From an uncultured Candidatus Saccharibacteria bacterium (GTDB lineage Bacteria > Patescibacteriota > CPR2 > UBA1875 > CAIMLA01), in assembly GCA_964501135.1 (NCBI GenBank), contig CAZCRI010000001.1, positions 192,393 through 256,392 on the forward strand: a DNA stretch of 64,000 nt, given 5' to 3'. Shown here one piece after another: positions 1 to 64,000 of this stretch. Below the pieces are notes generated by a model. That model was not told the origin of the DNA. It searched no databases and saw only the letters and a program-made list of their open reading frames with translations. The translations under genes were made by a program, and so were the position numbers. How positions within the stretch are numbered: position 1 is the first letter of the stretch; each line of letters starts with the position of its first letter.

Positions 1-1798
1 CATTGCCCACGTTGACCACGGTAAAACTACACTGGTTGATGGTTTCTTAAAACAGACAAAGCTTTTCCGAGAAAATGAAGCTCTTATGAGTCAGTCTCTT
101 ATTATGGACTCTGGGGATCAGGAACACGAACGCGGCATTACAATCACCGCGAAGAATACGGCCGTGGTTTATAACGATATCAAAATCAACATTGTTGATA
201 CACCAGGTCACGCGGACTTTGGTGGCGAAGTAGAGCGAACGCTGAATATGGCCGACGGCGCTATTCTGGTTGTTGACGCTCAGGAAGGCCCAATGCCGCA
301 GACCAAGTTTGTGCTGCGCAAAGCCCTAGAGCTTGGCCTCAAGATGATTGTGGTAATAAACAAGATCGATAAGCGCGATGCTCGTGTAGGTTATGTAATT
401 GATAAGATTCATGATCTTTTTCTCGATATGGCGACCGATATGGACCAGCTCGAATTTCCAATTTACTATGCGATTGCCAAAGAGGGTAAATCTTGGGCCG
501 AAATGCCAAAAGATTTCTCTGAAGATGCAGACCTTTCGCCGATTTTTGAAGCGATTGTAAAATACATTCCTGCTCCAGACGCCGATAAGAACAAACCTTT
601 CCAGATGCTGGTTACTACCCTCGAACGCGATAGCTATCAGGGTAAGTATGCCATCGGTCGTATCACCCGTGGTTTTGCCAAGCCCGGCATGTCCCTCGTT
701 CTTATAGATCGTGATGGCAACCAAGAGAATGTCCGCGCCGAAAAGGTATTTGTGAGCCAAGGTCTCAAGAAAGTAGAAGTCGCTACCGCAGAGCCTGGTG
801 ATATCGTGGCCCTTACCGGTATCAAGAATGCTCATATTGGTGACACACTTGCTGATCCTGCGATGCCAGATGCACTTCCTACCATCGAGATTGAAGAGCC
901 AACTCTTAAGATGTCGATTGCCGTCAACACTTCTCCTTTTGCAGGAAAAGAAGGTAAGTTTGTAACCTCACGACAGATTCTAGACCGTATCAATCGTGAA
1001 CTCGAGACTAATGTTTCACTCAAGATGGAGCTTGGGACCGAGGCTGACTTTATCCTTTCTGGTCGTGGTGAACTTCACCTTTCAGTATTCATCGAGACGC
1101 TACGTCGCGAAGGTTTTGAAATTCAGGTCGGTAAACCTCAGGTTATCATCAAGGAAGTAAATGGCGTCAAGATGGAGCCAGTCGAAGAGCTTACAGTAGA
1201 CGTTGCTACCGAGTATGTCGGTGGAGTTACGGGCGAAGTCGGAAGACGTAAGGGTAATCTGATTCAACAGATCGAGAATGCCGACGGCACCACTCGTCTA
1301 ATGTTCGAGATCTCTACCCGTGGTATCCTGGGTCTCCGCAACCAGTTACTCACTCTTTCGCGCGGAACCGCTATCATGAACTCACTATTCAAAGAATTTA
1401 TCCCCTACACAGGCTCTATCCCTCGACTTCGAAATGGGGTGCTGATTGCCTCTGATACCGGTAAGGCAGTGACTTATGGCTTAAACATTGCCGAGGGTCG
1501 TGGTACTATTTTTGTAGCGCCACAGACCCAGGTATATGCAGGAATGATCATTGGACTTAATACTCGTGCAGAAGACATCGAGATTAATGTTTGTAAGGAG
1601 AAGAAACTTACCAATACTCGTGCCAGTGGTTCAGATGATACCGTTTCTCTGACTCCTGCCACAATCTTCAGTCTCGAGCAGTCACTGGATTTCCTTGAGG
1701 ACGATGAGCTTCTAGAGGTAACTCCAGTAAGTCTACGCCTTCGCAAGAAATTCCTCGATCCAAATGTTCGCAATCGAATGCGTAAACAAAAAGCCTAA
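1..1798 (+). CDS. typA: Translational GTPase TypA/BipA; the 5' end is truncated by the window edge, since the reading frame is open from position 2 with IAHVDHGKTTLVD upstream of the listed ATG
   Basis: G-domain motifs AHVDHGKTT (G1, upstream of the listed start), DTPGHADFGGEVER and NKIDK. Length and domain order match the EF-G-like TypA family. Stop is TAA at 1796-1798. Confidence 0.9.
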   Translation, partial: IAHVDHGKTTLVDGFLKQTKLFRENEALMSQSLIMDSGDQEHERGITITAKNTAVVYNDIKINIVDTPGHADFGGEVERTLNMADGAILVVDAQEGPMPQTKFVLRKALELGLKMIVVINKIDKRDARVGYVIDKIHDLFLDMATDMDQLEFPIYYAIAKEGKSWAEMPKDFSEDADLSPIFEAIVKYIPAPDADKNKPFQMLVTTLERDSYQGKYAIGRITRGFAKPGMSLVLIDRDGNQENVRAEKVFVSQGLKKVEVATAEPGDIVALTGIKNAHIGDTLADPAMPDALPTIEIEEPTLKMSIAVNTSPFAGKEGKFVTSRQILDRINRELETNVSLKMELGTEADFILSGRGELHLSVFIETLRREGFEIQVGKPQVIIKEVNGVKMEPVEELTVDVATEYVGGVTGEVGRRKGNLIQQIENADGTTRLMFEISTRGILGLRNQLLTLSRGTAIMNSLFKEFIPYTGSIPRLRNGVLIASDTGKAVTYGLNIAEGRGTIFVAPQTQVYAGMIIGLNTRAEDIEINVCKEKKLTNTRASGSDDTVSLTPATIFSLEQSLDFLEDDELLEVTPVSLRLRKKFLDPNVRNRMRKQKA

Positions 1799-1802
1799 GT
1801 TA

Positions 1803-1827
1803 AGCCCCCACTCGGGGGCTTTTTATT
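1803..1827 (+). terminator. Rho-independent terminator after typA
   Basis: Hairpin AGCCCCC-actc-GGGGGCT followed by TTTTATT. Confidence 0.7.
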
Positions 1828-1836
1828 ACAAAACAG

Positions 1837-1865
1837 TTGAATAAATGGCTCAACGGCACTATAAT
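1837..1865 (+). promoter_or_regulatory. Sigma70-like promoter, TTGAAT-17nt-TATAAT, driving GC-rich cassette 1
   Basis: TTGAAT at 1837-1842, 17-nt spacer, TATAAT at 1860-1865. The RBS AAGGAG lies 6 nt before the ATG at 1920. Confidence 0.55.
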
Positions 1866-1919
1866 GACCGAGCCAAAAGGAAATCTGCAGCCTATGCTGC
1901 CTGACCCGAAGGAGTACCG

Positions 1920-2204
1920 ATGGGAGTCCCGGTAGTAATGCCGGACGGTGAATCTCAGCAGTGGATGATGTCGACAGCTTGCTTCGACCCCGCTACTGGT
2001 CACCTTCACCTCCGCAGGCTCGACACGGTCTATGTGGAAATAGACTACGAGAAGCAGGTTTCGTTTGCTTGGGTTGACGATGTACTCACCCTCGTCTCGC
2101 CTGCTGAAGGTGCGCGCTCACGCTCGTTAGTGGTTGCTGACCAGGTTCTGGTAGATGGCGATGGCCGCTGGGGTATTTACCCACAAAATCGGCGAAGGAG
2201 GTAG
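1920..2204 (+). CDS. Hypothetical small protein (94 aa) in GC-rich cassette 1
   Basis: ORF with AGGAG RBS. GC content (~58%) is clearly above the neighbours. No recognisable domain. Arg-rich C-terminus. Confidence 0.35.
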   Translation: MGVPVVMPDGESQQWMMSTACFDPATGHLHLRRLDTVYVEIDYEKQVSFAWVDDVLTLVSPAEGARSRSLVVADQVLVDGDGRWGIYPQNRRRR

Positions 2205-2206
2205 CG

Positions 2207-2479
2207 GTGGCTATCTTGACGGGACGTTTTCTCACTATCGTCGCGTTGCACGACGTCCGACGTTGTCAGGTGAAGGAAGCTGTGACGAAGAGCCACAAAG
2301 GCTTGGCGGTGACAGAAGACGGCACCGAAGCGGTTCTGGACCATGAAATGAGGGTCGAGGCCATCGAGACTCCTGACGGGTTGTATCTCTTTGAGCCTCT
2401 TGAGGGTCACGAAGTCGCAGTACTGCCCGGACCCCATGTCCGGGTCCTCCAGTGCGGCTACTGGTATCCCGAGCGCTAG
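2207..2479 (+). CDS. Hypothetical small protein (90 aa), GTG start, in GC-rich cassette 1
   Basis: GGAGG RBS 5 nt before the GTG. Immediately follows the previous ORF. No recognisable domain. Confidence 0.35.
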   Translation: MAILTGRFLTIVALHDVRRCQVKEAVTKSHKGLAVTEDGTEAVLDHEMRVEAIETPDGLYLFEPLEGHEVAVLPGPHVRVLQCGYWYPER

Positions 2480-2509
2480 TCCCTACAAGCTCCACAGTGG
2501 AAGGCAATT

Positions 2510-2537
2510 GCCCCCGCGTGGGGCTTTTGTCGTTTTA
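2510..2537 (+). terminator. Rho-independent terminator closing cassette 1
   Basis: GCCCC-cgcgt-GGGGC followed by TTTTGTCGTTTT. Confidence 0.6.
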
Positions 2538-2585
2538 TTGGCTGTCCCATGGGTGTAAAATATAGCTATAAATAGGAGAAAGACC

Positions 2586-3119
2586 ATGGCAACAAATACT
2601 CATCCAATTATGCGAGACTTGATGTCTCATGTTTTGCAGGTTCTCTATATGCTATTTCTCGGAATTGTCATCGCGGCTCTTTTTGGGCTTGGAGTGGATA
2701 ATTTCTATCCTGCTCCAAAGGCTCCGGAATATCCCACTCTGCTGCAAGAGCAACAATACAAAACAGTGCCAACAACTACTCAGACCGATGCAGAGCTGGC
2801 AGCCCAGAAAAAGTTTGACGCTGATCAGAAACAATACACAGAGAAGTTGAAACCATATACCAGAAACGTTTCTATTGTAATCATGATTCTTGCCGTCCTG
2901 GCCCTCGTGGTATCACTCACTGTATTGTCGCATTGGGAGATTCTAGCCAACGGGTTTCTTCTTGGTGGCGTTTTCTCGATGGCATATAGTATTATTCAGG
3001 GCATGATATCTGAAGACACTAAGTTTCGTTTCTTGGTAATCTGTGTCGCGGCATTGGTTACTCTGGTACTTGGGTACATTAAGTTTATTCGCCCAAATGA
3101 GAAAAGTGTTAAATCTTAA
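2586..3119 (+). CDS. Hypothetical integral membrane protein (about 4 TM helices)
   Basis: Hydrophobic segments LGIVIAALFGLGV, IVIMILAVLALVVSLTVL, GFLLGGVFSMAYSII and FLVICVAALVTLVLGYI. RBS AGGAGAAAGACC precedes the ATG. Confidence 0.5.
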   Translation: MATNTHPIMRDLMSHVLQVLYMLFLGIVIAALFGLGVDNFYPAPKAPEYPTLLQEQQYKTVPTTTQTDAELAAQKKFDADQKQYTEKLKPYTRNVSIVIMILAVLALVVSLTVLSHWEILANGFLLGGVFSMAYSIIQGMISEDTKFRFLVICVAALVTLVLGYIKFIRPNEKSVKS

Positions 3120-3300
3120 AGTATTTTGGGTTGTAAATCGGAGTATTAATGGTCATAGATATCGAACTAACATTAAATAGATTTGGTTTTGGTAGGATCG
3201 CAAAGAATAAGTTTCAACTTGCTTGGTTGCGATTTTCAAAGTGGGAAATACCTGGCAAGCACTCCATCTCTTTTGAGATAAACTGGAAAGAGAAACAGAA

Positions 3301-3663
3301 ATGAATGTAGAAAAGGTTATTGAAAAGCTGAAATCAGAATATCCGGGGAAGAACATAGTTCAGAATTTCCCCGAGAACCCCACAGAGATTGTTTGCGAAA
3401 TAGAGCCAGAAAAGGGTGTTGCAGTCGCCGTTATTGACCGTTCCGAGCCACATCATCACACCAAAACGACCGAGAGCTACCGAGTGATTTCTGGCATGTT
3501 GACTCTCTATATCGATGGTAGCGAAAAAGAACTTGAAAAAGGTGACGAATTCGAGGTTTACCCTGGCGAGGTTCATTTTGCGATTGGTGATGAAACCTGG
3601 GTCGAAGTGACATCAACCCCGCCTTGGACGGCAGACGATCACAATCTTGAAGGAGTCCAATAA
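3301..3663 (+). CDS. Cupin-domain protein
   Basis: Two cupin motifs: HHHTKTTESYRVISGMLT..., then GDEFEVYPGEVHF. Size 120 aa. Confidence 0.55.
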   Translation: MNVEKVIEKLKSEYPGKNIVQNFPENPTEIVCEIEPEKGVAVAVIDRSEPHHHTKTTESYRVISGMLTLYIDGSEKELEKGDEFEVYPGEVHFAIGDETWVEVTSTPPWTADDHNLEGVQ

Positions 3664-4116
3664 ATGCCGATTATAAAATATGAAAACCTTGGGGACATCA
3701 AGACTTCTGCAACTTTTGTCATCGGTACTTTTGACATTCTCCATGTTGGGCATCTACATTTTTTGGAGGAAGCCAAGAAGGCAGGGAACGATAACAAGCT
3801 TCTCGTTGGAATAATCTCGGATAAATTGGTGCGAGAACGCAAGGGTGATGGGCGTCCAGTAAATCATGCCGAGGATCGCGCCGAGATGGTAGACGCGCTG
3901 GGGGTTGTGGATTATGTCTTTGTCGCACCAGAAATACCGATAGGAGAAATTGCAGCAGAAGTAATTAAAGCTGTGCATCCAGAGTTTGCAGTAGCAAGCC
4001 GAGAAGACTGGGAAAATCGCACCGAAGATTGGCATGCCGAAGGTACGAAGCTAGTGCTGATTGATAAAATACCCGATCGTTCGACTACAAAAATTGTTCA
4101 AAAAATAAGGGGATAA
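3664..4116 (+). CDS. Cytidylyltransferase-family nucleotidyltransferase (TagD / HldE-C / RibL-like, HxGH motif)
   Basis: GTFDILHVGHLHFLEEAK matches the (T/H)xGH nucleotidyltransferase signature. The ISDKLVRERKG...PVNHAEDRAEMV region resembles glycerol-3-phosphate cytidylyltransferase. The start overlaps the stop of the cupin gene (TAAATG). Confidence 0.65.
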   Translation: MPIIKYENLGDIKTSATFVIGTFDILHVGHLHFLEEAKKAGNDNKLLVGIISDKLVRERKGDGRPVNHAEDRAEMVDALGVVDYVFVAPEIPIGEIAAEVIKAVHPEFAVASREDWENRTEDWHAEGTKLVLIDKIPDRSTTKIVQKIRG

Positions 4117-4117
4117 G

Positions 4118-4672
4118 ATGGCTCTACTGGATGTACTGGACGAAGCGGGAATACCCACCGGTGACACTAAAACCAAGGCTGAAATTCATGAACAGGGGTT
4201 GTGGCATCGCTCCTCTCATGTTTGGGTTTACGATTCTACTGGAAATATTCTTTTGCAACTCCGCGCGAAAAATAAAGATAGCAGCCCAGGTCTTTGGGAT
4301 ATATCTGCAGCTGGCCATGTAGATGCCGGTGAAACCCCTGAATTTGCCGCTGTGAGGGAGGTAGAAGAGGAGATCGGACTTTCTACCACCGAAGATAATC
4401 TGAAAAAGGTCTGGGAAAGACGAGAGTCTACATTTGACCCGGCTAATGGCTGGACAAACAATCAGATTAGCTGCGAATATATTCTTCTTTATGACGGTAA
4501 GCATGAAGAGCTGGTTTATCAGGAGGAAGAAATTGACGAACTTCGCTGGCTTACCATCGAGGAACTTAAAAACGAATTCGCAGACCCTAGGACATTTAGT
4601 TTCTACGTTGATCATGGGGATGGTTATTATGAGAGAATTATTTCCGAGATTCAGAAAGCGCTCTGTAGATGA
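4118..4672 (+). CDS. NUDIX hydrolase
   Basis: Nudix box GHVDAGETPEFAAVREVEEEIGL. Confidence 0.7.
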   Translation: MALLDVLDEAGIPTGDTKTKAEIHEQGLWHRSSHVWVYDSTGNILLQLRAKNKDSSPGLWDISAAGHVDAGETPEFAAVREVEEEIGLSTTEDNLKKVWERRESTFDPANGWTNNQISCEYILLYDGKHEELVYQEEEIDELRWLTIEELKNEFADPRTFSFYVDHGDGYYERIISEIQKALCR

Positions 4673-5466
4673 ACTACTCTGAGGTAATGAAGAGGTTAGA
4701 ATCTCTGGCTAGCCACGACCCCGCCGATCTCGCGGGGATGGCTCGGTTTGGAATAAATGTTGATAAGGCTTGGGTGATTAGCATCCCGAAGTTGAGGAAT
4801 TTGGCAAAGGAAATAAAGCGCTCTGTCATTTCGACCGAAATGGAGAAATCTGCTCCGGGAAAAGCAGGAAGATCTCTCGGCTACGCTCGAGATGACAATG
4901 GTGGTGCGAAAAAACTTCACAACCTCGCGTTACAGGTCTGGGCAAGTGGCGTCCATGAAGCAAGAATTCTAGCTGGATTTATCGACGACTCAAGTGAGGT
5001 TACTGAAAAACAGATGGAAAGCTGGGTTTCGGAGTTTGATTCTTGGGATGTAACCGACATGATCTGTGGCAACCTCTTTGATCGTACGGAATTTGCAGTA
5101 AAGAAAGCCATAGAGTGGTCTGCTCGCGAAGAAGAATTCGTTAAGAGGGCTGGTTTCGTGTTAATGGCTGGTCTTGCCGTGCATGACAAGACAATGTCTG
5201 ACGCACAATTTGTTCAATTTCTAGAGATAATCAAACGTGAGTCAGGGGATAAGCGCAACTTTGTGCGTAAGGCTATAAATTGGGCCTTGCGGGCAATTGG
5301 CAAGAGTCGCAACAAATATTTATATCTACAAGCAAAGGTGATGGCACAGGAAATTTTGGATTCGATTGGTAACAGCAAAGATGAATCTGCACGGGCTGCT
5401 CGTTTTATTGCTGGTGATGCCCTCCGAGAATTAGAAAAAGAATACATTCAAAAGCGATTTTGCTAG
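4669..5466 (+). CDS. DNA alkylation repair enzyme (AlkD/AlkC-like HEAT-repeat glycosylase family)
   Basis: Helical-repeat protein with ...ARFGINVDKAWVISIPKLRNLAKE...WASGVHEARILAGFI...RAGFVLMAGLAV...RKAINWALRAIGK, a pattern typical of PF08713-type DNA alkylation repair proteins. The start overlaps the NUDIX stop (ATGA). Confidence 0.5.
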   Translation: MNYSEVMKRLESLASHDPADLAGMARFGINVDKAWVISIPKLRNLAKEIKRSVISTEMEKSAPGKAGRSLGYARDDNGGAKKLHNLALQVWASGVHEARILAGFIDDSSEVTEKQMESWVSEFDSWDVTDMICGNLFDRTEFAVKKAIEWSAREEEFVKRAGFVLMAGLAVHDKTMSDAQFVQFLEIIKRESGDKRNFVRKAINWALRAIGKSRNKYLYLQAKVMAQEILDSIGNSKDESARAARFIAGDALRELEKEYIQKRFC

Positions 5467-5487
5467 AATCATTTATATAAAAAGCAG

Positions 5488-5531
5488 AAAGGGAGACGCG
5501 CTCCTCACCTTTCTGGTGATGCAAGTCTCCC
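5488..5531 (-). terminator. Compound GC-rich hairpin, downstream of the minus-strand cassette-2 ORF and also at the 3' end of the AlkD-like gene
   Basis: GGGAGAC...GTCTCCC outer stem with TCACC-tttct-GGTGA inner stem. On the minus strand it is followed by a T-rich run. Confidence 0.5.
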
Positions 5532-5945
5532 TTACCAGGATCTGGGCCTGTAGCTGTCACGAGACATCCCTCGTGTAGCTTGGTTTGCGGCAGCGAAAGA
5601 GGTGTTGATACGCCTGGTGTGATTGTGCGTTTCTAGTTCTCTTTCGGCGCGCCACGAGGCGCGTGCTTTGGCAAACCTGTCCTGTTCGACGTAGGACTCT
5701 AGCTCGTTCCGAACCTTGTCGTTCATCATCTGGCGCAGGTTCAGAGTGACCGTGTAGCGGGTACCATTGCGACTGAGCGGCGGATTGAGCCACTTACTCT
5801 TGTCGCTCAAAGAGCGCAAGATAGGATCTGGCAGACCCGCGTTATTCTTCTGTACCAGCCCTTTTGAGCTGTGGAACAGAAGGCAGAGCGCCAGAGCCAA
5901 GCGAAGCTCATGGTTTTCGACGTGTCTTATTATCTCTGGTACCAT
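5532..5945 (-). CDS. Hypothetical protein (137 aa) in GC-rich cassette 2
   Basis: Minus-strand ORF with AGGAG RBS (gagaggagctcgagATG) and its own promoter. GC content is raised. No recognisable domain. Confidence 0.4.
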   Translation of the reverse strand: MVPEIIRHVENHELRLALALCLLFHSSKGLVQKNNAGLPDPILRSLSDKSKWLNPPLSRNGTRYTVTLNLRQMMNDKVRNELESYVEQDRFAKARASWRAERELETHNHTRRINTSFAAANQATRGMSRDSYRPRSW

Positions 5946-5987
5946 CTCGAGCTCCTCTCGAAGTAGTGTGGATTAGGATGTGCGTGG

Positions 5988-6016
5988 ATTTTAGCACAGA
6001 ATTACAGATTTATCAA
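5988..6016 (-). promoter_or_regulatory. Minus-strand sigma70-like promoter, TTGATA-17nt-TAAAAT, for cassette 2
   Basis: Reverse complement of 5986-6016 reads TTGATAaatctgtaattctgtgcTAAAAT. -35 at 6011-6016, -10 at 5988-5993. Confidence 0.5.
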
Positions 6017-6051
6017 TCAGGGAGTTGTTGTCGATTTGCCGCAAAAAAGAT

Positions 6052-6080
6052 TTGACGTCAATTCCAACGGGGGCTAAAAT
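6052..6080 (+). promoter_or_regulatory. Sigma70-like promoter, TTGACG-17nt-TAAAAT, upstream of pyrG
   Basis: TTGACG at 6052-6057, TAAAAT at 6075-6080. RBS GAAGGGGG precedes the GTG start at 6143. Confidence 0.5.
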
Positions 6081-6142
6081 AATTGTAGTAAATGAGGTGG
6101 CGGTCCCAATATTTGGGACTTTTTAAGAGATAGAAGGGGGTC

Positions 6143-7750
6143 GTGTTGGGTAAAGATACCAAATACATTTTTGTTACTGGTGGTGTAATCTCGGGTCTCG
6201 GCAAGGGGATATTTGGAGCCTCTATTGGCAACATCCTCAAAAGTCGGGGCTTTTCTGTAAATATGCAAAAATGTGATCCGTATCTAAATGTTGATGCTGG
6301 AACCCTAAATCCTGGGGAGCACGGTGAGGTGTTCGTTACCGACGATGGCGCCGAAACCGATTTAGATTTGGGCCACTATGAACGTTTTATCGATACTCCA
6401 ATGACGAAACTTTCTTCTGTGATGACAGGGAAGATTTATACTCAGGTTCTTGAGGATGAGCGTAAGGGTAAGTACCTTGGCAAGACTGTACAGGTGATTC
6501 CGCATATTACCAATAAGATTCAGGACAACATCATAAATGCCGCTGGCGACTTTGATATTCACATCGTGGAGATCGGTGGTACCGTAGGTGACTATGAGGG
6601 ACTTCATTTTATTGAGGCTATCCGTCAAATGCGTCGCAAGGTTGGCCGGGAGAATGTCCTCTATGCGCACCTTGTTTACTTACCTTTTATTGAGGCTTCG
6701 AAGGAGCTCAAGACCAAGCCAGCACAGAACAGTGTTCGTGATCTTCTGCAGCTTGGAATTCACGCAAACATTGTAGCTTGCCGTGCCGATCATGCTATCG
6801 AGCAGGAACACCTAGCAAAAATTGCGCTCTATGCAGATGTGGACGAGAAGGCAGTAGTTCCGTTACCTACCATCAATAGTGTCTATAAGGTACCACGCAA
6901 TTTAGAGAAGGTCGGACTAGGAGATTATATCTGCGAGCAGCTGAATCTTCCAATCCGTAAACCTCAGGAAAATGGCTTGGTCAAGTACCTATTAGATCTG
7001 GAAAAGTCGGACAAGGAAGTTCGAATTGGTTTAATCGCCAAGTATATGTCAAACGAAGATACCTATAAGAGCGTCAACGAGGCTATCCAGGCAGCAACAG
7101 TAAACAATGGCGCTTGTGCTAAAATCGTTTGGGTCGATGCCGAGAAGATTGAGAAACAGGGCGTCGATATTCTAAAGGATCTCGATGGCATCGTTGTTCC
7201 GGGTGGTTTTGGAAATCGTGGAACCCTCGGTAAAGTTTTGGCAGCACAATACGCACGTGAGAACAATGTGCCTTATCTTGGGCTCTGCCTCGGTATGCAG
7301 ATTGCTACCATTGAATTTGCACGTAACGTTCTCGGCTGGAAAGATGCCGACAGTGAAGAATTCCGTCCAGAGGGCAAGTGTAATGTGATTCACATCATGC
7401 CAGAGCAAAAGGCAATTATGGACAAGGACGACTATGGTGCTACCATGCGACTCGGTGCCTACCCGTGTGTGCTTGATAAGAAATCACGTTCGTTCAAGCT
7501 TTATGGTGAAGAGAAGATTAGCGAGCGACATCGTCATCGCTTTGAGTTTAATAACGATCACAGGGAAGAGTTTACGGCTGCAGGACTGCTGTTTGCTGGA
7601 CTCTCACCGAATCATCACCTGGTGGAGATTGTGGAAATCCCAGAACATAAATTCTATGTTGGGGTGCAATTCCATCCAGAGTTCAAGAGTCGTCCAGGGA
7701 AGCCACATCCACTATTTGATGGTTTTGTAAAAGCGATTTTAGAAAAGTAA
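6143..7750 (+). CDS. pyrG: CTP synthase (GTG start)
   Basis: N-terminal synthetase domain YIFVTGGVISGLGKG. C-terminal glutamine amidotransferase domain GLCLGMQ plus the FHPEF motif. Length 535 aa. Confidence 0.95.
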   Translation: MLGKDTKYIFVTGGVISGLGKGIFGASIGNILKSRGFSVNMQKCDPYLNVDAGTLNPGEHGEVFVTDDGAETDLDLGHYERFIDTPMTKLSSVMTGKIYTQVLEDERKGKYLGKTVQVIPHITNKIQDNIINAAGDFDIHIVEIGGTVGDYEGLHFIEAIRQMRRKVGRENVLYAHLVYLPFIEASKELKTKPAQNSVRDLLQLGIHANIVACRADHAIEQEHLAKIALYADVDEKAVVPLPTINSVYKVPRNLEKVGLGDYICEQLNLPIRKPQENGLVKYLLDLEKSDKEVRIGLIAKYMSNEDTYKSVNEAIQAATVNNGACAKIVWVDAEKIEKQGVDILKDLDGIVVPGGFGNRGTLGKVLAAQYARENNVPYLGLCLGMQIATIEFARNVLGWKDADSEEFRPEGKCNVIHIMPEQKAIMDKDDYGATMRLGAYPCVLDKKSRSFKLYGEEKISERHRHRFEFNNDHREEFTAAGLLFAGLSPNHHLVEIVEIPEHKFYVGVQFHPEFKSRPGKPHPLFDGFVKAILEK

Positions 7751-7761
7751 TATTTCCACAA

Positions 7762-7787
7762 GAACCTCTTCGGAGGTTCTTTTTTTA
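7762..7787 (+). terminator. Rho-independent terminator after pyrG
   Basis: GAACCTC-ttcg-GAGGTTC followed by TTTTTTT. Confidence 0.8.
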
Positions 7788-7860
7788 TTGACACTATAAA
7801 TATCCAGCGGGTGTATAATATGAGTAGGTCGACAAGTAGTGAAAACTATAGGGGGATGTT

Positions 7861-8040
7861 ATGACAAAGAACTTTTTGTTAGTTCTCGGGGTGCTCATAC
7901 TTCTCATGGGCGTTTGGGGCCTGCTAGCTGCATATTCTACAGATCTAGCTTTTGGTCTACCTGTTGACCCATGGTGGCATGCACTCGTAAAGGTCGTTCT
8001 GGGTGGCGCTGCAACATATGTAGCCTATACAGAAAAATAA
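7861..8040 (+). CDS. Small membrane protein (59 aa, 2 TM)
   Basis: ATG preceded by AGGGGG. MTKNFLLVLGVLILLMGVWGLLAAY...VVLGGAATYVAYTEK. Below the 60-aa cutoff of the supplied ORF track. Followed by a terminator. Confidence 0.35.
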   Translation: MTKNFLLVLGVLILLMGVWGLLAAYSTDLAFGLPVDPWWHALVKVVLGGAATYVAYTEK

Positions 8041-8062
8041 TCTCTAGTTGATCTGTCTTGAT

Positions 8063-8090
8063 AGGAAGGGCAATATAGCCCTTCCTTTTG
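8063..8090 (+). terminator. Rho-independent terminator
   Basis: AGGAAGGGC-aatata-GCCCTTCCT followed by TTT. Confidence 0.65.
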
Positions 8091-8154
8091 TATGGTATGA
8101 AAAGTATGTATTGACATACTTGATGCTTTTTGAGAAAATATATTAGCAAAAATA

Positions 8155-9852
8155 ATGATAACTTTAGGGGGAATTTTGGCAAAAAAAGTCGATAAATCAT
8201 GTGTCGAAACACAGAAAGAGGGTTTTTTCCACAAGTGGGGCCCGGTATTCATACTTAGTCTTGCGCTCGCAATTATTCTAATAGATGCCACACTGCTGAA
8301 TGTTTCGCTCTCCACTTTGGTAAAAGATTTAAATACTGACATTCAGAGCTTGCAGTGGGTAATCACGGCATATTCGCTGACAATTGCCGCCCTTACCATC
8401 ACCGGCGGTCGTCTCGGCGATCTCTTTGGGCGCAAGAAAATGTTTATTGCTGGCGCGGCTCTATTTGCGGTAGGCTCATTTATCGCCAGTATTGCGGGCA
8501 ATGTAAGCACTATGATCATCGGTGAATCTATTATCGAAGGTGTTGGAGCCGCACTTATGATGCCGGCTACCTCTTCGCTTTTGGTTTCCAAATACAAGGG
8601 CCGAGATCGTGGCATCGCCTTTGGTATTTGGGGTGGTGTCGCTGCCGCTTCTACGGCTATAGGGCCGTTGCTTGGCGGCTGGCTCACGACGAATTATAGC
8701 TGGAGATATGGCTTCCGGATTAATGTTGTCGTGGCTGCACTCCTTATTCTTGGTTCATATGTTATCACTGAGTGCCGCGATACCGAGGAGAAGCCTTTGC
8801 TCGACTGGACAGGAGTACTTCTTTCATCGATGGGTATGTTTGCACTAGTCTTTGGAATTATCGAATCCTCAACCTACGGTTGGTGGGGCGCAAAGAAAGC
8901 TTTTGAATTTGCAAACAAAACCTATAATTTTGCCTGGGGACTTTCTATCGTACCGTTTTCACTCCTTATTGGGGTATTACTCCTTACCCTCTTCTTAATT
9001 TGGGAGCGCAGAATTGAACGTATAGGTAAAACCCCATTGGTTTCACTTCAGATTTTCCGAAACAAACAATTTGTTTCCAGCGTGATAACAACAGCAATTC
9101 TTTCGCTCGGTCAGTCGGGGTTAATCTTCTCGATACCAGTGTTTCTGCAGGCCGTCCGGGGCGAAGATGCTTTCCATACTGGTCTTGCGATGGTCCCCAT
9201 GTCTATCACCGCTCTTATTGTGGCACCGATTGGTGGTTTCCTCGCACATAAATATTCACCAAAGTTGTTGGTTCAGCTTGGGCTAGCTTCAACTACGATT
9301 GCCTACATCGTGCTCTATTACACCTTACAGGTTAGTAGCGTAGCGGCTGATTTTATACCAGCCTTCGTAATTATGGGTCTGGGTATGGGCCTAACCATGG
9401 CAACGATCAGTAATATGGCGCTCTCGGCAGTCTCAGTAGAGCAGTCTGGGGAAGCCTCCGGGGTCAACAATACTTTTCGACAAGTTGGATCTACCCTGGG
9501 AACGGCGATTATTGGTGCCATTATGCTAACAGCGATTTCGACCAACCTATCTGCCGGAATTCAGGATAGTAAAGTCATACCTCAGAAATTAAAAGCTACT
9601 GCCGATGAAATGGTTTCGAAGCAAACTTCGGCTGTAGAGTTTGGCGGCGGCGCTAAGCTCCCTGGCTTTATACCAAAACCAATTACGGATGAAATCACCG
9701 TAATTAGCAAGAAAGCGATTACCGATGCCAACAAGGAAGCTTTGAGCTATGCGATTATCTTTGCCTTCGTCGGTCTACTCTCTTCTTTCTGGCTACCGAA
9801 GGGTAATAATGTCGAGACCGAGAAAAGCTTGGCCGCGGCAAAGGTAAGCTAA
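8155..9852 (+). CDS. MFS transporter, DHA2 (EmrB/QacA-like, 14-TM) drug:H+ antiporter family
   Basis: MFS motifs GGRLGDLFGRKK and MMPATSSLLVSKYKGRDRGIAFGIWGG. About 14 hydrophobic segments in 565 aa. Confidence 0.85.
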   Translation: MITLGGILAKKVDKSCVETQKEGFFHKWGPVFILSLALAIILIDATLLNVSLSTLVKDLNTDIQSLQWVITAYSLTIAALTITGGRLGDLFGRKKMFIAGAALFAVGSFIASIAGNVSTMIIGESIIEGVGAALMMPATSSLLVSKYKGRDRGIAFGIWGGVAAASTAIGPLLGGWLTTNYSWRYGFRINVVVAALLILGSYVITECRDTEEKPLLDWTGVLLSSMGMFALVFGIIESSTYGWWGAKKAFEFANKTYNFAWGLSIVPFSLLIGVLLLTLFLIWERRIERIGKTPLVSLQIFRNKQFVSSVITTAILSLGQSGLIFSIPVFLQAVRGEDAFHTGLAMVPMSITALIVAPIGGFLAHKYSPKLLVQLGLASTTIAYIVLYYTLQVSSVAADFIPAFVIMGLGMGLTMATISNMALSAVSVEQSGEASGVNNTFRQVGSTLGTAIIGAIMLTAISTNLSAGIQDSKVIPQKLKATADEMVSKQTSAVEFGGGAKLPGFIPKPITDEITVISKKAITDANKEALSYAIIFAFVGLLSSFWLPKGNNVETEKSLAAAKVS

Positions 9853-9858
9853 GGAGAA

Positions 9859-10083
9859 GTGATGTTTCATAAAAAACCAAAAATGTATGGCGTGTCTTCT
9901 CTCGGAGAACGAGGTCAAATCGTTATTCCGGCAAAGATGCGAGAAGAAATGGGGCTAGAGAAGGGAGACAACTTTGTCTTCGTCTCCAAAGGGAACTTTA
10001 TCGGCATGATTCGTGAGGATGATATGACTGGATTCCTCAAGGAAATGTTGGGTCAGATAGAGGACTTCAAAAAAGATAAATAG
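9859..10083 (+). CDS. AbrB/MazE/SpoVT-type DNA-binding protein
   Basis: GQIVIPAKMREEMGLEKGD matches the swapped-hairpin AbrB/SpoVT fold motif. AGGAG RBS. Confidence 0.55.
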   Translation: MMFHKKPKMYGVSSLGERGQIVIPAKMREEMGLEKGDNFVFVSKGNFIGMIREDDMTGFLKEMLGQIEDFKKDK

Positions 10084-10085
10084 CA

Positions 10086-10111
10086 AAAAGCCGGGTTTAC
10101 CCGGCTTTTTG
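10086..10111 (+). terminator. Rho-independent terminator
   Basis: GCCGGG-ttta-CCCGGC followed by TTTTT. Confidence 0.8.
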
Positions 10112-10124
10112 CTATAATGAATAT

Positions 10125-10598
10125 ATGAGACGTGACGAAAAGTGGCTTTTCCAGCAATTAGATGAAGTGTGGGACACTTATTTTTCTGATGTCCCTCAAG
10201 ATAACGACGTAAAGATTGTTTGGGGACGTCGGGCGCGGCAGCGGCTGGGCAGTATCAAGCAGGGGGAAAAGATACGAGGAAAGCACCCAGAAACTATTAT
10301 AACGATCAATTCTTTGTTTAAAGACATGACAATCCCGGAGTTTGTGGTCACGGCAACAATTGCCCATGAACTCGCTCATTATGCTCACGGTTTTCATTCG
10401 CCGTTGGAGCGGAAGTTTGATAAACCCCATGAGGGTGGCATTGTGCATAAGGAGTTGGCAGTGCGAGGGGTGGACAAGCTCGAAAAGATGCAAAAGAAAT
10501 GGCTCAAAGAGAACTGGCGAGAGTATCTGGAGAAGAACTTGCCGCGAAAGACGGCACCACGAAAACTTAAAAGAAAAGTGATTATTCGCTGGATTTGA
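10125..10598 (+). CDS. HExxH zinc metallo-hydrolase (SprT-like / DUF45-like)
   Basis: TATIAHELAHYAHGFHS contains HExxH plus a downstream His. Basic C-terminus. Confidence 0.5.
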   Translation: MRRDEKWLFQQLDEVWDTYFSDVPQDNDVKIVWGRRARQRLGSIKQGEKIRGKHPETIITINSLFKDMTIPEFVVTATIAHELAHYAHGFHSPLERKFDKPHEGGIVHKELAVRGVDKLEKMQKKWLKENWREYLEKNLPRKTAPRKLKRKVIIRWI

Positions 10599-10604
10599 GT
10601 GTTA

Positions 10605-11576
10605 CTAGAGGTGTGGTAGGGTAAAGTCTTGGTTCGAGTAGGCGATAGATTCGGCTAAAGCTTTGGCGTAGTCTGCATCGAGGTGGCTGAGCTGAGTTAA
10701 TTTACCATTAATTTGAATCGGTGGATCAACATAACGAGCTTTCTTCTGGATAGTTCGAATATCTTTAATCCTAGGATTTACCGAACCAAGCTGTTCGAGA
10801 CAGAAGGCTATTTCCTCATCGGAGCTGGATGAGATTCTCCGCAGAATCCACACCTCATCTTTATTCCAGAAATCGGATTTATGTAGGATTCCAAGCTCCA
10901 TTCCTCTGCGCAGAGCATCTCCGAGCAAGGTAAAGCGCACCTTTGAGAGGTCGGAGCCCCAGTTCGTGCGCTGTAGCTCCAGATAGATGTCGGCAAAAAG
11001 CCTGGCCGCATCTTGGTTATTGAATACGATTCCTCTGGACGTTGCTTCCATCGAATTGACGATGAATTCAAGGTCTATCTTTGTGCCGTCAGTGGCAATC
11101 TCTCGTAGAGTATAGTCGATGCGATCAGCGCAAAGGTCTGGAAGGTCGAGCTCGAGCAGGATGTGGTCAGGATTATGATCGATATCGGTAAGCTCAGAAT
11201 CATGCTTTTTTAATAGTGCTGGCAGGCTGCTTTGCTCCAGGTAACTTTTTTGGATATTGTCTTGGTAGTCTTCATTGCCCGATTTACCTTCTCCAAAGAC
11301 CCAGTCCGAGACATGGGAGAAAGCCGAGTGTGAGGCGTCGTGAATGAGACCCGCGGCTTGCTCTTCGAGACTCGCACCAAGGCGGCGAAGCAGAAGCATT
11401 ACGCCGATACTATGATCATAGCGGCTAAAGTTTTTCTTGTGATGATACTGGTCGGGGATACCGTACTGAGAAACCCTTTTAAGGCGCTCAATTTCCGATG
11501 AATTAATCAGATCGAGCAGCAGCGGCTCGGTAATTTCGAAATTTCCATATACTAAATCATCAATTATCATGCTCAT
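10605..11576 (-). CDS. HD-domain phosphohydrolase, dNTP triphosphohydrolase (dGTPase/SAMHD1)-like
   Basis: RYDHSIGV, LIHDASHSAFSH and DRIDYTLRE correspond to the H..HS.GV, HD.GH.PFSH and DR.DY..RD motifs of dGTPase-family HD enzymes. Start taken at MSMIIDD (11576) rather than the longest ORF. Confidence 0.6.
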   Translation of the reverse strand: MSMIIDDLVYGNFEITEPLLLDLINSSEIERLKRVSQYGIPDQYHHKKNFSRYDHSIGVMLLLRRLGASLEEQAAGLIHDASHSAFSHVSDWVFGEGKSGNEDYQDNIQKSYLEQSSLPALLKKHDSELTDIDHNPDHILLELDLPDLCADRIDYTLREIATDGTKIDLEFIVNSMEATSRGIVFNNQDAARLFADIYLELQRTNWGSDLSKVRFTLLGDALRRGMELGILHKSDFWNKDEVWILRRISSSSDEEIAFCLEQLGSVNPRIKDIRTIQKKARYVDPPIQINGKLTQLSHLDADYAKALAESIAYSNQDFTLPHL

Positions 11577-11634
11577 ATTATAGCAGGATAGTGGGGTAAA
11601 AGTATTATCCACAGTTTTCCACATAACAAAAGTG

Positions 11635-11663
11635 TTGTGCTTTTTAAAAATCCCGATTATAAT
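11635..11663 (+). promoter_or_regulatory. Candidate promoter, TTGTGC-17nt-TATAAT, for tsaC in the divergent intergenic region
   Basis: TTGTGC at 11635-11640, TATAAT at 11658-11663. A second TATAAT lies at 11686-11691. Confidence 0.4.
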
Positions 11664-11697
11664 CCGTCGCAAACTCAATTTCTGGTATAATGACAGT

Positions 11698-12276
11698 ATG
11701 GTTATCTATAATTCATTCAAAAATCCAAAGCTTACGGATCTTATAAAAGCTGGTGGGATTGGAGTAATCCCAACAGACACCATTTACGGCATTGTTTGTT
11801 CGGCGTTTGATGCTGAAGCGGTGGATGCCCTGTTTGCCATTAAGGGGCGCAGTAAGGGCAAACCACCAATTATTCTGATCTCGCAGCTGAGCGATATCGG
11901 CCGTTTTGGGGTGAAGCTTACTCCAGAGAATCGCGCTGTACTAGATAGGCTCTGGCCAGGACGAGTCAGTGTGGTACTTCCTTATGCCGGAAGTAAATTA
12001 GGTTACCTGTCTCGCGGTCAGGGTTCACTTACCTTTCGCCTACCTGACGATGCAAAGTTACTGGAACTAATACGAAAAACAGGACCGCTCGTGGCGCCAA
12101 GTGCGAATCCTGAGGGGTTGGATCCAGCTACGGATATCGATGAAATCATGACTTATTTTGTGGGGAAAATTGACTTTGCAGTCGACGGGGGACATATCGA
12201 GGGCAACTCTTCTACCTTAGTCCGTTTGACGGACGGTAAAACCGTAGTATTGAGACAGGGTGATGTCCAAGTCTGA
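11698..12276 (+). CDS. tsaC: L-threonylcarbamoyladenylate synthase (YrdC/Sua5 family)
   Basis: GGIGVIPTDTIYGIVCSA...KGRSKGKPPIILI...GPLVAPSAN motifs of the YrdC fold. Start taken at MVIYNSF. Confidence 0.8.
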   Translation: MVIYNSFKNPKLTDLIKAGGIGVIPTDTIYGIVCSAFDAEAVDALFAIKGRSKGKPPIILISQLSDIGRFGVKLTPENRAVLDRLWPGRVSVVLPYAGSKLGYLSRGQGSLTFRLPDDAKLLELIRKTGPLVAPSANPEGLDPATDIDEIMTYFVGKIDFAVDGGHIEGNSSTLVRLTDGKTVVLRQGDVQV

Positions 12277-12568
12277 ACTTTTTGATCAGGTCTATGAGCT
12301 CGTTTCCCAGGTTCCTTATGGTCGGGTAGTTACATATGGTGATCTAGCCAGGGCGGTAGGGGTAAACCCACGTTATATCGGTTATATTTTGCATCACAAT
12401 CCCGCCCCTGGGCGGGTTCCTTGTCATCGGGTAGTAAATGCACAGGGCAGGGTGGCAGCAAACTTTGCGTTTGGAGGAGGGCTGGCTCAACAAAAACTTC
12501 TCGAAGCGGAAGGAGTTGTTTTTAGTAATTCCAAGCTTGCTCTTAGGGAATATCAGTATCCTCTCTAG
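12260..12568 (+). CDS. Methylated-DNA-protein-cysteine methyltransferase (MGMT/Ogt) catalytic domain only, minimal 102 aa
   Basis: PYGRVVTYGDLARAVG...PCHRVV carries the PCHR active-site motif of the MGMT C-terminal domain. No N-terminal domain. Overlaps the tsaC end by 17 nt. Confidence 0.75.
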   Translation: MMSKSELFDQVYELVSQVPYGRVVTYGDLARAVGVNPRYIGYILHHNPAPGRVPCHRVVNAQGRVAANFAFGGGLAQQKLLEAEGVVFSNSKLALREYQYPL

Positions 12569-12631
12569 TGAGCACAGGGTGGCTAGAAAGAGTATAATAT
12601 AGATAGGTTGATCTAATGGAAAGGAGCACAA

Positions 12632-12787
12632 ATGAAAGTAACCAAAGGTAGGGGGATTCAGTTCTTTAAACAGCCTTTCTTTAGTAATCACAAGAAGTAT
12701 TTTGCCGAGATTTATAAGAGTGGTAGGCAGGGAATTGGGAATGTCTTTAGTTTTACAAGTAAACAAAATAAGGAGAAGAAGAAGTGA
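12632..12787 (+). CDS. Possible small Lys-rich ORF (51 aa) translationally coupled to mscL
   Basis: AGGAG RBS 7 nt upstream. The stop TGA overlaps the mscL GTG start (GTGA). No homology recognisable, so it may be a non-coding leader. Confidence 0.25.
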   Translation: MKVTKGRGIQFFKQPFFSNHKKYFAEIYKSGRQGIGNVFSFTSKQNKEKKK

Positions 12788-13086
12788 AAGGATTCGTTGC
12801 ATTTATTAGGGAGCAAGGAGTAGTAGGTCTGGCGGTTGGTTTTATCCTAGGAGGTGCGGTTTCTAAATTAGTGGCGTCATTTGTCTCCGATATTGTTGGG
12901 CCTTTTCTTTCGGTGATTCTTGGTGTCGGTGGCGGAATTGCGGGCGCCAAATTTACCCTAGCTTCGGTGGTGGTTCCGTATGGTAGTTTCCTGGCAACTC
13001 TCATTGATTTTTTGGTCGTTGCGGCAGTCGTCTATTTTGGTGTCAAACTACTTCGCTTGGATAACTTAGACAAGAAGCCAGAGTAG
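12784..13086 (+). CDS. mscL: Large-conductance mechanosensitive channel
   Basis: FIREQGVVGLAVGFILGGAVSKLVASFVSDIV matches the MscL N-terminus and TM1. A second TM and a charged C-terminal helix follow. 100 aa. Confidence 0.85.
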   Translation: MKGFVAFIREQGVVGLAVGFILGGAVSKLVASFVSDIVGPFLSVILGVGGGIAGAKFTLASVVVPYGSFLATLIDFLVVAAVVYFGVKLLRLDNLDKKPE

Positions 13087-13553
13087 TGGAAGAGCGCCAC
13101 CTTACCTTGGCCGTAATAGAGCGAGAAGGGAAGTTGCTTCTTGGCCTCAAGAAACGGGGTTATGCCGAAGGTGTTTGGAATGGTTATGGTGGCAAGGTGG
13201 AGAAGGGTGAGAGTGTCGAAGATGCAATGGCACGGGAGCTACTGGAAGAATCTTCACTCCAAGCATTACGGATGGAAAAGGTTGGCCATCTTGAGTTTAC
13301 CTCAAACATTGAGGATGAAATTTCTATTTGTCACCTATTTTTAATTCATGAGTACCTAGGTGAGCCGGTGGAAACCGAGGAGATGCGACCGCAGTGGTTT
13401 AGTGTTGACTCGCTACCTTATGATCAAATGTGGCCGGACGATCCGTATTGGATACCACTGGTACTTTCCGGAAAAAAAGTCCGAGGCAGTTTTGTGCTGC
13501 GAGATAACAAGACCGTCGAGAAGCATTCCCTTACCGAGGTGGACTCGTTCTAG
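13086..13553 (+). CDS. NUDIX hydrolase (MutT-like)
   Basis: Nudix box GGKVEKGESVEDAMARELLEESSL. Confidence 0.7.
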   Translation: MEERHLTLAVIEREGKLLLGLKKRGYAEGVWNGYGGKVEKGESVEDAMARELLEESSLQALRMEKVGHLEFTSNIEDEISICHLFLIHEYLGEPVETEEMRPQWFSVDSLPYDQMWPDDPYWIPLVLSGKKVRGSFVLRDNKTVEKHSLTEVDSF

Positions 13554-13559
13554 GGCTTT

Positions 13560-13568
13560 TGATATAAT
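13560..13568 (+). promoter_or_regulatory. Extended -10 element (TGaTATAAT) upstream of the ferric-reductase-like gene
   Basis: ttTGaTATAAT at 13558-13568. No clear -35. Confidence 0.3.
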
Positions 13569-13591
13569 TGGCGGACTACTTGGAGGGATTC

Positions 13592-14248
13592 ATGGAATTT
13601 TTAAAGAAATATCGTTTTGATTTGCTTGTCCTAGGGGTCGTCATATTGATTCCTATTTTTACTTGGGCCACTATGAGGCCGCTGACCAGTCGTTTCGATT
13701 CAGTTATGATGATTCTTACTAGCATTGGGCAGCTGACAGCGCTACTAGGGACGGTGCTAGTGGCAATTTCGATGATTTTTCAGATCAAGCTTTGCCGATA
13801 TTTTAGGTTTTTGTCAAAACCGACTACGGGACTCAATATCCATCACTACACCGGCTTTTGGGGTTTATTACTTTTGATGGTTCATCCGCTGGTTTTGGCG
13901 GCGAGAATGTTGCCAACATCCCTACAATCTGCCTTTAGTTTTCTCTACACAACCCAGCTGACAAACCTGATTGGGTTAGTTGCTATGATTGTCATGATTC
14001 TCTCTATGTATACCGCTCTATTTTTGGAGCGAAGTTTCCGTTTTTGGAAACTATTGCACCAAATAATGCTCGTGGCTTACTTGGGTATCCTTTATCACAC
14101 GATATTCGTATATAGCGACACTAGCAATAGCGCCTTCCTAAAGGGGTATCTCTTGGGCTTGTTACTTTTGGGCGGTATTATGTTTTCGATTCAAAAAATA
14201 CAAGGCTATCTATGGCCAAAGGCAACTAGAAATGAAGATTCTTGCTAG
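13592..14248 (+). CDS. Ferric-reductase-like transmembrane heme-binding domain protein (MsrQ/YedZ-like, 6 TM, no flavin domain)
   Basis: HHYTGFWGLLLLMVHP (His-x13-His) and HQIMLVAYLGILYH (His-x12-His) in two TM helices, the bis-heme ligand spacing of the ferric reductase / NOX / MsrQ family. GGAGGG RBS before the ATG at 13592. The longer ORF starts at TTG 13568. Confidence 0.6.
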   Translation: MEFLKKYRFDLLVLGVVILIPIFTWATMRPLTSRFDSVMMILTSIGQLTALLGTVLVAISMIFQIKLCRYFRFLSKPTTGLNIHHYTGFWGLLLLMVHPLVLAARMLPTSLQSAFSFLYTTQLTNLIGLVAMIVMILSMYTALFLERSFRFWKLLHQIMLVAYLGILYHTIFVYSDTSNSAFLKGYLLGLLLLGGIMFSIQKIQGYLWPKATRNEDSC

Positions 14249-14540
14249 TTTTACAATTTTTGTTTTTGCGGTTTTGATTGGCAGTACGCTTCTGGCTAGT
14301 GGAATCTTGGAACGCTTTGGGAATGTCCGTAAACTTACCGAAGTAACTAGGATTCACGAGGAGAAAGAGGCTGCAGTTCGAAAAGAGGCGGCAACTACTA
14401 GTCAAAGCACCGGTACAAATGCCGGCTCACAAGCCGTCTCTGGAAATACAACGGCGCCGGTGGTCCAGTCCACAAAAAGCACGGTAGTAAACAATGACAC
14501 CGAGGAAGATGAAGATAACGAAGAGGAGAATGATGACTAA
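14232..14540 (+). CDS. Hypothetical membrane-anchored protein with S/T-rich linker and acidic tail
   Basis: N-terminal hydrophobic segment ILASFTIFVFAVLIGSTLLASG, then low-complexity S/T/Q, then an EEDEDNEEENDD tail. Overlaps neighbouring genes at both ends. Confidence 0.4.
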   Translation: MKILASFTIFVFAVLIGSTLLASGILERFGNVRKLTEVTRIHEEKEAAVRKEAATTSQSTGTNAGSQAVSGNTTAPVVQSTKSTVVNNDTEEDEDNEEENDD

Positions 14541-15033
14541 AAAATGGACCAAAATAGTATTTGTGATTAGCCTCTATCTTTTTTGTGTAGCTTTTGCCGG
14601 AGTTGGTGTTGCCTACCTTTTCGATAAGAGCATCACGCAGAAAACCGTAAAGACGGTGACAAAAAAAGTGACCGAGGAAGTTCCGGCAGCGGCAACAAAC
14701 TCTACGGCGACGGATACAAGCACAGCGTCATCTGGTAACACGACGTCTTCGTCTTCGGCAAACACTGGTTCAAATACAGCCACTTCTACAAATCAAACAC
14801 CGACAACTACTACTCTAACCGCTGCTTTGGTTGCTCAGCATAACACCTCGGGAAATTGTTGGATTATTTTATCTGGCTATGTCTACAATATTTCTTCTTA
14901 CTCTCATTCAGGCGGGGCCAGTCATATCGGTTGTGGTACTGATCAGACAGCAGCGATACATGCCAAGCATGGTAGTCAGTATGATTCATATTTTAGTTCC
15001 TTTGGGGTAGGAGCACTCGGGTCTCAAATTTAA
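14530..15033 (+). CDS. Membrane-anchored cytochrome b5-like heme-binding domain protein 1
   Basis: TM anchor IVFVISLYLFCVAFAGVGVAYL, an S/T-rich linker, then LVAQHNTSGNCWIILSGYVYNISSYSHSGG, which resembles the b5 core (HN..+.CW..i.G.VYDVT.+..HPGG). Confidence 0.5.
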   Translation: MMTKKWTKIVFVISLYLFCVAFAGVGVAYLFDKSITQKTVKTVTKKVTEEVPAAATNSTATDTSTASSGNTTSSSSANTGSNTATSTNQTPTTTTLTAALVAQHNTSGNCWIILSGYVYNISSYSHSGGASHIGCGTDQTAAIHAKHGSQYDSYFSSFGVGALGSQI

Positions 15034-15092
15034 ATTTTCTCAGCGCAATCTCAGCTTATTCTTTGAAAATAGGCTTTATAAAGGAGAGAATC

Positions 15093-15491
15093 ATGTCAAA
15101 CACTTTAAAAGCCTTATTTATCGCTGTGGTTACAGTCGTAATAATCGTTTTGGTTGGTTTTGGGATTTATCAGTCGGGGAAGAGTACCGGGACAAGCGGT
15201 GCCAGTACTTCTCAAGCCACCTCGACAAATACACAGTCGACGGCGAGTACAGCTAGTACTACCCAGAGCATACAGACGGTTACAGCGGCGCAGCTAGCAA
15301 CGCATAGTAGCTCGGGTTCTGATTGTTGGGTGGCCATTAACGGCGGCGTTTATGATGTCACGAATTATAGCCATCCTAAGCTAGATCCCTTTACTTGCGG
15401 AGCAGATAATACCAGTGGTTGGGATAGTGTTAGCAGGCACTCGACATCCTTGCTAGACTTGGTAGAATATATGGGTAAGCTAGTAAACTAA
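15093..15491 (+). CDS. Membrane-anchored cytochrome b5-like heme-binding domain protein 2
   Basis: AGGAG RBS. TM anchor ALFIAVVTVVIIVLVGFGIY, an S/T-rich linker, then LATHSSSGSDCWVAINGGVYDVTNYSHP, a b5-like core. Confidence 0.5.
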   Translation: MSNTLKALFIAVVTVVIIVLVGFGIYQSGKSTGTSGASTSQATSTNTQSTASTASTTQSIQTVTAAQLATHSSSGSDCWVAINGGVYDVTNYSHPKLDPFTCGADNTSGWDSVSRHSTSLLDLVEYMGKLVN

Positions 15492-15500
15492 GGAGCAAAA

Positions 15501-15776
15501 ATGAGCGAACATGGAAACTTTACTGCCGATGAGGCACAGAGAATTGGCGAAGTCCTAGGTATCGATTGGAGTAAGTGGGACGTGGAGCAGTTTCGGATGG
15601 GGATGGATGTAGAGCTCGAGCACGGCAGTGTGGATCCACACACCAATGTTACCGATAATGATCCGTTGCTCACTGGCAAGATTGCCCTTGCTCACCTAAA
15701 TGAGATTCCTGATTATTACACTCGCCTGGCCGCGATGGAAGAGGAAGGCGAAGCCTACTGGGACGCCCAAAAATAG
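15501..15776 (+). CDS. Conserved hypothetical protein, DUF5661-like
   Basis: FRMGMDVELEHG...KIALAHLNEIPDYYTRL resembles the DUF5661 family pattern as recalled from memory, not database-verified. Confidence 0.4.
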   Translation: MSEHGNFTADEAQRIGEVLGIDWSKWDVEQFRMGMDVELEHGSVDPHTNVTDNDPLLTGKIALAHLNEIPDYYTRLAAMEEEGEAYWDAQK

Positions 15777-15790
15777 TCTAATTATTTCTT

Positions 15791-15830
15791 AAAACCATTC
15801 TAATATTCTTAAGAATATTAGAATGGTTTT
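15791..15830. terminator. Perfect 40-bp palindrome (20-nt arms), a probable bidirectional terminator or operator
   Basis: AAAACCATTCTAATATTCTT|AAGAATATTAGAATGGTTTT, flanked by T-runs. Confidence 0.55.
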
Positions 15831-15889
15831 ATATTAGAAATACTTCGCCCGTAAGTGGTAAAATAATCCTAATGAAGAACGGAGGAACT

Positions 15890-16402
15890 ATGAAAGCGTT
15901 CATGCCAGAACTAGTAAAACTACTTGACCGAAATATGGTCACTGTTACCTCGTATGGTGACCCGAATATGGTAATGGAGCCGTATATGAAAGCTCTCTAT
16001 GGTGGCGTTTACTCAGCGAAAATGGGAGTCTATAAACCACTGGGAATTAAGATGGAGCTTGGAAAACTTACGGCTATGTGGCCTGATGCCCACCTGAAGC
16101 CAAAGAGTGAGTAGACGGGAATCTGGGCGGTACCGGTGCCTGACTATGTGAAGCAAGGGGATATTACCCAAAAGGACCCAGAGAAACCTGTAAAAGTTGA
16201 GGTCTGGCCTGGTGGCACTTATGCTCAGATATTACACCTTGGTGGTTATGTCGAAGAAGCTCCCACGATTGCAACCCTTCATAAATTTATCGAGGAACAG
16301 GGCATAGAAATGAAGGATGTCATCGGTTTACACGAAGAAGAGTATCTGACTAAGCCAGATGCCAAGGTGGTAAAAACCATTATTCGATATCGGATAAAAT
16401 GA
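15890..16402 (+). pseudogene. GyrI-like (AraC effector-binding / SbmC-like) small-molecule-binding domain gene interrupted by an in-frame TAG at 16112-16114
   Basis: ORFs 15872-16114 and 16136-16402 are in the same frame, separated only by TAG plus 21 nt. The second half, GGTYAQILHLGGYVEE...TLHKFIEEQGIEMKDVIGLHEEEYLT, matches the GyrI-like fold, and the domain needs both halves. GGAGG RBS before the ATG at 15890. Confidence 0.45.
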
Positions 16403-16427
16403 TATAATTACCCCACAAGGAGGATCA

Positions 16428-16973
16428 ATGAAAAAAGCATTAATTATTGCAAGTTCCCTGGGGTTACTGCTCGCAAGTGTGGCAGTTGCAAAGGTGGACA
16501 CCACAGCCCTTAGGGCACAACGCGCGGCAAATGCGCAGGCAAAGTGTGACCTGATTGAGGCAAACGTAACCCGTAAAATTACCAACTTTGAGGCAAACCG
16601 CAACAAGCACGTGGCATCGTACATTCGAACGAAAGAGAAGGTAGCAGCTATGGTTACAAAGCTCGAGGCTAAGGGCTATGACGTTACTAAGCTAAAGGCT
16701 GATCTCATCGAGTATGATGCCAAAATCAAGAAATTCTCTGACGATCACGCTGCTTATATTGCGGCACTTACCAGTACCCAGGAATTTGCGTGTGGTAAAA
16801 GCGAAGGAGAGTTCAAAACTCAACTCATCGCAGCTAGGGGGATATTAAAAGCAGTTCACGATGACTCGGTTGCCATCCGTACTTACTGGGCGGAAACTGT
16901 AAAGCCAGATCTTTTGGCCCTGAAGGCACAGACTATAACTGAAAAAGCAACGACAACAGGAGGGACAGAGTAA
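16428..16973 (+). CDS. Hypothetical secreted protein (signal peptide, helical)
   Basis: N-terminal MKKALIIASSLGLLLASVAVA signal-like segment. AAGGAGG RBS. An extended -10 (TGaTATAAT) lies at 16401-16409. Confidence 0.5.
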   Translation: MKKALIIASSLGLLLASVAVAKVDTTALRAQRAANAQAKCDLIEANVTRKITNFEANRNKHVASYIRTKEKVAAMVTKLEAKGYDVTKLKADLIEYDAKIKKFSDDHAAYIAALTSTQEFACGKSEGEFKTQLIAARGILKAVHDDSVAIRTYWAETVKPDLLALKAQTITEKATTTGGTE

Positions 16974-17305
16974 TGGCAGAGGTTACCCCACTTCATAAAC
17001 ATGAACATCCTGTATATCAGTGGATAGCGCTATTTGCTTCGGTGGCTATCATTCTATCTCTCGCCGGCTGGTATGCCTTGACCTACCAGGCTAGTGTGGA
17101 AGATGATGCTTTGGCTGCGGTGGAATCAGCCTATAGTGCCACTCTACATAAGAGTGCGAAGACTACCAAGTCAACAACTGCGACAACTAGCACCACTGGA
17201 AGCGAGATTGATGCCCAGGTTTCAGCAATTAATGGTGAAATTAATTCGGTTTCTAGTGATGATTTCTCGGAAAATAAACTGGATAATACTAGTCTCGGAC
17301 TATAG
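16973..17305 (+). CDS. Hypothetical membrane-anchored protein
   Basis: TM WIALFASVAIILSLAGWYAL followed by a T/S-rich segment. Start overlaps the previous stop. Confidence 0.4.
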   Translation: MAEVTPLHKHEHPVYQWIALFASVAIILSLAGWYALTYQASVEDDALAAVESAYSATLHKSAKTTKSTTATTSTTGSEIDAQVSAINGEINSVSSDDFSENKLDNTSLGL

Positions 17306-17326
17306 TCAGAGAAACTCATAATTACT

Positions 17327-17353
17327 AAAAAAGCGGCAGTAAGCCGCTTTTTT
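17327..17353 (+). terminator. Rho-independent terminator
   Basis: GCGGC-agtaa-GCCGC followed by TTTTTT. Confidence 0.75.
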
Positions 17354-17363
17354 AGTAAAAGTG

Positions 17364-17391
17364 TTGACAAAAATAGAGAAAGGTGTATAAT
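17364..17391 (+). promoter_or_regulatory. Consensus sigma70 promoter, TTGACA-16nt-TATAAT, reading into GC-rich cassette 3
   Basis: TTGACA at 17364-17369, TATAAT at 17386-17391. Confidence 0.55.
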
Positions 17392-17478
17392 AATCGGATA
17401 GTTCACAAAGAACATCGCACCGCGGCCAAGAGTCGCATACAATCCACGTACAATGCCTAGGAGGCTGCTGTGAAACGT

Positions 17479-17616
17479 ACTATCTTGGATGATTACTTCC
17501 AGGAACGCCTGAAGGTGTTTCTTGGAGCGCTCTACTTCATCGGTCTCTTCCTCTATTTCATCGGGGAAGCGCTTGTAGAGGACGCGATGCGTCCTTTCCA
17601 GCTGTAGTCCAGCGGG
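17479..17616 (+). CDS. Possible small hydrophobic peptide (45 aa, GTG start) in GC-rich cassette 3
   Basis: Perfect AGGAGG 6 nt before the GTG. VKRTILDDYFQERLKVFLGALYFIGLFLYFIGEALVEDAMRPFQL carries one hydrophobic helix. Speculative. Confidence 0.25.
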
Positions 17617-18088
17617 GACAAAAGGCTCTTAGGGCCCCGTAGACACCGTAGCCGGACGGATTCCGGATGTTCCCTTCATGACGAAGGGTCGAGCAAGGAG
17701 GTATCTCCATGAAGATCGCTCGCACTGCAGTCGCCGTTCGCGGCACCCCGGTCGTCAGCTCGTCCATCCTTATGAGTTCTGAATTCGGCATCCGCGGCGC
17801 GCGCGCCGGCACCGGGCCGCACAACTAGGGCCCGGTCGTCTCGCTTCGGGTAGCAACTCCTCAGGCGGGGAGATCCGAAGCGTCAGCACTAGCCTCGCGT
17901 TTCTGACCAGGAATCCTCTCGCGAGGTTGCTCTAACAGCTTGTGCTAAAATGTACGTGGAAATGGGGTCGGGACGATCACACATGGCCGCGCCAAAGGCG
18001 CCGCGTAGTGTTGGCCGTACCGGCCCTTCTCCTTTTAAGGATACGATGTATACTTGTTTCTTTGCCTTCGGCAATCTAGAATATCTAT

Positions 18089-19138
18089 ATGGATACAAAT
18101 ACTTTAATTATTTCGGGAATTTTAATAGCTGGTTTTGCTGCTCTTTTTTACTATCTCAAAACTCAGGTTGTCGAGCGACCTCAACCGAAGGAAGATGATA
18201 AGTCGTTATTACTCTTGCAACAGCAACTAGCCCAGGTATCTGAGCAGCTGAGCAAGGGAATGGTAGAGTCCAATCGTTCTGTACAGGAACAGTTCCGGGC
18301 CAGTAGTAACATTATCAAGGACGTTACTGAAAAGCTCAGTAACCTGGAGAACACCAACAAACAAGTTTTGGGGATAGCTGACCAGCTACAGGGTCTTGAA
18401 AATGTGCTCAAGAATCCAAAACAGCGTGGCATCCTCGGTGAATACTACCTGGAAACATTGCTCAAGAACATGTTTGGACCCAAGGATTATCAGATGCAGT
18501 ATCCGTTTAAAAACGGGGACATTGTAGATGCGGTAGTGTTTATCAAGGATAAGATCTTGCCGATAGATTCTAAGTTCTCACTAGAGAATTACAACAAGAT
18601 TGTTGCCGAAAAAGACATGACCAAGAAGGAACAGCTAGAGAAGCTCTTTAAGCAGGATCTAAAGAATCGTATCGATGAAACCGCCAAGTACATTAAACCC
18701 AAGGAAGGCACTATGGATTTTGCTTTTATGTTTATTCCTTCCGAGGGGATTTACTATGACCTTTTAGTAAATCAGGTCGGGGCGCTTAAGGTAAACACCA
18801 GGGATCTTATAGATTATGCTTTTCGTGAGAAGAGGGTAATAATTGTGTCGCCGACCTCCTTTGCCGCCTATCTTCAGACCGTGATGCAAGGTTTGCGGGC
18901 CTTGCAGGTTCAGGATTCGATAAAGGAGATTGTGGTCAATGTAAATAAGTTGTCTAGCCACCTTAATGCGTATCAAACCCATATGACCAAGTTGGGGAAC
19001 TCGCTAGGGACCACCGTAAACGCTTACAACACAGCAAGCAAGGAATTTGTGAAGATAGACAAGGATGTTACCAAGATTTCTGGTAAATCCATAGATTCGG
19101 AACTTTTACAGCTCGACAAACCTAGCACTGACGAGTAG
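18089..19138 (+). CDS. rmuC: DNA recombination protein RmuC
   Basis: N-terminal TM, a coiled-coil region, then the conserved RmuC C-terminal region (LGEYYLETLL...PIDSKFSLENY...VIIVSPTSFAAYLQTV). Confidence 0.8.
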   Translation: MDTNTLIISGILIAGFAALFYYLKTQVVERPQPKEDDKSLLLLQQQLAQVSEQLSKGMVESNRSVQEQFRASSNIIKDVTEKLSNLENTNKQVLGIADQLQGLENVLKNPKQRGILGEYYLETLLKNMFGPKDYQMQYPFKNGDIVDAVVFIKDKILPIDSKFSLENYNKIVAEKDMTKKEQLEKLFKQDLKNRIDETAKYIKPKEGTMDFAFMFIPSEGIYYDLLVNQVGALKVNTRDLIDYAFREKRVIIVSPTSFAAYLQTVMQGLRALQVQDSIKEIVVNVNKLSSHLNAYQTHMTKLGNSLGTTVNAYNTASKEFVKIDKDVTKISGKSIDSELLQLDKPSTDE

Positions 19139-19161
19139 TTGCTGTTCCTCCTTTTGAGGAA

Positions 19162-19560
19162 ATGTTCTATAATACCTATATGAATAAAAGTACTTTTTCA
19201 TACAAAGCGCTAGTGGCGGCTATTATTTCGGGAGGGATTTTTGTTTACGCACTTTATCGCCTGGATCCTAGGGCTGGTGGGATGAATGTAACTATCTTTT
19301 TGGTCTCTCTCTTTGTGGTAGTGATGAGTGTATCTGCGTTACTCAATTTTCTACTTTTGCGATTACGTAGTAATAACGAAAGTCATTTCTTGGCTTCCAA
19401 GGGTTCTCTGCGGAGGGGATTTCTCCTTGGTTTATACATAGTCGGCGTTCTCGGTCTTTCAGCATTAGAGCTGCTAACTTGGTGGGACGCACTGCTTTTG
19501 GCTTTGAGTCTGGTGTTATTTGAGCTATACTTTATTTCAGGTAAGGAGAAAACTTCTTGA
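19162..19560 (+). CDS. Hypothetical membrane protein (3-4 TM)
   Basis: Hydrophobic segments. Start overlaps the stop of the next gene (ATGA-like coupling). Confidence 0.4.
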   Translation: MFYNTYMNKSTFSYKALVAAIISGGIFVYALYRLDPRAGGMNVTIFLVSLFVVVMSVSALLNFLLLRLRSNNESHFLASKGSLRRGFLLGLYIVGVLGLSALELLTWWDALLLALSLVLFELYFISGKEKTS

Positions 19561-19922
19561 GCCACATTTTTTATATTATTTTGGGATTGACCCTTGTTAC
19601 CGCGACAAATTTCGGCGTGACTGCAGGCGTTGTCTTCTTTTACTTTTATCTCGCAAAGATTAAAGAAAGTGCTGTTTATCGTCTAAAACTCGCTGCCTGG
19701 CTCTCACTCTCGAATGTCGTGGCGCAATTTTTGGGACTCGTGGTTTTTTCTTCACTTGGCGGGGTGGTTTTCTCTGGCGTAACCTTCGTCCTATCAGTCA
19801 CGGGTTATCTAGGGGTAATGAAGTATGGTTATAAATATCACATACTGGAAAATCTAGTTATTGCGGGAGCTTTGGCTGTAGTTCTAAATCCAGCTTGGTT
19901 GCTACTATTCGGATTGATGTAA
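19557..19922 (+). CDS. Hypothetical membrane protein (4 TM)
   Basis: Hydrophobic segments. The stop overlaps the pheS start by 1 nt. Confidence 0.4.
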   Translation: MSHIFYIILGLTLVTATNFGVTAGVVFFYFYLAKIKESAVYRLKLAAWLSLSNVVAQFLGLVVFSSLGGVVFSGVTFVLSVTGYLGVMKYGYKYHILENLVIAGALAVVLNPAWLLLFGLM

Positions 19923-20911
19923 TGAATAAAAATATTGAACAAATAAAAGTAAATTTTACTAAAGATCTCGCTTCTCTTGAGCTTTCTGCGGTTCGCACCA
20001 AGTATCTGGGGCGCAAGAGCGAGCTTTCAGCATTGCTGAAGGGGATTAAGGATGTTGAACCCTCGGAGCGTAAACAATTTGGCGCCGACGCCAATGCGCT
20101 TCGGGTTTATATCGAAGCAGAAATTGCAAAGAAAGAGGCTGCTACGGTAGACACAGCCGAAAAGCCTTTTGACGTTACGGCTCCCGGCACCCTTTATCCT
20201 GTAGGTCACATTCATCCTGTGCATCAAACTTTAGAAAAATTAACAGATATTTTTACCTCGATGGGATACGAAATTGCCTCAGGTCCTGAAGTAGATGATG
20301 ATTGGCATAACTTTGAAGCGCTCAATATGGGGCCTGAACATCCCGCCCGAGATATGCAGGATACCTTTTATCTTCTAGACGGTTTTCTGCCCAGAACTCA
20401 TACCTCTACCGTGCAGATTCGCTATATGGAAGAGCACAAGCCGCCAATCAAGATTATTGCTCCTGGTAAGGTACATCGGAATGAGAATGAAGACGCTACC
20501 CACAGCTGGATTTTTCATCAATTTGAAGGCCTTGTGATTGATGAGGGTATTACATTCGCTAATCTCAAGGGAACATTGGAGCATGTGGCTAAAGAGATTT
20601 TTGGCCCCAATACCAGGACACGTTTCCGTCCCAACTTCTTCCCTTATACTGAACCAAGCGCCGAGATGGATGCAAGCTGTCCTCAGTGTGATGGCAAGGG
20701 TTGCCGTTCTTGTGGCGGTACAGGATGGTTAGAGCTTTTAGGCTCTGGAATGGTACATCCGCAGGTCTTGCGCAATATGGGGATAGATCCCGAGAAGTAT
20801 AGTGGTTTTGCCTTCGGCCTTGGAGTTGATCGTATCGCAATGATAAAACATCAGATTCCGGACGCCCGTCTTCTTTGGCATCCTGACGTAAGATTTTTGG
20901 AGCAATTTTAA
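19922..20911 (+). CDS. pheS: Phenylalanine--tRNA ligase alpha subunit
   Basis: Class II aaRS motifs FRPNFFPYTEPSAEMD and GFAFGLGVDRIAMIKHQIPDARL. A Zn-ribbon-like CPQCDGKGCRSCGG insert. Start taken at MNKNIEQ. Confidence 0.9.
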   Translation: MNKNIEQIKVNFTKDLASLELSAVRTKYLGRKSELSALLKGIKDVEPSERKQFGADANALRVYIEAEIAKKEAATVDTAEKPFDVTAPGTLYPVGHIHPVHQTLEKLTDIFTSMGYEIASGPEVDDDWHNFEALNMGPEHPARDMQDTFYLLDGFLPRTHTSTVQIRYMEEHKPPIKIIAPGKVHRNENEDATHSWIFHQFEGLVIDEGITFANLKGTLEHVAKEIFGPNTRTRFRPNFFPYTEPSAEMDASCPQCDGKGCRSCGGTGWLELLGSGMVHPQVLRNMGIDPEKYSGFAFGLGVDRIAMIKHQIPDARLLWHPDVRFLEQF

Positions 20912-20931
20912 CCCCCACCGTCATCCTGAGG

Positions 20932-20952
20932 AGTCCCGACGTAACGTCGGGG
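20932..20952 (+). repeat. Copy 1 of a recurring hairpin motif, TCCCGACG-taa-CGTCGGGG, in the pheT leader
   Basis: The same CCCGAC...GTCGGG stem recurs at 57396-57416 and 63935-63954, each just upstream of a gene or tRNA. Confidence 0.5.
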
Positions 20953-21005
20953 CGACGTGAGGATCTAGATCTTTCGACTTCGCTCAAGATGACATACGGA
21001 GAAAC

Positions 21006-23384
21006 ATGAAACTTTCATATAAATGGCTAAAAGAATATGTAAATACTAGGTTTTCCGCAGACGAGATTGCGGAGAAACTTACTATGTCTGGACTTGAAGT
21101 AGACGAAGTAGTTTCTGGCCACAATTTCAGCGGGGTTGTCGTTGGTAGGGTTGTTTCCCTTGAGAAACACCCTAATGCAGATAAGCTGCGAGTGGCAAAA
21201 GTGGATATTGGCACCGAGGTATTGCAGATAGTTTGTGGTGCTGCGAATTTAGAAAAAGGGCAGATCGTTCCGGTCGCTATCGTTGGTGCCAAGCTCGGTG
21301 ATTTTGAGATTGGCAAGGCGAGCCTGCGCGGAGTGGATTCTTACGGCATGATCTGTAGCGAGAAAGAGCTCGGGCTGGGCGAGGACCATAGCGGCATCAT
21401 GATTTTAGATAAGGCAACAAAGATTGGGGAAGTTTTTGTCTCCGACAAAGGAGCCGACTCGATTATTGACGTCAAGGTTTTGGCGAACCGCCCTGATTGC
21501 ATGAGTGTGATCGGTCTGGCGCGTGAGGTTTCGGCCCTAACAAATGAGAAGTTAGTATTACCCAAGATAGCACTTTCGGAAAGTAAATCTGCGACTGAAG
21601 TTCAGGTCGAGGTTGCGGATCCGAAACTTTGCTCGCGCTATATGTCTCGGGTCGTCACTGGTGTCAAACGAGCGGAAACTCCACAGTGGATGAGGGACCG
21701 TCTGCTGGCCTCTGGAGTGCGTTCGATCGATCTATTTGTTGATATTTCCAATTATGTCATGCTTGAGTATGGGCAACCTCTTCACTTTTTTGATCTCGAC
21801 AAGGTGAGTAAAAAGGGAATTGTGAAGATTGGTGTTCGCCTCGCAAAAACGGGCGAACAGCTGACAACACTAGATGGCAATAAACGCAAACTGACTGCAG
21901 AGATGCTGGTGATTACGGATGGCAAGGAGCCGATTGCCTTGGCCGGTGTGATGGGTGGCGCAACTACCGAGATTGATGAAAGTACTCAGAACATCTTTAT
22001 TGAAGCGGCGGTTTTTGATAAAGCCAGTATTCGTCGCACGTCGAGGGCGCTGGGTCTTCGTTCGGAAGCGGTGGCAAGGTACGAAAAGGGTATCGGGATC
22101 TCATCACCAGCACTTGCGATTGATAGAGCGGCGCAGCTGCTTGCGGAACTTGCCGGGGGAACGGCGGCTGGTAAGGCGACAGATACCCTTAAATTGATAC
22201 CAAAAAGCAAGAAAATCTCCCTGAACCCCTCCAAGTTAAATGGCTTCCTTGGATCAAGTTACTCTGATAAACAGATTCAGTCAGTCCTAACTAAGCTTGG
22301 ATTTACTATTACTGTGCGTACAAAGTACCTTTACGAGGTTACGGTACCGACTTGGCGCGTAGATATCGATGAACCGGTGGATCTTTACGAAGAGGTAAGT
22401 CGGGTAATTGGTTTTGATAGCATTCCTAGTACTTTACCTTACGGAGTGAAGATTGTTTCAGTGCGAAACGAGGGCTTTGAATTCGCGAGGCGATTACGGC
22501 ATGGCCTCGCTGCTATCGGACTTACAGAGATTATGACCTACTCTTTTGCTGGTGAGTCAGAACTAAGGGCGGTGAGTGCCAATATTAGAGACGCTTTTGA
22601 GCTGGCTAATCCCCTCGTAAAAGAACAGCGCTATATGCGTACCAGCTTGGTGCCAAAGATGTTGGAGGCCTTGGCAGCTAACCAGTACTTACGGGAAACG
22701 GTTAGGTTCTTTGAGATTGGAAAATCCTTTCATCGAAAGGGTAAGGGATTGCCACAAGAAAGAAATTGGCTCTCGATTGGTGTTATTGGAGGCAAGGCTT
22801 GGCCAATTACTTATACCGAGGGAGCGGAATATTATGACACTAAAGGTATCGTTGAAAACTTTTTTTCGTCCTTAGGTATCTCAGACCTTCACTTTAAATT
22901 GGCAGTAAACCCTCTTTTTGCAGCTGGTAGGGCCGCAGAGGTGTACGTCGGTAACTCAAAAGTGGGCGAAATTGGGATTGTTCGGTTTTCGCTTGCTGCG
23001 ACCTTTGGCCTAAAGAGAGAAGCATCTATTGCCGAGCTTGATTTAGACAAGATAATGCCGCTCGTTTCTGGTGACATCAAAGTAACCGTAATTAGCCGCT
23101 ATCAGCATTCACTACGCGACATCTCCTTTGTAGTTTCGGATCAGCTTCAGGTTGCCAAAATAATGGCAGCACTTTCCTCTATTGATAAACTAGTAGATAA
23201 GGTCGAAGTAGTTGATATTTATAAGGGTAAAATGTTGTCCCCGGATGAAAAAAGCATTACAATTCGACTTACTATTGTCAGCTACGGGAAGACATTGACA
23301 GAAGAAGAGGTCGAAAAGGTAGTGCAGAAGGCAATACAGAAAATTGTTGGGCTTGGAGGGAAAGTGCGTGGTAGCCAAAAGTAA
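21006..23384 (+). CDS. pheT: Phenylalanine--tRNA ligase beta subunit
   Basis: N-terminal tRNA-binding (EMAP/OB) domain, B3/B4, B5 and C-terminal anticodon-binding-like domains, 792 aa. Motifs GVVVGRVVSLEKHPNADKLRVAKVDIG and KIGVRLAKTGE. Confidence 0.9.
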   Translation: MKLSYKWLKEYVNTRFSADEIAEKLTMSGLEVDEVVSGHNFSGVVVGRVVSLEKHPNADKLRVAKVDIGTEVLQIVCGAANLEKGQIVPVAIVGAKLGDFEIGKASLRGVDSYGMICSEKELGLGEDHSGIMILDKATKIGEVFVSDKGADSIIDVKVLANRPDCMSVIGLAREVSALTNEKLVLPKIALSESKSATEVQVEVADPKLCSRYMSRVVTGVKRAETPQWMRDRLLASGVRSIDLFVDISNYVMLEYGQPLHFFDLDKVSKKGIVKIGVRLAKTGEQLTTLDGNKRKLTAEMLVITDGKEPIALAGVMGGATTEIDESTQNIFIEAAVFDKASIRRTSRALGLRSEAVARYEKGIGISSPALAIDRAAQLLAELAGGTAAGKATDTLKLIPKSKKISLNPSKLNGFLGSSYSDKQIQSVLTKLGFTITVRTKYLYEVTVPTWRVDIDEPVDLYEEVSRVIGFDSIPSTLPYGVKIVSVRNEGFEFARRLRHGLAAIGLTEIMTYSFAGESELRAVSANIRDAFELANPLVKEQRYMRTSLVPKMLEALAANQYLRETVRFFEIGKSFHRKGKGLPQERNWLSIGVIGGKAWPITYTEGAEYYDTKGIVENFFSSLGISDLHFKLAVNPLFAAGRAAEVYVGNSKVGEIGIVRFSLAATFGLKREASIAELDLDKIMPLVSGDIKVTVISRYQHSLRDISFVVSDQLQVAKIMAALSSIDKLVDKVEVVDIYKGKMLSPDEKSITIRLTIVSYGKTLTEEEVEKVVQKAIQKIVGLGGKVRGSQK

Positions 23385-23403
23385 AAAAGTGGACAGTATA
23401 GCG

Positions 23404-25161
23404 ATGAAACCCCAAAAGGGAGATCCTGGATATCTGGAAGATTTAGCCGCTAAAACAGATGAGCCGATCGAGGAGCTGTTGAAGCCGAATCTGCCTCCGG
23501 ATGATGGTAAGAATTTCGTTTTGCCTACCAAGAAATGGTACATCTGGTCTCGTACCCCGAAAACAGGGGTAAAAGACACTTCAGCAGCAAAAAGTAGACA
23601 GTCTCAAAAAGGTGCTTCAAAACCCAAGAAGGTTGAAAGTGCCGAAACAGTACCGGAAGTCATCAAGGCAGAAAGAAAATTCTTCAAGAATCATCGCAGG
23701 ATTGCTCTTGTAGTAACAATAGTAACCTCGGCTTTTATTGTTTTGGTCGGACTTATTGGTGGGGCGGTGTACGCTCACCAGGCAATTTATCAGAACAAGG
23801 TCTTCCCCGGTGTTGTGGTTTGGGGTGAGGACGTAGGTGGCAAAAGCGTTACCGATGTTCAGAAGCTGATAACTGCGAAAGCTAAAGATTACAATATAGT
23901 CATCAAGGGTCCAGACCAGGACTATAAGGCCAATGTTCAGGATTTGGGCATAATTTTCAATACAGATAGCATGGCCCTTTCGGCTTATTCAAGGGGCAGG
24001 TCAGGCGTTTGGTATGACGATTATCTGACACGCGGACGTTTGTTGCTCACCGAAATCAAGTGGACTCCATGGCAACAGTTCATTCGTTCTAATGATTTGG
24101 CCATTTCACCTAGCTATACGATCAATAAACAGAAACTCGATGCATACCTTGCAAAAATTGCGGATAACATTAAGATTCAAGCCCAGGATTCGCAGGTCAC
24201 AGTCGATGGCGGAACTACCCAATTGAAGCCCGCTATCTTTGGACGGGAAGTACTCTTGGAGGAGCTGAAAAGTAGCGTCCTTGGCAGTATTAATGCTTTG
24301 CGGGCGGAGAAGATTGAGGTCAAGACTACGGTTGTAAAACCGGCTATTGTTGATAATGCCGCTCAAGAGGTAATGCTTCAAGCGCAGAATGTTATGGCAC
24401 GACCGGTAACTCTTACTTACCAGGGCGTGGAGTATAGACCCAATCAGGATACAGTGGGCTCATGGATCACTTTCACTAAAAATGAAGGGGATACGAAATA
24501 CACACTAGCGATTGATCGCGCAAAGATGAACAGTTATTTTGCATTTCTCGGATCCAAGATCAATATTTATTCTACAGAGCGAATTGTTCGTGTTGAAAAT
24601 GGTGTTAAGCAGACTGAAACCCAGGCTGGTGTGGATGGTACGCTAGTTGATAATGATGTTTTAGGCGCGCAGATAGCTGCGGTATTGCCTGTACAGCCAA
24701 GCGTCCGCTTAGAGATACCTACTTACGTTGACAAATACAAAACGAGATACGAAAACGTGGTAATTGCGGATTGGGACAAGTATATTGATATCAATTTGTC
24801 GGCACAGACGATGACCGCCTGCGAAAAGGGCGGGGTGAACTGTCACCAGTGGAGTGTGACAACTGGGGACGATAACCATTCAACGCCGGTAGGAACATTC
24901 TTGGTACTGGGGCGAAATGCAAGTTTTTACATGACAGGCGGTACGCCGGGTGTTGATTATTACAAGGTTTGGGTCGATCGTGCCATTTGGTTTACAGCAG
25001 CAGGCCACGCGATACACGATGCACACTGGAGAAATGGTTCTTTTGGAGGCCAAGACTATCATTGGAACGGTTCCCATGGCTGCGTAAACAGTCCAGACGA
25101 TGCAGCAACATACATCTACAACTGGGCCGCTGTCGGTACGCCAGTAATAGTACACTACTAG
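23404..25161 (+). CDS. Membrane-anchored L,D-transpeptidase (YkuD domain) with a putative peptidoglycan-binding middle domain
   Basis: TM helix IALVVTIVTSAFIVLVGLIGGAVYA. C-terminal catalytic domain with HDAHW...NGSHGCVN (His...SHGC, the LDT catalytic motif). Start taken at ATG 23404 after the pheT stop. Confidence 0.65.
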   Translation: MKPQKGDPGYLEDLAAKTDEPIEELLKPNLPPDDGKNFVLPTKKWYIWSRTPKTGVKDTSAAKSRQSQKGASKPKKVESAETVPEVIKAERKFFKNHRRIALVVTIVTSAFIVLVGLIGGAVYAHQAIYQNKVFPGVVVWGEDVGGKSVTDVQKLITAKAKDYNIVIKGPDQDYKANVQDLGIIFNTDSMALSAYSRGRSGVWYDDYLTRGRLLLTEIKWTPWQQFIRSNDLAISPSYTINKQKLDAYLAKIADNIKIQAQDSQVTVDGGTTQLKPAIFGREVLLEELKSSVLGSINALRAEKIEVKTTVVKPAIVDNAAQEVMLQAQNVMARPVTLTYQGVEYRPNQDTVGSWITFTKNEGDTKYTLAIDRAKMNSYFAFLGSKINIYSTERIVRVENGVKQTETQAGVDGTLVDNDVLGAQIAAVLPVQPSVRLEIPTYVDKYKTRYENVVIADWDKYIDINLSAQTMTACEKGGVNCHQWSVTTGDDNHSTPVGTFLVLGRNASFYMTGGTPGVDYYKVWVDRAIWFTAAGHAIHDAHWRNGSFGGQDYHWNGSHGCVNSPDDAATYIYNWAAVGTPVIVHY

Positions 25162-25175
25162 AAGTTATTCTTTTG

Positions 25176-25206
25176 TGAAAACAAGCACTTTTGTGCTTGT
25201 TTTAAG
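25176..25206 (+). terminator. Terminator hairpin AAACAAGCAC-tttt-GTGCTTGTTT, also present after giant gene 1
   Basis: 10-bp stem, followed by TTTAAGTTT. Confidence 0.65.
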
Positions 25207-25253
25207 TTTGGAAAAAGCCTAAAATTAATACATAAATGTAAGAGGGAGGGACC

Positions 25254-28200
25254 TTGGCCAAAAAGCCACGATTCCTGAAAGCTAGAAGCTATTGCAAGAA
25301 GGCAGTAAGTGCATGTTCTGCTATTTTTGGCTTGGCTATCGTTCGCGCTCTTACCTTCTTTATTGATAGGGCCAGAATCTGGCGGTTTGAGCTGATGTAT
25401 AAACTTCATCTCAAAGTTCGTTCGGTCCATGACAACTTGGTAATTAAGAATGTAATCTATAGAAAAGTCACTGAAAATAGGTATGCCATACCGGTGCGAA
25501 ACGCCTCGGTCTCGGCTTTCCTAGTTTCTCTGCTTCTCTTTACCTCTTTGCAGTACTTGTTGCCACTTCTAAATCCATTTAAGGCGACAGGGGTACAAGC
25601 TGGCAGTACAACTTATAATTGGCCGACAAACTCACCTTTTTCAAGCGCAGTTACCACCCCTAATATGGATTTTTCTACAACACCCAATAGCGCACAGCTT
25701 ACCAGAGGTTTGGATCACTATCTCGAAACCGGTACTGGTACAGATGGTTCTCTGACTGTCTCTAACCCCATGACAGTATGGAGAAATGGCGTTCAAGTCA
25801 CTAACGTTACAAGCTACAACATTAATACAGACAAATCTACTCCTAGTAGGGTTTGTAGTGAAGGCGGAGATGCTGTCAATTATTCTGTGACTGCGATTAC
25901 TCCTACAAGTGCAACACTATTAAATACTCCTGCGGCAAACTGTTTGGCAATGGGTGACGAAATACTACTTATTAATCTTAAGGGTACGCCCACTAATTAT
26001 GCCAATGTAGGTAATTATGAAACTTTTACTATTTCAAGTATATCGAGTAATGTAATAAACTTCTCAAGCGTAAAGACAAAATACTATGGAAATGATGGTG
26101 GTGATGCGAATATAGGCTCCACCATAAATGTCAATCAAATTGTAATGCTGCAAAGAGTACCAAATTATAGTTCTGTAAATGTTACTGGTACGTTAACTGG
26201 TAGCTCCTGGGACATAACTTATAAGAAAAACGGTGTTTTATTCTTTAGAAATACGGGTACAACTACAGTGAGTGGTGTTATCACTATGGATGGCAAAGGG
26301 TATTCTGGAGGTACGGTTGTAAATGGAGGCGAGGGATATAATGGAACTGGCGGTAATGGGGGCATTTATAATAGTGTTGGAAATATTGGTCAAGGCGGCG
26401 GGGGAGGAGGAGGTGGAAATACAAAAGCTGGTGGTCAAGGCACTACTGGATCAGGAGGTGGTGGGGGTGGTATAGGTCAAAATAGTTCCACCTGGTTTGG
26501 CGGCGGCGGCGGCGGTGGTGGCTATGGCACAGTGGGAACAGGTGGTTATTATAGTAATAGAATAGGTTCGCCTGGAAGTGGGAATCAGGGTGGTGCAGGA
26601 GTGTCAAGTAATAGTGGAATTGGCGCCAGTGGCGGTGGCGGAGGAATTTATGGTTCCTCAAGTACATTGAATAGTAAAATCTATTTTGGTTCGGGTGGCG
26701 GTGGAGGAGGAACTAGTGGTACCAGTGGGGGTCCCGGATACCCTGGTGGTTCGGGTGGTGGTATCATTCATATCGGTTCAAACAATATTACTGTTTCTGC
26801 TTCTGGGAATATTTCTGCAAAGGGAAGTAAGGGGGGTGATAATGGCACGGCCTATTGGTATGGTTCAGGAGGCGGGGGCGCTGGTGGGTCAGTTTATTTT
26901 TCTTCAAATTCTGTTAATAATTCTGGTACCGTGTCTGCTTCTGGTGGTACTGGGGGCGTAGGAAGTGCTGCTGCTAGTGCTGGTGGCACCGGTGGTTCAG
27001 GAAGAATTGGGATACAACATATTTCCACATCAACTTTCGGGACAATTTCACCCACCCCTACAAATATACAAATTGGTTCATTCACGGGTGTATACCAATA
27101 TGCGTCAAGCGGCAATATTGGAACGGCAGCAACAGATGCTGGTGGGTTGGTTCTTGATGCTGGTATTGGTAGGGCAATAAAGCCCTTTTCTCTCGATTGG
27201 TCTGCCGATACTACTATTAGCGGACAAAAAATATATTTTAAAGTTAGAACTGCGGCCCAATCTTCGGATCTTCACTCGGCGTCGTGCTATGGACCTGCGG
27301 GTAGTGATCCTACCTGCTCAGACTGGTCTACAGTTGGCACATATTTCTCTCAGGTAAACAGCGATGGTTCTATAACTACAAGCCCGTCTGAATTACCGGG
27401 ATCAATTTTAAGTACAATATTGCCGAATAGATATGTTGAAATATTAGTGTATATGGAGGTCGCAGAACGCTCTAGTAGTCCAGTTTTAACTAATCTTACA
27501 CTTTCCTATGATTCGTTAGATTACCCGTCTTATGACAAGTTATTACTATATAAATCTGATGCTTCTACGGTGCTTAAAAATTCATCTGGCTCAAATATTT
27601 CACTAGGTGCCGCAAATTCTGTTGGTGGGTATAACAATGAGTCGACAGTGGTACTTAAGGCTACAGATCTTACGTGTGGTACTGCTGCAAATGATAATTA
27701 TTGTTCAGGTTCAGTTTCTGGCTCTACATCACGTAAGCCCCAGGTTGAAGTGAGGGAAGTAGGTGCTGCCTTTGATGACACAACACTAGTAGAAGGGGCA
27801 AATTACTTTGCATCCGAAAGCACTTCCACTACCTCTACAGGCGAGCTTCAGTCTGGTCAAGTCTCTATAACAGGACTACAAACAGGCAAGCAATATCATG
27901 TAAGAGTTAGAATAGTAGATGCACAAAGCCGTGTATCTGCTTGGACGGCCTATGGAAATAATGCCGAGAGCGTAGCGGACTTTAGTATAGAACAGGATTC
28001 ACCCACACTGTCGACATTCACGATCAATTCAGGAGCATCCTACTCTAGCTCCTCCAATGTAACGCTAAACATTTCGGCTACCGATTCTGGTGGCTCAGGC
28101 CTTTCTCAAATGCAGTTCTCCAATAACGGAACAGACTGGGGTAAAACCGCTGATATTGACGGCAATATCACTGATACTGGCTGGGCAACTTATGCTACCA

Positions 28201-31200
28201 GTTACTCCTGGAATGTGGCAAAGGGTGTGGTAGATGGAGGTAGTGACACGGCTAGGACTGTGTATGCGAGAGTGAGAGATAATGCTGGGAATGTGAGCGG
28301 AAGGTTACACAACACAAAAGCTGATTTTGAGGGTAGTGGGTATCAAAAAGGCTTAGGAACAATAATAGCCGCAAACGGCACTCTCAGTTTACAAACCTTT
28401 AGCGGCTCGGAATCGGTTTCGTTAACAGGAACAGATGGGACAACTCGGACATATACGGGTGCTTCGGAGGTTAATGTTGGTTGGTCGGGTAGTTGTCCAA
28501 ATATTTCCATTAACATTGGCGGTGCCAGTGCTTACTCTGGGGGCGATGGTTCGGGCGCAACTGGGTGGATGAGTGGATCAACAACAACGGTTAGTTGCTA
28601 TGACGATACAGGTGAAAATAGTGCTTCAATAACCTTTAATATCTCGTTTAGGTCAACTCAGCTTCCTGTTTTTGATACCTATTCTTCACCAACAATAGCC
28701 TTGGGTACAGGGTCAACAGCAACCCAAATCGGTTGGGTTAACACTTCCGTTCCCGGTGATTCCTCGGTGAAATTTAAAGTCGCTACAAAAGACTCGGATA
28801 CCGGTTGGCAGACCTCCGACTTTATCGGCCCCGACGATACCGAAAACACCTTTTACGATATAAGTAGCGGCCAGAATCTTTCAACTCAGCATTTGAATAA
28901 AAGATATTTACGCTACAAAGCATTCTTATATTCGACATCAGATCGACTCCAAACACCTATCTTAGATTCAGTCAGTATTTACCAAGCTTTAGTCGCCACC
29001 ACTATTCTTGATACGCAGACACCTACAGGCACGGTGGCTATACGAGATTCTTCGTCTGGTTACGCCTTGAGCAAGAATGTGACCCTGAATCTTGAACCGA
29101 GTGACGCCGCACCATCATCGGGGCTAAAGGATTTTGCTCTTTCTAATGACGGAATCACTTGGTCCGGTTGGACAAATTGGAGTGAAACTTATCGGGCTGC
29201 AGGTGTGGGATATTCATGGACTTTAGCCGCTGGTGCTGATGGAACTCGAAATGTTTATGTGAAATATCGTGATAATGCTGGAAATGTAGGAGGTGTTAAT
29301 ATACCTGGGGATAATTGGACGCCTGGACAAGCTGAAACAGGGTACGCTACGGAGTTAGTGGGAAAATATGTTTACAATTTTGATGACCAATCATATCCGT
29401 ATCTTAAATGGAAATCGGATAGAGCTGATTGTAGCGGCAATCAATGTAGCAAGACAGCTTACCCTGCTCCTGATAGTTTTAATTCTCAAGCCAATGTACT
29501 TGTAAGTCCTCAGTTTAATCCAGGGGTTACATTTGGGACGGAATACCCAGCGCAGGAGGCTTGTAGTCTGATTGGTGGCCGTTTACCGAAGGTTAATGAA
29601 CTCAGGGCAATTTATGCAGGCAAGGTTGCTGGTCACTATAGTAACCTTGACGATTATTCATATTGGACTGCGACAGAGGTCCCTTGGAGCAGTGGCAATA
29701 GAACTTCGGCCTACTTGGTTCAATTTTATAATAACGGGAATCTTAGTTTCGATGTTAAAGATAGTACTATAGCAAGAACTAGGTGCGTTGCAGACGTTAC
29801 TCCTACAATAGGGGTTTCTGTCACACTTGACGTTTCCGGACCTGCCACCACTCTAAATATCAACCCGGCCACCCCAAATGGTGACAACGCTTGGTATAAA
29901 ATTGGTAAACCTACGGTTGCCTTTTCGTCCTCGGACAGTGCCTCGAAAACCGATAAAACATATTATGAATTTGTAACAACTGGCGCAGCTGCGCCAACGG
30001 TAGGTGCTTACACCAACACCCTAACCAACTCCGGGCAGGTTGACCCATATCAACCGTCTATACCTGTTGGTAATATACCAGAGGGGGATAACACACTGTA
30101 CTGGTATGCCGTAGACAAGGCGGGTAATGTAGAGAGCGTTCATAATCAGCAAATAAAGGTTGATATCCAAACACCTGCCACCACATATGTAATAGATCCT
30201 GAATTACCAAATGGCGACAACAACTGGTATACACTTACGGCGCCTACAATTACACTGAGCAGTAACGATCCCGGCACACCTAATTATTCTGGAGTGGCGA
30301 CACTTTACTACGCCTGGGAAACAGATACCAACCAAGCAGGTTGTACAGCACCGAAGTACTGGGAATCAAATGTAGGACGTTGCTTTAACGTCTACGCGGG
30401 AGCTTTTTCTCCGAATGATGGGAGCCACACACTGTATTATTTTTCGAAGGATAATGCTGGAAATGCCGATGCCGTTACTACAGAACAAATTTCCTACATT
30501 TCTCAGTTACCAAGCGTACCTTCGAATTTTCGGGCACCTGTGGGCGATCCAGAGACGGACGGCTCACACATTAAACTTTATTGGAATGCTTCAAGCTCGG
30601 TATCTGGCATTGTGGCTTATCAAATATTGAGGAAAAGGGAGATTGATAGCTGGGGCCAGCGCGATGCTACAATTGACTTACCGCTTCCGTTGAGTAATAC
30701 GATATACTTAGACTCGAACGAAACAACCACCCCAAATGGCTTGAATATTTTGGAAACTGGGCAACGGTATAACTATAAGATAAGGGCGCGTGATAATGCG
30801 GGGAACTGGGGCTCTTTCTCTACAGATAAACTGGGGTATACTGCAGACTTTATATCTCCGACACCAGTTACTGGAGTTTTGGCGGAAGCCTGTGACGGGA
30901 CACTTTATGACTCTCAAAATAGCCCAAATGGAAAATGTAGCGATATTGGCAACGAAGGGTTTGAGGTCAAGCTTACTTGGAATAGCTCAAACGACACTGG
31001 AGTTGGTATGTCCAAGTATATCATTTATCGTTCTACAACCAATTCGGCAGATGAAGCTGAGTGGCCAGTAGTGGGGGTGTTGGAATACGCTTCTGGGCAG
31101 GAGACCATTTGGTTTGATAATGACACCAATAACGCTGCTACTTTTACTACTGACAAACCTTCTGCTACCCCGATACTGAACGATTCAACCGATTATTATT

Positions 31201-34200
31201 ATCGTATCAGAGCTTTTGATAATACTGAATCAGGAAACCCAACAGCATTATTTCCGTCTGATCCTGGGCTCTTTCTTTCTAACTTTAGCTCTACTACAAC
31301 CCCTGATGTTACTGCACCGACCGTTCCAAGTAATGTTGTTGCTTCACCGCTTGGTCTTGACTCATCGGGCAGCCATCAGAAGGTTCATCTTACTTGGAGT
31401 GAGTCGAAGGATTACAGGCGACGCTCTAGTGATGAGGTAGCAGGGATTGTAAACTATAACGTTTACCAAGCTACCAATCCCGCAGGACCATATACCTTGG
31501 CGAGAACAACATCTGAGATTGTCATTGACCTAGATGGGTTAGATGAATTTACTAACTACTATTATGCAGTGGAATCATATGACAGTGTTCCGAATACCTC
31601 AGCTCGTTCTGACTCCGCTACGGCCCGGACAGCTTCCAACTCGGTACCAACAACTCCGACTGATGTAACAGTGACAACTAAGACGGGTGACCCTGCGACG
31701 GATTCACAGATCGGCCACAAAAACACCATTAGTTTTAATGGGTCTTATGCTAAAAATTGCCTGAACTCAGTTGGTTGTTTGACAAAGTATGAAGTCTATC
31801 GCTCCACGAATAATTATTCTGATTATCAGACATGGCTTACGAATGGAACAAAAATTGCTGAAGTAGCACCAGCTGATCTTCGGGATGACCGCACGGCGAC
31901 AGTACAGAACAATCAGGGTAATGTGGTTAGGAGCGAGCCTTATCAGGTGGTAGATACCGGCCAGATTTATCCGGCAACTTCTGCGAATGGGCTTACCAAC
32001 GCCACTACTTATTACTACAGGGTTTGGGCGCTGGATAATACACCTGATCCAGTAACTGGCGGAGTTTGCCCCGTGACCCTAGTAGGGGTTCAGTGTAATT
32101 ACCATTCACCAATGACGACAGTAGAAGTTGGTACACCACACGCTGGTTGGGACACGACTGCAGATGATGAAGCTCCTGCCTTACCGACCGAACTCAAGGT
32201 GAAGGACATTCATGATGACGGATACGCCTTTAAGCGCAATATTATTACCTGGGCGCGTATCGAAGACCCTCTCAGGAATGGCACGAATGACTTTTATGAA
32301 TACCGAATTTACCGATCAGATGATGGAGTTACTTGGGAACAAATATGTACCGATGGCACCAATCAATACCTGCAAGCAGAATGCGGCCTGCCGAATGAAA
32401 GTCATTACAATCCTCTTTTTAATGCGGATCAAGAACTAGGGCTCGCCACGAACTATTATATGGATTTGATACCAAATTCGTTGGCAAACCAATATTATTA
32501 TTATCACGTAACAGCAGTTGATAATGCTGGATCTAGTTTTCGCTATTCAAACGGCCAGGTGATAAATAAAGTTGGTAATGTGACTTACTCGAACGAGTCT
32601 GAACCTGCAAGAGACGGAAATGGTAACATCGTCTCTGAGTCGCTAAATCCGGCAATCGCAAAGCCTACGATTACAACAACGGGTGCCTTTGCACCAAGGA
32701 TGGTGAATGTAGGAGTCTCCTCGGCGAGTCTTCAGTGGTATGCCGATCAGCCGACAGACTCAGTGGTAGAGTTCAAGGCGGTATCAGATACAGAATGGAT
32801 TACGATAGGTGAGCGAGAGAAAAAGAACCCAGATACACCTCACGTTGTAAATCTTTTCGGTCTTAGACCAGCTACGGAATATGAATATAAACTCATTTCT
32901 AGAAATAGTTTAGGCAACGAGGACGTTCTCGGTGACCGGCAAGAAGAAAAGGTGACGGTCCCGAACTTTACAACCAATTCATTCACAGTCAACTATCAGG
33001 CCGATAAGATAGAGAAGTCCACAGTATCTATTAAGCTTTTCTGGACCACGAATATGCCTGCAAATACAAACATTGTCGAGTATAAGCTTAGCAACGGTGA
33101 CCAGACTGGTTCGACAGCGGAGACGCCAGTGAATCTAGATGCAATACCTAGTAACGGACGAAATTGTGCAGCGACGCCGTCGTTGTGTAATCACACCGTT
33201 ACTCTATCTCCACTCCGCGGAGCTAGTGAGTATACTTTCAAGATAAGGGCGATGTCACTTGATGGGTTCAATACCGAAACCTCTTTTCTTTCGTTTATCA
33301 CTGATAACGCCGATACTAGGCAATTTACGATGGTGCCCTCATCTTCGAACGTAGCTGATCGCAACATCACTGCTACTTCGGCACAGATTGTATGGCAAAC
33401 TGCAGTTCCGACCACGGCAATTGTTCACTTTGGGACTTCTAAATCTGGTCCATATGCTAGCACCGCTACAGACAGCGTCTTTAGCTCCTCACACGTGGTT
33501 GTTCTCGAGGGGTTAACCCCGGGCGAGACATATTACTATTGGGTGGAAGCTAAGGACATCAATAACTTGGTTTACTCTTCTCCGGAATACTCCTTTAAGG
33601 CTGTGCTTAAGCCAAAAATCTCTAACATGCAGCTCAAGAATGTAACACCATACGCCGTAACGATTGCCTGGGACACCAATATTGAGACAGAGACAGTTAT
33701 AAACTGGGGCAAGACAGCTGTTTATGGCGAGAAACGAGGGGTTTCTGGTCTAAGTAAAGTACATCAAGTGGTGATAGACAATCTGGAAGACAATCAGGAA
33801 TATCATTATCAGATCCTGGCTAAGGATGAGACGGGCAATGAAGTTGCAGATACTGACAAGATTGTTCGTACCCCCCTCGACACCGAGGGACCAAAGATTA
33901 CCAATGCCAAGACTGATATTCTCCCTATGGGTGAGAATGACACAACCGCATCAGTGATCATCTCTTGGAATACCAATAAACCAGCTACCACGCTCGTCGA
34001 GTATGATGAAGGTATCATCGGCGGCGGCTATGGTAACAGGTCTGTGGAGGACACTTCGCTAAATACTTCACACACCGTTATCATAAAGAACCTAAAGCCA
34101 GCATCCTCATTTCACTATCGTATGGTCTCTGCTGACAAGCGTAACAACATCACGCAGTCGCAGGACTACACCTTCGTCACACCGACGAAAGAAAAGTCCA

Positions 34201-34304
34201 TCCTACAGCTCATCTTAAAGTCACTCGAGGAAACCTTCGCTTGGACAAAGAACCTCAATCAATTCTTTGGAAATATTGGCAAAAGAATCACTGGTAAAAA
34301 GTAA
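25254..34304 (+). CDS. Giant cell-surface protein 1 (3016 aa, TTG start). It has an N-terminal membrane anchor, a Gly-rich region, Ig-like/Fn3 repeats, a DUF1566/C-type-lectin-like domain and a C-terminal Fn3 (purple-acid-phosphatase-N-like) array
   Basis: GGGAGGG RBS. TM VSAFLVSLLLFTSLQYLLPLL. Poly-Gly tracts (GGGGGGGG). A recurrent DNAGN motif at Ig-like domain ends. A lectin-like ...CSLIGGRLPKVNEL...YWTATE...RCVAD segment near nt 29530-29790. The C-terminal ~730 aa are paralogous to the next gene. Confidence 0.8.
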   Translation: MAKKPRFLKARSYCKKAVSACSAIFGLAIVRALTFFIDRARIWRFELMYKLHLKVRSVHDNLVIKNVIYRKVTENRYAIPVRNASVSAFLVSLLLFTSLQYLLPLLNPFKATGVQAGSTTYNWPTNSPFSSAVTTPNMDFSTTPNSAQLTRGLDHYLETGTGTDGSLTVSNPMTVWRNGVQVTNVTSYNINTDKSTPSRVCSEGGDAVNYSVTAITPTSATLLNTPAANCLAMGDEILLINLKGTPTNYANVGNYETFTISSISSNVINFSSVKTKYYGNDGGDANIGSTINVNQIVMLQRVPNYSSVNVTGTLTGSSWDITYKKNGVLFFRNTGTTTVSGVITMDGKGYSGGTVVNGGEGYNGTGGNGGIYNSVGNIGQGGGGGGGGNTKAGGQGTTGSGGGGGGIGQNSSTWFGGGGGGGGYGTVGTGGYYSNRIGSPGSGNQGGAGVSSNSGIGASGGGGGIYGSSSTLNSKIYFGSGGGGGGTSGTSGGPGYPGGSGGGIIHIGSNNITVSASGNISAKGSKGGDNGTAYWYGSGGGGAGGSVYFSSNSVNNSGTVSASGGTGGVGSAAASAGGTGGSGRIGIQHISTSTFGTISPTPTNIQIGSFTGVYQYASSGNIGTAATDAGGLVLDAGIGRAIKPFSLDWSADTTISGQKIYFKVRTAAQSSDLHSASCYGPAGSDPTCSDWSTVGTYFSQVNSDGSITTSPSELPGSILSTILPNRYVEILVYMEVAERSSSPVLTNLTLSYDSLDYPSYDKLLLYKSDASTVLKNSSGSNISLGAANSVGGYNNESTVVLKATDLTCGTAANDNYCSGSVSGSTSRKPQVEVREVGAAFDDTTLVEGANYFASESTSTTSTGELQSGQVSITGLQTGKQYHVRVRIVDAQSRVSAWTAYGNNAESVADFSIEQDSPTLSTFTINSGASYSSSSNVTLNISATDSGGSGLSQMQFSNNGTDWGKTADIDGNITDTGWATYATSYSWNVAKGVVDGGSDTARTVYARVRDNAGNVSGRLHNTKADFEGSGYQKGLGTIIAANGTLSLQTFSGSESVSLTGTDGTTRTYTGASEVNVGWSGSCPNISINIGGASAYSGGDGSGATGWMSGSTTTVSCYDDTGENSASITFNISFRSTQLPVFDTYSSPTIALGTGSTATQIGWVNTSVPGDSSVKFKVATKDSDTGWQTSDFIGPDDTENTFYDISSGQNLSTQHLNKRYLRYKAFLYSTSDRLQTPILDSVSIYQALVATTILDTQTPTGTVAIRDSSSGYALSKNVTLNLEPSDAAPSSGLKDFALSNDGITWSGWTNWSETYRAAGVGYSWTLAAGADGTRNVYVKYRDNAGNVGGVNIPGDNWTPGQAETGYATELVGKYVYNFDDQSYPYLKWKSDRADCSGNQCSKTAYPAPDSFNSQANVLVSPQFNPGVTFGTEYPAQEACSLIGGRLPKVNELRAIYAGKVAGHYSNLDDYSYWTATEVPWSSGNRTSAYLVQFYNNGNLSFDVKDSTIARTRCVADVTPTIGVSVTLDVSGPATTLNINPATPNGDNAWYKIGKPTVAFSSSDSASKTDKTYYEFVTTGAAAPTVGAYTNTLTNSGQVDPYQPSIPVGNIPEGDNTLYWYAVDKAGNVESVHNQQIKVDIQTPATTYVIDPELPNGDNNWYTLTAPTITLSSNDPGTPNYSGVATLYYAWETDTNQAGCTAPKYWESNVGRCFNVYAGAFSPNDGSHTLYYFSKDNAGNADAVTTEQISYISQLPSVPSNFRAPVGDPETDGSHIKLYWNASSSVSGIVAYQILRKREIDSWGQRDATIDLPLPLSNTIYLDSNETTTPNGLNILETGQRYNYKIRARDNAGNWGSFSTDKLGYTADFISPTPVTGVLAEACDGTLYDSQNSPNGKCSDIGNEGFEVKLTWNSSNDTGVGMSKYIIYRSTTNSADEAEWPVVGVLEYASGQETIWFDNDTNNAATFTTDKPSATPILNDSTDYYYRIRAFDNTESGNPTALFPSDPGLFLSNFSSTTTPDVTAPTVPSNVVASPLGLDSSGSHQKVHLTWSESKDYRRRSSDEVAGIVNYNVYQATNPAGPYTLARTTSEIVIDLDGLDEFTNYYYAVESYDSVPNTSARSDSATARTASNSVPTTPTDVTVTTKTGDPATDSQIGHKNTISFNGSYAKNCLNSVGCLTKYEVYRSTNNYSDYQTWLTNGTKIAEVAPADLRDDRTATVQNNQGNVVRSEPYQVVDTGQIYPATSANGLTNATTYYYRVWALDNTPDPVTGGVCPVTLVGVQCNYHSPMTTVEVGTPHAGWDTTADDEAPALPTELKVKDIHDDGYAFKRNIITWARIEDPLRNGTNDFYEYRIYRSDDGVTWEQICTDGTNQYLQAECGLPNESHYNPLFNADQELGLATNYYMDLIPNSLANQYYYYHVTAVDNAGSSFRYSNGQVINKVGNVTYSNESEPARDGNGNIVSESLNPAIAKPTITTTGAFAPRMVNVGVSSASLQWYADQPTDSVVEFKAVSDTEWITIGEREKKNPDTPHVVNLFGLRPATEYEYKLISRNSLGNEDVLGDRQEEKVTVPNFTTNSFTVNYQADKIEKSTVSIKLFWTTNMPANTNIVEYKLSNGDQTGSTAETPVNLDAIPSNGRNCAATPSLCNHTVTLSPLRGASEYTFKIRAMSLDGFNTETSFLSFITDNADTRQFTMVPSSSNVADRNITATSAQIVWQTAVPTTAIVHFGTSKSGPYASTATDSVFSSSHVVVLEGLTPGETYYYWVEAKDINNLVYSSPEYSFKAVLKPKISNMQLKNVTPYAVTIAWDTNIETETVINWGKTAVYGEKRGVSGLSKVHQVVIDNLEDNQEYHYQILAKDETGNEVADTDKIVRTPLDTEGPKITNAKTDILPMGENDTTASVIISWNTNKPATTLVEYDEGIIGGGYGNRSVEDTSLNTSHTVIIKNLKPASSFHYRMVSADKRNNITQSQDYTFVTPTKEKSILQLILKSLEETFAWTKNLNQFFGNIGKRITGKK

Positions 34305-34327
34305 CAATCAAGAATCTCTAAAATAGA

Positions 34328-34364
34328 GCTAAAACAAGCACGTTTTGTGCTTGTTTTAGCTCGG
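34328..34364 (+). terminator. Terminator hairpin GCTAAAACAAGCAC-gtttt-GTGCTTGTTTTAGC, same core as 25176-25206
   Basis: 14-bp stem plus a T-run. Confidence 0.7.
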
Positions 34365-34398
34365 GCAAAGTATTACAATTTATCTATAACTTGCGAGG

Positions 34399-37300
34399 GT
34401 GATGAAACCTAAAAAAGCTCAGCTAAATTCAGTGTGGAAACGAGCTACAAAGCTACTATCGAAAAGTAGTAATTTTAGGTTACGCAAAAGTTTTTTTACT
34501 CAAATTCCGTTGCGTTCACTATCCTTCGTCTGGTCACTCTTCAAACATATTATTTCTTTCCTAGCGAAGAACGTTATCTTGGTCCTTATAAATTTTATTG
34601 ATTATCTAGTAAAACTGCTCCAGATATTACGCTATGAGCTGACCTATAAATTCCACCTCAAGGTTCGCTCGGTACATGACACTTTGGTAATACGTGTGCC
34701 GGTTTACAAGAAGGTTACAGAACATCAGCTAGCTGTCCCAGTACGCAATGCAACTGTATCGGCTTTCTTCTGCTCATTAGCAATCTTTTTATCTCTCCAG
34801 TATGTACTGCCTCTTTTTAATCCGTTTGCCCCACAGGGAGCTCACGCGGGATCAAATAGTGCGACCTGGACCACAGATTCTGACTTTAATAACAATACAA
34901 TTACAACAAACACACCTACAACCAAGAATACAACAAATTTTGCAGGTACAGTTCTTGCCACAACCGGTAGTACTTCAGTTGTGGGCACGGGTACATCTTT
35001 TGCAGATTATCTGGATCCTTTTAATACTCCTAAGGCTATTAATATAGACGATGTTTCTTATGGTGTGGCTAGTGTGACCGACAATACCCATCTGACACTT
35101 ACTGCAAACTATCAAGGGACTACTGGCTCGGGGAAAACATTCACCTTTGATAATGTTGTAGTGAATGATGATGCCATAAGTCTACGTAAATATGGTCTCC
35201 CTGTAACTAAAACTTCAACTTTTACAGTTCCTAGCGGTGTCACGAAAATATATATTGACATGAAGGGTGGCGGAGGCGGTGGTGGTTCTACTGTTTATTC
35301 TGGAGGGAATTGCGGACAAGCCGGAGGCGCCGGGGGATACTCAGCGCTTAAGATTGATAACGGACTAGAATACTGGGCATTCGGCGGCGGCGGAGGTGGA
35401 GGAGGTTGCCCTAACTTTGTTGGGGCAACAGGCTCTCCTGGAACCTATAATCACCGAAACGTTCCCACCTTAATACCCGTTGATGGAGGGGCAAATAATG
35501 GAGGTATAGGGGGTTACTATGCAAGTACTAGCCGTGGAGGTAATGGTGGTGCGGGGGGCAGGATCACGGGCACATTGGCAGTCACTGGGGGTCAAGTTGT
35601 CACAATAACAAATGGTGCTGCAGGGGTTGGTGCTACTGGCCCAAGCGGATGGCCAAAGGTAAACGGAGCGAATGGATCCGCAGGCTCTGTAGAGGTACTG
35701 TATTACATCCCTGCATTTGCAGGAAATGGTAATATAACTGGCTTTAAAATTGATGCAGGGGCAGGACTTAAATATAAGTGGAGTTCCTTATCATGGGTTA
35801 CTGATGCCTTACCAAGTAATACATCGGTGAGGTTTAAATACAGAACATCAGACGACGGTTCCAGCTGGTCTGATTCTACCTGGTCACAAACAGGAACGGC
35901 ACAAATAACTGGTAGTTCAGGAGGAGCTTCTTTGACCAGTTTGAGTGCTTCCAGATACTTGGAACTTCAGCTGCTGCTGTATTCCGTAGACGGAGTCTAT
36001 TCCCCTAAGCTAAATGAGTTTATAGTACAGTACGATACCTTGGAAGCACCCTTAAATGAAAACCTATCGTTAACTGACATAAGTAATAACTCATTAAGAA
36101 CCACAACGGGTATGATTACAGACGTTCCGATCGAGACCACTTCTATACCGGCGGGGCATTCCAGATATGGAACTCCAAACACTTGGACAAATCAAGCTAC
36201 AGTAAGGCTTAAGGCAAACAACCTTACCTGCGGGAGTGGTGTGACGGCATGTACTGTTACTTCTACAAACCTAAGACCAGAAGTGGAGATAAAGCCTATT
36301 GTTAATGGGGTTCCAACGGCATTTACGGGCAGTGGAGTGACGGCAGATGAAGGCAAGACCTATGTCGATATTTCTGGTTTAGCTACAAACTCAGCCTACC
36401 ATATCCAAGTAAGAGCCGTGGATGGTCAGGCCAGAGCATCTGCCTGGGTGTCGTATGGAAATAACGGAGAGTCGGAACCAGATGTTACGGTAGAACAAAC
36501 GTCTCCCACCCTTCAGCTTAATGGTTTTGCGGATCAAGCTGGCAGTGATATTTTGGAAAAAGGAGGTGTGCTATACACCAGGAGTAATCAGGTAAAGATG
36601 AAGATTGGAACCTCTGACAATGGGGGTATACGTTCGAACCTTGCAAAAGTAATGATAACTAACAACCTCGACGACACAGGGTGGCAGGATGTTACGAATC
36701 AAATTACAAACTATCAGACACAGTATCTTGGACAATCATCGTTTACTGGGCTAGTACCCTGGACTCTTGAGGGCACGGACGGAGTAAAGACCGTTACTGT
36801 CAAAACTGTAGACAATGCTGGCAACGTCAGTGGACAGAGCATTGTGACTTCAACGGAGCTATCTACTACCGATAGTACTTTTGTGGTTTCTCCTGCAGGT
36901 AATGCGGGCGGCGCTGTAGTTGTAGATAATAAACTTCAGTTATCATCGACAACTAGTGGCGGAGTGGGTAGTTCGACTACCTCTGTATACCCAACAAATG
37001 ATGAAACTACATACTGGGATGAATGGTGCGGAGGCTGGTCATTGGATGAAAACCCAATGGGCACCAATTCTGGCTACGATAATGACTGTGGGAGTTGGGG
37101 GCAAGATGCGCACATTACCTTCAATAACGGTTTAGTTTCTGGTCTAACAAATGCAAGTATAAGGATTACCAGTAATGGTGATGCACTTACCTGGGTCTGG
37201 CATGATACGACAGGTACTTCTAATAGTGTTAATCTGACTACTAATACACCAAATTCACTAGATATCACGGCAATGGTCCAGGCAGATATTGCGAATGGTG

Positions 37301-40300
37301 ATACCTACACTGACGTGTGGGTAAACAACGGAATGGGTGTATATTCAATGGAGGATCCGATTCCTAGTTATAGGCCCCAATTAACACTAACAGCAAGTAC
37401 TCCAAGTACAACTACCTTTGACACACCAGAAACATTTACCTCTCGTATTCTCTATAGCGGTGCCACAAGTCCAGACTATAGTGCATTTACCACTAGTCAG
37501 ACAAATAACGGACAAACCATTTCATATCAGATGCGCTCGGGTAATAATGCCACTACTATCGATGGTTCGTGGGGCAGTTGGTACTCGGTAACGCCTGGTA
37601 GCTCTATAAATGCAAATCTTAGTGGCACGAACAGGGGTTATTTCCAGTACAAGGCAACTCTATCCACATCTAATCCGGCAGTTACACCAACTATCAGCAG
37701 TGTAACTGTGGCTGGTGCATATACGCCTCCTTCTGAAGGTACGGTGTATTCGGCGAATATCACTCTTGATCTTATTGGTCCGGCAACTTTTGATGTTTCT
37801 CTGCCAGCCGACAATACTTGGAGTGGCTCCAATAAGCCGACCCTAACCTGGACGGCCTCCCAGGATAATCCAGGGTCGGGACTGTATAAATATGAACTCT
37901 ACATGGATGGGGTACTTAAGAAAACCATTGATGACACTACCGTGGGGGCAACGGCAAACATCCTTAGCGCTACTCCTGGGAGTGACGTGTCATATACCTT
38001 ACAAACTGGCGAGGAATTATCGGAAAAGATGCATACTTGGTATGTGAAAGCATATGACAAGGCACTAAATACCGCCGATTCTACCAGGGGAGTCAGCAAC
38101 CCTTTCCATATTGGTTATGATAGCTCGCTTCCGAATACCGTGCCAACTACAGATATCTCGGCTCAGGCGTCTGGGTGGTTTACCACGAGCCCGCAAATCA
38201 CTCTTACGGCTACAGATCCAGGCGCAGGTGATGGTTCTGGTATCTCCGAGATTAAATATCGTTGGGATAATAGCGATCTGTCAACCGGTGCCACTACTTA
38301 TGCTTCGGCGATAAACATGTCGGCCACTATTGGAGACGGCACGCACGTTTTATATTTCCGCTCCAAGGATACTGCAGGAAACTATGAATCAGTAAAACAG
38401 CAGACCTACAAACTCGATACTATTAACCCAAACACAGATTATTCTATAAGTAACACTCCGCCGAACGGTGACAATGACTGGTACGTAGGAACTGCGCCTA
38501 CTATTTCGCTTACCCCGCATGATGAAGGAAGTGCGAACGCTTCGGGTGTGGCCACTACAAAATATCAGTGGGTCAACCATGGTGCTCAGCCAGGGGCAAC
38601 ATGGCTTACTGGCACTAGCTTTGCCGCATCGCTTGGGGATAAGACACTTTACTACTACTCTACAGACGTAGCTGGGAATGATGGTGCACAGTATGAGCAA
38701 CAACACGTAAAATTTGACAATGTGAGCCCTATTTCTCCGACTGGCTTTGATGCTCCCACAGATAGAGCGTATACGGATTCGATCTACCTCAAATGGAACG
38801 GCGTTACTGACACTTCAGGTGTCCAGACCTATCAGTTGAGAAGAAAAAAAGATAGCGATACCTGGAGCGGTTTGTCCGTTGTTGATTTGGGAGCTGTCGG
38901 GAATATAACCACCTATACAGATGCTAATGGTCTAGAAGCTGGCTATAAATATACTTATCAAATAAAAACCCAGGATAATGCAGGCAATTGGAGCGACGGC
39001 TGGTCGAGTGGTAACCCAGACCAGGTAGTTGGCTATACTATCGATACCGTAACGCCGACAGTCCCTAGTGGCGTCGTCGCGGCAGCTTGTGATGGATCCG
39101 GGGCTACGCTTGCGATCCCAGATACTGACCCGGCAGTGACCACGCCAATATGTACTAGTATTAGCAATAAGGGCTATGAAATCACGTTATCTTGGAAGCA
39201 AGCGGGTGATACGGGTGTGGGCCTTGGCGGATACAAGATCTACCGTTCGGCTGACGGCGATACTGCCGATGAGACCAAGTGGGTGATGGTAGGTGTGCTT
39301 CCTTGGACTGGCGCCGAGGTACTCAAGTGGAATGATAACAATACAAACAACTTAGCAACCTGGGACATTGGAACGTACCCAAGTACGCATCAGAAATCCG
39401 GACAACAGGCAGGGAAGACGGATCCTTCAGATCCATTGAGCGACTCTACCACTTACTACTATCGAGTCACCGCCTACGACGCTGTTAATAACGAGAGCGC
39501 ACTGTTCCCACCAATTTTCCCAGATCCAGACATGAACAGGACGGCTGCTGTGACCCCAGACGTTACCGCGCCTGGCTGGTTTGATGTACAGGGAAACCGA
39601 ATCAGTGACGCTGGCGTTTCTGCTGTGGCACTCGGCCTTGATGGTAGTAACCTCGATGACGAAAACATTGGTCATCAGCGAATAGTAGTAAGCTGGAACA
39701 CTGCTATCGACAAAAAACACAACGGGGATGTTCTCGAAGGTTCGGTACCTAGCTACGAACTATACCGCTCAGCGACTAGCTACCAAACTGACGGTGAGTG
39801 GCTTGCGAGTGCTACCAAACTTACACTGAGCCCAACTACGGCCGTGACCTACGAGGACAACGGGCTCGCTGACTCGACAGTTTACTATTATCGAGTGCTT
39901 ACCTATGACGTGAGCGCCAACAAATCAGACCTCTCCAGTCGGGAGGGGAGTGACCACGCCACTACCTATGATTCTAATATCCCATCAGCTCCGAGTGAGG
40001 TCCGTGTGTCGACGGCAAAGGGAGATCCTAACGTCGCAGACTCCCAAGTGGGAAACACGATAAACATTAGCTTTAAGGGAAGTAACTCCAAATATCGTGA
40101 AATTGTGAAGTACGAGGTTTATCGTTATGAAGCGGATACTAATAATCTTAGTAACAGCCAGTGGCTTGATAGTACGCAGACCACGAAACTCAAGATTTCC
40201 CACTCAGATAGTTGTGGTAGCAAGTGCGAGACCTATACGGCTGGGTCCTCAGGCGGCGACATCGAGATTACGGCGAATCAGGATGACCGCGATAATGAGT

Positions 40301-42621
40301 ACCGGATCCTAGATACGGGGCTTTCCGACGCTCATACCTACTTTTATCGAGTGAGAGCTCAGGACAACGCCTATGTTCCAAACGAACCAGAGCAAAGCTA
40401 TCGTTTCGGGCCACTTTCAAACATTTCTCCGCTGGATTCGAACGAAGCGGCTAGATTCGGTTGGGACACGACTCCTGACGCCACTGCTCCAGACATCAGT
40501 GCGAGCGACCTTGCTCTTTCCGTAAAAGACACACACCCTAGTGACACTTGGCTCCGTAACGTTGTCACTTGGAGAGTGGCAGACAAGACAAAAATCATTC
40601 GCCGGAAACAACTTGGCTCAGGATGCACGACCGTACTCACCGTTGGTAGCACGGAGTATTGCACAGATTTTGCTAGATATGAAATTCATCGTGAGGTTTA
40701 CGATCAAACCGATGTTCTTATCCCTGAGATGAATGAGACCTTTACATTTACCGATATTAATACCAATATTTTGGTGGATTCCGTTGCGGTGGCATATAAA
40801 TCTGACAAATTTAAGTATTATATGGTAATAGTCGATAATGCAGACACAGAATATAGGTACGCAAACGGTACGGTGATTAATAAGAGTGGGTCTACAACGA
40901 ATGTTCCAAATATGACCAGTAAAATATATTGGAATGGTTCTATTACTCCTGAGAAGTCCCATGCCGTGATTGACAGTGTTGCTCTAAGTGGTGTTGGGGT
41001 ATCAAGCGCCACGGTTACCTGGCATACTGATCAAAGTACGGACTCGTTGGTTGAATATAGGCCAATGAAAAAAGTTTCGGGCAATTGGGTCGTAGATGAT
41101 AGCTCGAGTAACCAGTTTGTAGCAGTAGGCCATAGGGAGACTGATGTAAACCATTCGGTATATATTTTTGGGATGAAACCGGAAACTAGATACGAATATC
41201 GGGTAATCTCGAAGAACTATCCATTTGCCAACGAAACGGTGGTTTCTACTGGTTTACCAGAGCTAGTGACGAAGGGATTTATCATTACCTATATTCCTTC
41301 GCCAGAGAATGTTTCTACTGTATCGGCTGACATTCGTTGGACGACTAATATGCCTTCGAATTCGAATATGGTAGAGTATCGCGAAAGTAATGGTAGCCAG
41401 AATGGCGCCATGGCAGAGACTCCTCTCAAGTCCGAAGAGATTACGAATGAGATGAAGGATTGTGTAGCAAATCCGGCCTCGCCGCTCTGTACGCACTCTG
41501 TAACGTTGTCACCTTTGAAGAAAAATACTGAATATACAATAAATATTGTCTCGATTTCGCTTGATAATTATACTTCAACTTCTGGTTTACAGCGTTTTAC
41601 TACCGCCAATTCTGATTCAAAACAATTTACAATTGCTCCATCTGCTTCTAATGTTGCTGAACGAAACATCACCTCTACATCAGCCCAGATTGTCTTCCAG
41701 ACTTCAGAGGCAACGACAGCGACTCTGTATTATGACACAGACAGTGGTGCACCAAACTATGATCCAAAAGACTACAAACAGACCGCTACAGATGCAATGA
41801 AGGGAACTACTCATGCAATTCTGCTAGATGGTCTAGAGCCGGGGAAGAAATACTTCTACGTTGTTAAAGTAGATAATGGTCTCTTGTCTTACACCTCTCC
41901 AGAGGCCTCATTTACCGCCGTCCTTAAACCGAAGATTTCGAACCTAAAGATTTCTGATGTGAAGCCATACTCCTTTAGTATCACCTGGGATACCAATATT
42001 GATACCGAGACCCTGATAAACCTAGGTACAAGTGCTAACTACACCGAAAAGCGCGGCAAATCTGGCCTTACCAAGGTTCACGAACTCTTAGTTGACGGCC
42101 TACAGGATAATACTGAGTACCACTACCAAATTCTAGCCAAGGATGAGACGGGTGAAGAGGTAGCTAGTGGTGATTCAGCAGTCCGTACGCCACTTGATAC
42201 CGAAGGCCCTAAGATTACTGGAGTGAAGGTGGATATCTTGCCAATGGGAGAGAGTGACGCCACTTCTTCAATCATTGTTTCATGGCAGACTAACAAACCG
42301 GCCTCAACACTGGTAGAATATGACCAGGGTATCATTGGCGGTACCTATAATAGTCGCTCGGTAGAAGATAGCACTTTGAATAATTCCCACACTGTAATTA
42401 TCAAAGGTCTCGCACCAGCCTCCTCTTATCGCTATCGTCTGATATCGAAGGATAAACGGCAGAATACCACTATTTCACAGGACTACACCTTCGTAACGCC
42501 GACAAAAGAAAAATCCATCCTACAGCTCATCTTAAAGTCACTCGAGGAAACCTTCGCTTGGACGAAGAACCTCAATCAATTCTTTGGTAATGTTGGTAAA
42601 AGATTAACAGGTGGGAAGTAA
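34399..42621 (+). CDS. Giant cell-surface protein 2 (2740 aa), a paralog of giant protein 1 with a divergent central region
   Basis: Shared N-terminal block (ELTYKFHLKVRSVHDTLVI...PVRNATVSAF...LQYVLPLFNPF) and shared C-terminal Fn3 array ending ...TPTKEKSILQLILKSLEETFAWTKNLNQFFGNVGKRLTGGK. Gly-rich region and Ig-like repeats. Confidence 0.8.
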   Translation: MMKPKKAQLNSVWKRATKLLSKSSNFRLRKSFFTQIPLRSLSFVWSLFKHIISFLAKNVILVLINFIDYLVKLLQILRYELTYKFHLKVRSVHDTLVIRVPVYKKVTEHQLAVPVRNATVSAFFCSLAIFLSLQYVLPLFNPFAPQGAHAGSNSATWTTDSDFNNNTITTNTPTTKNTTNFAGTVLATTGSTSVVGTGTSFADYLDPFNTPKAINIDDVSYGVASVTDNTHLTLTANYQGTTGSGKTFTFDNVVVNDDAISLRKYGLPVTKTSTFTVPSGVTKIYIDMKGGGGGGGSTVYSGGNCGQAGGAGGYSALKIDNGLEYWAFGGGGGGGGCPNFVGATGSPGTYNHRNVPTLIPVDGGANNGGIGGYYASTSRGGNGGAGGRITGTLAVTGGQVVTITNGAAGVGATGPSGWPKVNGANGSAGSVEVLYYIPAFAGNGNITGFKIDAGAGLKYKWSSLSWVTDALPSNTSVRFKYRTSDDGSSWSDSTWSQTGTAQITGSSGGASLTSLSASRYLELQLLLYSVDGVYSPKLNEFIVQYDTLEAPLNENLSLTDISNNSLRTTTGMITDVPIETTSIPAGHSRYGTPNTWTNQATVRLKANNLTCGSGVTACTVTSTNLRPEVEIKPIVNGVPTAFTGSGVTADEGKTYVDISGLATNSAYHIQVRAVDGQARASAWVSYGNNGESEPDVTVEQTSPTLQLNGFADQAGSDILEKGGVLYTRSNQVKMKIGTSDNGGIRSNLAKVMITNNLDDTGWQDVTNQITNYQTQYLGQSSFTGLVPWTLEGTDGVKTVTVKTVDNAGNVSGQSIVTSTELSTTDSTFVVSPAGNAGGAVVVDNKLQLSSTTSGGVGSSTTSVYPTNDETTYWDEWCGGWSLDENPMGTNSGYDNDCGSWGQDAHITFNNGLVSGLTNASIRITSNGDALTWVWHDTTGTSNSVNLTTNTPNSLDITAMVQADIANGDTYTDVWVNNGMGVYSMEDPIPSYRPQLTLTASTPSTTTFDTPETFTSRILYSGATSPDYSAFTTSQTNNGQTISYQMRSGNNATTIDGSWGSWYSVTPGSSINANLSGTNRGYFQYKATLSTSNPAVTPTISSVTVAGAYTPPSEGTVYSANITLDLIGPATFDVSLPADNTWSGSNKPTLTWTASQDNPGSGLYKYELYMDGVLKKTIDDTTVGATANILSATPGSDVSYTLQTGEELSEKMHTWYVKAYDKALNTADSTRGVSNPFHIGYDSSLPNTVPTTDISAQASGWFTTSPQITLTATDPGAGDGSGISEIKYRWDNSDLSTGATTYASAINMSATIGDGTHVLYFRSKDTAGNYESVKQQTYKLDTINPNTDYSISNTPPNGDNDWYVGTAPTISLTPHDEGSANASGVATTKYQWVNHGAQPGATWLTGTSFAASLGDKTLYYYSTDVAGNDGAQYEQQHVKFDNVSPISPTGFDAPTDRAYTDSIYLKWNGVTDTSGVQTYQLRRKKDSDTWSGLSVVDLGAVGNITTYTDANGLEAGYKYTYQIKTQDNAGNWSDGWSSGNPDQVVGYTIDTVTPTVPSGVVAAACDGSGATLAIPDTDPAVTTPICTSISNKGYEITLSWKQAGDTGVGLGGYKIYRSADGDTADETKWVMVGVLPWTGAEVLKWNDNNTNNLATWDIGTYPSTHQKSGQQAGKTDPSDPLSDSTTYYYRVTAYDAVNNESALFPPIFPDPDMNRTAAVTPDVTAPGWFDVQGNRISDAGVSAVALGLDGSNLDDENIGHQRIVVSWNTAIDKKHNGDVLEGSVPSYELYRSATSYQTDGEWLASATKLTLSPTTAVTYEDNGLADSTVYYYRVLTYDVSANKSDLSSREGSDHATTYDSNIPSAPSEVRVSTAKGDPNVADSQVGNTINISFKGSNSKYREIVKYEVYRYEADTNNLSNSQWLDSTQTTKLKISHSDSCGSKCETYTAGSSGGDIEITANQDDRDNEYRILDTGLSDAHTYFYRVRAQDNAYVPNEPEQSYRFGPLSNISPLDSNEAARFGWDTTPDATAPDISASDLALSVKDTHPSDTWLRNVVTWRVADKTKIIRRKQLGSGCTTVLTVGSTEYCTDFARYEIHREVYDQTDVLIPEMNETFTFTDINTNILVDSVAVAYKSDKFKYYMVIVDNADTEYRYANGTVINKSGSTTNVPNMTSKIYWNGSITPEKSHAVIDSVALSGVGVSSATVTWHTDQSTDSLVEYRPMKKVSGNWVVDDSSSNQFVAVGHRETDVNHSVYIFGMKPETRYEYRVISKNYPFANETVVSTGLPELVTKGFIITYIPSPENVSTVSADIRWTTNMPSNSNMVEYRESNGSQNGAMAETPLKSEEITNEMKDCVANPASPLCTHSVTLSPLKKNTEYTINIVSISLDNYTSTSGLQRFTTANSDSKQFTIAPSASNVAERNITSTSAQIVFQTSEATTATLYYDTDSGAPNYDPKDYKQTATDAMKGTTHAILLDGLEPGKKYFYVVKVDNGLLSYTSPEASFTAVLKPKISNLKISDVKPYSFSITWDTNIDTETLINLGTSANYTEKRGKSGLTKVHELLVDGLQDNTEYHYQILAKDETGEEVASGDSAVRTPLDTEGPKITGVKVDILPMGESDATSSIIVSWQTNKPASTLVEYDQGIIGGTYNSRSVEDSTLNNSHTVIIKGLAPASSYRYRLISKDKRQNTTISQDYTFVTPTKEKSILQLILKSLEETFAWTKNLNQFFGNVGKRLTGGK

Positions 42622-42623
42622 TT

Positions 42624-43055
42624 ATGCAGCTCGATTCTAGTAACATACAGCCACAAAATATCGAAACCCCTGTAGTGAGTGGGGAAAATAATGTAGATCG
42701 ACCCCTAGGGACACAGGTAACCCCAGAGATAGCTGCCGAAGCAATACCGGCCACACCGGCGCCAGTAAATCCGGCTGCGGCCGCAGCTCCTATGGACGAT
42801 GCAGCCATATTGGCGAGTGATGACATTAACCCGAGTGACGACACTGCTGCTATTCCTCCAGTTGCCGAGCCTCAGGAGTTTGATGACACGGTGGAACTTA
42901 AGGGGGATGAACAGTATATCTCGGCGATCAAGAAAGTGATTCAAGAAGAGGCCGAAGAGCCTTTTCGAGAAGAAATGGATTCCGAAAAATTGCAAAAAGG
43001 TTATTTGAAGGAACGTTTTGGGGTCGATGTTGATATCGAGGAGGAGGCGAAGTAA
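42624..43055 (+). CDS. Hypothetical acidic low-complexity protein (143 aa)
   Basis: Starts 3 nt after giant gene 2. Pro/Ala/Glu/Asp-rich. No TM. Confidence 0.45.
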   Translation: MQLDSSNIQPQNIETPVVSGENNVDRPLGTQVTPEIAAEAIPATPAPVNPAAAAAPMDDAAILASDDINPSDDTAAIPPVAEPQEFDDTVELKGDEQYISAIKKVIQEEAEEPFREEMDSEKLQKGYLKERFGVDVDIEEEAK

Positions 43056-43057
43056 CT

Positions 43058-45520
43058 TTGGGAGTAGCTATACAATTTCTGTTATTTGTAATAGTTGGCG
43101 GTTTGGCCTTGTGGGGGGTATTTTTTATGGTGAAACATACCACTTACTGGAAGAAACAGATGGAGCGCTCACTCAAGATGGTTCCTCTCCTTTTGACCAT
43201 TCCTAGAGATTCTGGGTCCAAGGATTACGAAGCTAAAAATCGTGATGATCGTGATATGATGCGCGAGGTTATTTCGGTGGCAGAGACTTTTTACTCCAAT
43301 ATGACAGTGCTCTATAATAAGTATAAGTTTGTAAAAAACCTGATTGTTGGGCCACCTCACCTTGCGGCAGAAATTGTTGCTAAGGACAAGGAAATATTTT
43401 TCTATCTTGCAGTACCCTATGCTTTTCTCGAAATGACCGAAAAGGCGCTTTCCGCACAATATCCCGAGTGTAATCTAGAGCGTGCCGAGGAGCACAATAT
43501 TTTTAGTGAAAAGTGGGGGATAGAGAACATCGCTGGCGGTGAGATAAGGGCTAGTAACTCATATTTCTTCCCTTTTAAATCATATGCAGAGCTTGACTCG
43601 GAGCCTCTGGAGAATATTACAAATGCTTTTGCCAAGATGCATCCCGAGGAAGGCGCTGCGTTGCAAATCCTTTTCCGTCCCGCAAAGCCCAGTAAGGCGA
43701 AGAAGGTTAATCATGTCGCTAAAGAGATGCATCATGGGAAGAGCCGAGATCTCTTTAGTGCGCTATGGCGAATAATTGATGCCATGAATGCCAAGGGGGA
43801 TCAGGCTGAGGCCAATCGCCTGACGCCGATGGAAGAAGATGCGGTGAAGGCGGTGGAGAAAAAGGCTGCAAAGCCACTTTTCGATACGATGATACGCATC
43901 GTTGCCTCTACCGACAGTAAGCAGCGTTCAGAAATGTTTGCCAAGGAGATTGCGAGCACTTTCGTTCAGTTTAATGATCAGAACTTAAATTCCTTCCAAT
44001 ACGTACCGGCTCGCGATACAGAAGAACTAGTTACGGATTATATTTTCCGTTTCTTCGCCCACAAGATATTCAGCATGAATCGTCTTTTTCGTTTACACCG
44101 TGGGCACGAAATCGTCTTAAATACGGAGGAGCTCGCTTCGGTTTTTCATTTACCAAACTATTTGGTCAAGACCCCAGGAATTCGTTGGTTACCATCAAAG
44201 AAAGCGGCGCCTCCTACCTTTATCTCTGAAAACGGAGTTGTTATTGGACACAGTCAGTACCGAGGGGATGACAATATTATCCGAATCGACGAAAACGATC
44301 GACGAAGACATCTCTATATCCTGGGTCAAACTGGTACCGGTAAGTCGACCAGTATGATTAACATGATTATCTCGGACATCCGCGAAGGTAAGGGGGTTTG
44401 CTACATAGACCCACACGGCCAGGATTTGGAAGAGCACGTTTTACCATATATTCCCAAGGAGAGAGCCGAGGACGTGATTATCTTTAATGCCTCGGACACA
44501 GAGCGTCCGATAGGCCTTAATCTCTTTACGGCCAAAACCCAGGAAGAGAAAGACTTCGTAATCCAAGAGGCGATTGCGATGCTTTATCGACTTTACGACC
44601 CAGGTCACACCGGTATCATGGGGCCGCGTTTTGAGCACTGGTTCCGTAATGCAGCGCTTACTCTAATGGCAGGGCCAATACCAGGAACCTTTATCGAGGT
44701 ACCAAGAATATTTACCGATGACAAGTTCCTGGCCGAAAAGCTGCAGTACGTAACAGATCCTGTAGTTCGTAATTTCTGGATTAACGAAATGGGACAGACT
44801 AGCGATTATCATAAAAGCGAAATGCTTGGATGGTTTGTCGGCAAGTTTGGCGCTTTCATGACTAACATGACGATGCGAAATATCTTGGGGCAGCCAGAAT
44901 CGGCAATCGACATTCGCAAGATTATGGATGAGGGTAAAATCTTGCTCGTTAATCTTGCCAAGGGTCAGACCGGTGAGATGAATATGCAGCTTCTCGGCAT
45001 GATGCTGGTGGCAAAGATTCAAATGGCAGCAATGAGCAGAGTAGATATGCCGGAAAATGAACGGCGTGACTTTTACCTTTACGTGGATGAGTTCCAGAAT
45101 TTTGCTACCGATTCGTTTGCTTCAATTCTTTCCGAAGCTCGCAAATTCCGTCTGAACCTTATTGTGGCGAATCAGTTTATTGGCCAGCTCAAAGATGAGA
45201 TTCGCGACGCCGTCTTTGGTAATGTTGGTAGCCTGATGTGTTTTCGTGTCGGCAATGACGACGCCGAGTACATGGCAAAGCAGTTTGTGCCTCTTTTTAA
45301 TCAACAGGACCTCATCAATATTGAAAACTATAACAGTATTGCAAAGATTCTGGTGGATGCGAAACCGTCTCGACCTTTCAGTCTAGAAGGATACAATTAC
45401 CCACCTAACAAAAGTGTTGAGATTGGGGAAGCGATAGAGCAATTGTCTCGTTTGAAGTACGGTAGACCGCGTGATATAGTAGATGCAGAAATACAAGAAA
45501 GAATGAGTATAAAACTTTGA
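43058..45520 (+). CDS. FtsK/HerA-superfamily type IV secretion / conjugation ATPase (VirD4/TraG coupling-protein-like or VirB4-like)
   Basis: N-terminal TM. Walker A HLYILGQTGTGKST followed by CYIDPHGQ (compare TrwB HLLVNGATGTGKS...VIVDPNGD). Walker B FYLYVDEFQNF. ARKFRLNLIVANQFIGQL matches the RK...Q motif of T4SS ATPases. 820 aa. Confidence 0.65.
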   Translation: MGVAIQFLLFVIVGGLALWGVFFMVKHTTYWKKQMERSLKMVPLLLTIPRDSGSKDYEAKNRDDRDMMREVISVAETFYSNMTVLYNKYKFVKNLIVGPPHLAAEIVAKDKEIFFYLAVPYAFLEMTEKALSAQYPECNLERAEEHNIFSEKWGIENIAGGEIRASNSYFFPFKSYAELDSEPLENITNAFAKMHPEEGAALQILFRPAKPSKAKKVNHVAKEMHHGKSRDLFSALWRIIDAMNAKGDQAEANRLTPMEEDAVKAVEKKAAKPLFDTMIRIVASTDSKQRSEMFAKEIASTFVQFNDQNLNSFQYVPARDTEELVTDYIFRFFAHKIFSMNRLFRLHRGHEIVLNTEELASVFHLPNYLVKTPGIRWLPSKKAAPPTFISENGVVIGHSQYRGDDNIIRIDENDRRRHLYILGQTGTGKSTSMINMIISDIREGKGVCYIDPHGQDLEEHVLPYIPKERAEDVIIFNASDTERPIGLNLFTAKTQEEKDFVIQEAIAMLYRLYDPGHTGIMGPRFEHWFRNAALTLMAGPIPGTFIEVPRIFTDDKFLAEKLQYVTDPVVRNFWINEMGQTSDYHKSEMLGWFVGKFGAFMTNMTMRNILGQPESAIDIRKIMDEGKILLVNLAKGQTGEMNMQLLGMMLVAKIQMAAMSRVDMPENERRDFYLYVDEFQNFATDSFASILSEARKFRLNLIVANQFIGQLKDEIRDAVFGNVGSLMCFRVGNDDAEYMAKQFVPLFNQQDLINIENYNSIAKILVDAKPSRPFSLEGYNYPPNKSVEIGEAIEQLSRLKYGRPRDIVDAEIQERMSIKL

Positions 45521-47547
45521 AAAAAATAGATGACACAAGAGAAAAAGCAAAGGTTAAACAAGCTAGAGAGTGTTATTTAGAATTGGCCAAAGTTTACGCT
45601 GCAAAACTTTCTGCTGCCGCAAAGCTTGACCCCAAAGTACTCTCAATAGCTCACGATATCGCAAATATTGGCGTCAACCTCGCTGCCATTGATTCGAAGG
45701 CAGTAACCGATTTTTATTCCAAACTATTAGCAACCTCAAGAATCGACAAGAGATACCACGACGTAGTAATAGAGACCAAGAAGGCTAAAAATGCGCTCGA
45801 TATAGCATCGCATAAGCTTTTCAATGCTCAGGTGGACCTAGCGCTCGCGACTAGCGGACTGCCCAAAAAGAAGCATAATCTAGGAGTCGCCAAAACTGCC
45901 GACTACATAAACGATAAGAAGACTACTCTGATCGAGAAAATTGCCTACGCCTCCTCCTATATCCAGGACGAAATCCTTGCACTTTCAGCAATGGCATCTC
46001 GAGGTGAAGTGGTGATTGATAACGGAAATATTGAAGGTACTTCCAAACCAGCAAGGGCATATTTAAAAAATTTGGGGAAACTCATTGTTGAACGAGTTAA
46101 TGATCATTATTTTGGTCCGAAATCACTTGACATCAAGCGAATATATATTGATTCAAATAATTCAGGGATGGGACCGTTGCAGCTAATAACTCATCTAGGT
46201 GATGCAGAGCACCGCAGAGAGCTAGAGAGACGAATTGCTGACGGCGATGTAGTGATGCGTCTTGGGGAGATCGAGCCCATTACTACAAAAGGTGAAAAAT
46301 ACTTGCAGCTCCTCTCCGAGGAATTGACAGCAATACTTGATAAGAACCTCGAAGAGCAGCTTCTAAATTCTAGCCAAGAAGCCCTAAGGGGGGATGACTT
46401 ACTCAATACAATATTTGGGGTAGTGGATCAGTTCGAGGACAGACTTGCGAAACACTTACAAATTACCGCAAGGTATGATTTTGAGGGTGACTATTCGGGC
46501 GCAGTCGAAAATTACAGAGAGAACATTTCCCGGTTTGTGAGTGATAAGAAGCAAATACAGGAAGACATTGACCATATTTCTCGAGCAGCTCTATCGATCC
46601 GAAAGAAGCTTATAATTCTCGCTGGGCATGATGAGGTCTTGGTGGAAGATTCTTTGCCGGTCCTTACGGCTCTAAATTTACTATCTAAATACGAGCAACA
46701 ACTAGACCAGAGAATCGCAGCTTTGGCGGCACGGGCTAGCCTTCGCTTACCAAATACCCACCACGCCGCTGCTAGTCTTTCTGACATTTTAGAAACCTAT
46801 AGTAGTAAAGACGATGCGGATTCACTAGCTGTTTTAGAGTCTGAGATTTCGAGTATTCTTTCGTCTCGTGTAAACACTAGTGATGATCTTGAGGCAACGA
46901 TTCGTTGGGTTCTGGGTCATTCGGAGAACATCCAGGCATACCTTTCAGCTGCCAACGAACTCGATTCTCTTAGGGCATATCTTTCTAGCTATGTAGGTCG
47001 TGAAGACCGTCTATATAGAGGGAATGAAATTGTTGAGACCGTGCTCTCGGAAATTGTTGAGAAGGAAATTGAACGCCGTGAGTTACTCTCAGAGATTATT
47101 CATGAAGTGCAACTTTGTCACAAGAAGTTGTGGCTTGCAAATATTCGAAGTGGAAACAATGAATATCTGGACAGAAATTATTCAGGGAAGAAATTACCAC
47201 TTAAGCAAGCCCGGGATATAAATATTCAAATTATCAAAGAAATCGAGGGCGAAATTTCGGCGATGATTCAGTCTTATCGAGAGCGTCATGACGCACACGC
47301 GAAGGAGTTTCTTACCACACTAAAGCAACTTTCAGCCAAGGTCGCAAGTGGTCAGGACGTCTCAGTAATCGGTGCAGAATTACGACGTGAATACCGTGAA
47401 ATGGAGCAAGCACATCGTGAGGACTTATCTCGCTTGGAGCTAGAAATGAAGCGACTTGATAGGCAGCTTATAATGCTCCCAGAAAAGTCACGAAAAGCAA
47501 TCGAAAAAAGCCTAATTTCAGACATCAAAAAAAGGGTAATTTCGTAG
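45517..47547 (+). CDS. Hypothetical alpha-helical / coiled-coil protein (676 aa)
   Basis: Start overlaps the ATPase stop (ATGA). No TM. No recognisable domain. Confidence 0.5.
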   Translation: MKKIDDTREKAKVKQARECYLELAKVYAAKLSAAAKLDPKVLSIAHDIANIGVNLAAIDSKAVTDFYSKLLATSRIDKRYHDVVIETKKAKNALDIASHKLFNAQVDLALATSGLPKKKHNLGVAKTADYINDKKTTLIEKIAYASSYIQDEILALSAMASRGEVVIDNGNIEGTSKPARAYLKNLGKLIVERVNDHYFGPKSLDIKRIYIDSNNSGMGPLQLITHLGDAEHRRELERRIADGDVVMRLGEIEPITTKGEKYLQLLSEELTAILDKNLEEQLLNSSQEALRGDDLLNTIFGVVDQFEDRLAKHLQITARYDFEGDYSGAVENYRENISRFVSDKKQIQEDIDHISRAALSIRKKLIILAGHDEVLVEDSLPVLTALNLLSKYEQQLDQRIAALAARASLRLPNTHHAAASLSDILETYSSKDDADSLAVLESEISSILSSRVNTSDDLEATIRWVLGHSENIQAYLSAANELDSLRAYLSSYVGREDRLYRGNEIVETVLSEIVEKEIERRELLSEIIHEVQLCHKKLWLANIRSGNNEYLDRNYSGKKLPLKQARDINIQIIKEIEGEISAMIQSYRERHDAHAKEFLTTLKQLSAKVASGQDVSVIGAELRREYREMEQAHREDLSRLELEMKRLDRQLIMLPEKSRKAIEKSLISDIKKRVIS

Positions 47548-47698
47548 CGCTTTTTGCTTGTATTTGTGCTTAAAGTAAACTAAAATATTAGTATAGAAAC
47601 TCACTGTTTCTGGTCTTTAAATAAATCAGTTTTTGGGTAGCTAGTACTGGAAGTATTTCTAGTGCATTTTATTGAGTATTTCAAAGAAAAGGGAGCAT

Positions 47699-49771
47699 AT
47701 GGTTGATAAATCCAAAGGCACTTATGACGCCTCCTCGATCCAGGTCCTAGAGGGCCTACAGGCCGTCCGCAAACGTCCGGGTATGTATATCGGTGGTACC
47801 GGTAAAGAGGGTCTACATCATCTTATCTGGGAAATTGTTGACAATGCTATCGACGAAGCGATGGCCGGGTTTGCTGACACCATTGGTGTCATAATCCATG
47901 CCGACGGAAGTGTCTCTGTCGCCGACAATGGTCGTGGTATCCCGATCGATAAACAGAAGCAGACGGGCAAGAGTGCTCTAGAAACAGTGATGACTATTCT
48001 CCACGCCGGTGGTAAATTTGGCGGCGGCGGATATAAAGTTTCTGGTGGACTCCATGGTGTGGGTGTCTCGGTTGTGAATGCCCTTTCTACTCATGTCCGG
48101 GCAGAGGTTCGTAAAGACGGTAAGATTTGGGTTCAGGAATACAGGGATGGTGGTGTTCCGGTTGGGCCACTAAAGAGTGTTGGAGAAACCAAGGAAGACG
48201 GTACGACAATCACCTTCACTCCAGATGCTAGTATCTTTGACACCACTGAATTTGACTACAACGTGGTTTTGGACCGTATTCGACAGCAGGCTTACCTTAC
48301 TAAGGGCGTAAAGATTAAGCTCACCGATGAGCGTGTCGATAAAAGCTACGGGTTCTACTTCGAGGGCGGTATTAAATCGTATGTAGACCATTTGAATCGT
48401 AGTAAGAATTCGGTAAATGAACCGATATTTTATGTCGATAAATCGGCAGATAACGTTAATGTAGAGCTTGCAGTTCAGTATACGGACGGCTATACCGATA
48501 ATGTCCAAACTTTTGCCAATAACATTCATACACCAGAGGGTGGTACACACCTTACTGGTTTTAGAACTTCACTTACTCGTACGCTCAACGATTACGCTCG
48601 TAAAAATAGCTTACTCAAAGACAACGAAGGTAATCTCACGGGGGATGATGTTCGCGAAGGTCTTACGGCAGTAATCTCGGTAAAGCTCGCTGACCCACAA
48701 TTCGAAGGCCAGACAAAGGCCAAGCTTGGTAACCCAGAGATTGCAAACATTGTGCAGACTATTTTTACTGAATATTTCTCATACTATTTAGACGAGAATC
48801 CAACCGAAGCAAAGAAAATCATCAATAAATGCTCCCTCTCTGCTCGTGCTCGTATGGCCGCTCGGGCCGCACGCGACACCGTGATTCGAAAGGGCGTACT
48901 AGAAGGGATGACACTTCCTGGTAAGCTCGCTGACTGTTCTAGTAAGAATGCCGAGATTTCAGAAATCTATATTGTAGAGGGAGATTCGGCTGGTGGCTCT
49001 GCAAAGCAGGGACGCGATCGCCGCTTCCAGGCAATTTTGCCTCTTCGCGGAAAAATTCTTAACGTTGAGCGAGCGCGTATGGATCGTATGCTTGCTTCTG
49101 ACGAGGTGAAGAATCTTATCATCGCTCTCGGTACTGGTATTGGCGAGCAGTACGACCCGGGCAAATTACGATATCATCGCATCATCATAATGACTGACGC
49201 GGACGTTGACGGTGCACACATTCGGGCATTGCTACTCACTCTTTTCTATCGTCACTTCCCTGAGCTTATTCTAAACGGTAACGTTTATATTGCTCAGCCA
49301 CCACTATATAAGATCCAGAAGGGCAAAACCAAATTATATGCACACGATGATGCCGAGAAGGAAGAAATTCTCGCTGAGATGGCGCAAACCATGAAGGATA
49401 AAGCGCAGAAAACCGAGGATGGACTCTTCGCAATCACCGAGGTTGGCGCTGAGGGTGAGGTTCTAGAAGGCGAGAATGAAGAACCAGAGGAAAATAATGA
49501 TCTTTCGGAATCACACAGTGACGACGGAGTAGATTCTGATCTTAAGATTCCTGGGGTTTCAATCCAGCGCTACAAGGGTCTCGGTGAGATGAACCCAGAG
49601 CAACTCTGGGAGACCACTATGGATCCAGAAAATCGCGTTCTTTTGCAGGTCACTGCAGATGACGCCGAAAAAGCCGATGAAATATTTACTATCCTTATGG
49701 GTGACGAAGTAGAACCTCGTAAAAGATTTATCCAGACTCACGCTACAAACGTGAAAAATCTGGATATCTAG
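47699..49771 (+). CDS. gyrB: DNA gyrase subunit B
   Basis: GHKL ATPase motifs ([32 protein letters not shown]), the Toprim EGDSAGGS and [10 protein letters not shown] motifs, and an acidic insertion before the C-terminus. AAAAGGGAG RBS. Confidence 0.95.
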
Positions 49772-49783
49772 GAAGGCGAAAAG

Positions 49784-52375
49784 ATGGCAGGAGAAAGCCA
49801 GAGTCCTATCAGATTTGAAGAAATTAAGTTCAAAGACAGCCCGAAGAAGACAGGCAGTAAATCTGTGCCAACCTCTTCGAATACTACAACTTCTCGTATG
49901 CCATATACTTCCGCGACAGTCCATGAAGGCACTGGTACGGGTGGAGGTTCAGGAAGTGTCACAGAGACATCAGGTGGAGGTAAACGGGATGGAGACAAGC
50001 CAGAGGAAGAACAGGCACCGGTAATTCCAACTCCAACCAATGAAGAATTAGGACTTTTGGCAGAAGATAGATATGTAGATAATGAAGGCCGCATGGCTTA
50101 CGATGTCGAAACAGCTCGTAAATACGCAGATCGAGTTGCCGAAAGAGCAAACTCGTACTACGAACAGAGAGCGCAGGGCAGTAGTGATGAAGTTCATGGA
50201 TTTGCAGACCAGGTTGCCGCTAGAGCCGCAGAAATTGCTTCTGCTCGTGTTAGTGAAGAAGACCAGACCGATGAGGGTAAAACCATATCTAGTGCTGCTG
50301 AATTCCAAGAGGCTTCTAGGCAAATTAGTCGTGAAGCTTGGAAAATATTCAAGTCGAAAGCCAAGGAGCGCAAAGGCGAGAAGAAACCTAGCCTAGAAGA
50401 TTACGAAGCCGCCAGGGCTAGCTATTTTGCAGCTACTGAGAATCAGGAAAAAAGCTTGGATATCACAGCGGCCGATTATATGGAAGCCGATACTGAGCTT
50501 GGAGACGAATTCGATGCTTTAAACCAGCCAGAAAACCTAAACCTAGATGGAGGCCCTACCACTGCCGATTATGCCCGTGCTGAAGCGGAGCTTAGGCCAT
50601 TATTCGAGTCGGAGGCGAGAGCAAATGCTGAAAATCACGCTGAAACCCTAAAGGCAGCAAAACGTGCGGGCATCGAATATCGTGACGCAGATATGCTTAG
50701 TGATGCCGAATCCATAGACCACGGTAAAATGCGCGTGGAGAATGCCTTGCCAGTGGAGGAAATGTTAAGACGGGTTGGAATCAGTGAGGCTAGTATTCCT
50801 GGTATTGTTGAACAGATAGAAAAGGGAACACTTAGTGCTGATTTTTACGATAAAATGCCAGAGACGATCCCCATTCCCCCCGAGAATGCCTTGCTTGCTG
50901 AGCTAGACCGTCGAAATGCCCTCAGGACAGTCGATGAGAATGACGAAAACTCTGAAGACCGTTGGTCCGAAGAGATTATTCGTCTTCATGGTATTGCTTT
51001 ACAGAGAATTGAAGACTCTGGGCTGGGGCAGACATTAAACGCAAAGATAGTGGCCGAAAGAGAAGCCGGCGCAAAGAGAAAACGTGCAGAAGCTCTAAAA
51101 ACAGACTGGCAAACTACCGAGGAGCTTTTGCTTGAGACCCTAGCAGATGCAAGGGATGTTTTAGGGGAATTGCAGAGGACCCAGAATAGCAGTACAGAAA
51201 GAGCGGAGCTAGAATCTAAACTCTTAGGACTCGCGGCCTTGCTTAAATCCAGGGAAACGGAAGTCAAAAAGGCAAGAGCTAACGTAGCAAGCTATCTTGG
51301 TGTCGAACCTGGAGCTTCCCAATCTCCAAGCGCTGAAGTCGAGAGTAGGATTTCCACAGAGATTGATAGGGCTATTGCTGGGCGTCATTATGATGCCGTA
51401 TTACGCAGCCTCGGTGAGGCTTCTCTAACTCAGGAGACCTTAGACTTCTTTGAACAAGCCGGCGTCTCGGGGCAGGTAGAGGCAGCATTTAAGCGCATGC
51501 AAGGCAAGAACTTGTTAGCGCGTTTAGGTGAAGCTGTTCAGACGCTTGGCCCTGTAGGAGGTGAAGGCAACGAATACGATATCAATCAGTTAGTCAGTGA
51601 TCCAGATTTGTTACGTAATTTTGCCAAAAGTGAAGCCGGTAAAGAAATCCTGGAATCCCTAGTGAAGAATATGAGGGAATATGAACGCTCCGCAATGAAA
51701 TTAAATAGGGTTGGAGCAGGAGACATTGGCAACCTAGACGGAAACCAGCTGGCTGATCTTATTTATCAGAGGCAAGCATCTAGACTAGACCTAGTTTCTA
51801 ATACTCATCGACTTGCTATAGAAGTACGTCGTGGCGGTGCGCGAAGGTCTTGGGCGGTCGCAGGCCAAGAGATTGTCAGGCAGCTAAAAACTCAGGTCGC
51901 AGCGCGATTCGTAGGTTCTGACGTAGACGGCAGGGGTATGGACGATGAAGCTCGAGTAAGTTACGACACAAGTATTGGTGAGATTGTTGAGAACGGTAGT
52001 AATCGTCGTGCATTAGCCCTTCAATCTCTGCGGGTTGCTGGTTCATATCTAGGAGGTGCAGTAATCCCTGGAGTAATAGTCGGCAGAGACATCTTGCGTC
52101 ATTTTGGGATAGAGCTCGATCGCTCTCTACTGGATGAAAATCGAGCTATGAACGCAGAACATACTGTCATTGGGCTAGAAGAAGGCAGAGACAGTGAGAG
52201 ATTTAGAAACGTTGAAGCCAGAGCCGAGCGCCAGAAGCAATACGAAAACATTGGTTTGATCCGCAGTAAAATAAGGGCGAGGGCTGACAAAGAGTATGCA
52301 GATTGGTCGGACACCCATTACCAAACTATACGGGATCTAGATATGAGGCCGGAGGATAATGATGGAGCTGAATAA
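49784..52375 (+). CDS. Hypothetical highly acidic helical protein (863 aa) located between gyrB and gyrA
   Basis: Long ORF with coding-like composition. No TM. Low-complexity acidic N-terminus (GTGTGGGSGS...). No recognisable domain. Confidence 0.5.
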   Translation: MAGESQSPIRFEEIKFKDSPKKTGSKSVPTSSNTTTSRMPYTSATVHEGTGTGGGSGSVTETSGGGKRDGDKPEEEQAPVIPTPTNEELGLLAEDRYVDNEGRMAYDVETARKYADRVAERANSYYEQRAQGSSDEVHGFADQVAARAAEIASARVSEEDQTDEGKTISSAAEFQEASRQISREAWKIFKSKAKERKGEKKPSLEDYEAARASYFAATENQEKSLDITAADYMEADTELGDEFDALNQPENLNLDGGPTTADYARAEAELRPLFESEARANAENHAETLKAAKRAGIEYRDADMLSDAESIDHGKMRVENALPVEEMLRRVGISEASIPGIVEQIEKGTLSADFYDKMPETIPIPPENALLAELDRRNALRTVDENDENSEDRWSEEIIRLHGIALQRIEDSGLGQTLNAKIVAEREAGAKRKRAEALKTDWQTTEELLLETLADARDVLGELQRTQNSSTERAELESKLLGLAALLKSRETEVKKARANVASYLGVEPGASQSPSAEVESRISTEIDRAIAGRHYDAVLRSLGEASLTQETLDFFEQAGVSGQVEAAFKRMQGKNLLARLGEAVQTLGPVGGEGNEYDINQLVSDPDLLRNFAKSEAGKEILESLVKNMREYERSAMKLNRVGAGDIGNLDGNQLADLIYQRQASRLDLVSNTHRLAIEVRRGGARRSWAVAGQEIVRQLKTQVAARFVGSDVDGRGMDDEARVSYDTSIGEIVENGSNRRALALQSLRVAGSYLGGAVIPGVIVGRDILRHFGIELDRSLLDENRAMNAEHTVIGLEEGRDSERFRNVEARAERQKQYENIGLIRSKIRARADKEYADWSDTHYQTIRDLDMRPEDNDGAE

Positions 52376-52796
52376 GAACGATATTGACGAAATACAGAGG
52401 GTTATCGGAACCTTAAATTTAAATGAGGCGCAGCAAGAAGAGTTGAATGACTTGTTACGTGAGAAGGACTATCTGGGTGCTATTGATAAGATTGATTTTT
52501 ACCTCCAGTTAGAGATTCGCAACCTAGACACGCTTGAGAGGTTTAGGGTAGAGGCGGCGGATAAGGTTCCAAGGGATATCGAAGACGGTAATGCGGTCGT
52601 TCAGAATGTCCAGAAAGCAGCCAAGCTAGCAAATTACTATCTTGAAAATGCGTTGCAACAAGAAGAAGAGGCCGAAGACCAGGCAATTGTTCTGGCGACA
52701 GAGCAGGTGGCGGCTGACTACCTCAAGTTACGAGAAAAGATATTCAGAGATGCGGATGAGGCTGAAATTGAAAAAGTTAAAGATAAGTTAAGATAG
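52359..52796 (+). CDS. Hypothetical acidic coiled-coil protein (145 aa)
   Basis: Overlaps the upstream gene by 17 nt. Followed by the gyrA RBS. Confidence 0.45.
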   Translation: MMELNKNDIDEIQRVIGTLNLNEAQQEELNDLLREKDYLGAIDKIDFYLQLEIRNLDTLERFRVEAADKVPRDIEDGNAVVQNVQKAAKLANYYLENALQQEEEAEDQAIVLATEQVAADYLKLREKIFRDADEAEIEKVKDKLR

Positions 52797-52803
52797 GTGA
52801 GTT

Positions 52804-55311
52804 ATGGCAAAAGAGAAGAAACTGTTAGACGAAAAAATGTTTGGTGAAGAGATCGGTTACGTTCGTGAGCGAGATCTTCGGACTGAAATGCAAGAGAGCT
52901 TTCTCGACTATGCAATGTCGGTTATTGTATCCCGCGCACTACCTGATGTCCGCGATGGCCTAAAGCCGGTACATCGTCGTATTTTATATGCAATGAATGC
53001 CCTGGGCATTCGCTCCAATACTAAATATCGTAAGTCTGCGATGGTCGTCGGTGAAGTGCTCGGTAAATATCATCCTCACGGCGATACTGCGGTTTACGAC
53101 TCTATGGTCCGTATGGCCCAGTACTGGTCAATGCGTTATCCGATGATTGACGGTCAAGGTAACTTTGGCTCGATGGACGGAGACGGTGCTGCCGCGATGC
53201 GTTATACCGAGGCTCGTATGGCAAAGATGGCAGATGAAATGCTCGCCGACATCGATAAAGACACTGTGGACTTTATGCCAAACTATGATGGTAGTCAGAA
53301 GGAGCCAGCGGTTCTTCCTGCTAAGCTTCCGTTACTACTACTCAACGGTCAGCTCGGTATTGCTGTGGGTATGGCAACTAACATCCCGCCGCACAACCTA
53401 GGAGAGTTGGTTGACGGTATTACCACCCTTATCGACAAGCCAGAATCTACGGTCGAGGATCTAATGGAGTTTATCAAAGGCCCTGACTTTCCTACTGGTG
53501 CTCAAATTTATGACCCCGAAGTAATTAAGCAGGCGTATGCTACGGGTCGTGGCTCGATTATTATGCGTGCGGTTGCAGAAATCGAGGAAGATAAACGTGG
53601 CCAGCAGCGCATTGTAGTTGCTGAAATTCCATATCAGGTAAATAAGGCCACTCTTATTACTCGTATCGCAGAGCTAGTAAAAGAGAAAACCATTGTCGGA
53701 ATCTCTGACATTCGTGATGAATCTGACCGCAAGAACCAGGTTCGTATTGTGATAGAGCTCAAAAAGGAAGCCTTTGCGAGTAAGATATTGAATCAGCTTT
53801 ACAAGCTCACGCAAATGCAAAGCAACTTTGGCGTCAATATGATTGCCCTTGTTGATGGTATTCAGCCACGAATTATGACACTCAAGTCTATCCTAGAGGA
53901 GTTTATCAAGCACCGCCAAGTAGTGGTTACGCGGCGGACCCAGTTTGAACTCAAGAAGGCCAAGGATAGAGCTCACATCCTAGAAGGATTACTGAAGGCC
54001 CTCGATAATATCGACGAAGTTATCGCTACAATCAAGAAATCAGCGACTCAAGACGAGGCAAGACAGAACCTGATCAAGAAGTTTGGTTTATCCGAAGTCC
54101 AGGCGAATGCAATTCTTTCTATGCAGTTACGCACCCTCGCTGGGCTTGAGCGTAAGAAGATCGAAGACGAATTTGCTGAGCTCATGAAACTTATTGCTTA
54201 CCTCGAGGATCTGCTTGCACACCCAGAGAAAGTCCTCGGTGTTATCAAGGGTGAACTTCTGGAAATCAAAGAGAAGTATGCAGATGAACGCCGCACCAAA
54301 CTTGTTGGTCACGCTCTAGGGAAGTTTAACGAAATTGATCTGATTCCAAATGAAGATGTGATCGTCACAATGACCGAAGGTGGCTACATCAAGCGTATCC
54401 TCAGCTCTACCTATCGAGCACAGGGCCGTGGTGGCAAGGGAATCTCTGGCACCAGCCTCAAGGAAGAGGACGTCGTAGAGCATCTTCTGCACGCAAGTAA
54501 TCATGACACAATTCTTTTCTTTACCAATCAGGGTAGGGTATTCGCCAATAAGGTCTACGAGCTTCCAATGGCATCGCGTATTGCCAAGGGTTCCCCAGTG
54601 ATTAATGTTGTCCAGCTAGCTCCAGAGGAGAAGGTAACGGCAATCTTGACTCTTGCGAAATTCGAAGGTGAAGGCAATCTCTTTATGGCCACGAAGCTTG
54701 GTACTGTAAAGAAGACGCCACTTTCAAACTTTGCAAACATACGTAAGACCGGCATTATCGCCATCGGTCTGGACAAGGGCGATGAGCTCAAGTGGGTCGA
54801 GGCTACCAGTGGTAGTGATGACGTGATTATGTCCACCAAGCAATCGATGGTGATGAGATTCAACGAAAAAGACGTCCGCCCAATGGGACGTAATGCTCGT
54901 GGCGTGCGTGGAATCCGACTAAAGAAGGACGATGAAGTAGTCGGAATGGACATTGTCGTTGAGAAGAGTGAGCTGATGGTAATCATGGAAAATGGTTATG
55001 GTAAGCGTACTGCGATAGAGCAATTCACCCCTCATCATCGTGGTGGCGTCGGCATCAAGGGCGGCGTTGTGACCGCAAAGACCGGAAGCTGTGTTGATGT
55101 TCGGGTAATTACCTCTACCGAGGATGATTTAATGATCATTAGTAACGGGGGACAGATTATCCGTGTTCCACTCTCAAGTGTTTCCAAGATCGGACGTGCT
55201 ACCCAGGGAGTTCGAATCATGAAGCTTCCAGATGGCGAAACAGTTTGTTCCGTAGCTCTGGTACATGAACCAGAAGAAGAAAACGAACAACTCACTATAG
55301 CAACCGAATAA
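52804..55311 (+). CDS. gyrA: DNA gyrase subunit A
   Basis: [28 protein letters not shown], the active-site Tyr region, the QRD-like region [17 protein letters not shown], and a C-terminal beta-pinwheel. 835 aa. Confidence 0.95.
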
Positions 55312-55320
55312 CCAATAAAA

Positions 55321-55345
55321 AGAGACCCTACAGGGTCTCTTTTTA
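55321..55345 (+). terminator. Rho-independent terminator after gyrA
   Basis: AGAGACCCT-aca-GGGTCTCT followed by TTTTT. Confidence 0.8.
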
Positions 55346-55375
55346 TTACCGTGAAACAAAAATGTTTCACGGTAA
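55346..55375. repeat. Perfect 13-bp-arm palindrome, TTACCGTGAAACA-aaaa-TGTTTCACGGTAA
   Basis: Directly follows the gyrA terminator. May be a second hairpin or a protein-binding operator. Confidence 0.5.
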
Positions 55376-55412
55376 TGTATATTATTTAGCCATAAAAGGG
55401 TAAAATATAGCT

Positions 55413-56258
55413 ATGACATGGCAATTATTGGTATTAATAAGTGTTATTGCGGGATCCTCATCGGTGATCTTGCAAAAACGATTAGCAGATAAGCGGCTGG
55501 ATCCAATAGCCTATGCAATTGCCGTACAATTTCTCTCAGCTGTAATATTAGCCGTAGTCCTGGGCTTTACCGGTTTTGATTTTGGTGGAATGCTACGTTT
55601 CTGGCCAAATCTGATATTAATGGTGCTTTTGTGGTCTGGCTTCAATGCCTTAAACCTTTTTGCTCTAAAAAAGGTTGAAGCTTCTCACTTTATAATCCTT
55701 TTTCAGACTAGGGTTTTCTGGACATTGCTTGTCTCGTTGCTCATTATGAACGCAAAGTTCACCGCTCTCAACCTAGCAGGATTAGTTTTGATCACGGTCG
55801 CAGTTATTATTGCAACACCGAAGGCAAATTTTGGCACCCTAAATCGTAACGATTTCTATGTATTTTTAGCTGCGATGTTCTTTGGCCTTGGGATTGCCAA
55901 TGACGTCGTTGTCCTAAAGGGTGTAGCTAGTCCGATTACCTATTCATTTTTGACTTTGATTTTACCCGCAATTTTCTTGGCAGTTGCTTTCCCAAAGGCG
56001 CTTAAGAAGTTTGGATTTTTGACAGACAAAAAAGTAGCGGTAGAGTTTTACGTTACGACAGCCTTGGCTGCCCTGACTCTAATGGCAACTTACACCTCTT
56101 TCAAGATTGGTAACCCGGCGATTATTACATCAATTTCACAGATAGGTTCCGTGGTAGTGGTTCTGCTTAGTATAGTCTTTTTAAGAGAAAGAGATCGGAT
56201 CCCGCTAAAGATATTCGCGGCCCTGGTTTCTTTTTTTGGTTTATTACTACTAGTTTAA
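55413..56258 (+). CDS. EamA/DMT-family transporter (10 TM)
   Basis: Two EamA-like halves with GSSSVILQKRL and hydrophobic repeats. 281 aa. Confidence 0.7.
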   Translation: MTWQLLVLISVIAGSSSVILQKRLADKRLDPIAYAIAVQFLSAVILAVVLGFTGFDFGGMLRFWPNLILMVLLWSGFNALNLFALKKVEASHFIILFQTRVFWTLLVSLLIMNAKFTALNLAGLVLITVAVIIATPKANFGTLNRNDFYVFLAAMFFGLGIANDVVVLKGVASPITYSFLTLILPAIFLAVAFPKALKKFGFLTDKKVAVEFYVTTALAALTLMATYTSFKIGNPAIITSISQIGSVVVVLLSIVFLRERDRIPLKIFAALVSFFGLLLLV

Positions 56259-56267
56259 TTAAAAGGC

Positions 56268-56316
56268 TGTCCAGTGCCGCGCATATCATGCGCGGCACTG
56301 GGTCTTGGACAGCAGC
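56268..56316 (-). terminator. Long GC-rich hairpin between the EamA gene and cassette 4
   Basis: CTGTCCAGTGCCGCGCAT-atc-ATGCGCGGCACTGG..GGACAG. Confidence 0.5.
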
Positions 56317-56717
56317 TACTTGATGGCAGCCTCGTAGAGATTGCCGATACCTACGGCTTCCATGATGGAACGGAGAGCGAGCATCTGCGTCGCGGAGGTC
56401 ATCTCCTCTTTGCGCCAAGATGCCGGGAACTCCGAGTAGAGCCGGGAAGCATTGATCCCGTCTGCGATAGAGCCTACGGCACAGGCGGCGATAGCACAGG
56501 TGTCGTAACGCCCGAGGAGTGCAATCACCGGACGAGTGTTCGCGCTGGCGATTGCATCCCCGATTACGAGGCCAAGCATGAAGCCGTCTTCGTCTTTGCT
56601 GTAGCTCTTCTCGTGGATGTGCAGTTTCTTGTAGGTGTCCAGCTTCTGCTTGTAGTACTCGCTGATGCTTGCGTAAAGCTCATGGATCTCGGCTTGCAGC
56701 CTTACAAGTCTCTGGTT
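56316..56717 (-). CDS. Hypothetical protein (134 aa) in GC-rich cassette 4
   Basis: Start taken at MNQRLV with a GAGAGGGG RBS. Contains LGLVIGDAIA...GRYDTCAIAACAVGSIADGI, only faintly reminiscent of ADP-ribosylglycohydrolase motifs. Too short to assign. Confidence 0.35.
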   Translation of the reverse strand, partial: NQRLVRLQAEIHELYASISEYYKQKLDTYKKLHIHEKSYSKDEDGFMLGLVIGDAIASANTRPVIALLGRYDTCAIAACAVGSIADGINASRLYSEFPASWRKEEMTSATQMLALRSIMEAVGIGNLYEAAIK

Positions 56718-56977
56718 CATTGCAACCCCTCTCGTGAAAGCCGGTCGGCTTGTCTCCACTGTCCAAAGCCCTTTCGATTTACGACGTAAATCAAAAAGGC
56801 TTTCCAGCGGAAAGCCTTTGTAATAGTTGTGAAAATTCAGCAAATACTAACTAGACTCTCCGAGAAGAAAGCGGCGGCGTGGGCGACGAGTTGTTGACGT
56901 AGTATTTTGCATTTGATTTAGTCTATCAAAGTTTGGCGGAGAGGTCAATATTAAGTTAGAAACACTGGATAATACTG

Positions 56978-57005
56978 TTGACATGCCTCACTCCTTTGCT
57001 ATAAT
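56978..57005 (+). promoter_or_regulatory. Consensus sigma70 promoter, TTGACA-16nt-TATAAT, about 420 nt upstream of the surface protein gene
   Basis: TTGACA at 56978-56983, TATAAT at 57000-57005. Confidence 0.55.
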
Positions 57006-57364
57006 TTCACTACGCCTTTTGCGAAAGTAAGGGGTACGGAATCCGAAATCCTGTTTATGCCAAATCAGCATAGAGGTTACAAAACAAACAAACTATTCTG
57101 ATACGAACAAAGTAAGGGAGTGAATGCTTTGACCTATGGGTGCGCACACAGTACTGCTACACGGTTGACACAAGTGCCTATGGGAAACAGCAAATGGTGA
57201 AGCCGGTCACATTTCCTCGAAGTTTTTTATGGTAATAAATATCAAACTTGGAGGGAGGGTGATCGGTTTTTGTTTTGTCAAAATTATGGCAACACCGATC
57301 AGAACTCTCATAACACAAACACAGAATGACAGAAGCGTAATTAATCAGTAATAATAAACGTAAG

Positions 57365-57416
57365 CCCCGACGTTTCGTTGTTCGAAAGTCGGGATCCCGA
57401 CCGCAAGCGTCGGGGG
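57365..57416 (+). repeat. Tandem hairpins (copy 2 of the CCCGAC...GTCGGG motif) overlapping the RBS of the surface protein gene
   Basis: CCCCGACGTTTCG-ttgtt-CGAAAGTCGGG, then AT, then CCCGAC-cgcaag-CGTCGGGGG. The RBS GGGGGAGG shares the 3' arm. Confidence 0.5.
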
Positions 57417-57425
57417 AGGTAAAAA

Positions 57426-59090
57426 ATGTTTCAAAAGTTAAAGAAAAATTTTGCAAAGGTAGCGCTTGTGGCGCTCACTATGCAAGTGGTAGCAATGTTA
57501 GCTCCAGCTGGCGCTATGGCGGCTTTTAACCCAAGCGTTGCTGTCGACAAAACAGAACTCTACAAAGACGAGCAATTGACCATTACTGCGAACCTGGAGA
57601 ATACCGGGGATTTTGCTACATTTTTTGTATCGAACGATGGTACAAATTATAGTTTTGTAAAGTCGTATCAGGATGGTGGTTCCGATGACCAGGATGGTTT
57701 AGCAAATGGCACCTTCGTAGGTGAAGTTGATTACTCACAGTTTCCTGCGACAGCTACACCAGTAGAATATACAACCCATGTGTATGGCTCTAGCGCTGCA
57801 CTAACGGCCGTAAGTGACCTCACTGGCTTAATCTTTGGTAGTACAAAGGTTACTGTCGAGGTTGGGTATCGAGCTCCAATTGCTACAATCACTCCGAATG
57901 TGATTGACCAGGTAACAACCAGCGACCTTACAGTAAAATTAACAACTCCAGGAAATTACCTTTCTTTTTGGGGGAGCAATGATGGGACAAACTACAACTT
58001 CATTGGTTCTTATCAGGAAGGCGGGGTTGATGATTTAGACACCCTAACCGATGGGGTCTTCACTGAGCAATACAGTTTTGCTTACTTTACGGCAGCGGGT
58101 GATTATCGTTTCCACATTTACGAATCTGCGGCTCCAATGACAGCGGTTTCCGATCTGCAGTATCTTGCATTTGCAAGTACTGAACAGGTTGTAATTATGG
58201 ACGTTGCTGCTCCAGAAGTAACCACTACTTTTGCTCCTGTAATTGTCAACAATCTCGGCAAAAGCATCAATGTATTCTTCTCTGCAAATGAAAATATGAC
58301 CGTAGATTCTTTTACCTACGAAGTTGATGGCGCACCTTTTGTGCCAGCGGACCCAACCTTGGTAAAAGCGGATACCACTGATTTTGCACTTTTCCACTCT
58401 GTACAGATTCCTGCAAATTTCTTTGCCGGTGCTACTACAAGCCTGACCCTAAATTACGTTGCCAAAGACAAAGTTGGTAACCCATATGTTGGAAAGGTGG
58501 TAATCCCAGTAGACTTAGTCGCCCCAGGAAAAGTAGAAAATCTAGTAGCTACCACAAACGCCGATGGATCGGTTGTCCTTTCTTGGACAAACCCAGCGGG
58601 TGATTATACCGGTCTTCAGGTAAAACGCGATGGCGTCTTCCTTACTACTTTGCCAGTAGGAACAATTACTTATACCGATACCTCTGTCACTCGTGGAACA
58701 ACCTATAGCTATACCGTTACAGCTTTCGATGCTGCTGGCAACGAGACAGTGACGGCTCCTGTTCAGATCACAGTGCCTGGGCTTCAGGTTGCAGCTGCTG
58801 TTTCTGACTCAACAAACTACACTACCGATTCTACAGGCAAAGATGCTGGCACCGTTACCTCTGCTGCAAACTCGGTAGATACAAAGGGTGACAAGGACGA
58901 AGATAAGGAAAATGGCTTGCCTTTCTGGGCGATCGTCCTTCTAGTCGTACTTGCAGCCGTCGGCGGATATCTGATCTATAATCAGAAGCCAGTAGCTACT
59001 CCAGTAGTAGCAGCTCCAAAGAAAGAAAAGGCAGTAGCTCCTAAGAAGACTACACCAAAGAAAAAACCTACTACAAAAACCAAAAAATAA
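57426..59090 (+). CDS. Cell-surface protein with signal peptide, two tandem ~90-aa repeats, an Fn3-like domain, and a C-terminal TM plus Lys-rich tail
   Basis: Signal VALVALTMQVVAMLAPAGAMAA. Repeats ...SNDGTNYSFVKSYQDGGSDD... and ...SNDGTNYNFIGSYQEGGVDD.... Fn3 ...VVLSWTNPAGDYTGLQVKRDG...TAFDAAGNE. C-terminal WAIVLLVVLAAVGGYLIY followed by a KKxK tail. Confidence 0.7.
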   Translation: MFQKLKKNFAKVALVALTMQVVAMLAPAGAMAAFNPSVAVDKTELYKDEQLTITANLENTGDFATFFVSNDGTNYSFVKSYQDGGSDDQDGLANGTFVGEVDYSQFPATATPVEYTTHVYGSSAALTAVSDLTGLIFGSTKVTVEVGYRAPIATITPNVIDQVTTSDLTVKLTTPGNYLSFWGSNDGTNYNFIGSYQEGGVDDLDTLTDGVFTEQYSFAYFTAAGDYRFHIYESAAPMTAVSDLQYLAFASTEQVVIMDVAAPEVTTTFAPVIVNNLGKSINVFFSANENMTVDSFTYEVDGAPFVPADPTLVKADTTDFALFHSVQIPANFFAGATTSLTLNYVAKDKVGNPYVGKVVIPVDLVAPGKVENLVATTNADGSVVLSWTNPAGDYTGLQVKRDGVFLTTLPVGTITYTDTSVTRGTTYSYTVTAFDAAGNETVTAPVQITVPGLQVAAAVSDSTNYTTDSTGKDAGTVTSAANSVDTKGDKDEDKENGLPFWAIVLLVVLAAVGGYLIYNQKPVATPVVAAPKKEKAVAPKKTTPKKKPTTKTKK

Positions 59091-59199
59091 ATTCTCAATA
59101 TAGAAATAAAAATAAAGGGTGGCCAAAATAGCCATCCTTTTCGTTTCGCTTAAGGTAAAAGAACTTTTTACTTTTCCTCTTTTCCTTTATACTGTAGCT

Positions 59200-59778
59200 A
59201 TGGAAACAGTTGATTTTTCGAGAGTAAAACCAAAGTTTATCTCACCAGCAAAAGTCCTGGACGATCTAGGCCTGCATGCAGGAGAGTCCGTAATTGACTT
59301 TGCAAGTGGTGCTGGCCACTGGTCGCTCGCAGCTGCTGAGATCGTCGGTCCTAGTGGCTCTGTGTTGGCGCTAGAGGACGATATCGAAATGCTTCGCCTG
59401 CTACAAGGCAAAGCAGAAATTCAGAAATTTACAAATATTGACGTTGAAGAGATAGATTTTCTAAAAGGGCCCAAGAAACAATTGGAACCGGTAGACTTGG
59501 TGATTGTGGCTAATGTTTTTCATCTTATATCGGACAAGGCGACCTTTGCTCAAAGGGCAGCTGGGCTCGTTGGTCCGGATGGGAAACTGTTATTTATCGA
59601 CTGGCTACCGCGGAATACCCTTATCGGGCCGCCTCTGAGACTCCGAGTTACCGAGGAGCAGGTGATTAAATATTTTGAAGACGCAGGCCTTAAGCTAGCT
59701 TGCACGGTTGATACCGGATGGCAACACTTTGGTTTAGTCTTTGACCGAGTAGGAGAAGGTTGTGGCTGGAAAAAGTAG
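59200..59778 (+). CDS. Class I SAM-dependent methyltransferase
   Basis: Motif I VIDFASGAGHWS, an acidic post-I residue (LALEDD), and motif IV-like VIVANVFHL. Confidence 0.65.
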   Translation: METVDFSRVKPKFISPAKVLDDLGLHAGESVIDFASGAGHWSLAAAEIVGPSGSVLALEDDIEMLRLLQGKAEIQKFTNIDVEEIDFLKGPKKQLEPVDLVIVANVFHLISDKATFAQRAAGLVGPDGKLLFIDWLPRNTLIGPPLRLRVTEEQVIKYFEDAGLKLACTVDTGWQHFGLVFDRVGEGCGWKK

Positions 59779-59782
59779 TGAA

Positions 59783-59917
59783 GTGGAACCGATTATAGAA
59801 CCAGAGGATCTCTGCCCAAAGTGTGGTAGTAAAATGGTCTACGAGGATGGCGAATTAGTCTGTCCGCATTGTGATGGTGAAATTGATTATTTTGGAGAAG
59901 ATGAAGATGAATCTTAA
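59783..59917 (+). CDS. Possible small zinc-ribbon protein (44 aa, GTG start)
   Basis: CPKC...17...CPHC in another frame, overlapping the MTase stop and the next gene's start. Confidence 0.3.
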   Translation: MEPIIEPEDLCPKCGSKMVYEDGELVCPHCDGEIDYFGEDEDES

Positions 59918-60341
59918 ACCTATTTCTGATTTTTTCGGAGCCTTATTTGATCGTTTTGGGATAAGCTACTTTTTTGGGCAGCCAGCCGATACTATTACCT
60001 TTTGGTTTTTGCTCGCTTTCTTTGTGGTGGCCCTTGTATTTGTAGTTGCCTTTTACCTTTCACTTAAGATAAAGGCACGCTCTGTAAAGCCGTACAAGGC
60101 TTATGGTAAAGTCTTTTTTTGGCCAAACCTGACCATCTGCCTCTTGGGCTTTGTGAACCTTTTTGGACGCTATGAGAATCTTACCTTGATTTCGTGGCGT
60201 TTCTGGATGTATCTAGCCCTTGCTATTTTGGTAGCCTATAACGGTTGGTTTTTTGTGAAGCGCAAGGAGCAACTAGACGAAGAGCTTCTGATTCTTGCAG
60301 ATACTAAACGTAAGCAAAAATGGTTAAAACCTAGGAGGTAA
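59901..60341 (+). CDS. Hypothetical membrane protein (3 TM)
   Basis: Hydrophobic segments. Basic C-terminus. Confidence 0.45.
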   Translation: MKMNLKPISDFFGALFDRFGISYFFGQPADTITFWFLLAFFVVALVFVVAFYLSLKIKARSVKPYKAYGKVFFWPNLTICLLGFVNLFGRYENLTLISWRFWMYLALAILVAYNGWFFVKRKEQLDEELLILADTKRKQKWLKPRR

Positions 60342-60343
60342 AC

Positions 60344-60604
60344 ATGAACGTTTGTCCAGCGGTTTGCACGACAACCTACGAGATAGTATTGAACTTTTAT
60401 GTCTTAGGGGCACTTGCGGTTGGATTGGTTGCGGGTACGCTTATGTTTCTAAAGAAGATTAAGCCATGGCTGGGGATTTTGCTGGTTGTTGTTGCGTTTG
60501 TTTTCACCTTTTTGGTAGCCATAAAGATCAATGCCTGCGACTCGGGATGTGCCAAGGATGGTAGCATAAAGTTTGAAAACGAACTTTTCGGAGATAAAGA
60601 CTAA
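60344..60604 (+). CDS. Small hypothetical membrane protein (86 aa) with Cys pairs
   Basis: Two TM segments. CPAVC and CDSGC motifs. Confidence 0.4.
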   Translation: MNVCPAVCTTTYEIVLNFYVLGALAVGLVAGTLMFLKKIKPWLGILLVVVAFVFTFLVAIKINACDSGCAKDGSIKFENELFGDKD

Positions 60605-60611
60605 AAACTTG

Positions 60612-60640
60612 TTGACAGCGCCCTCGAAAATTGTTAAGAT
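60612..60640 (+). promoter_or_regulatory. Probable rRNA promoter, TTGACA-17nt-TAAGAT
   Basis: TTGACA at 60612-60617, TAAGAT at 60635-60640, about 190 nt upstream of 16S. Confidence 0.45.
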
Positions 60641-60829
60641 ATTGAGGCTTTTTACAAAGCGGAATCATGCGTGAAAATTAAGCGCCTTCTAGGAGCTTAG
60701 AGATTTTCTTTGCGCAAAGTTCAAAGTTCTTTGACAGCAGAATAATAGCAGAAACAAAACCAAACCCTTAAATTTCTTTAGTAGAACATAACTACTCAAA
60801 AAAAATGAAAACAGAGCATTAAAACTCTA

Positions 60830-62288
<1,459 letters not shown>

Positions 62289-62488
62289 CTAAGGAGTAAG
62301 ATGTTGTTTATTCAACAATCTAGGCCGAATCGAGACTTACGTATGTTAGATATACCCTCAGGGTTGATAATATATTAAATTATCTTGAAGGTTTGGTTCC
62401 CTGTTCTGCTATTATTCGGCTGTCAAAAGTCGGCAAGAGACTCCACTTCGGTGGTGTTTTTTGTTTCTATAAAGTAAGATTGAGTGTG

Positions 62489-63208
62489 ATGAAGATAGAA
62501 GCCATAAAAACTGAGATTATCACCCCTTCCTCTATTTCGCTGGAAGCATTTTTGGATAAGTACATTACTGAACTTCACGAGGAAGTTATTGTCGTATTCT
62601 CGTCAAAAGTAATATCGCTCATCGAGGGCAGGGTATCTCGGGAGCTAGAAAAGCGAGAAGAGCTGGTTCGCAAAGAAGCGGATTTTATTTCTCGAGAAGA
62701 GACCAAGAATGCACATCACATAATCATTAAGGAACATGCATTTATCTTTGGCGCTGGCATTGACCTTTCAAATGCTGCTGGCACCCTGGTTTTGTTACCG
62801 GAGAACGCGATGCAAACTGCCCGAGAGATACAACAATATTTGGCTAACAAATTTAAGTTAAAGCAGTTTGGGGTAATTATTTCGGACAGTAGGTCGTTGC
62901 CGCTTCGCAGAGGCACCGTTGGCGTTGCCCTCGGGTTTAGCGGGTTCTCCCCACTCTTGGATTATCGCGGAACCCCGGATATTTTCGGTAGGAACTTTGA
63001 AGTAGAGGTTTCGAACATCGTTGATTCCATAGCAATTGCCGCGAATTTGGCGATGGGCGAGGGCACAGAACAGACGCCGATAGCTGTGGTTTCTGCCGTG
63101 CCTTCCGTTAAGTGGGACGACTCCTTCCCCACCGAGGAACAGCTGAATGAGCTCTTCTTGGATCTAGAGGAAGACCTCTTCTATCCTTTTTATAAAAACA
63201 TATTTTGA
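62489..63208 (+). CDS. CofE-family protein (F420-0:gamma-glutamyl ligase-like)
   Basis: VIVVFSSKVISLIEGRV, GAGIDLSNA, VIISDSRSLPLRRGTVGVALGFSG and FGRNFEVEVSNIVDSIAIAANLAMGEGTEQTPIAVV align block by block with archaeal CofE. Start taken at MKIEAIK. Confidence 0.8.
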   Translation: MKIEAIKTEIITPSSISLEAFLDKYITELHEEVIVVFSSKVISLIEGRVSRELEKREELVRKEADFISREETKNAHHIIIKEHAFIFGAGIDLSNAAGTLVLLPENAMQTAREIQQYLANKFKLKQFGVIISDSRSLPLRRGTVGVALGFSGFSPLLDYRGTPDIFGRNFEVEVSNIVDSIAIAANLAMGEGTEQTPIAVVSAVPSVKWDDSFPTEEQLNELFLDLEEDLFYPFYKNIF

Positions 63209-63217
63209 GGTGAGACC

Positions 63218-63787
63218 ATGAAAGACATTGAGATTGAAATTCAGGTACGTGTTCAAAACGTAAAACCGCTTATCGAGAGGTTGGAACGCGAGGGAACCTT
63301 CGTTTTGGATGATCACCAGAAGGACGAGTACTTTACACCCCTACATCGTGATTTCTTTAGTAAAAAGCCAATAGATGAATGGCTACGAGTACGTGAATCA
63401 GGAAAGAATTCTATCACCTACAAGAATTGGCACCATCGAGAAGATGGAAAATCTAATCATTGCGATGAATATGAAACAGAGGTTGTTAGTCCCGAACAGG
63501 TGAGAAATATCTTTCGCGTTCTAGACATTGAGCCACGGATTGTTGTAGATAAACACCGACGTAGCTGGAACCATGGCAAATACGAGGTATCAATTGACGA
63601 GATAAAGGGGTTGGGTACTTTCGTGGAAGTAGAATATAAAGCAGCAGGTTTAGTAGACCCCGACCAAGTTGCTCGGGAAATGATTGAATATTTAAAAGAG
63701 ATAGGGGTCGGAAAGATTGAGATGAACTATGTTGGGTATCCATATCTCATACTCTATGGCACAGAGGGATATTTTCAAGAAGTTTAG
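63218..63787 (+). CDS. CYTH-domain protein (class IV adenylyl cyclase / triphosphate tunnel metalloenzyme-like)
   Basis: N-terminal EIEIQVRV (ExExK-type start), then the CYTH-like ...GTFVEVEYK end. Confidence 0.7.
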   Translation: MKDIEIEIQVRVQNVKPLIERLEREGTFVLDDHQKDEYFTPLHRDFFSKKPIDEWLRVRESGKNSITYKNWHHREDGKSNHCDEYETEVVSPEQVRNIFRVLDIEPRIVVDKHRRSWNHGKYEVSIDEIKGLGTFVEVEYKAAGLVDPDQVAREMIEYLKEIGVGKIEMNYVGYPYLILYGTEGYFQEV

Positions 63788-63796
63788 CCAAAATTA

Positions 63797-63825
63797 TTGA
63801 TAATATCAGGGAAATCTGGTAGAAT
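63797..63825 (+). promoter_or_regulatory. Sigma70-like promoter, TTGATA-17nt-TAGAAT, upstream of tRNA-Ile (and presumably 23S)
   Basis: TTGATA at 63797-63802, TAGAAT at 63820-63825. Confidence 0.45.
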
Positions 63826-63914
63826 ATTGTCTGTTAGTTGCTTGTTATTTGTTTTTGGTTCTTAGCTAAAAACGAATAGCCAATAACTAAGAACGGGTTG
63901 CGGGCGATTAGCTC

Positions 63915-63954
63915 CCCGATGCTTCGATCGGGATCCCGACTGTATACGTCGGGG
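63915..63954 (+). repeat. Tandem hairpins (copy 3 of the CCCGAC...GTCGGG motif) 19 nt upstream of the tRNA
   Basis: CCCGAT-gcttcg-ATCGGG, then AT, then CCCGAC-tgtata-CGTCGGGG. Confidence 0.5.
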
Positions 63955-63972
63955 CAGATGGTTGGTTCGCTA

Positions 63973-64000
63973 GGGCGATTAGCTCAGATGGTTAGAGCGC
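63973..64000 (+). tRNA. tRNA (probably tRNA-Ile), 5' portion only, cut by the window end
   Basis: GGGCGATTAGCTCAGATGGTTAGAGCGC. The D-arm GGTTAGAGCGC is typical of tRNA-Ile(GAU) in rRNA operons. Confidence 0.6.

What the first reader, a model, noticed from the sequence alone, without database searches (positions are those of the whole stretch)
1837..2537. GC-rich mini-cassette 1: promoter, two small ORFs and terminator inserted between typA and a membrane protein gene
A ~700-bp segment at ~58% GC sits in a ~45% GC genome. It is preceded by a near-consensus TTGAAT-17-TATAAT promoter. It contains two back-to-back small ORFs (94 and 90 aa) with AGGAG/GGAGG ribosome-binding sites, the second with a GTG start. 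A G/C-rich intrinsic terminator closes it. Neither protein resembles a family I recognise. The same architecture recurs at three other loci in this window: 5.5-6.0 kb, 17.4-18.1 kb and 56.3-56.9 kb. This looks like a family of horizontally acquired small expression cassettes. Their high GC would fit an actinobacterial host if the organism is a Saccharibacteria-like episymbiont. Alternatively they are a novel small-protein system such as toxin-antitoxin or host-interaction peptides.
Basis: seen in the sequence. Interest (0 to 1): 0.72.

Follow-up and report, generated by a model that had tools for sequence, protein, structure and literature searches.

The report
GC-rich orphan two-gene operon after typA
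A self-contained, GC-rich two-gene unit encoding two small proteins of unknown function sits after the typA gene in one narrow clade of Patescibacteria; it is a real, old, inherited operon, not a recent import, and its function is unknown.

Summary
Window 1837-2537 is 56.2% GC against 45.7% for the window (peak z = 3.5). It contains a TTGAAT-17-TATAAT promoter, two coupled ORFs (94 aa; 90 aa with a GTG start) with AGGAG-type sites, and an intrinsic terminator.

Both ORFs are real genes. Against a related genome, dN/dS is 0.22 and 0.17, substitutions are in excess at third codon positions, and there are no frame-breaking indels.

The gene-1 family has only five 50%-identity clusters among 1.84 billion representatives, plus a divergent copy in L005. 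Every copy lies directly after typA. One outgroup (L011) has typA directly next to the membrane gene, an empty site.

The unit therefore looks like an old insertion that has been inherited vertically. Its GC3/GC4 excess persists in all seven lineages although neutral sites are near saturation. No donor, phage, plasmid, toxin-antitoxin or defence homologue was found.

The "same architecture at three other loci" claim fails. Islands B and D are unrelated single minus-strand ORFs. Island C is probably a fast-evolving non-coding RNA.

Function is unknown. My best guess is a co-translated small-protein complex under leader-mediated control.

The parts
1802..1829 (+). typA intrinsic terminator. It marks the upstream boundary and is not part of the cassette.
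   Evidence: AAGCCCCC-ACTC-GGGGGCTT plus a T-tract. It is conserved in L002.
1837..1865 (+). Cassette promoter: -35 TTGAAT (1837-1842), 17-nt spacer, -10 TATAAT (1860-1865).
   Evidence: 10 of 12 consensus matches. A TATAAT or TACAAT -10 box is present at the same place in all seven cassettes.
1866..1919 (+). Conserved 5' leader. It starts with GACCGAGCC just after the -10 box, contains a 5-bp hairpin (GCAGC 1887-1891, loop CTAT, GCTGC 1896-1900), and has the AAGGAG ribosome-binding site at 1909-1914.
   Evidence: The leader is nearly identical to L002 (3 mismatches in the 54 nt from the -10 box to the ATG) although synonymous sites are near saturation. In the hairpin, 94% of cells are paired against 14-57% in slid controls. 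Two of the 5 pairs show compensatory changes, CG<->UA and AU<->GC. The hairpin forms in every single-sequence fold.
1920..2204 (+). Gene 1 (94 aa). It encodes an acidic, cytoplasmic, all-β protein that founds a clade-restricted family.
2207..2479 (+). Gene 2 (90 aa, GTG start, AAGGAGG at 2195-2201). It is translationally coupled to gene 1 and diverges fast.
   Evidence: dN/dS is 0.17, there are no indels, and it is 51% identical to the L002 orthologue. The gap between the genes is -1 to +19 nt across loci. Form b in four relatives is only weakly related (hhalign E = 0.002). In L005 it is replaced by an unrelated ORF of about 142 aa.
2510..2535 (+). Cassette intrinsic terminator.
   Evidence: GCCCC-CGCGT-GGGGC followed by TTTTGTCGTTTT. 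An equivalent GC-rich hairpin with a T-tract follows gene 2 in all relatives.

Best explanation
This is a clade-restricted, autonomously transcribed two-gene operon. It lies between typA and a membrane-protein gene, probably because it was inserted there in an ancestor of a narrow Patescibacteria clade. Since then it has been inherited vertically under purifying selection while its sequence diverged quickly.

Shown:
- It has its own sigma-70-type promoter, a conserved 5' leader with a covarying hairpin, two tightly coupled genes with strong ribosome-binding sites, and its own terminator.
- Both genes are protein-coding.
- The GC excess is at synonymous sites and persists in every lineage.

Inferred mechanism:
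- The two small, acidic, cytoplasmic β-rich proteins are made together in near-equal amounts from one mRNA and act as a heteromeric complex.
- Gene 1 is the conserved core, an OB/cold-shock-like β-barrel. Gene 2 is the fast-evolving, replaceable partner.
- Expression is set after transcription through the leader hairpin, either by stabilising the mRNA or as a binding site, possibly for the gene-1 protein itself.
- The high GC is maintained by selection or a local bias. It is not left-over foreign composition.

The cellular target is unknown. An RNA- or ribosome-related role is only a weak lead, based on the OB-like fold, a marginal RimM-like hit for gene 2 form b, and the typA neighbourhood.
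For: Anatomy.

Coding status: dN/dS is 0.22 and 0.17, differences are in excess at third positions, and frame and length are preserved.

Distribution:
- Gene-1 relatives occur only directly after typA, in L002, L007, L005, L012/L013, L014 and L015.
- HMMs find no copy elsewhere in 672 kb of related loci.
- Only 5 clusters exist in 1.84 billion representatives.

Empty site: L011 has typA, then 87 bp, then the membrane-gene orthologue.

GC maintenance:
- GC3 of the two genes is 0.55-0.81 against 0.34-0.52 for typA and the membrane gene, in all seven lineages.
- Four-fold sites in typA are 0.28-0.43 identical against 0.27-0.31 expected at random.
- A1's GC4 exceeds typA's in every lineage.

Coupling: the intergenic distance is -1 to +19 nt, with a ribosome-binding site inside the end of gene 1.

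Leader: it is almost invariant against L002, and the hairpin covaries.

Charge: both proteins are acidic, and neither sequence shows a signal-peptide-like N-terminus or a hydrophobic transmembrane stretch on reading (sequences; pI and GRAVY).
Against: - Acidic proteins are not typical nucleic-acid binders.
- Complex formation was not tested.
- Gain versus loss rests on a single informative empty site (L011). L009 and L096 have rearranged neighbourhoods.
- The hairpin is only 5 bp, its single-sequence z-scores are unremarkable, and L015 does not fit it well.
- No expression data were available.
Confidence: 0.6

Rival explanations
1. Recent horizontal acquisition from a GC-rich donor, for example the actinobacterial host of an episymbiont. 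On this view the GC excess is un-ameliorated foreign composition.
For: - GC and GC3 are clearly above the genome values.
- The unit is self-contained and sits between genes that are adjacent in L011.
- Partial amelioration from a very high starting GC3 cannot be strictly excluded for the closest pair, where dS is about 1.1-2.6.
Against: - The cassette is at the same site in all seven close relatives sampled.
- Four-fold sites are near saturation across these lineages, yet every lineage keeps the GC excess.
- No homologue exists outside the clade in the 5.8-billion-cluster search or in the 1.84 billion representatives.
- There are no phage or plasmid hits.
- There are no flanking repeats, integrase genes or tRNA genes.
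Confidence: 0.07
2. A type II toxin-antitoxin, or other addiction or defence, module. Gene 1 would be the antitoxin and gene 2 the variable toxin.
For: - Two small, adjacent, co-transcribed and translationally coupled genes.
- Fast evolution.
- The second gene is exchangeable: forms a, b and c.
- Deviant composition.
Against: - No hit to any Pfam toxin or antitoxin family, and none in PADLOC, at E up to 1.
- Both proteins are acidic, whereas the classic pairing is an acidic antitoxin with a basic toxin.
- No DNA-binding motif was detected in gene 1.
- It is single-copy, at a fixed site, and stably inherited across lineages with saturated synonymous sites. Toxin-antitoxin loci are usually patchy and mobile.
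- The family occurs in one clade only.
Confidence: 0.1
3. A domesticated remnant of a phage or other mobile element. It would be a 'moron'-type accessory unit, for example anti-defence or superinfection exclusion, left in the chromosome after the carrier element was lost.
For: - The architecture matches the moron definition: its own promoter and terminator, GC different from the neighbours, and an insertion between otherwise adjacent genes (PMC3594210).
- Small acidic proteins are common among phage anti-defence proteins (my own background knowledge).
Against: - No phage genes lie nearby. The flanks are typA and conserved core genes.
- No PHROG hit.
- No IMG/VR, INPHARED or BFVD match.
- Phage-derived orphan genes usually have lower, not higher, GC than their host (PMC11293555).
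Confidence: 0.13
4. The ORFs are spurious. The GC-rich segment would be a structured non-coding RNA, with long ORFs arising only because GC-rich DNA has few stop codons.
For: - GC-rich DNA here is open in several frames.
- A neighbouring GC island, C, does look non-coding.
- GC-rich islands in AT-richer genomes often mark RNA genes, such as the 16S gene at 60830-62288.
Against: - Both ORFs show third-position excess and dN/dS of about 0.2.
- The reading frame of both genes stays open in six divergent genomes, with no frame-shifting indels and similar lengths.
- Every copy has a strong ribosome-binding site.
- Protein-level conservation allows a confident AF2 model.
- No Rfam hit even at E up to 1.
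- Antisense peptides are not conserved.
Confidence: 0.02

Closest known systems
Phage 'morons' (for example the HK97 gene 15 element; PMC3594210)
   Same: An independent transcription unit with its own promoter and terminator, GC content different from the surrounding genes, and a position between two genes that are adjacent in a relative.
   Different: It lies in a bacterial chromosome between core genes (typA and a conserved membrane protein), not in a phage or prophage. It has no phage homologues. It is old and vertically inherited across a clade. Its GC deviates upward.
Type II toxin-antitoxin operons
   Same: A bicistronic, tightly coupled pair of genes of about 90 aa each with their own promoter. 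Evolution is fast, and the second gene is exchanged while the first is kept.
   Different: No recognisable toxin or antitoxin domains. Both proteins are acidic. The chromosomal site is fixed, the locus is single-copy, and it occurs in one clade only.
Cold-shock domain / S1 / OB-fold small β-barrel proteins (CspA-like; Unr CSDs)
Taxonomically restricted (orphan) genes of prokaryotes (PMC11293555)
   Same: Short, lineage-restricted, faster-evolving but under purifying selection, with no annotated function.
   Different: Orphan genes normally match their genome's GC and GC3, or are lower if phage-derived or de novo. This operon and its neighbours B and D are about 10 points higher in GC and 15-30 points higher in GC3. 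The excess is kept in every lineage.

Membership tests
Type II toxin-antitoxin system | Two small, adjacent, co-transcribed genes | tested here: met
   One promoter and one terminator. The gap between the genes is -1 to +19 nt in seven loci.
Type II toxin-antitoxin system | Recognisable toxin family or fold (PIN, RelE/ParE, MazF/CcdB, Doc, HipA, GNAT, and others) | tested here: not met
   No Pfam, NCBIfam or PADLOC hit at E up to 1 for gene 2 of the window. Forms b and c were scanned against Pfam only, also without a hit. No PDB sequence hit below E = 0.047.
Type II toxin-antitoxin system | Antitoxin with a DNA-binding domain (RHH, HTH, AbrB, Phd/YefM) | tested here: not met
Type II toxin-antitoxin system | Toxicity of one product, neutralised by the other | not testable with these tools
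   This needs expression experiments.
Phage moron | Own promoter and terminator | tested here: met
Phage moron | [quoted passage not shown] | tested here: met
   0.562 against 0.457. GC3 is 0.59-0.67 against 0.43-0.45 for the flanks.
Phage moron | Located between genes that are adjacent in related genomes | tested here: met
   In L011, typA and the membrane-gene orthologue are 87 bp apart. This is the only informative outgroup.
Phage moron | Resides in a phage or prophage genome | tested here: not met
   The flanks are core cellular genes. There are no PHROG, IMG/VR, INPHARED or BFVD matches.
Cold-shock domain / OB-fold nucleic-acid-binding proteins | Five-stranded β-barrel of OB/CSD topology | tested here: inconclusive
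Cold-shock domain / OB-fold nucleic-acid-binding proteins | Sequence match to the CSD or S1 profile, including the RNP1 and RNP2 motifs | tested here: not met
   No Pfam hit for any family member. No PDB sequence hit.
Recently acquired genomic islet (horizontal transfer) | Compositional anomaly | tested here: met
Recently acquired genomic islet (horizontal transfer) | Patchy presence among close relatives, and/or homologues in a donor lineage | tested here: not met
   It is present in all seven close relatives. There is no homologue outside the clade.
Recently acquired genomic islet (horizontal transfer) | Mobility traces (integrase, transposase, tRNA target, flanking direct repeats) | tested here: not met
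   The window has no tRNA gene. The only 'repeat' is the pair of terminator palindromes.

The most novel reading that the evidence does not exclude
This Patescibacteria clade may carry a set of selectively GC-maintained, strongly promoted orphan transcription units. These would be the typA-linked two-gene operon, the basic 137-aa protein B, protein D, and a fast-evolving GC-rich RNA at island C. On this reading the high GC is itself functional, for example for RNA stability or structure, or for activity in a GC-richer partner cell. The typA-linked pair would be a new OB-fold RNA-binding module that regulates its own mRNA through the leader hairpin and acts on the ribosome or on translation.
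Probability: 0.1. Interest if true: 0.7.

Novelty: new member of a known kind. Interest (0 to 1): 0.4.

Why it matters
Candidate-phyla-radiation bacteria have tiny genomes, and most of their lineage-specific genes have no known function. Here a compact, probably strongly expressed two-gene unit has been kept at one chromosomal site across a whole clade. It evolves fast and holds a GC3 about 15-30 points above the genome. That is the opposite of what is reported for prokaryotic orphan genes in general (PMC11293555). Its retention in such reduced genomes points to a selected, clade-specific function. If the GC excess really is maintained, it also raises the question of what force maintains it. 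The practical value is modest:
- a new small-protein family with a usable structure model;
- a covarying leader element;
- a clear set of experiments.

It also corrects the idea that these islands form a family of recently imported cassettes.

Tried and rejected
- **Family scans.** Pfam, PHROGs, NCBIfam and PADLOC scans of A1, A2, B, D and the two tiny ORFs of island C found nothing significant. A Pfam scan of gene-2 forms b and c and of further gene-1 members also found nothing.
- **Gene 1 and gene 2 as tandem paralogues.** BLASTP gave E = 0.006 over 49 aa. hhalign gave only 0.33% and 1.8% probability. Unproven.
- **Gene-2 forms a and b as homologues.** hhalign gave E = 0.002 and 13% probability, but the HMMs do not cross-detect. 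Likely, given the same position, length and C-terminal motif, but not proven.
- **Phage or plasmid origin.** Four IMG/VR scans, three INPHARED tblastn searches, three PLSDB searches and a BFVD fold search all found nothing.
- **First structure model.** The two-sequence alignment gave pLDDT 40 and was unusable.
- **The 2179-aa hit to the gene-1 profile (P0128).** I judged it spurious, because it is a low-complexity match in an adhesin-like repeat protein.
- **RimM-like hit for gene-2 form b.** E = 0.047 is too weak to use.
- **Rfam.** Nothing at E up to 1 on the cassette or on island C, and nothing at E up to 0.1 on the whole L017 and L018 loci, which contain the corresponding islands.
- **Overlapping antisense gene.** The open frame is the expected by-product of GC-rich codon usage, and the peptides are not conserved.
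- **Flanking repeats or target-site duplication.** None.
- **Further outgroup to polarise gain versus loss.** L096 has a different neighbourhood and is uninformative.
- **Look-ups that failed.** The window's own typA record and its membrane protein are not on record. The afdb50 fold library was unavailable.
- **TM7 primer test.** It relies on primer sequences recalled from memory and gave no support for Saccharibacteria.

Full report
**1. Observation**

The segment 1837-2537 is 56.2% GC, against 45.7% for the 64-kb window. The peak 400-bp window is 58.3%, which is 3.5 sd above the mean, and only 1.1% of windows reach 56%.

- typA ends at 1798 and has its own terminator at 1802-1821.
- The promoter is TTGAAT-17-TATAAT at 1837-1865. 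It scores 10 of 12 and is the second-best match in the first 20 kb.
- ORF1 (A1) is 1920-2204, 94 aa, with AAGGAG at 1909-1914.
- ORF2 (A2) is 2207-2479, 90 aa, with a GTG start and AAGGAGG at 2195-2201.
- A GC-rich terminator lies at 2510-2524 and is followed by a T-tract.
- A 177-aa membrane-protein gene follows at 2586.

The GC excess is at the synonymous level. GC3 is 0.59 and 0.67 for the two ORFs, against 0.37-0.51 for every other gene in the window apart from the GC-island ORFs.

**2. The ORFs are real genes**

A related MAG (GCA_041738615.1, 'Patescibacteria group bacterium'; locus L002) has the same order: typA, a 91-aa gene, a 90-aa gene, then the membrane gene. The comparison between the window and L002 gives:

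| Gene | aa identity | Differences per codon position | dN/dS |
|---|---|---|---|
| A1 | 62% | 21/19/42 | 0.22 |
| A2 | 51% | 27/31/58 | 0.17 |

A2 has no indels. The flanking genes are far more conserved: typA 99%, the membrane protein 85% and pyrG 97%. So the cassette genes are under purifying selection but evolve several times faster than their neighbours. Antisense and alternative-frame ORFs are not conserved, and Rfam finds nothing.

**3. Distribution**

- The word-indexed search of 5.8 billion clusters found one A1 homologue and no A2 homologue.
- The exhaustive HMMER search of 1.84 billion representatives with the A1 profile found five clusters, all 88-97 aa. It also gave one hit that I judge spurious, in a repeat-rich adhesin-like protein.
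- Every A1 relative lies immediately after typA and is followed by a coupled second small gene. These are L002, L007 (GCA_964511435.1), L012/L013, L014 and L015, plus a divergent copy in L005 (HMM E = 4.8e-9).
- Profile HMMs find no other copy in 672 kb of related sequence.
- L011 (typA 84% identical) has typA followed after 87 bp by the membrane-gene orthologue. That spacer holds only a terminator and the conserved TGTAAAAT promoter. This is an empty site.
- L009 and L096 have rearranged neighbourhoods and no A1. The direction of change (gain, not loss) therefore rests on one informative outgroup.

**4. The second gene varies**

The window and L002 carry form a. L007, L012, L014 and L015 carry form b (94-96 aa), which has conserved K-C, C, D-G-H-W and H-A-P-K-V positions. 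L005 carries an unrelated ORF of about 142 aa.

Forms a and b align weakly over the C-terminal half (hhalign E = 0.002, probability 13%). They share position and length and are probably diverged homologues. Gene 1 and gene 2 share a C-terminal '[VI]-x-[VIL]-[LF]-x-DG-x-W' flavour, but paralogy is not statistically supported.

**5. The composition is maintained, not residual**

In all seven lineages the cassette is GC-enriched: 0.52-0.60 against 0.43-0.49 for the typA flank. GC3 of both genes is 0.55-0.81, against 0.34-0.52 for typA and the membrane gene.

At four-fold sites of typA, pairwise identity between lineages is 0.28-0.43, against 0.27-0.31 expected at random. That is close to saturation. 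Yet A1's GC4 (0.46-0.72) exceeds typA's (0.24-0.48) in every lineage.

I infer that, after roughly a full turnover of neutral sites, a purely historical foreign signal should have largely decayed. Something (selection on the RNA or on codon choice, or a local mutational or repair bias) therefore keeps these genes GC-rich.

This is unusual. Prokaryotic orphan genes generally match their genome's GC and GC3, and phage-derived or de novo orphans are lower (PMC11293555).

**6. Leader**

From the -10 box to the ATG, the window and L002 are almost identical (3 mismatches in 54 nt) despite near-saturated synonymous sites. Across seven cassettes a 5-bp hairpin (window 1887-1900, GCAGC-CUAU-GCUGC) is kept with compensatory changes: GUGGC/GCCAC in L007 and L012, and GCGGC/GCCGC in L014.

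In the pair counts, 94% of cells are paired, against 14-57% in slid controls. Two of the five pairs have changes on both sides. Only 3 of 500 shuffles reach the observed covariation score. The hairpin also appears in each single-sequence fold.

It is small, and L015 fits it poorly. I take it as a probable post-transcriptional element, either an mRNA stabiliser or a protein-binding site. That is inference.

**7. Proteins**

No library recognises either protein, and no PDB sequence matches. The only marginal hit is the RimM N-domain for form b, at E = 0.047.

- With six family members, AlphaFold2 gives an all-β model of gene 1 with pLDDT 86.5 and pTM 0.76, although only two of the five models are confident.
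- Foldseek finds nothing against the PDB or BFVD.
- Both proteins are acidic (pI 4.1-5.5 for most copies) and hydrophilic. On reading the sequences I see no signal-peptide-like N-terminus and no hydrophobic transmembrane stretch.
- The spacing between the genes (-1 to +19 nt, with a ribosome-binding site inside the end of gene 1) implies coupled translation.

**8. Most likely mechanism**

- *Shown:* an autonomous, conserved, protein-coding bicistronic operon that is restricted to one clade and kept at one site.
- *Inferred:* the two products are made together and act as a heteromeric complex. Gene 1 is the conserved OB-like core and gene 2 the fast-evolving partner. The leader hairpin sets expression.
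- *Speculative:* an RNA- or ribosome-related role, suggested by the OB-like fold, the RimM-like hint and the typA neighbourhood. The typA linkage can equally be explained by vertical inheritance of one insertion.

**9. Rivals**

- *Recent transfer from a GC-rich donor.* Contradicted by the fixed site in all close relatives, the saturation test, and the absence of any donor homologue among 1.84 billion cluster representatives of about 15 billion proteins.
- *Toxin-antitoxin.* The architecture fits. But there is no toxin or antitoxin domain, both proteins are acidic, and the locus is stable and clade-restricted.
- *Phage moron remnant.* The architecture matches the definition (PMC3594210). But there is no phage context or homologue, and the GC deviates in the 'wrong' direction.
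- *Spurious ORFs or an RNA gene.* Refuted by the codon-position pattern.

**10. The other three islands**

- **B** (5532-5945, minus strand) is a single basic 137-aa protein (pI 10.4) with a TTGATA-17-TAAAAT promoter. It is conserved before pyrG in L002 (72%) and L007 (38%), with dN/dS of 0.18. Its GC3 stays at 0.59-0.66 against 0.44-0.51 for pyrG.
- **D** (56316-56720, minus strand) is a single 134-aa ORF with no strong promoter match. A terminator-like hairpin lies upstream of its start codon.
- **C** (about 17364-18035) has a perfect consensus promoter and only 45-aa and 39-aa ORFs. Close relatives (L017, L018) have a promoter, 400-700 nt of GC-rich sequence and a terminator at the same site. 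Only the first 60 nt or so and the sequence after the terminator are alignable, and no ORF is conserved. It is probably a fast-evolving non-coding RNA with no Rfam match.

A, B and D share no sequence similarity. So the islands are a compositional class, not a family of like cassettes. Related loci also carry several further GC-rich islets, so this is a property of the clade.

**11. Novelty and verdict**

This is a new small-protein family in a moron-like but chromosomal, old and vertically inherited operon. In kind it is a taxonomically restricted accessory operon, so a new member of a known kind. Its one unusual property is a persistent upward GC deviation, shared with the neighbouring orphan units.

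Recent horizontal transfer, an actinobacterial donor, a shared architecture across the four loci, and toxin-antitoxin do not. Interest is moderate at 0.4.

Noticed in passing
window 17364-18035: Island C is the most GC-rich stretch of the window (up to 0.615). It has a perfect TTGACA-16-TATAAT promoter and a terminator-like end (GGCCGTACCGGCC followed by CTTCTCCTTTT). It contains only a hydrophobic 45-aa ORF and a 39-aa ORF. Relatives L017 and L018 have a promoter, 400-700 nt of GC-rich sequence and a terminator at the same site, but only the first ~60 nt and the sequence after the terminator align, and no ORF is conserved. It is probably a fast-evolving non-coding RNA. There is no Rfam match, and the fold z-score is -2.96.
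   Followed up: partly
window 5532-5945 (minus strand): Island B encodes a very basic 137-aa orphan protein (pI 10.4) with a strongly conserved C-terminus (HTRRINTSFAAANQATRGMSRDS). It has its own TTGATA-17-TAAAAT promoter. It is conserved before pyrG in L002 (72%) and L007 (38%), with dN/dS of 0.18, and its GC3 stays at 0.59-0.66. It may bind nucleic acid.
   Followed up: partly
window 56316-56720 (minus strand): Island D is a 134-aa orphan ORF with GC3 of 0.72. It has no family, phage or plasmid match. No strong promoter was found, and a terminator-like hairpin (56819-56795) lies upstream of its start codon.
   Followed up: partly
window 56850-57425: A non-coding stretch of about 575 nt contains a perfect TTGACA-16-TATAAT promoter with an extended TG (56978-57005). 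A leader of about 420 nt follows, before the 554-aa gene at 57426. It could be a riboswitch, a leader or a small RNA. There is no Rfam gathering-level hit.
   Followed up: no
window 3149-3304: A 51-aa ORF (MVIDIELTLNRFGFGRIAKNKF...) lies just upstream of the cupin gene. It is 84% identical in the distant relative L011 and 76% in L007. That is more conserved than the 177-aa membrane protein (53% and 71% in the same loci), so it is probably a real small protein.
   Followed up: partly
window 25254-34304 and 34399-42621: Two adjacent giant ORFs of 3016 and 2740 aa, with internal GC-rich patches at about 35.25-35.7 kb and 39.05-39.6 kb. They may be surface or adhesin-like proteins of the kind common in episymbiotic CPR bacteria.
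   Followed up: no
L005 12262-12690: In this relative the second cassette gene is replaced by an unrelated ORF of about 142 aa, while a divergent gene 1 is kept. This looks like partner-gene exchange within the cassette.
   Followed up: partly
L002 4401-5642; L005 5541-6340: A GC-rich, gene-free gap of 0.8-1.2 kb lies between the dinB-like (IMS) gene and a methyltransferase gene. This region is upstream of where the window begins. It may hold another non-coding RNA or uncalled small genes.
   Followed up: no
window 60830-62288: A complete bacterial 16S rRNA gene (Rfam, 1521.7 bits). It accounts for the GC-rich patch at 61.5-62.3 kb. The TM7-specific primer sites, as I recall them, do not match.
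   Followed up: partly

Follow-up and report, generated by a model that had tools for sequence, protein, structure and literature searches.

A small, lineage-restricted gene beside pyrG in Candidatus Saccharibacteria that probably encodes a nucleic-acid-binding local regulator

Saccharibacteria and other members of the CPR have tiny genomes, in which genes are largely unannotated and few regulators can be recognised. Local regulators are classically encoded divergently from a neighbouring transcription unit, and several described families of winged-helix (wHTH) proteins offer points of comparison for a small gene found in this position. The MarR-family regulators, among them NadR (5aiq), Rv2887 (5hsm), SarZ (3hsr) and OhrR (2pex), are proteins of about 130-140 aa, and OhrR and SarZ carry a sensing cysteine in the first helix. 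IclR proteins (2g7u) combine an N-terminal wHTH with a ligand-binding domain in about 250 aa. Sso10a (1r7j, 1xsx), a chromatin protein of archaea, and the PadR subfamily-2 proteins are small and basic and consist of one wHTH followed by a single long helix, which forms a dimeric coiled coil. Winged-helix domains also serve in the binding of proteins and of RNA. At the level of gene organisation, the integron cassette is a promoterless ORF with an attC site (R''/L''...L'/R', with a GTTRRRY core), arrayed with others next to intI.

ORF137, a gene of 137 codons on the minus strand of a window of 64,000 nucleotides (the whole stretch of DNA analysed here), was compared with each of these systems. 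It resembles the MarR-family regulators in size and in being divergent from another transcription unit, and its model places a winged helix in the N-terminal half and, further on, a long C-terminal helix that could mediate dimerisation. MarR-family structures were also the top Foldseek matches to this model, over 108-131 columns, and an invariant cysteine in the predicted first helix recalls the 1-Cys proteins OhrR and SarZ. In contrast to these regulators, however, ORF137 has no Pfam MarR match, and its model has only a very short helix a2 and nothing that corresponds to the two helices at the N-terminus of MarR; the Foldseek E-values of at least 0.28, the TM-scores of about 0.34 and the rmsd of 9-10 Å indicate that the helices are arranged differently. 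The best local superposition, on the IclR N-terminal wHTH (67 columns, rmsd 3.6 Å, probability 0.57, not significant), supports a winged-helix core in the model, although the ligand-binding domain of IclR has no counterpart in ORF137. Sso10a and the PadR subfamily-2 proteins, likewise among the Foldseek matches, share its small size, its basic character and the predicted order of wHTH and long helix, but we only infer a dimer for ORF137, the matches were weak (E of about 2-3, rmsd >13 Å over the full length) and there is no sequence relation. With integron cassettes ORF137 has in common that it is a short single-ORF unit with an imperfect 3' hairpin and an atypical composition, while differing from them in its own promoter, its fixed location among relatives and the lack of an attC core, an array or a nearby intI; the GTTRRRY core was not seen in its 3' hairpin region.

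The host genome is that of a member of Candidatus Saccharibacteria (TM7). In a one-genome-per-species collection, the nearest relatives of its pyrG came from Candidatus Saccharibacteria/Patescibacteria MAGs (75-82% identity), all remaining matches lying at 63% identity or below, and a 16S rRNA gene is present in the window. A window GC content of 46% and the strong synteny agree with reports on G1 Saccharibacteria (PMC7427843). The neighbours of ORF137 begin with TypA/BipA (86-1798), and family scans placed several small hydrolase, cupin, cytidylyltransferase and NUDIX genes between it and a PF08713 DNA-alkylation-repair (AlkD-type) gene (4669-5466, plus strand), which is convergent with ORF137. 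On the other side lies the divergent CTP synthase gene pyrG (6143-7750, plus strand), followed by a gene for an MFS transporter. All credible genes from 86 to 10598 lie on the plus strand with ORF137 as the sole exception, so that the preliminary description was right to single it out as the only minus-strand unit of a long run: no other credible minus-strand gene was found between 1 and 10.6 kb. No tRNA was found near ORF137.

ORF137 is a genuine protein-coding gene under purifying selection. A search of 5.8 billion proteins returned the ORF137 protein itself and one relative of equal length with 72% identity; this ortholog (P0002, at locus L001) is encoded in GCA_041738615.1, where it also lies between the alkylation-repair gene and pyrG. 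Comparison of the two genes gave a dN/dS of 0.18 (Nei-Gojobori; bootstrap 95% interval 0.09-0.32), with no indels and with 105 nucleotide differences distributed 36/14/55 over codon positions 1/2/3. The preliminary description had named a dN/dS near 1 or a want of conservation among relatives as arguments against the gene, and the values obtained point the other way. The dN of 0.187 for ORF137 resembles that of two neighbours, 0.192 for the alkylation-repair gene and 0.166 for the NUDIX gene. Its frame is the sole one open in all six orthologs compared, every other frame having stops in at least five of them; an overlapping antisense gene behind the third-position GC content (GC3) or a low dS was rejected, as no other frame is open across the six.

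The coding sequence occupies 5532..5945 of the minus strand, from an ATG start to a TAA stop at 5532-5534, and encodes a protein with a pI of 10.4. It forms a monocistronic unit with its own promoter, Shine-Dalgarno site and terminator, a single ORF lying between promoter and terminator. The promoter, TTGATA-17-TAAAAT (6016..5988, minus strand), is where the preliminary description had put it, between ORF137 and pyrG. A promoter scan with a flag for TG upstream of the -10 returned a -35 hexamer TTGATA (6011..6016) and an extended -10, TGC-TAAAAT (5988..5996), with 10 of 12 consensus positions matched; these are the near-consensus hexamers, with a spacing in the 16-18 nt range, of a sigma-70-type promoter. 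Within 1.6 kb three promoter matches were found against 2.2 expected, so that the ORF137 match alone is not beyond chance, and the promoter and terminator signals carry weight because they are conserved across lineages. Behind the -10 follows a G+C-rich discriminator and leader start, AATCCACGCACATCC (family consensus AATCCTCGCACGTACC; 5976..5990, minus strand), whose conservation across lineages exceeds that of the protein and which may act as an operator. A Shine-Dalgarno site, as had also been described, was read directly from the sequence as GAGAGGAGC (5951..5959, minus strand), its GGAG core ending 6 nt before the ATG.

At the 3' end, the GC-rich compound hairpin of the preliminary description was recovered by folding, a simple terminator scan having missed it. 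It occupies 5489..5533 (minus strand), abuts the stop codon and consists of an outer stem, (AA)GGGAGAC/GTCTCCC(TT), and an inner stem, CACC/GGTG; its predicted energy is -28 kcal/mol (z -3.6 against dinucleotide shuffles), and it is followed by UUUCUGCUUUUU at 5479-5490 (minus strand; U-rich tract TTTCTGCTTTTT). An intrinsic (Rho-independent) terminator is defined by just these two parts, a G+C-rich hairpin and, directly behind it on the transcribed strand, a U-tract. The tail of the hairpin on the plus strand is UUACCAGG, and the terminator is therefore essentially one-directional. Since hairpin and tract reach 5479, the unit runs about 9 nt past the left boundary, 5488, that it had been given. 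Taken together, ORF137 would be read from a strong extended -10 promoter of the sigma-70 type, back-to-back with the pyrG promoter 35 bp away (the distance between the two -35 boxes in the window), and translated from a strong Shine-Dalgarno site, and its transcription would end at an intrinsic terminator common to the 3' end of the convergent AlkD-type gene. By eye, no convincing complementarity was found between the 5' leader and the 3' hairpin.

These control elements were followed across six lineages in which the family gene and its context are readable (the window, L001, L005, L085, L087/L090 and L088). The TTGA of the -35, a gap-free 17-nt spacer and the T, A, A, A and T of TAnAAT are invariant, and the G+C-rich block after the -10, with the consensus CCTCGCACGTACC, is nearly so. 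A Shine-Dalgarno site, GAGAGGAG or AAGGAGG, occurs at the same place in all six, followed by a protein N-terminus, M-V/I-P, that is conserved over the family lineages. The outer terminator stem, GGGAG...CTCCC, and the TTTCT behind it are kept in the six lineages, as is the U-tract (CTCCCTTTCT or CTCCCTCTTTTC in 6/6), and while the inner stem varies in sequence, each 3' region still folds as a hairpin. The non-coding control blocks are thus more conserved than the protein itself. In the DNA alignment of the window with L001 alone, the -35, TGnTAAAAT, the Shine-Dalgarno site and the outer terminator stem are all kept. In three of the six lineages (the window, L005 and L087) the -10 lies within an inverted repeat, GTGC-N10-GCAC, which L001 has with one mismatch (GTGT); L085 and L088 lack it, and it is therefore only a weak operator candidate. 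A regulon marked by the leader motif was rejected, since the window has AATCCWCGCACRTMC only once and its matches with three mismatches are at chance level. AATCCACG is also found in the leader of a unit at 17.4 kb, two matches against 1.8 expected, which is not significant. A stringent, rRNA-like promoter was likewise rejected, the 16S promoter upstream of 60830 having a different discriminator.

The genomic context is equally constant. Wherever it can be read, in all six lineages, the PF08713 gene stands tail-to-tail with the family gene, and the head-to-head neighbour is either pyrG itself or an LPG_synthase_TM gene, single or in a pair, with pyrG next on that strand; in L085, L087 and L090 only about 25 nt separate the -35 from the start codon of this divergent LPG-synthase-like gene. 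At L088, an extra small ORF was seen between pyrG and the family gene (4596-4900), and a called 70-aa plus-strand gene of that locus may instead be a short Cys-rich ORF on the opposite strand (MMKECRICGNSDKW...).

The ORF137 family is a new small one, confined to a few Saccharibacteria (TM7) lineages of one subclade and to one fixed chromosomal site. A family profile was run against all 1.84 billion cluster representatives (cut-off E <= 1e-3) and gave 10 proteins, one of them that of ORF137 itself. One match, P0010, a repetitive protein of 1106 aa, was judged a false positive; the eight further matches (P0003-P0009 and P0011) have 121-158 aa and make up, with P0002, nine relatives. A scan of metagenome contigs added the locus L090, which carries the P0003 protein. 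At L087 and L090, the conserved M-V/I-P places the true start 9 nt upstream of the called one. The family protein is only 27-43% identical where pyrG is 82-84% and the repair gene 59-63% identical, and it is therefore fast-evolving.

The comparison of presence and absence that the preliminary description had proposed found the gene at one site in six lineages and missing from two close relatives, L004 and L029. In L004 a gap of 332 bp holds a different small plus-strand ORF in place of ORF137, which suggests turnover of small genes at this site, and in L029 the slot is occupied by other genes. The substitute ORF of L004 (3497-3828) has a translation that looks hydrophobic when read by eye and is possibly membrane-associated. 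The family HMM found no member in the other approximately 70 pyrG loci fetched, no relatives were found in the viral contigs, phage records and plasmid records searched, and no meaningful repeats flank ORF137. The simplest history is that of an old lineage-specific gene that has passed vertically within a highly syntenic block, with occasional losses.

By sequence, the preliminary statement that the protein has no recognisable domain held. Neither the ORF137 protein nor any of the 10 family members matched a family in Pfam, NCBIfam, PHROGs or PADLOC; in Pfam, neither MarR (PF01047/PF12802) nor PadR (PF03551) was matched, no family reached E <= 0.1 for any of the 10 members, and the only two matches were single-member ones to unrelated families (E 0.11 and 0.77). 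When PDB sequences were searched with a profile, only chance matches such as EDS1 came up. The predicted structure, in contrast, did reveal a recognisable topology. With an alignment of two sequences one of five AlphaFold2 models was good, and with the alignment of 10 all five agreed, with a pLDDT of 79.7-84.5 and values >90 for residues 11-110. The predicted elements are H12-23, b25/30-31, H33-36, H40-47 and a beta hairpin (b57-60/b63-66), followed after the wing by short helices at 68-72 and 76-86, a long helix of 35 residues (89-123) and a tail with pLDDT <50. In the best model (pLDDT 84.5), as in the others, residues of about 12-66 have the canonical winged-helix topology a1-b1-a2-a3-b2-b3, and the C-terminal tail is predicted to be disordered, basic and aromatic. 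Foldseek searches of this model against the PDB returned nothing significant (best E 0.28, TM never above 0.38). Even so, wHTH domains occur in about 45 of the top 50 matches, including those of MarR-type proteins (NadR, Rv2887, SarZ, OhrR, RovA, MepR), IclR, PadR and Sso10a and, further, PrfA/CRP/FNR/NtcA, LysR, BrxR, forkhead proteins and the WHD of CED-4/STAND. Against viral structures nothing significant was found.

Conserved residues were mapped onto this model. The invariant or near-invariant positions are C21 in helix 1, K33 at the start of a2, P39, L46 and R63 in the wing, C21 being among only seven invariant residues of the family. A pattern 'L..L...GL[IV]', typical of wHTH recognition helices, precedes the wing in several members. 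On one face of the long helix F91, R95, W98 and E105 are conserved with the spacing i, i+4, i+7, i+14, and residues 114-123 form a conserved motif, N-x-S-F-S-x-x-N-x-A. All 10 members are basic, with a pI of 8.8-10.4 and a net charge of +3 to +15.

ORF137 is probably the gene of a small lineage-restricted nucleic-acid-binding protein with a local regulatory role. In the mechanism that we propose, the protein would bind nucleic acid, most likely DNA, through its predicted winged helix, probably as a dimer held together by the long helix, and would act on the common divergent promoter region, controlling itself and possibly the pyrG-containing unit. We put at about an even chance the specific proposal that it is a nucleic-acid-binding local transcription factor at this divergent promoter region. 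A local regulator is suggested because the gene stands head-to-head with the pyrG-containing unit, and the basic character of all members, together with the conserved K33 at the start of a2 and R63 in the wing, favours this reading. Three points speak against it: only weak structural matches were obtained, conservation is high in the leader block but poor in the putative recognition helix, and relatives without ORF137 keep the same neighbours. The same basic charge would equally suit an accessory protein that binds nucleic acid or protein and is no transcription factor, be it nucleoid-associated, an accessory of AlkD-type repair or RNA-binding, which would dock through the C-terminal N-x-S-F-S-x-x-N-x-A motif and the basic, aromatic tail. 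In favour of such a protein, which we regard as unlikely but by no means far-fetched, the PF08713 gene is the only immediate neighbour kept in all six lineages, tail-to-tail and with a common hairpin, and the motif at residues 114-123 falls in a region of declining pLDDT, as is typical of docking motifs. The two genes are convergent, however, and so without co-transcription; L004 and L029 keep the glycosylase gene without ORF137, and we know of no AlkD partner of this kind. A one-Cys redox or electrophile sensor of the OhrR/SarZ kind, in which oxidation or alkylation of C21 would switch DNA binding, is highly improbable. It would account for the invariance of C21, for its place in the first helix, where OhrR and SarZ have their sensing cysteine, and for the alkylation-repair gene next door, and SarZ and OhrR are among the top Foldseek matches; yet these matches are not significant, no MarR profile was matched, C21 lies within a hydrophobic LALALCLL helix and may be a mere core residue, and the repair gene is convergent, with no obvious co-regulation.

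The remaining alternatives concern the nature of the locus rather than its product. The raised GC content noted in the preliminary description is real: ORF137 has a GC of 0.541 against 0.457 for the window and a GC3 of 0.64 against 0.452 +/- 0.060 for 43 ORFs of at least 100 aa, about +3 sd. Codons are shifted from T/A-ending to C/G-ending (T3 from 0.33 to 0.17, C3 from 0.22 to 0.36). This excess of GC, some 8 points, together with the opposite orientation, would be explained by a recently acquired foreign or mobile cassette, integron-like or derived from a phage or host, and the self-contained unit with its 3' hairpin and the patchy presence (absent from L004 and L029) fit as well. Such a cassette is nonetheless largely refuted, and we give it only a very slight probability. 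The same site and orientation recur in six lineages with proteins now only 27-43% identical, so that any acquisition would be old and a foreign composition should have decayed; instead, in each lineage the family gene exceeds the local genome by 6-11 points in GC and GC3, and an excess kept despite such deep divergence is not explained by un-ameliorated foreign origin. There are also no flanking repeats and no integrase within 10 kb, ORF137 has its own promoter, unlike integron cassettes, and no homologs were found in the viral, phage and plasmid sequences searched or, outside the small family, among the 1.84 billion proteins. A type II toxin-antitoxin module was rejected too, there being a single ORF and no PADLOC or Pfam TA match. 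Least credible of all is that ORF137 encodes no protein and is a chance frame in a GC-rich structured non-coding RNA or an assembly artefact. Its coding RNA does fold better than dinucleotide shuffles (z -4.2, -2.0, -4.3, -1.2, -1.6 and -1.4 in six orthologs, the window giving -4.2, against +1.0 to -2.5 for seven control segments of neighbouring genes), which is suggestive but not decisive, and its untranslated ends are conserved more than the protein. Against a non-coding RNA stand the dN/dS of 0.18 with its third-position excess, the frame open in six lineages where the others have stops in at least five, the conserved Shine-Dalgarno site and MVP N-terminus and the confident AlphaFold2 model; a structured RNA family was rejected for the region in the absence of an Rfam match. 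The arrangement recurs in independent NCBI, JGI and Logan assemblies, and the window is matched exactly by a contig of run ERR3839025, so that an assembly artefact can be dismissed.

ORF137 is thus best described as an ordinary orphan gene and no new kind of genetic element. With its place beside the pyrG promoter and an apparently strong expression, it offers a concrete candidate regulator in a CPR genome that can be tested in vitro, and a small protein family, previously unmatched in Pfam, NCBIfam, PHROGs and PADLOC, is now defined.

The preliminary description had also made ORF137 the second member of a cassette pattern. The window holds at least three or four GC-rich small units with unrelated products (1830-2540, plus; 5479-6016, minus; about 17365-18050, plus; 56316-56900, minus), and the codon shift of ORF137 is shared by unrelated orphan ORFs at 1920-2479 (plus) and 56316-56843 (minus). 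The pattern is real as a compositional and architectural class, with a common layout and a common shift to C/G-ending codons. As a set of related or mobile elements it did not survive, the site being fixed, the proteins unrelated and no inserted or repeated module in evidence; a common origin of the cassettes was rejected when hhalign comparisons of the family profile with the ORFs of the first cassette and with ORF175 (below) gave probabilities <1%. It is a long shot that ORF137 belongs to an undescribed class of self-contained, fast-evolving small-gene units of Saccharibacteria, in which C/G-ending codons, structured mRNA and conserved untranslated ends are actively maintained; possible causes would be selection on the RNA itself or, at accessory loci that recombine, GC-biased gene conversion. 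Selection on RNA, if true, would make these dual-function RNA/protein genes, and such a class would point to a special pool of accessory genes, perhaps one that serves interaction with the host. The lasting GC3 excess in ORF137 and in other small orphan genes of the window is a minor but real compositional puzzle.

The first of these units (1830-2540, plus strand) has a promoter, TTGAAT-17-TATAAT, two abutting ORFs of 94 and 90 aa (GC3 0.59 and 0.67; no family match) and a terminator. Conservation was seen in the closest relative alone (52-58% identity), with a dN/dS of 0.19 for the second ORF. An Arg-rich tail had been said to link its first ORF, ORF A, with ORF137. Of the last 13 residues of ORF137, 4 are R, which makes its tail moderately Arg-rich, and the likeness is probably coincidental, since the stretch that encodes the RRRR tail of ORF A coincides in part with AAGGAGG, the Shine-Dalgarno site of ORF B. 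The unit at 17365-18050 (plus strand) is the most GC-rich island of the window (0.62), with its own TTGACA-17-TATAAT promoter and GC-rich hairpins. By eye it has two candidate ORFs of about 45 and 39 aa, each after an SD-like GGAGG; there is also an antisense ORF of 88 aa with equal GC at all codon positions, and no Rfam, tRNA or Pfam match was obtained. Either a structured RNA or one more small-gene unit could lie here. ORF175 (56316-56843, minus strand; 175 aa, GC3 0.66) is a lone minus-strand orphan between an EamA transporter gene and the gene of an fn3-domain protein. Its true start is probably the internal ATG, which would make it shorter than called, and a GC-rich hairpin stands at its end. 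No Pfam family was matched, the folding of its coding RNA gave z -3.5 relative to shuffles, and there is no relation to ORF137. Elsewhere in the window, two giant adjacent plus-strand ORFs of 3016 and 2740 aa (25254-34304 and 34399-42621) presumably encode surface proteins.

The leader of pyrG itself (6052-6142, plus strand) was also inspected. Transcription attenuation of pyrG is known in Bacillus. Here a promoter, TTGACG-17-TAAAAT (6052-6080), precedes a hairpin, GTCCCAATATTTGGGAC (6104-6119), and a TTTTT tract (6120-6124) that lie just before the Shine-Dalgarno site and GTG start of pyrG. The GGGC start motif was not seen in the window leader, which by analogy looks like a transcription attenuator and is almost invariant among the window, L001 and L005.

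What the first reader, a model, noticed from the sequence alone, without database searches (positions are those of the whole stretch)
13560..15491. Putative extracytoplasmic heme electron-transfer module: a ferric-reductase-like bis-heme membrane protein plus two anchored cytochrome b5-like proteins
The 219-aa membrane protein has His-x13-His and His-x12-His pairs in two TM helices. This is exactly the ferric reductase / NOX / MsrQ heme-ligand spacing, and it lacks any FAD/NAD(P) domain. Immediately downstream and overlapping are two genes encoding an N-terminal TM anchor, a long S/T-rich (likely glycosylated) linker, and a C-terminal cytochrome b5-like core (HN..CW...G.VYDVT..SH). CPR bacteria generally lack respiratory chains and heme biosynthesis. 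A surface-exposed b-type heme relay here would be unexpected. Possible roles are heme scavenging from a host, surface redox defence, or reductive iron uptake.
Basis: partly seen in the sequence, partly recalled or inferred. Interest (0 to 1): 0.7.

Follow-up and report, generated by a model that had tools for sequence, protein, structure and literature searches.

The report
Membrane heme conduit with tethered cytochromes b5
A four-gene cassette encodes a two-heme membrane protein related to bacterial NADPH oxidase but without its NAD(P)H-binding half, plus outward-facing cytochrome b5 proteins on flexible stalks. It is real, but the gene pairing has already been reported in about 185 candidate-phyla-radiation genomes and its function is still unknown.

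Summary
Window 13592-15491 (+) is a compact cassette of four genes.

- **No dehydrogenase half:** most relatives are ~430-aa NOX-like enzymes with FAD/NADPH domains. This clade lacks them, and no such domain occurs in the 64-kb window.
- **b5 domains:** both pass PF00173. They are closest to the bacterial cytochrome b558 (1CXY) and keep both axial His and two Cys.
- **Pairing:** a b5 gene lies next to the FRD gene in every informative b5-type locus, down to 26% FRD identity, including full-length NOX-like relatives. One more distant short form pairs with ApbE instead.
- **Likely mechanism:** electrons move outward through two membrane hemes to the tethered cytochromes. Both donor and final acceptor are unknown; ferric iron is my best guess for the acceptor.
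- **Novelty:** Tamarit et al. (bioRxiv 2021) already reported this pairing in 185 CPR genomes.
- **New here:** the SpNOX kinship, the acidic-tail partner, and evidence that the cassette was swapped or evolved very fast between close relatives.
- **Untested:** CPR origin and heme auxotrophy could not be verified.

The parts
13540..13568 (+). Promoter-like site (TGGACT-17 nt-TATAAT, with TG before the -10) just upstream of the FRD ribosome-binding site GGAGGG (13581-13586)
   Evidence: This is a consensus match only: 8 sites were found in the region against 6.3 expected from shuffles. Sequence read. It lies in the 38-nt gap after the NUDIX stop codon (13553).
13592..14248 (+). Stand-alone ferric-reductase-domain (FRD) protein of 218 aa with six TM helices. 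Predicted inner-heme ligands are H84 + H156 (codons at 13841 and 14057). Predicted outer-heme ligands are H98 + H169 (codons at 13883 and 14096). It has no FAD/NAD(P)H domain.
14232..14540 (+). Small 102-aa protein: N-terminal TM anchor, conserved juxtamembrane motif RFGNVRKLTEVTRIH, S/T-rich linker and acidic C-terminal tail (11 D/E in the last 15 residues). It overlaps the FRD gene by 17 nt and b5-A by 8 nt.
   Evidence: No Pfam family. The TM anchor and juxtamembrane motif are conserved in three other contigs, and the acidic tail in the two that reach the C-terminus (A5). A more divergent copy (27-31% identity) is in L017. In other lineages a similar acidic tail is fused to the C-terminus of the b5 protein: P0010 and P0011 and L015.
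14533..15033 (+). b5-A, 166 aa: basic N-terminus plus TM anchor (about residues 4-31), S/T-rich linker of about 65 aa, and a C-terminal cytochrome b5 domain. Predicted axial ligands H125 and H146. Conserved Cys C109 and C134.
   Evidence: PF00173 at 39.9 bits, cut-off 23.7. Profile against PDB: 1CXY at E 3.4e-17 with His and Cys aligned. Conservation across 24 FRD-adjacent b5 domains. Hydropathy and composition. Residue positions.
15093..15491 (+). b5-B, 132 aa, a paralogue of b5-A (about 29-38% identity): TM anchor, S/T-rich linker of about 35 aa, and a b5 domain. Predicted ligands H94 and H116. Cys C78 and C102. Present in the window and in L001/L002; absent from L004 and L017.
   Evidence: PF00173 at 31.8 bits; only the N-terminal half of the Pfam model aligns. 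The full domain aligns to the family-specific HMM. Presence and absence in relatives.

Best explanation
The cassette encodes a heme-based system that carries electrons outward across the cell membrane.

- **The conduit.** The 218-aa protein is the membrane half of a bacterial SpNOX-type NADPH oxidase that has lost, or never had, the FAD/NAD(P)H dehydrogenase half. It should bind two b-type hemes stacked across the membrane: an inner heme on H84/H156 and an outer heme on H98/H169.
- **The donor.** An unidentified cytoplasmic reductant feeds the inner heme. Candidates are a separately encoded flavin reductase or ferredoxin/flavodoxin-type protein, free reduced flavin, or a borrowed quinol.
- **The carriers.** The exposed outer heme reduces the bis-His cytochrome b5 domains of b5-A and b5-B. 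These sit outside the membrane on flexible S/T-rich stalks of about 35-65 residues, probably stabilised by a disulfide.
- **The end acceptor.** The tethered cytochromes then reduce an extracellular acceptor. My best guess is ferric iron for uptake, with the co-conserved acidic-tail protein capturing or presenting cations.

Status of each step:
- Shown by computation: the fold, ligand conservation, domain identities, topology signals and conserved gene pairing.
- Inferred: heme occupancy, direction of electron flow, and the FRD-to-b5 contact.
- Guessed: the donor and the terminal acceptor.
For: **FRD identity**
- PF01794 is above its cut-off.
- The profile hits SpNOX at E 1e-10, with all four His aligned to H69, H83, H129 and H142. 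These are the published heme ligands (PMC11564096).
- The four His are kept in 143-154 of 154 relatives.
- The 14-residue His spacing corresponds to about 21 A of helix rise, matching the 21.5 A Fe-Fe distance reported for SpNOX.

**Direction and partner**
- Of the 150 best representatives, 97 are 400 aa or longer. All 15 of these inspected by motif carry HPFS-type FAD motifs and most carry GIGITP-type NADPH motifs. Electrons therefore enter this family from the cytoplasm.
- Long forms are followed directly by anchored multi-b5 proteins. L008 has a 438-aa enzyme followed by a 942-aa protein with four b5 domains. L015 has a 436-aa enzyme followed by a protein with two b5 domains. L016 has a b5-like gene directly upstream.
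- DH-less relatives at 27-68% identity also have a b5 gene next door.
- SpNOX reduces cytochrome c directly, and its authors propose an unknown protein acceptor.

**b5 domains**
- PF00173 is above its cut-off for both. The best solved relative is bacterial b558 1CXY.
- Both His and both Cys are conserved in 24 FRD-adjacent domains.
- N-terminal anchors: lysine-rich before the b5-A anchor (MTKKWTK), a single lysine before the b5-B anchor.

**Iron hints**
- A Zip transporter lies two genes downstream in L001/L002.
- NifS, NifU and ferredoxin genes lie beside the L016 pair.
- Acidic tails recur on b5 proteins or on the small partner.
- Analogous flavin-based MsrQ-like systems are linked to the VIT1 iron transporter (PMC8238504).
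Against: - No biochemical evidence exists for heme binding or electron transfer in any member.
- No electron donor is identifiable. No dehydrogenase-domain ORF occurs in the 64-kb window or in the flanks of any DH-less locus.
- Ferric reduction by SpNOX is slow and was judged probably not physiological.
- The window, L004 and L017 have no iron transporter next to the cassette.
- The synteny that includes Zip could be inherited rather than functional.
- Whether the organism can obtain heme is unknown.
It is inferred from alignment to SpNOX.
Confidence: 0.55

Rival explanations
1. Same conduit and carriers, but the terminal acceptor is O2. The system would either scavenge oxygen at the surface of an oxygen-sensitive cell or make superoxide/H2O2 for signalling or for attacking a host. 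This would be a true NOX-like function.
For: The closest solved relative is an NADPH oxidase that reduces O2 in vitro. No iron transporter lies next to the cassette in the window, L004 or L017.
Against: A hexacoordinate bis-His b5 reacts poorly with O2 (general knowledge). Adding tethered cytochromes is unnecessary if the exposed FRD heme itself reduces O2. The SpNOX authors themselves doubt that O2 is the physiological acceptor.
Confidence: 0.17
2. The b5 domains are mainly heme-capture or heme-storage receptors of a heme auxotroph. They would act like hemophores on stalks, loosely comparable to NEAT-domain proteins. The FRD would reduce or hand over the captured heme.
For: The domains are outward-facing heme-binding domains on long tethers. 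Tamarit et al. speculate on heme release in related CPR loci. The cassette diverges fast between close relatives, as surface receptors often do.
Against: The domains keep classical bis-His ligation and are closest to an electron-carrier cytochrome. Bis-His b5 holds heme tightly in both redox states (general knowledge). The same b5 proteins follow full NAD(P)H-dependent enzymes, which points to electron flow. No heme transporter is adjacent.
Confidence: 0.1
3. The b5 carriers deliver electrons to an unidentified extracytoplasmic reductase encoded elsewhere, for example a repair enzyme as in MsrPQ, rather than to a small-molecule acceptor.
For: MsrQ-to-MsrP is the precedent for an FRD serving a periplasmic enzyme. 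A more distant DH-less FRD pairs with ApbE, which fits the modular partner use described in PMC8238504.
Against: No candidate reductase is co-conserved with the cassette in five lineages. No MsrP-like gene was found among the window ORFs scanned.
Confidence: 0.08
4. Electron flow is inward. The tethered cytochromes pick up electrons from an external donor (host surface, Fe(II), reduced shuttles) and the FRD passes them to a cytoplasmic acceptor.
For: The DH-less form has no built-in NAD(P)H entry point. Two-heme membrane proteins such as cytochrome b561 work in whichever direction the potentials allow (structural relatives).
Against: Every characterised FRD-family enzyme moves electrons outward. 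The sister long forms have cytoplasmic NAD(P)H domains and the same b5 partners. No cytoplasmic acceptor is evident.
Confidence: 0.05
5. The genes are intact but are not heme proteins in vivo, because the organism has no heme. They would be structural or adhesive surface proteins, or decaying remnants.
For: Heme supply is unverified. No heme-synthesis gene was seen in 64 kb. The cassette sequence evolves fast.
Against: All ligand His and both Cys stay invariant or nearly so across lineages that have otherwise diverged to 26-50% identity. That is the signature of purifying selection on cofactor binding. The reading frames are intact with good ribosome-binding sites.
Confidence: 0.05

Closest known systems
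CPR 'pFre' + cytochrome b5 gene clusters (Tamarit et al., bioRxiv 10.1101/2021.11.17.468889)
   Same: A PF01794 membrane gene lies next to PF00173 genes, and all products are membrane-anchored. The authors counted 185 of 7645 CPR genomes with this pairing within 10 kb, did not see it outside CPR in IMG, and called the function unknown.
   Different: Their focus was the Tyr-ligated, MAPR-like cytb5MY type together with CBLA/CBLB proteins and a two-component system. This cassette has two classical bis-His b5 proteins (clade 2, 1CXY-like), no cytb5MY and no adjacent two-component genes. It also has an anchored acidic-tail protein that they do not describe. In the passages I read, they do not relate pFre to SpNOX or separate DH-less from DH-containing forms.
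SpNOX, the Streptococcus pneumoniae NADPH oxidase (PDB 8qq7; PMC11031084, PMC11564096, PMC5676040)
   Different: SpNOX carries a C-terminal FAD/NAD(P)H dehydrogenase domain, which the window protein lacks entirely. No b5 partner has been described for SpNOX. Sequence identity is only about 17%.
MsrQ (YedZ) of the MsrPQ system
   Same: It is a stand-alone FRD without a fused dehydrogenase. It hands electrons to an extracytoplasmic protein partner and takes them from a separate donor, either the Fre flavin reductase or quinol.
   Different: The MsrQ partner is the molybdoenzyme MsrP, not a cytochrome. No MsrQ-specific NCBIfam model matches the window protein and no MsrP gene is nearby. The window protein sits among NOX-like sequences in the family search.
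ApbE-flavinylated 'MsrQ-like' extracytosolic electron-transfer systems (Meheust et al., eLife 2021, PMC8238504)
   Same: A PF01794 conduit, often with a fused NAD-binding domain, is paired with an anchored extracytosolic one-electron carrier. Some of these systems are linked to ferrous-iron transporters and were proposed to be assimilatory iron reductases. A distant DH-less relative of the window protein lies in such a cluster (L010).
   Different: The carrier there is a covalently flavinylated FMN-binding domain that needs ApbE. Here it is a heme b5 domain, and neither ApbE nor an FMN_bind gene is in the cassette.
Ectothiorhodospira vacuolata cytochrome b558 (PDB 1CXY)
   Same: It is the best solved relative of the b5 domains (E 3.4e-17). 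Both axial His and both Cys align. It is a bacterial extracytoplasmic b5; that it is periplasmic and has a disulfide is my recollection of Kostanjevecki et al. 1999 and was not checked here.
   Different: b558 is a soluble stand-alone protein. The window proteins are membrane-tethered through long S/T-rich linkers and are encoded together with an FRD.
Eukaryotic reductive iron-uptake reductases (FRE/FRO, STEAP, Dcytb/cytochrome b561)
   Same: They are two-heme (one in STEAP) transmembrane electron conduits that reduce extracellular Fe(III) ahead of a transporter. All appear among the structural neighbours.
   Different: They reduce iron directly at the outer heme without tethered cytochromes. 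Their donors (NADPH or ascorbate) are known. There is no sequence-level membership beyond the FRD superfamily, and none at all for b561.

Membership tests
Ferric reductase domain (FRD) superfamily, Pfam PF01794 | Match to the family HMM above the curated gathering score | tested here: met
   31.2 bits against a cut-off of 28, E 2.6e-7, covering 2-119 of 121 model positions.
Ferric reductase domain (FRD) superfamily, Pfam PF01794 | Six TM helices with two His on TM3 (13 residues between them) and two His on TM5 (12 between them) | tested here: met
   H84/H98 and H156/H169. The model has six long helices. The four His are conserved in 143-154 of 154 relatives and align to the SpNOX ligands.
Ferric reductase domain (FRD) superfamily, Pfam PF01794 | Fold of solved FRD proteins | tested here: met
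Ferric reductase domain (FRD) superfamily, Pfam PF01794 | Binds two b-type hemes | not testable with these tools
   Needs spectroscopy.
NOX / SpNOX-type NAD(P)H oxidase | C-terminal FAD-binding (HPF[ST]) and NAD(P)H-binding (GxGxxP) dehydrogenase domain fused to the FRD | tested here: not met
   The protein ends 10-15 residues after TM6. A dehydrogenase-domain HMM finds nothing in the window or in the flanks of DH-less loci. Relatives of about 430 aa do have the domain.
MsrQ (YedZ) of MsrPQ | Match to an MsrQ-specific model and an adjacent msrP (molybdopterin oxidoreductase) gene | tested here: not met
   NCBIfam gives no MsrQ hit at E <= 1. The neighbours are NUDIX, MscL and DUF5661.
Cytochrome b5, Pfam PF00173 (classical bis-His type) | Match to the family HMM above the gathering score | tested here: met
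   b5-A 39.9 bits and b5-B 31.8 bits against a cut-off of 23.7. For b5-B only model positions 1-33 align, but the full domain aligns to the family-specific profile.
Cytochrome b5, Pfam PF00173 (classical bis-His type) | Two axial His: the HPGG-loop His and the second His about 21-24 residues later | tested here: met
   b5-A H125/H146 and b5-B H94/H116. These align with the His of 1CXY, flavocytochrome b2 and microsomal b5. They are kept in 24 FRD-adjacent domains.
Bacterial extracytoplasmic b558-type cytochrome b5 (1CXY) | Cys pair (CW ... CG) and export from the cytoplasm | tested here: met
   Both Cys align with the 1CXY Cys and are invariant. N-terminal hydrophobic anchors are present, lysine-rich upstream in b5-A. 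Disulfide formation itself was not tested.
cytb5MY (MAPR-like, Tyr-ligated CPR b5 of Tamarit et al.) | Tyr heme ligation and clade-1 (MAPR-like) affiliation | tested here: not met
   The ligand positions hold His. The best solved matches are clade-2 proteins (1CXY, b2, microsomal b5).
CPR pFre-cytb5 cluster (Tamarit et al.) | PF01794 gene within 10 kb of a PF00173 gene | tested here: met
   The genes are adjacent or overlapping.
CPR pFre-cytb5 cluster (Tamarit et al.) | Host genome belongs to the Candidate Phyla Radiation | tested here: inconclusive
   No taxonomy could be retrieved. Records are titled only 'MAG: bacterium'. The 16S lacks TM7 probe signatures and matches universal primers. The gene content of the window is compatible with CPR but not diagnostic.
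ApbE-flavinylated MsrQ-like system (Meheust et al.) | [quoted passage not shown] | tested here: not met
   Neither was found in the cassette or among the window ORFs scanned. ApbE is present only in the distant relative L010/L011.

The most novel reading that the evidence does not exclude
The FRD-b5 pairs would reveal the long-sought physiological protein acceptor of bacterial NOX-like enzymes. In this DH-less clade of a reduced, host-dependent bacterium, the module would run on scavenged heme and exchange electrons directly with the host cell surface or its redox shuttles. That would be an episymbiont-host electrical link. The cassette swapping between close relatives would reflect adaptation to different hosts.
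Probability: 0.1. Interest if true: 0.85.

Novelty: new member of a known kind. Interest (0 to 1): 0.5.

Why it matters
Bacterial NOX-like enzymes have solved structures but no known physiological acceptor or role. The consistent pairing of this family with anchored cytochromes b5, both with and without the dehydrogenase half, offers a concrete acceptor that can be tested.

In reduced genomes with no respiratory chain, a heme-dependent outward electron path would mean two things. The cell depends on external heme, and it performs surface redox chemistry such as iron acquisition, oxygen handling or host interaction. Neither is currently included in metabolic reconstructions of such organisms.

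The cassette is unrecognisable at the DNA level between two genomes whose flanking proteins are 76-96% identical. That marks it as a fast-changing surface module worth tracking in population data.

The gene pairing itself is not a new discovery.

Tried and rejected
**Attempts that gave nothing or had to be redone**
- A profile of only the four closest FRD sequences found nothing in the PDB and gave a poor model (pLDDT 65). A 40-sequence alignment fixed both.
- Searching for a separately encoded dehydrogenase partner found none in the window or in related loci.
- Taxonomy could not be established.
  - The TM7-specific probes do not match the 16S.
  - Universal primers match perfectly.
  - 16S identity to E. 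coli is about 78% and uninformative.
  - Cluster look-ups returned no names.
  - The accession prefix is not in the literature library.
  - The afdb50 fold library, which carries organism names, was unavailable.
- The genome-collection scan returned only one relative and the metagenome scan four. The first metagenome attempt, with the 40-sequence alignment, failed for lack of a conserved block.
- Promoter and terminator scans are not above shuffled background.
- I could not confirm the 1CXY disulfide from the library. It is cited from memory only.

**Interpretations rejected**
- MsrQ membership: no NCBIfam hit and no MsrP.
- Defence-system membership: PADLOC gave only weak low-complexity hits.
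- cytb5MY identity: the ligands are His, not Tyr.

**Side check**
- Rfam and tRNA searches of the 17.3-18.1 kb gap were negative.
Full report
**1. What is there**

On the + strand between a NUDIX gene (13086-13553) and a DUF5661 gene (15501-15776) lie four tightly packed genes. Ribosome-binding sites and the NCBI gene calls recovered from the protein collection fix the starts:

| Gene | Coordinates | Length | Start signal |
|---|---|---|---|
| FRD | 13592-14248 | 218 aa | GGAGGG, then ATG |
| Small gene | 14232-14540 | 102 aa | overlaps FRD by 17 nt |
| b5-A | 14533-15033 | 166 aa | GAGGAG, then ATG; overlaps the small gene by 8 nt |
| b5-B | 15093-15491 | 132 aa | AAGGAG, then ATG; 59-nt gap |

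It overlooked that the first downstream gene has no b5 core.

**2. The membrane protein**

- It passes Pfam PF01794 (31.2 bits against 28).
- It has five His in total. H84/H98 are 13 residues apart and H156/H169 are 12 apart.
- An exhaustive HMM search of 1.84 billion representatives found 536 relatives.
  - Of the best 150, 97 are 400 aa or longer. All 15 of these inspected by motif carry HPFS-type FAD motifs and most carry GIGITP-type NADPH motifs, so they are full NOX-like enzymes.
  - 42 are stand-alone forms shorter than 260 aa.
- In a 154-sequence alignment the four His are kept in 147, 154, 143 and 150 sequences.
- With a 40-sequence alignment AlphaFold gave pLDDT 91.9.
- The family profile hits SpNOX at E 1e-10, and the four His align with SpNOX H69, H83, H129 and H142. 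The cryo-EM paper assigns H69 + H129 to the inner heme and H83 + H142 to the outer heme (PMC11564096).
- By homology, the inner heme therefore sits on H84/H156 and the outer heme on H98/H169.
- Basic residues lie in the N-terminus and in the TM2-3 and TM4-5 loops. This puts both termini in the cytoplasm, as in NOX.
- There is no dehydrogenase domain. The protein ends shortly after TM6, and an HMM from 96 dehydrogenase domains finds nothing in any frame of the window or in the flanks of other DH-less loci.
- A rough neighbour-joining tree places the window protein in an all-short clade of about ten 50%-identity clusters, nested among long forms.

**3. The cytochromes b5**

- Both pass PF00173 (39.9 and 31.8 bits against 23.7).
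- A profile of ten relatives hits the bacterial cytochrome b558 of Ectothiorhodospira vacuolata (1CXY) best, at E 3.4e-17. Flavocytochrome b2 and microsomal and mitochondrial b5 follow.
- The HPGG-loop His, the second axial His and two Cys (CW and CG) all align.
- In 24 non-identical b5 domains encoded next to FRD genes, these four positions are essentially invariant.
- The domains are therefore classical bis-His b5 (clade 2 in the scheme of Tamarit et al.), not the Tyr-ligated cytb5MY type.
- Each protein begins with a hydrophobic anchor of about 25 residues, preceded by a lysine-rich stretch in b5-A and a single lysine in b5-B. A linker of up to 65% Ser+Thr follows.
- Anchor orientation and the conserved Cys pair fit an outward-facing domain. 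Glycosylation of the linkers is speculation.

**4. The overlooked small protein**

- The 102-aa product has a TM anchor, a conserved motif RFGNVRKLTEVTRIH, an S/T-rich linker and a tail with 11 acidic residues in the last 15.
- The anchor and motif are conserved at the same position in three other contigs, and the acidic tail in the two that reach the C-terminus. A more divergent copy is in L017.
- In other lineages an equivalent acidic tail ends the b5 protein itself: P0010 and P0011, and SGEDDEDD in L015.
- This fusion pattern argues that the small protein belongs to the same machine. Possible roles are cation capture or docking.

**5. Is the pairing conserved?**

Yes. DH-less relatives:
- L001/L002, 68% identity: FRD, small gene, b5, b5, DUF5661, Zip.
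- L004/L014, 52%: FRD, small gene, one b5.
- L017, 47%: FRD, small gene, one b5.
- L005, 33%: FRD followed by a protein with two b5 domains.
- P0016, 27%: FRD followed by a b5 gene.

Full-length NOX-like relatives:
- L008/L009: a 438-aa enzyme followed by a 942-aa protein with four b5 domains and an SH3 domain. Two response regulators lie upstream.
- L015: a 436-aa enzyme overlapped by a protein with two b5 domains.
- L016: an anchored b5-like gene lies directly upstream of a 424-aa enzyme and beside NifS, NifU and ferredoxin genes.

Other cases:
- Contigs L006, L007, L012 and L013 are too short to judge.
- One more distant DH-less form (P0111) pairs with ApbE instead. This is the flavin-based 'MsrQ-like' system of Meheust et al..

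**6. A fast-changing or swapped cassette**

- L017 (GCA_041738615.1) is the closest genome by its flanks. Protein identities are RmuC 96%, PheS 92-93%, the SprT-like protein 91%, DUF5661 89%, Sua5 85% and NUDIX 76%.
- Its cassette is nevertheless the most divergent: FRD 47%, b5 46%, small protein 31%. It has only one b5 gene.
- blastn finds 71-78% DNA identity on both sides but none across window 13555-15489. That interval runs exactly from the NUDIX stop to the DUF5661 start.
- L001 has more distant flanks (59-83%) but a closer cassette (68/55/50%).
- The cassette tree therefore disagrees with the flank tree. This indicates replacement in place, or very uneven rates. Either would be consistent with a surface-exposed module.

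**7. Mechanism**

*Shown by computation:* the fold, ligand conservation, domain identities, topology signals and conserved adjacency.

*Inferred:*
- Two hemes in the FRD and one in each b5.
- Outward flow, because sister enzymes take electrons from cytoplasmic NAD(P)H and have the same b5 partners.
- Transfer from the exposed outer heme to the tethered b5. SpNOX reduces cytochrome c directly, and its authors suspect an unknown protein acceptor.

*Unknown:*
- The donor for the DH-less form.
- The final acceptor. I favour Fe(III). The hints are Zip in L001/L002, Fe-S assembly genes in L016, the acidic tails, and VIT1-linked analogues. The case is weak: SpNOX is a poor ferric reductase, and most loci have no transporter.

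**8. Comparison with the literature**

- Tamarit et al. (bioRxiv 2021) found PF01794 in 1427 of 7645 CPR genomes. In 185 of these a PF00173 gene lay within 10 kb. They did not see the pairing outside CPR in IMG and proposed a membrane complex of unknown, CPR-specific function.
- No later or experimental work turned up in the library.
- The module is therefore a further member of a described but uncharacterised kind.
- The premise that a heme relay is surprising in a heme-less organism is weakened by that paper. It is further weakened by my recollection that S. pneumoniae, the source of SpNOX, is itself a heme auxotroph; I did not check this here.
- I could not confirm that this window is CPR.

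**9. Verdict**

This is a real, coherent and well-supported heme electron-transfer cassette. The novelty claim is not upheld. Interest is moderate.

Noticed in passing
window 17306-18088: A terminator hairpin (17326-17353) is followed by a near-consensus promoter, TTGACA-17-TATAAT (17365-17393). About 700 nt of locally G+C-rich sequence with no long ORF follow. The region is conserved in relative L017 (73% nt identity, promoter identical). A 45-aa hydrophobic ORF (17470-17607) is conserved in frame with many synonymous changes. A 39-aa ORF (17709-17828) is partly conserved. The G+C-rich tail shows apparent compensatory changes. No Rfam, tRNA/tmRNA or PADLOC match was found. L004 has no such gap: RmuC follows GyrI-like after about 50 nt.
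   Followed up: partly
window 15872-16402: The GyrI-like gene is split into two ORFs (15872-16114 and 16136-16402). It is a single 170-171-aa ORF in L001, L004 and L017. This is either a pseudogene or an assembly error.
   Followed up: partly
window 60830-62288: A complete 16S rRNA gene has no tRNA or 23S after it. A CofE-like F420-0:gamma-glutamyl ligase homologue (62393-63208) and a CYTH protein (63218-63787) follow instead, so the 16S appears unlinked. No tRNA gene occurs anywhere in the 64 kb.
   Followed up: no
window 25254-47547: Two giant proteins (3016 and 2740 aa) carry fn3 and purple-acid-phosphatase-N-like repeats. Next come a 143-aa ORF, an 820-aa protein with coupling-protein/HerA-like ATPase matches (TrwB_AAD_bind, DUF87), and a 676-aa protein with no family. 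This could be a surface or secretion apparatus. The first giant gene is also present in L017.
   Followed up: no
window 12784-13086; L001, L004 and L017: MscL sits upstream of the cassette in the window, between Ogt and NUDIX, and directly upstream of the FRD gene in L004. It is missing at that place in L001/L002 and L017. This is a small insertion/deletion at the cassette border.
   Followed up: no
L001 8282-9013 and L002 3617-4348: A Zip-family (PF02535) metal transporter is inserted between DUF5661 and GyrI-like in this lineage only, two genes downstream of the b5 genes. It is the only transporter link to the cassette.
   Followed up: partly
L008 5323-8151 and L009 2421-5249: A 942-aa protein with four cytochrome b5 domains and a bacterial SH3 domain directly follows a full-length NOX-like enzyme. 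Two response-regulator genes lie upstream. This is a much larger version of the same system.
   Followed up: partly
L016 1107-5161: An anchored b5-like gene and a full-length NOX-like gene lie beside divergently transcribed cysteine desulfurase (NifS-like), NifU-like scaffold and small ferredoxin genes. This hints at a link to iron or Fe-S supply.
   Followed up: no

Follow-up and report, generated by a model that had tools for sequence, protein, structure and literature searches.

Phage morons are reportedly autonomous insertions, each composed of a promoter, an ORF and a terminator, located between phage genes. We compared them with a GC-rich unit (cassette 3) in the window, i.e., the whole 64-kb stretch of a Patescibacteria/CPR chromosome that was analysed here (mean GC content 45.7%). 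Cassette 3 is similar to morons in having its own sigma-70 promoter and intrinsic terminator, in occupying an intergenic gap between genes unrelated to each other and in its deviant base composition. It differs in its chromosomal surroundings, which are housekeeping genes and no recognisable prophage, and in carrying two very small ORFs vs. the one ordinary gene of a moron; the likeness is one of architecture.

Orphan status restricted to one lineage is typical of type I toxins. In this respect cassette 3 resembles hok/sok, aapA1/isoA1 and tisB/istR, with which it also shares a small peptide with a single transmembrane (TM) segment, a disproportionately long structured mRNA (predicted for cassette 3) and a strong promoter. 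It differs from them in that no promoter for an antisense or divergent sRNA and no family homology were found, the interaction between its 5' and 3' parts is not significant, and a second ORF is present.

The third comparison is with the GC-IGR/DIMPL screens of the Breaker lab, which also deal with long GC-rich IGRs in lower-GC genomes (PMC11109978, PMC8723152, PMC6429828). Candidates with <5 representatives stay "low-ranking" or "unnamed" in that work (PMC11109978). Cassette 3, like them, falls short of the number of representatives that a consensus model needs; the copies found come from the same strain only (100 and 99.8% identity). An ncRNA class in those screens needs covariation, whereas the geometry of Shine-Dalgarno (SD) motifs and start codons in cassette 3 points to small ORFs (sORFs). 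Most regions flagged in GC-rich-IGR surveys prove to be ORFs (PMC11109978, Table 1).

Our best reading of cassette 3, offered tentatively, is that of a moron-like operon, autonomous and encoding two small peptides. On present evidence it is an ordinary orphan sORF locus and not a new RNA class. If the peptides are real, an unannotated small-protein operon would be added to a CPR genome. CPR bacteria have much unexplained lineage-specific coding capacity, which may bear on their episymbiotic lifestyle.

Location and boundaries of cassette 3

Cassette 3 is placed between a small secreted-type gene of 110 aa and rmuC, among housekeeping genes. The gene on its 3' side (18089-19138, + strand) was identified as rmuC by Pfam (RmuC, 8.1e-53), and its product reaches a best identity of 67%, to MAGs labelled Saccharibacteria, Parcubacteria and similar. 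Within ~7 kb, the Pfam-matched genes upstream are MscL, NUDIX, Sua5, ferric-reductase-like, cyt-b5, DUF5661 and GyrI-like, and those downstream are RmuC, PheS, PheT and a YkuD transpeptidase; several small neighbours within ~7 kb on each side gave no Pfam match. Exact-protein look-ups of rmuC and of the 110-aa and 132-aa neighbours returned the same contig or nothing. In the PHROGs search no cassette 3 ORF was matched and no recognisable prophage was detected around the cassette; the sole PHROG match was a weak one (E 0.0016) between an upstream 181-aa protein and a family of unknown function. RmuC (18089-19138) also matched the PADLOC model "RTasRmuC" (DRT-associated RmuC, 1.5e-14). This is probably generic RmuC-domain homology, given that the gene occurs widely across CPR and has no adjacent reverse transcriptase.

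The features of cassette 3 and its edges are as follows.

17322-17358, both strands: bidirectional intrinsic terminator that ends the 110-aa gene upstream (TTACTAAAAAAGCGGC / GCCGCTTTTTTAGTAA); inverted repeat, perfect over 16 nt, accompanied by A- and T-runs; left edge of cassette 3
17364-17391, + strand: sigma-70 promoter TTGACA-16-TATAAT, 12/12 consensus match
17459-17464, + strand: SD AGGAGG of ORF1, 5 nt before the start
17470-17607, + strand: ORF1, 45 aa, GTG start, (M)KRTILDDYFQERLKVFLGALYFIGLFLYFIGEALVEDAMRPFQL, one TM helix
17608-17694, + strand: GC-rich inter-ORF spacer, three short hairpins in the MFE model (z = +0.2, not above chance)
17695-17701, + strand: SD AAGGAGG of ORF2, 7 nt before the start
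17709-17828, + strand: ORF2, 39 aa, ATG start, MKIARTAVAVRGTPVVSSSILMSSEFGIRGARAGTGPHN; basic, not hydrophobic
17829-18012, + strand: GC-rich 3' untranslated region, several hairpins, no Rfam match
18013-18035, + strand: terminator-like hairpin GGCCGTACCGGCC followed by the T-rich tail CTTCTCCTTT; right edge of cassette 3
18054-18082, + strand: rmuC promoter-like site TTGTTT-17-TAGAAT, outside cassette 3

Most of what a first-pass annotation had read from the letters of this region was borne out. Its textbook TTGACA-16-TATAAT promoter at 17364-17391 begins 6 nt past the upstream terminator and is one of only two 12/12 sites on both strands of the 64 kb, as compared with 0.00 in 100 dinucleotide shuffles. 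Its "most GC-rich stretch in the window, locally above 65%" corresponds to 17700-17899, which at 66% GC has the highest 200-nt value in the window. The Pfam match agrees with its placement of the cassette directly upstream of rmuC. The two tiny ORFs with perfect SDs are present at the spacings listed above, and the 45-aa ORF has the one hydrophobic helix described (approximately residues 16-32, hydropathy peak 2.25). The statement that the stretch holds no long ORF needs one qualification: the longest ORFs of the plus strand are 45 and 39 aa, and the minus strand holds ORFs of 88 and 69 aa. The annotation had also raised the possibility of an assembly chimera. The Logan assembly of run ERR3839025 contains window positions 15802-18758 at 100% identity with both junctions spanned, and in GCA_013573125.1 positions 17209-17809 are matched by a 601-nt contig that carries a single substitution (99.8%). 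A chimera was therefore rejected: the junctions are real, being reproduced in two other public assemblies.

Transcription from the perfect promoter would start near 17398. The hairpin at 18013-18035 doubles as the base of a longer stem (17964-18027, MFE model), and its T-run is interrupted (CTTCTCCTTT). The rmuC ATG is located 6 nt past its own -10 box and lacks an SD, which is a leaderless layout; rmuC therefore need not rely on the cassette 3 transcript. Own promoter, closing terminator and the separate rmuC site together make the GC-rich stretch a stand-alone unit of ~640 nt, and not obviously an rmuC leader. The -10-to-ATG layout is repeated at the next gene (start 19162). As a side observation, both rmuC (start region 18054-18091) and the following 132-aa gene (start region 19148-19189) start 6 nt past a TAGAAT/TATAAT -10 box with no SD, and leaderless mRNAs are therefore implied in this genome.

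The composition of the cassette is distinct. The region 17420-18040 is 58.6% GC vs. 45.7% for the window. The 700 nt upstream of rmuC lies 10 points over the genome mean, and the same 700-nt difference at 58 other CPR rmuC loci was -1.6 ± 2.8 points (maximum +4.4). No flanking direct repeats or target-site duplication were found around cassette 3.

Two small ORFs and the evidence for coding

The 3' end of the 16S gene in the window (60830-62288) carries CACCUCCUUUC, with the anti-SD CCUCC, and native genes in the window use the matching GGAGG motif. Cassette 3 contains exactly two GGAGG motifs, and each is positioned 5-7 nt before one of the two longest plus-strand ORFs. Across the window such geometry was found at 19 of 71 GGAGG sites, ~12 of them at real gene starts; the chance rate among GGAGG sites away from real gene starts is ~10%.

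Codon-position bias also distinguishes the two ORFs. GC1/2/3 is 0.61/0.24/0.63 in ORF1, which reads as the pattern of a membrane peptide, and 0.57/0.60/0.78 in ORF2. The GC3 values of both agree with the other GC-rich cassettes (0.58-0.72), not with native genes (0.37-0.51). The antisense 88-aa ORF shows flat codon-position GC (0.62/0.61/0.63) and has no SD. The ORF1 peptide opens MKRTILDDYFQER... and its TM helix holds an in-frame 21-nt tandem duplication (LYFIG x2); the ORF2 peptide opens MKIARTAVAVR.... ORF1 is annotated as a gene in two public assemblies.

Several points count against coding. In DNA of 59% GC, ORFs with lengths of 45 and 39 codons are nothing unusual, and ~40% of the predicted transcript lies within ORFs and ~60% outside. 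ORF2 was skipped by gene callers in one assembly, and the single SNP in another sample is non-synonymous (M40T in ORF1).

Homology searches returned nothing that would place either peptide in a family. ORF1 was compared with 5.8 billion proteins and found matches from the same strain only. ORF2 gave zero matches among 1.84 billion representatives and is absent from every gene catalogue searched. The genome of the relative described below (GCA_041738615.1) was within the collection searched and gave no ORF1 match; this counts for little, because the word index can miss a match of 50% identity over 45 aa. Pfam, NCBIfam, PADLOC (E <= 1) and PHROGs (E <= 0.01) were tested on the main plus- and minus-strand ORFs (four to seven ORFs depending on the library) with no match. 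A PDB sequence search gave chance TM-helix matches only (E > 2). Against phages and plasmids, blastn of cassette 3 found chance matches of 27-45 nt only, and tblastn of the ORF1 and ORF2 peptides against phages found nothing. Degenerate back-translated patterns and exact 23-24-mers gave zero hits in viral contigs. Three occurrences of the ORF1 pattern in JGI metagenomes were rejected as chance matches in AT-rich contigs, not homologues. Comparison of cassette 3 with 80 CPR rmuC loci (blastn, nhmmer, tblastn) detected no related element. No synteny-conserved counterpart was found upstream of rmuC in other CPR genomes; the more distant ones are not syntenic at the locus. Judged by these searches, the ORF1 and ORF2 peptides are ORFans.

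As the favoured small-peptide operon, cassette 3 would be a self-contained transcription unit of ~640 nt with phage moron-like architecture, and its RNA would most likely be a bicistronic mRNA. ORF1 would be translated into a 45-aa single-pass membrane peptide with its slightly basic N-terminus in the cytoplasm and its acidic C-terminus outside, and ORF2 into a soluble, basic peptide of 39 aa. In the structure prediction, codons 5-11 of ORF1 (17484-17500) pair with the SD and AUG of ORF2 (probability ~0.87), and the sequestration of this SD exceeds that in 98% of 50 shuffles of local composition. The predicted sequestration suggests translational coupling: a helix with the early part of ORF1 would hold the ORF2 ribosome-binding site closed, and ribosomes translating ORF1 would open it. 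The most plausible function would be that of a small peptide acting on the membrane, together with a partner peptide.

GC-rich sister cassettes and a syntenic relative

The window contains at least four GC-rich orphan cassettes, cassette 3 included. The three sisters are terminator-flanked and intergenic.

1840-2530: cassette 1, two ORFs (94 and 90 aa) preceded by TTGAAT-17-TATAAT
5532-5945, - strand: cassette 2, single ORF of 137 aa
56316-56720, - strand: further cassette, single ORF of 134 aa

The proteins of the three sister cassettes had no family match in any library. No homologue beyond its own sequence was found for the 134-aa protein, and its single-sequence AF2 model (pLDDT 44) was unusable. 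The 137-aa protein has one homologue, at 72% identity, in GCA_041738615.1. A locus of that assembly (L086) is a syntenic relative of the window at ~77% DNA identity and carries cassettes 1 and 2 at the same positions. The encoded proteins are 61 and 50% (cassette 1) and 72% (cassette 2) identical in amino acids, the ORF lengths are kept within 3 residues, and both cassettes stay GC-rich, with values given as 0.55-0.56 and as 0.54-0.58. The locus stops at the match to window position ~16763, ~600 nt short of cassette 3.

Since these sister cassettes are conserved and GC-rich in the relative, we concluded that the class consists of stable, fast-evolving, lineage-specific protein genes, not of fresh junk. 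The prior that cassette 3 also codes is therefore higher. Cassette 3 is like its sisters in raised GC and GC3, orphan status and terminator-flanked position, and cassette 1 has its own near-consensus promoter too. The sisters differ in having ORFs of 90-137 aa, two of the cassettes being conserved in the relative, whereas cassette 3 has only the 45- and 39-aa ORFs and is ~60% non-coding. No paralogues of cassette 3, and no ends shared with the other cassettes, were found in the window.

More may be gained by following the pattern as a whole: at least four terminator-bounded GC-rich orphan cassettes are present, and two of them are GC-rich in a relative as well. Their retention there raises the question of where such cassettes come from and why their composition has not drifted towards the mean of the genome.

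A separate observation concerns the leader of cassette 1 (especially 1862-1930), a cassette whose counterpart in the relative is at L086:15810-16600 (minus strand). The segment from its -10 box to the ATG is kept in the relative except at ~3 positions, two of which fall in the SD-to-ATG spacer, and the proteins behind it are just 61 and 50% identical. This suggests a conserved regulatory leader in cassette 1.

Alternative readings and other features of the window

The strong promoter, the terminator-bounded unit, a GC content far over the genome mean and above even that of the 16S gene (51%), and the ~60% of the unit outside the two ORFs would also suit a novel structured ncRNA or dual-function RNA of ~640 nt with incidental or secondary ORFs. 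We consider this unlikely. The whole-region fold z-score, -5.9 or -3.4 on the plus strand and -3.7 or -2.5 on the minus strand, appears to favour it, being stronger on the plus strand. It was rejected as a sign of structure because protein-coding GC cassettes with AT-rich flanks were equally negative (z = -5.8 and -4.4); the global z reflects compositional heterogeneity. Folded as four homogeneous segments, cassette 3 gave ordinary z-scores of -1.1, +0.2, +1.1 and -2.0 (the last for 17829-18040), and no folding stability beyond composition was detected in these segments. Nested complementary segments link the 5' and 3' parts (17443-17452/17951-17960, 10/10; 17421-17427/17985-17991, 7/7). The 5'UTR-3' duplex energy of -49.5 kcal/mol was, however, matched or beaten in 14.5% of shuffles (-44.6 ± 4.5 kcal/mol, p ~0.15), and the long-range stem was rejected as not above chance. 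The exact placement of both SD motifs for translation argues against an ncRNA, as do the lack of a paralogue in the window and of a homologue in the 80 CPR rmuC loci.

Searches for known RNA families were equally negative. Rfam 15, with families such as RNase P, tmRNA, SRP, 6S, riboswitches, introns and large ncRNAs, found nothing in cassette 3 at the gathering threshold; its sole match in the window was the 16S gene, which is short (1,459 nt). A permissive scan (E <= 10, 17250-18200) gave terminator-driven matches and eukaryotic lncRNA noise only, and ARAGORN found no tRNA or tmRNA. The earlier reading had reported no RNase P, tmRNA or SRP RNA motifs, and this agrees with the Rfam and ARAGORN results; explanation as a known RNA, which it had left to an Rfam search, does not apply. 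The many stem-loops that it had noted are present, but their segment-wise stability is ordinary. Its novel ncRNA candidate has gained no positive evidence, neither from Rfam nor from the stability of the segments.

Decaying foreign high-GC DNA behind a promoter, with leftover or chance ORFs, would account for the alien composition, the homologues not found anywhere searched, the short ORFs in every frame and the missing syntenic counterpart upstream of rmuC in other CPR genomes. We regard such a non-functional remnant as unlikely too. A perfect promoter, two well-spaced SD-start pairs and a terminator would hardly be kept in the junk of a streamlined CPR genome. The composition class is stable, as the sister cassettes are conserved and GC-rich (0.54-0.58) in a relative of ~77% identity. 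In addition, no known-family fragment was found in three further plus-strand ORFs (Pfam) or in the two or three longest minus-strand ORFs.

A type I toxin-antitoxin-like locus, with ORF1 as a membrane-damaging toxin, a long and translationally quiet mRNA and an RNA antitoxin nearby, appears quite improbable. ORF1, which has 45 aa, a single TM helix and charges at its ends, is within the size given for such toxins (<60 aa), its promoter is strong and the GC-rich mRNA would be much larger than ORF1. Its lineage-restricted orphan status and the complementary segments flanking the coding part are in keeping with this class, and in the structure prediction the start codon of ORF1 is engaged in pairing (unpaired probability 0.02). 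The SD of ORF1 is nevertheless about half accessible (unpaired probability 0.44), and the 5'-3' pairing does not rise above chance. A consensus scan of 17300-18150, which detects canonical promoters only, found no minus-strand promoter-like site at or above 8/12. Hok, Ldr, Fst, TisB and other toxin models (Pfam, NCBIfam, PADLOC) gave no match, and a second SD-led ORF is not foreseen for a type I locus. Of the proposals in the first-pass annotation, the promoter-driven small-peptide unit is thus the best supported; the type I toxin label, which fits in size and TM helix, is not supported, with no antisense promoter, no family match and no significant 5'-3' pairing found.

A broader variant would be a long, GC-rich structured transcript that serves as the message for a membrane peptide and also works as an RNA, i.e., a new kind of dual-function RNA or type I toxin-like module in Patescibacteria, within a lineage-specific set of GC-rich orphan cassettes with promoters, whose GC is actively maintained across species. 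We hold this to be a long shot. If true, it would hint at a dedicated source of the cassettes or at selective pressure on them, e.g., a mobile element yet to be characterised or a pool of genes for host interaction in these episymbionts.

Control of rmuC by read-through of a weak terminator, with cassette 3 as a long regulatory leader, is highly improbable: the cassette is directly upstream on the same strand and its terminator has the interrupted T-run, but rmuC carries a -35/-10 site of its own, its ATG follows the -10 box by 6 nt, a read-through RNA would offer no ribosome-binding site at that ATG since rmuC has no SD, and no related upstream element exists in 80 other CPR rmuC loci. The RiPP-like precursor locus also proposed by the first-pass annotation is not supported, as no modifying enzyme, protease or transporter, i.e., no maturation or export gene, was found among the Pfam-matched genes within ~7 kb on each side.

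Other features of the window were recorded along the way. At 56978-57425, the second perfect TTGACA-16-TATAAT promoter is followed by a ~420-nt leader of ordinary GC that precedes a 554-aa ORF (start 57426) with a signal-peptide-like N-terminus; the leader had no Rfam match at the gathering threshold. Immediately upstream of the SD is a 30-nt GC hairpin motif (57389-57418), which is repeated at 63928-63957. A perfect 21+21-nt palindrome (TAAAACCATTCTAATATTCTT / AAGAATATTAGAATGGTTTTA, 15790-15831) has the DUF5661 gene on one side and the next small ORF on the other, and the Logan contig L082 begins inside this palindrome. Two adjoining giant ORFs of 3016 and 2740 aa (25254-42621), with internal repeats and Gly-rich GGN tracts, probably encode surface proteins.
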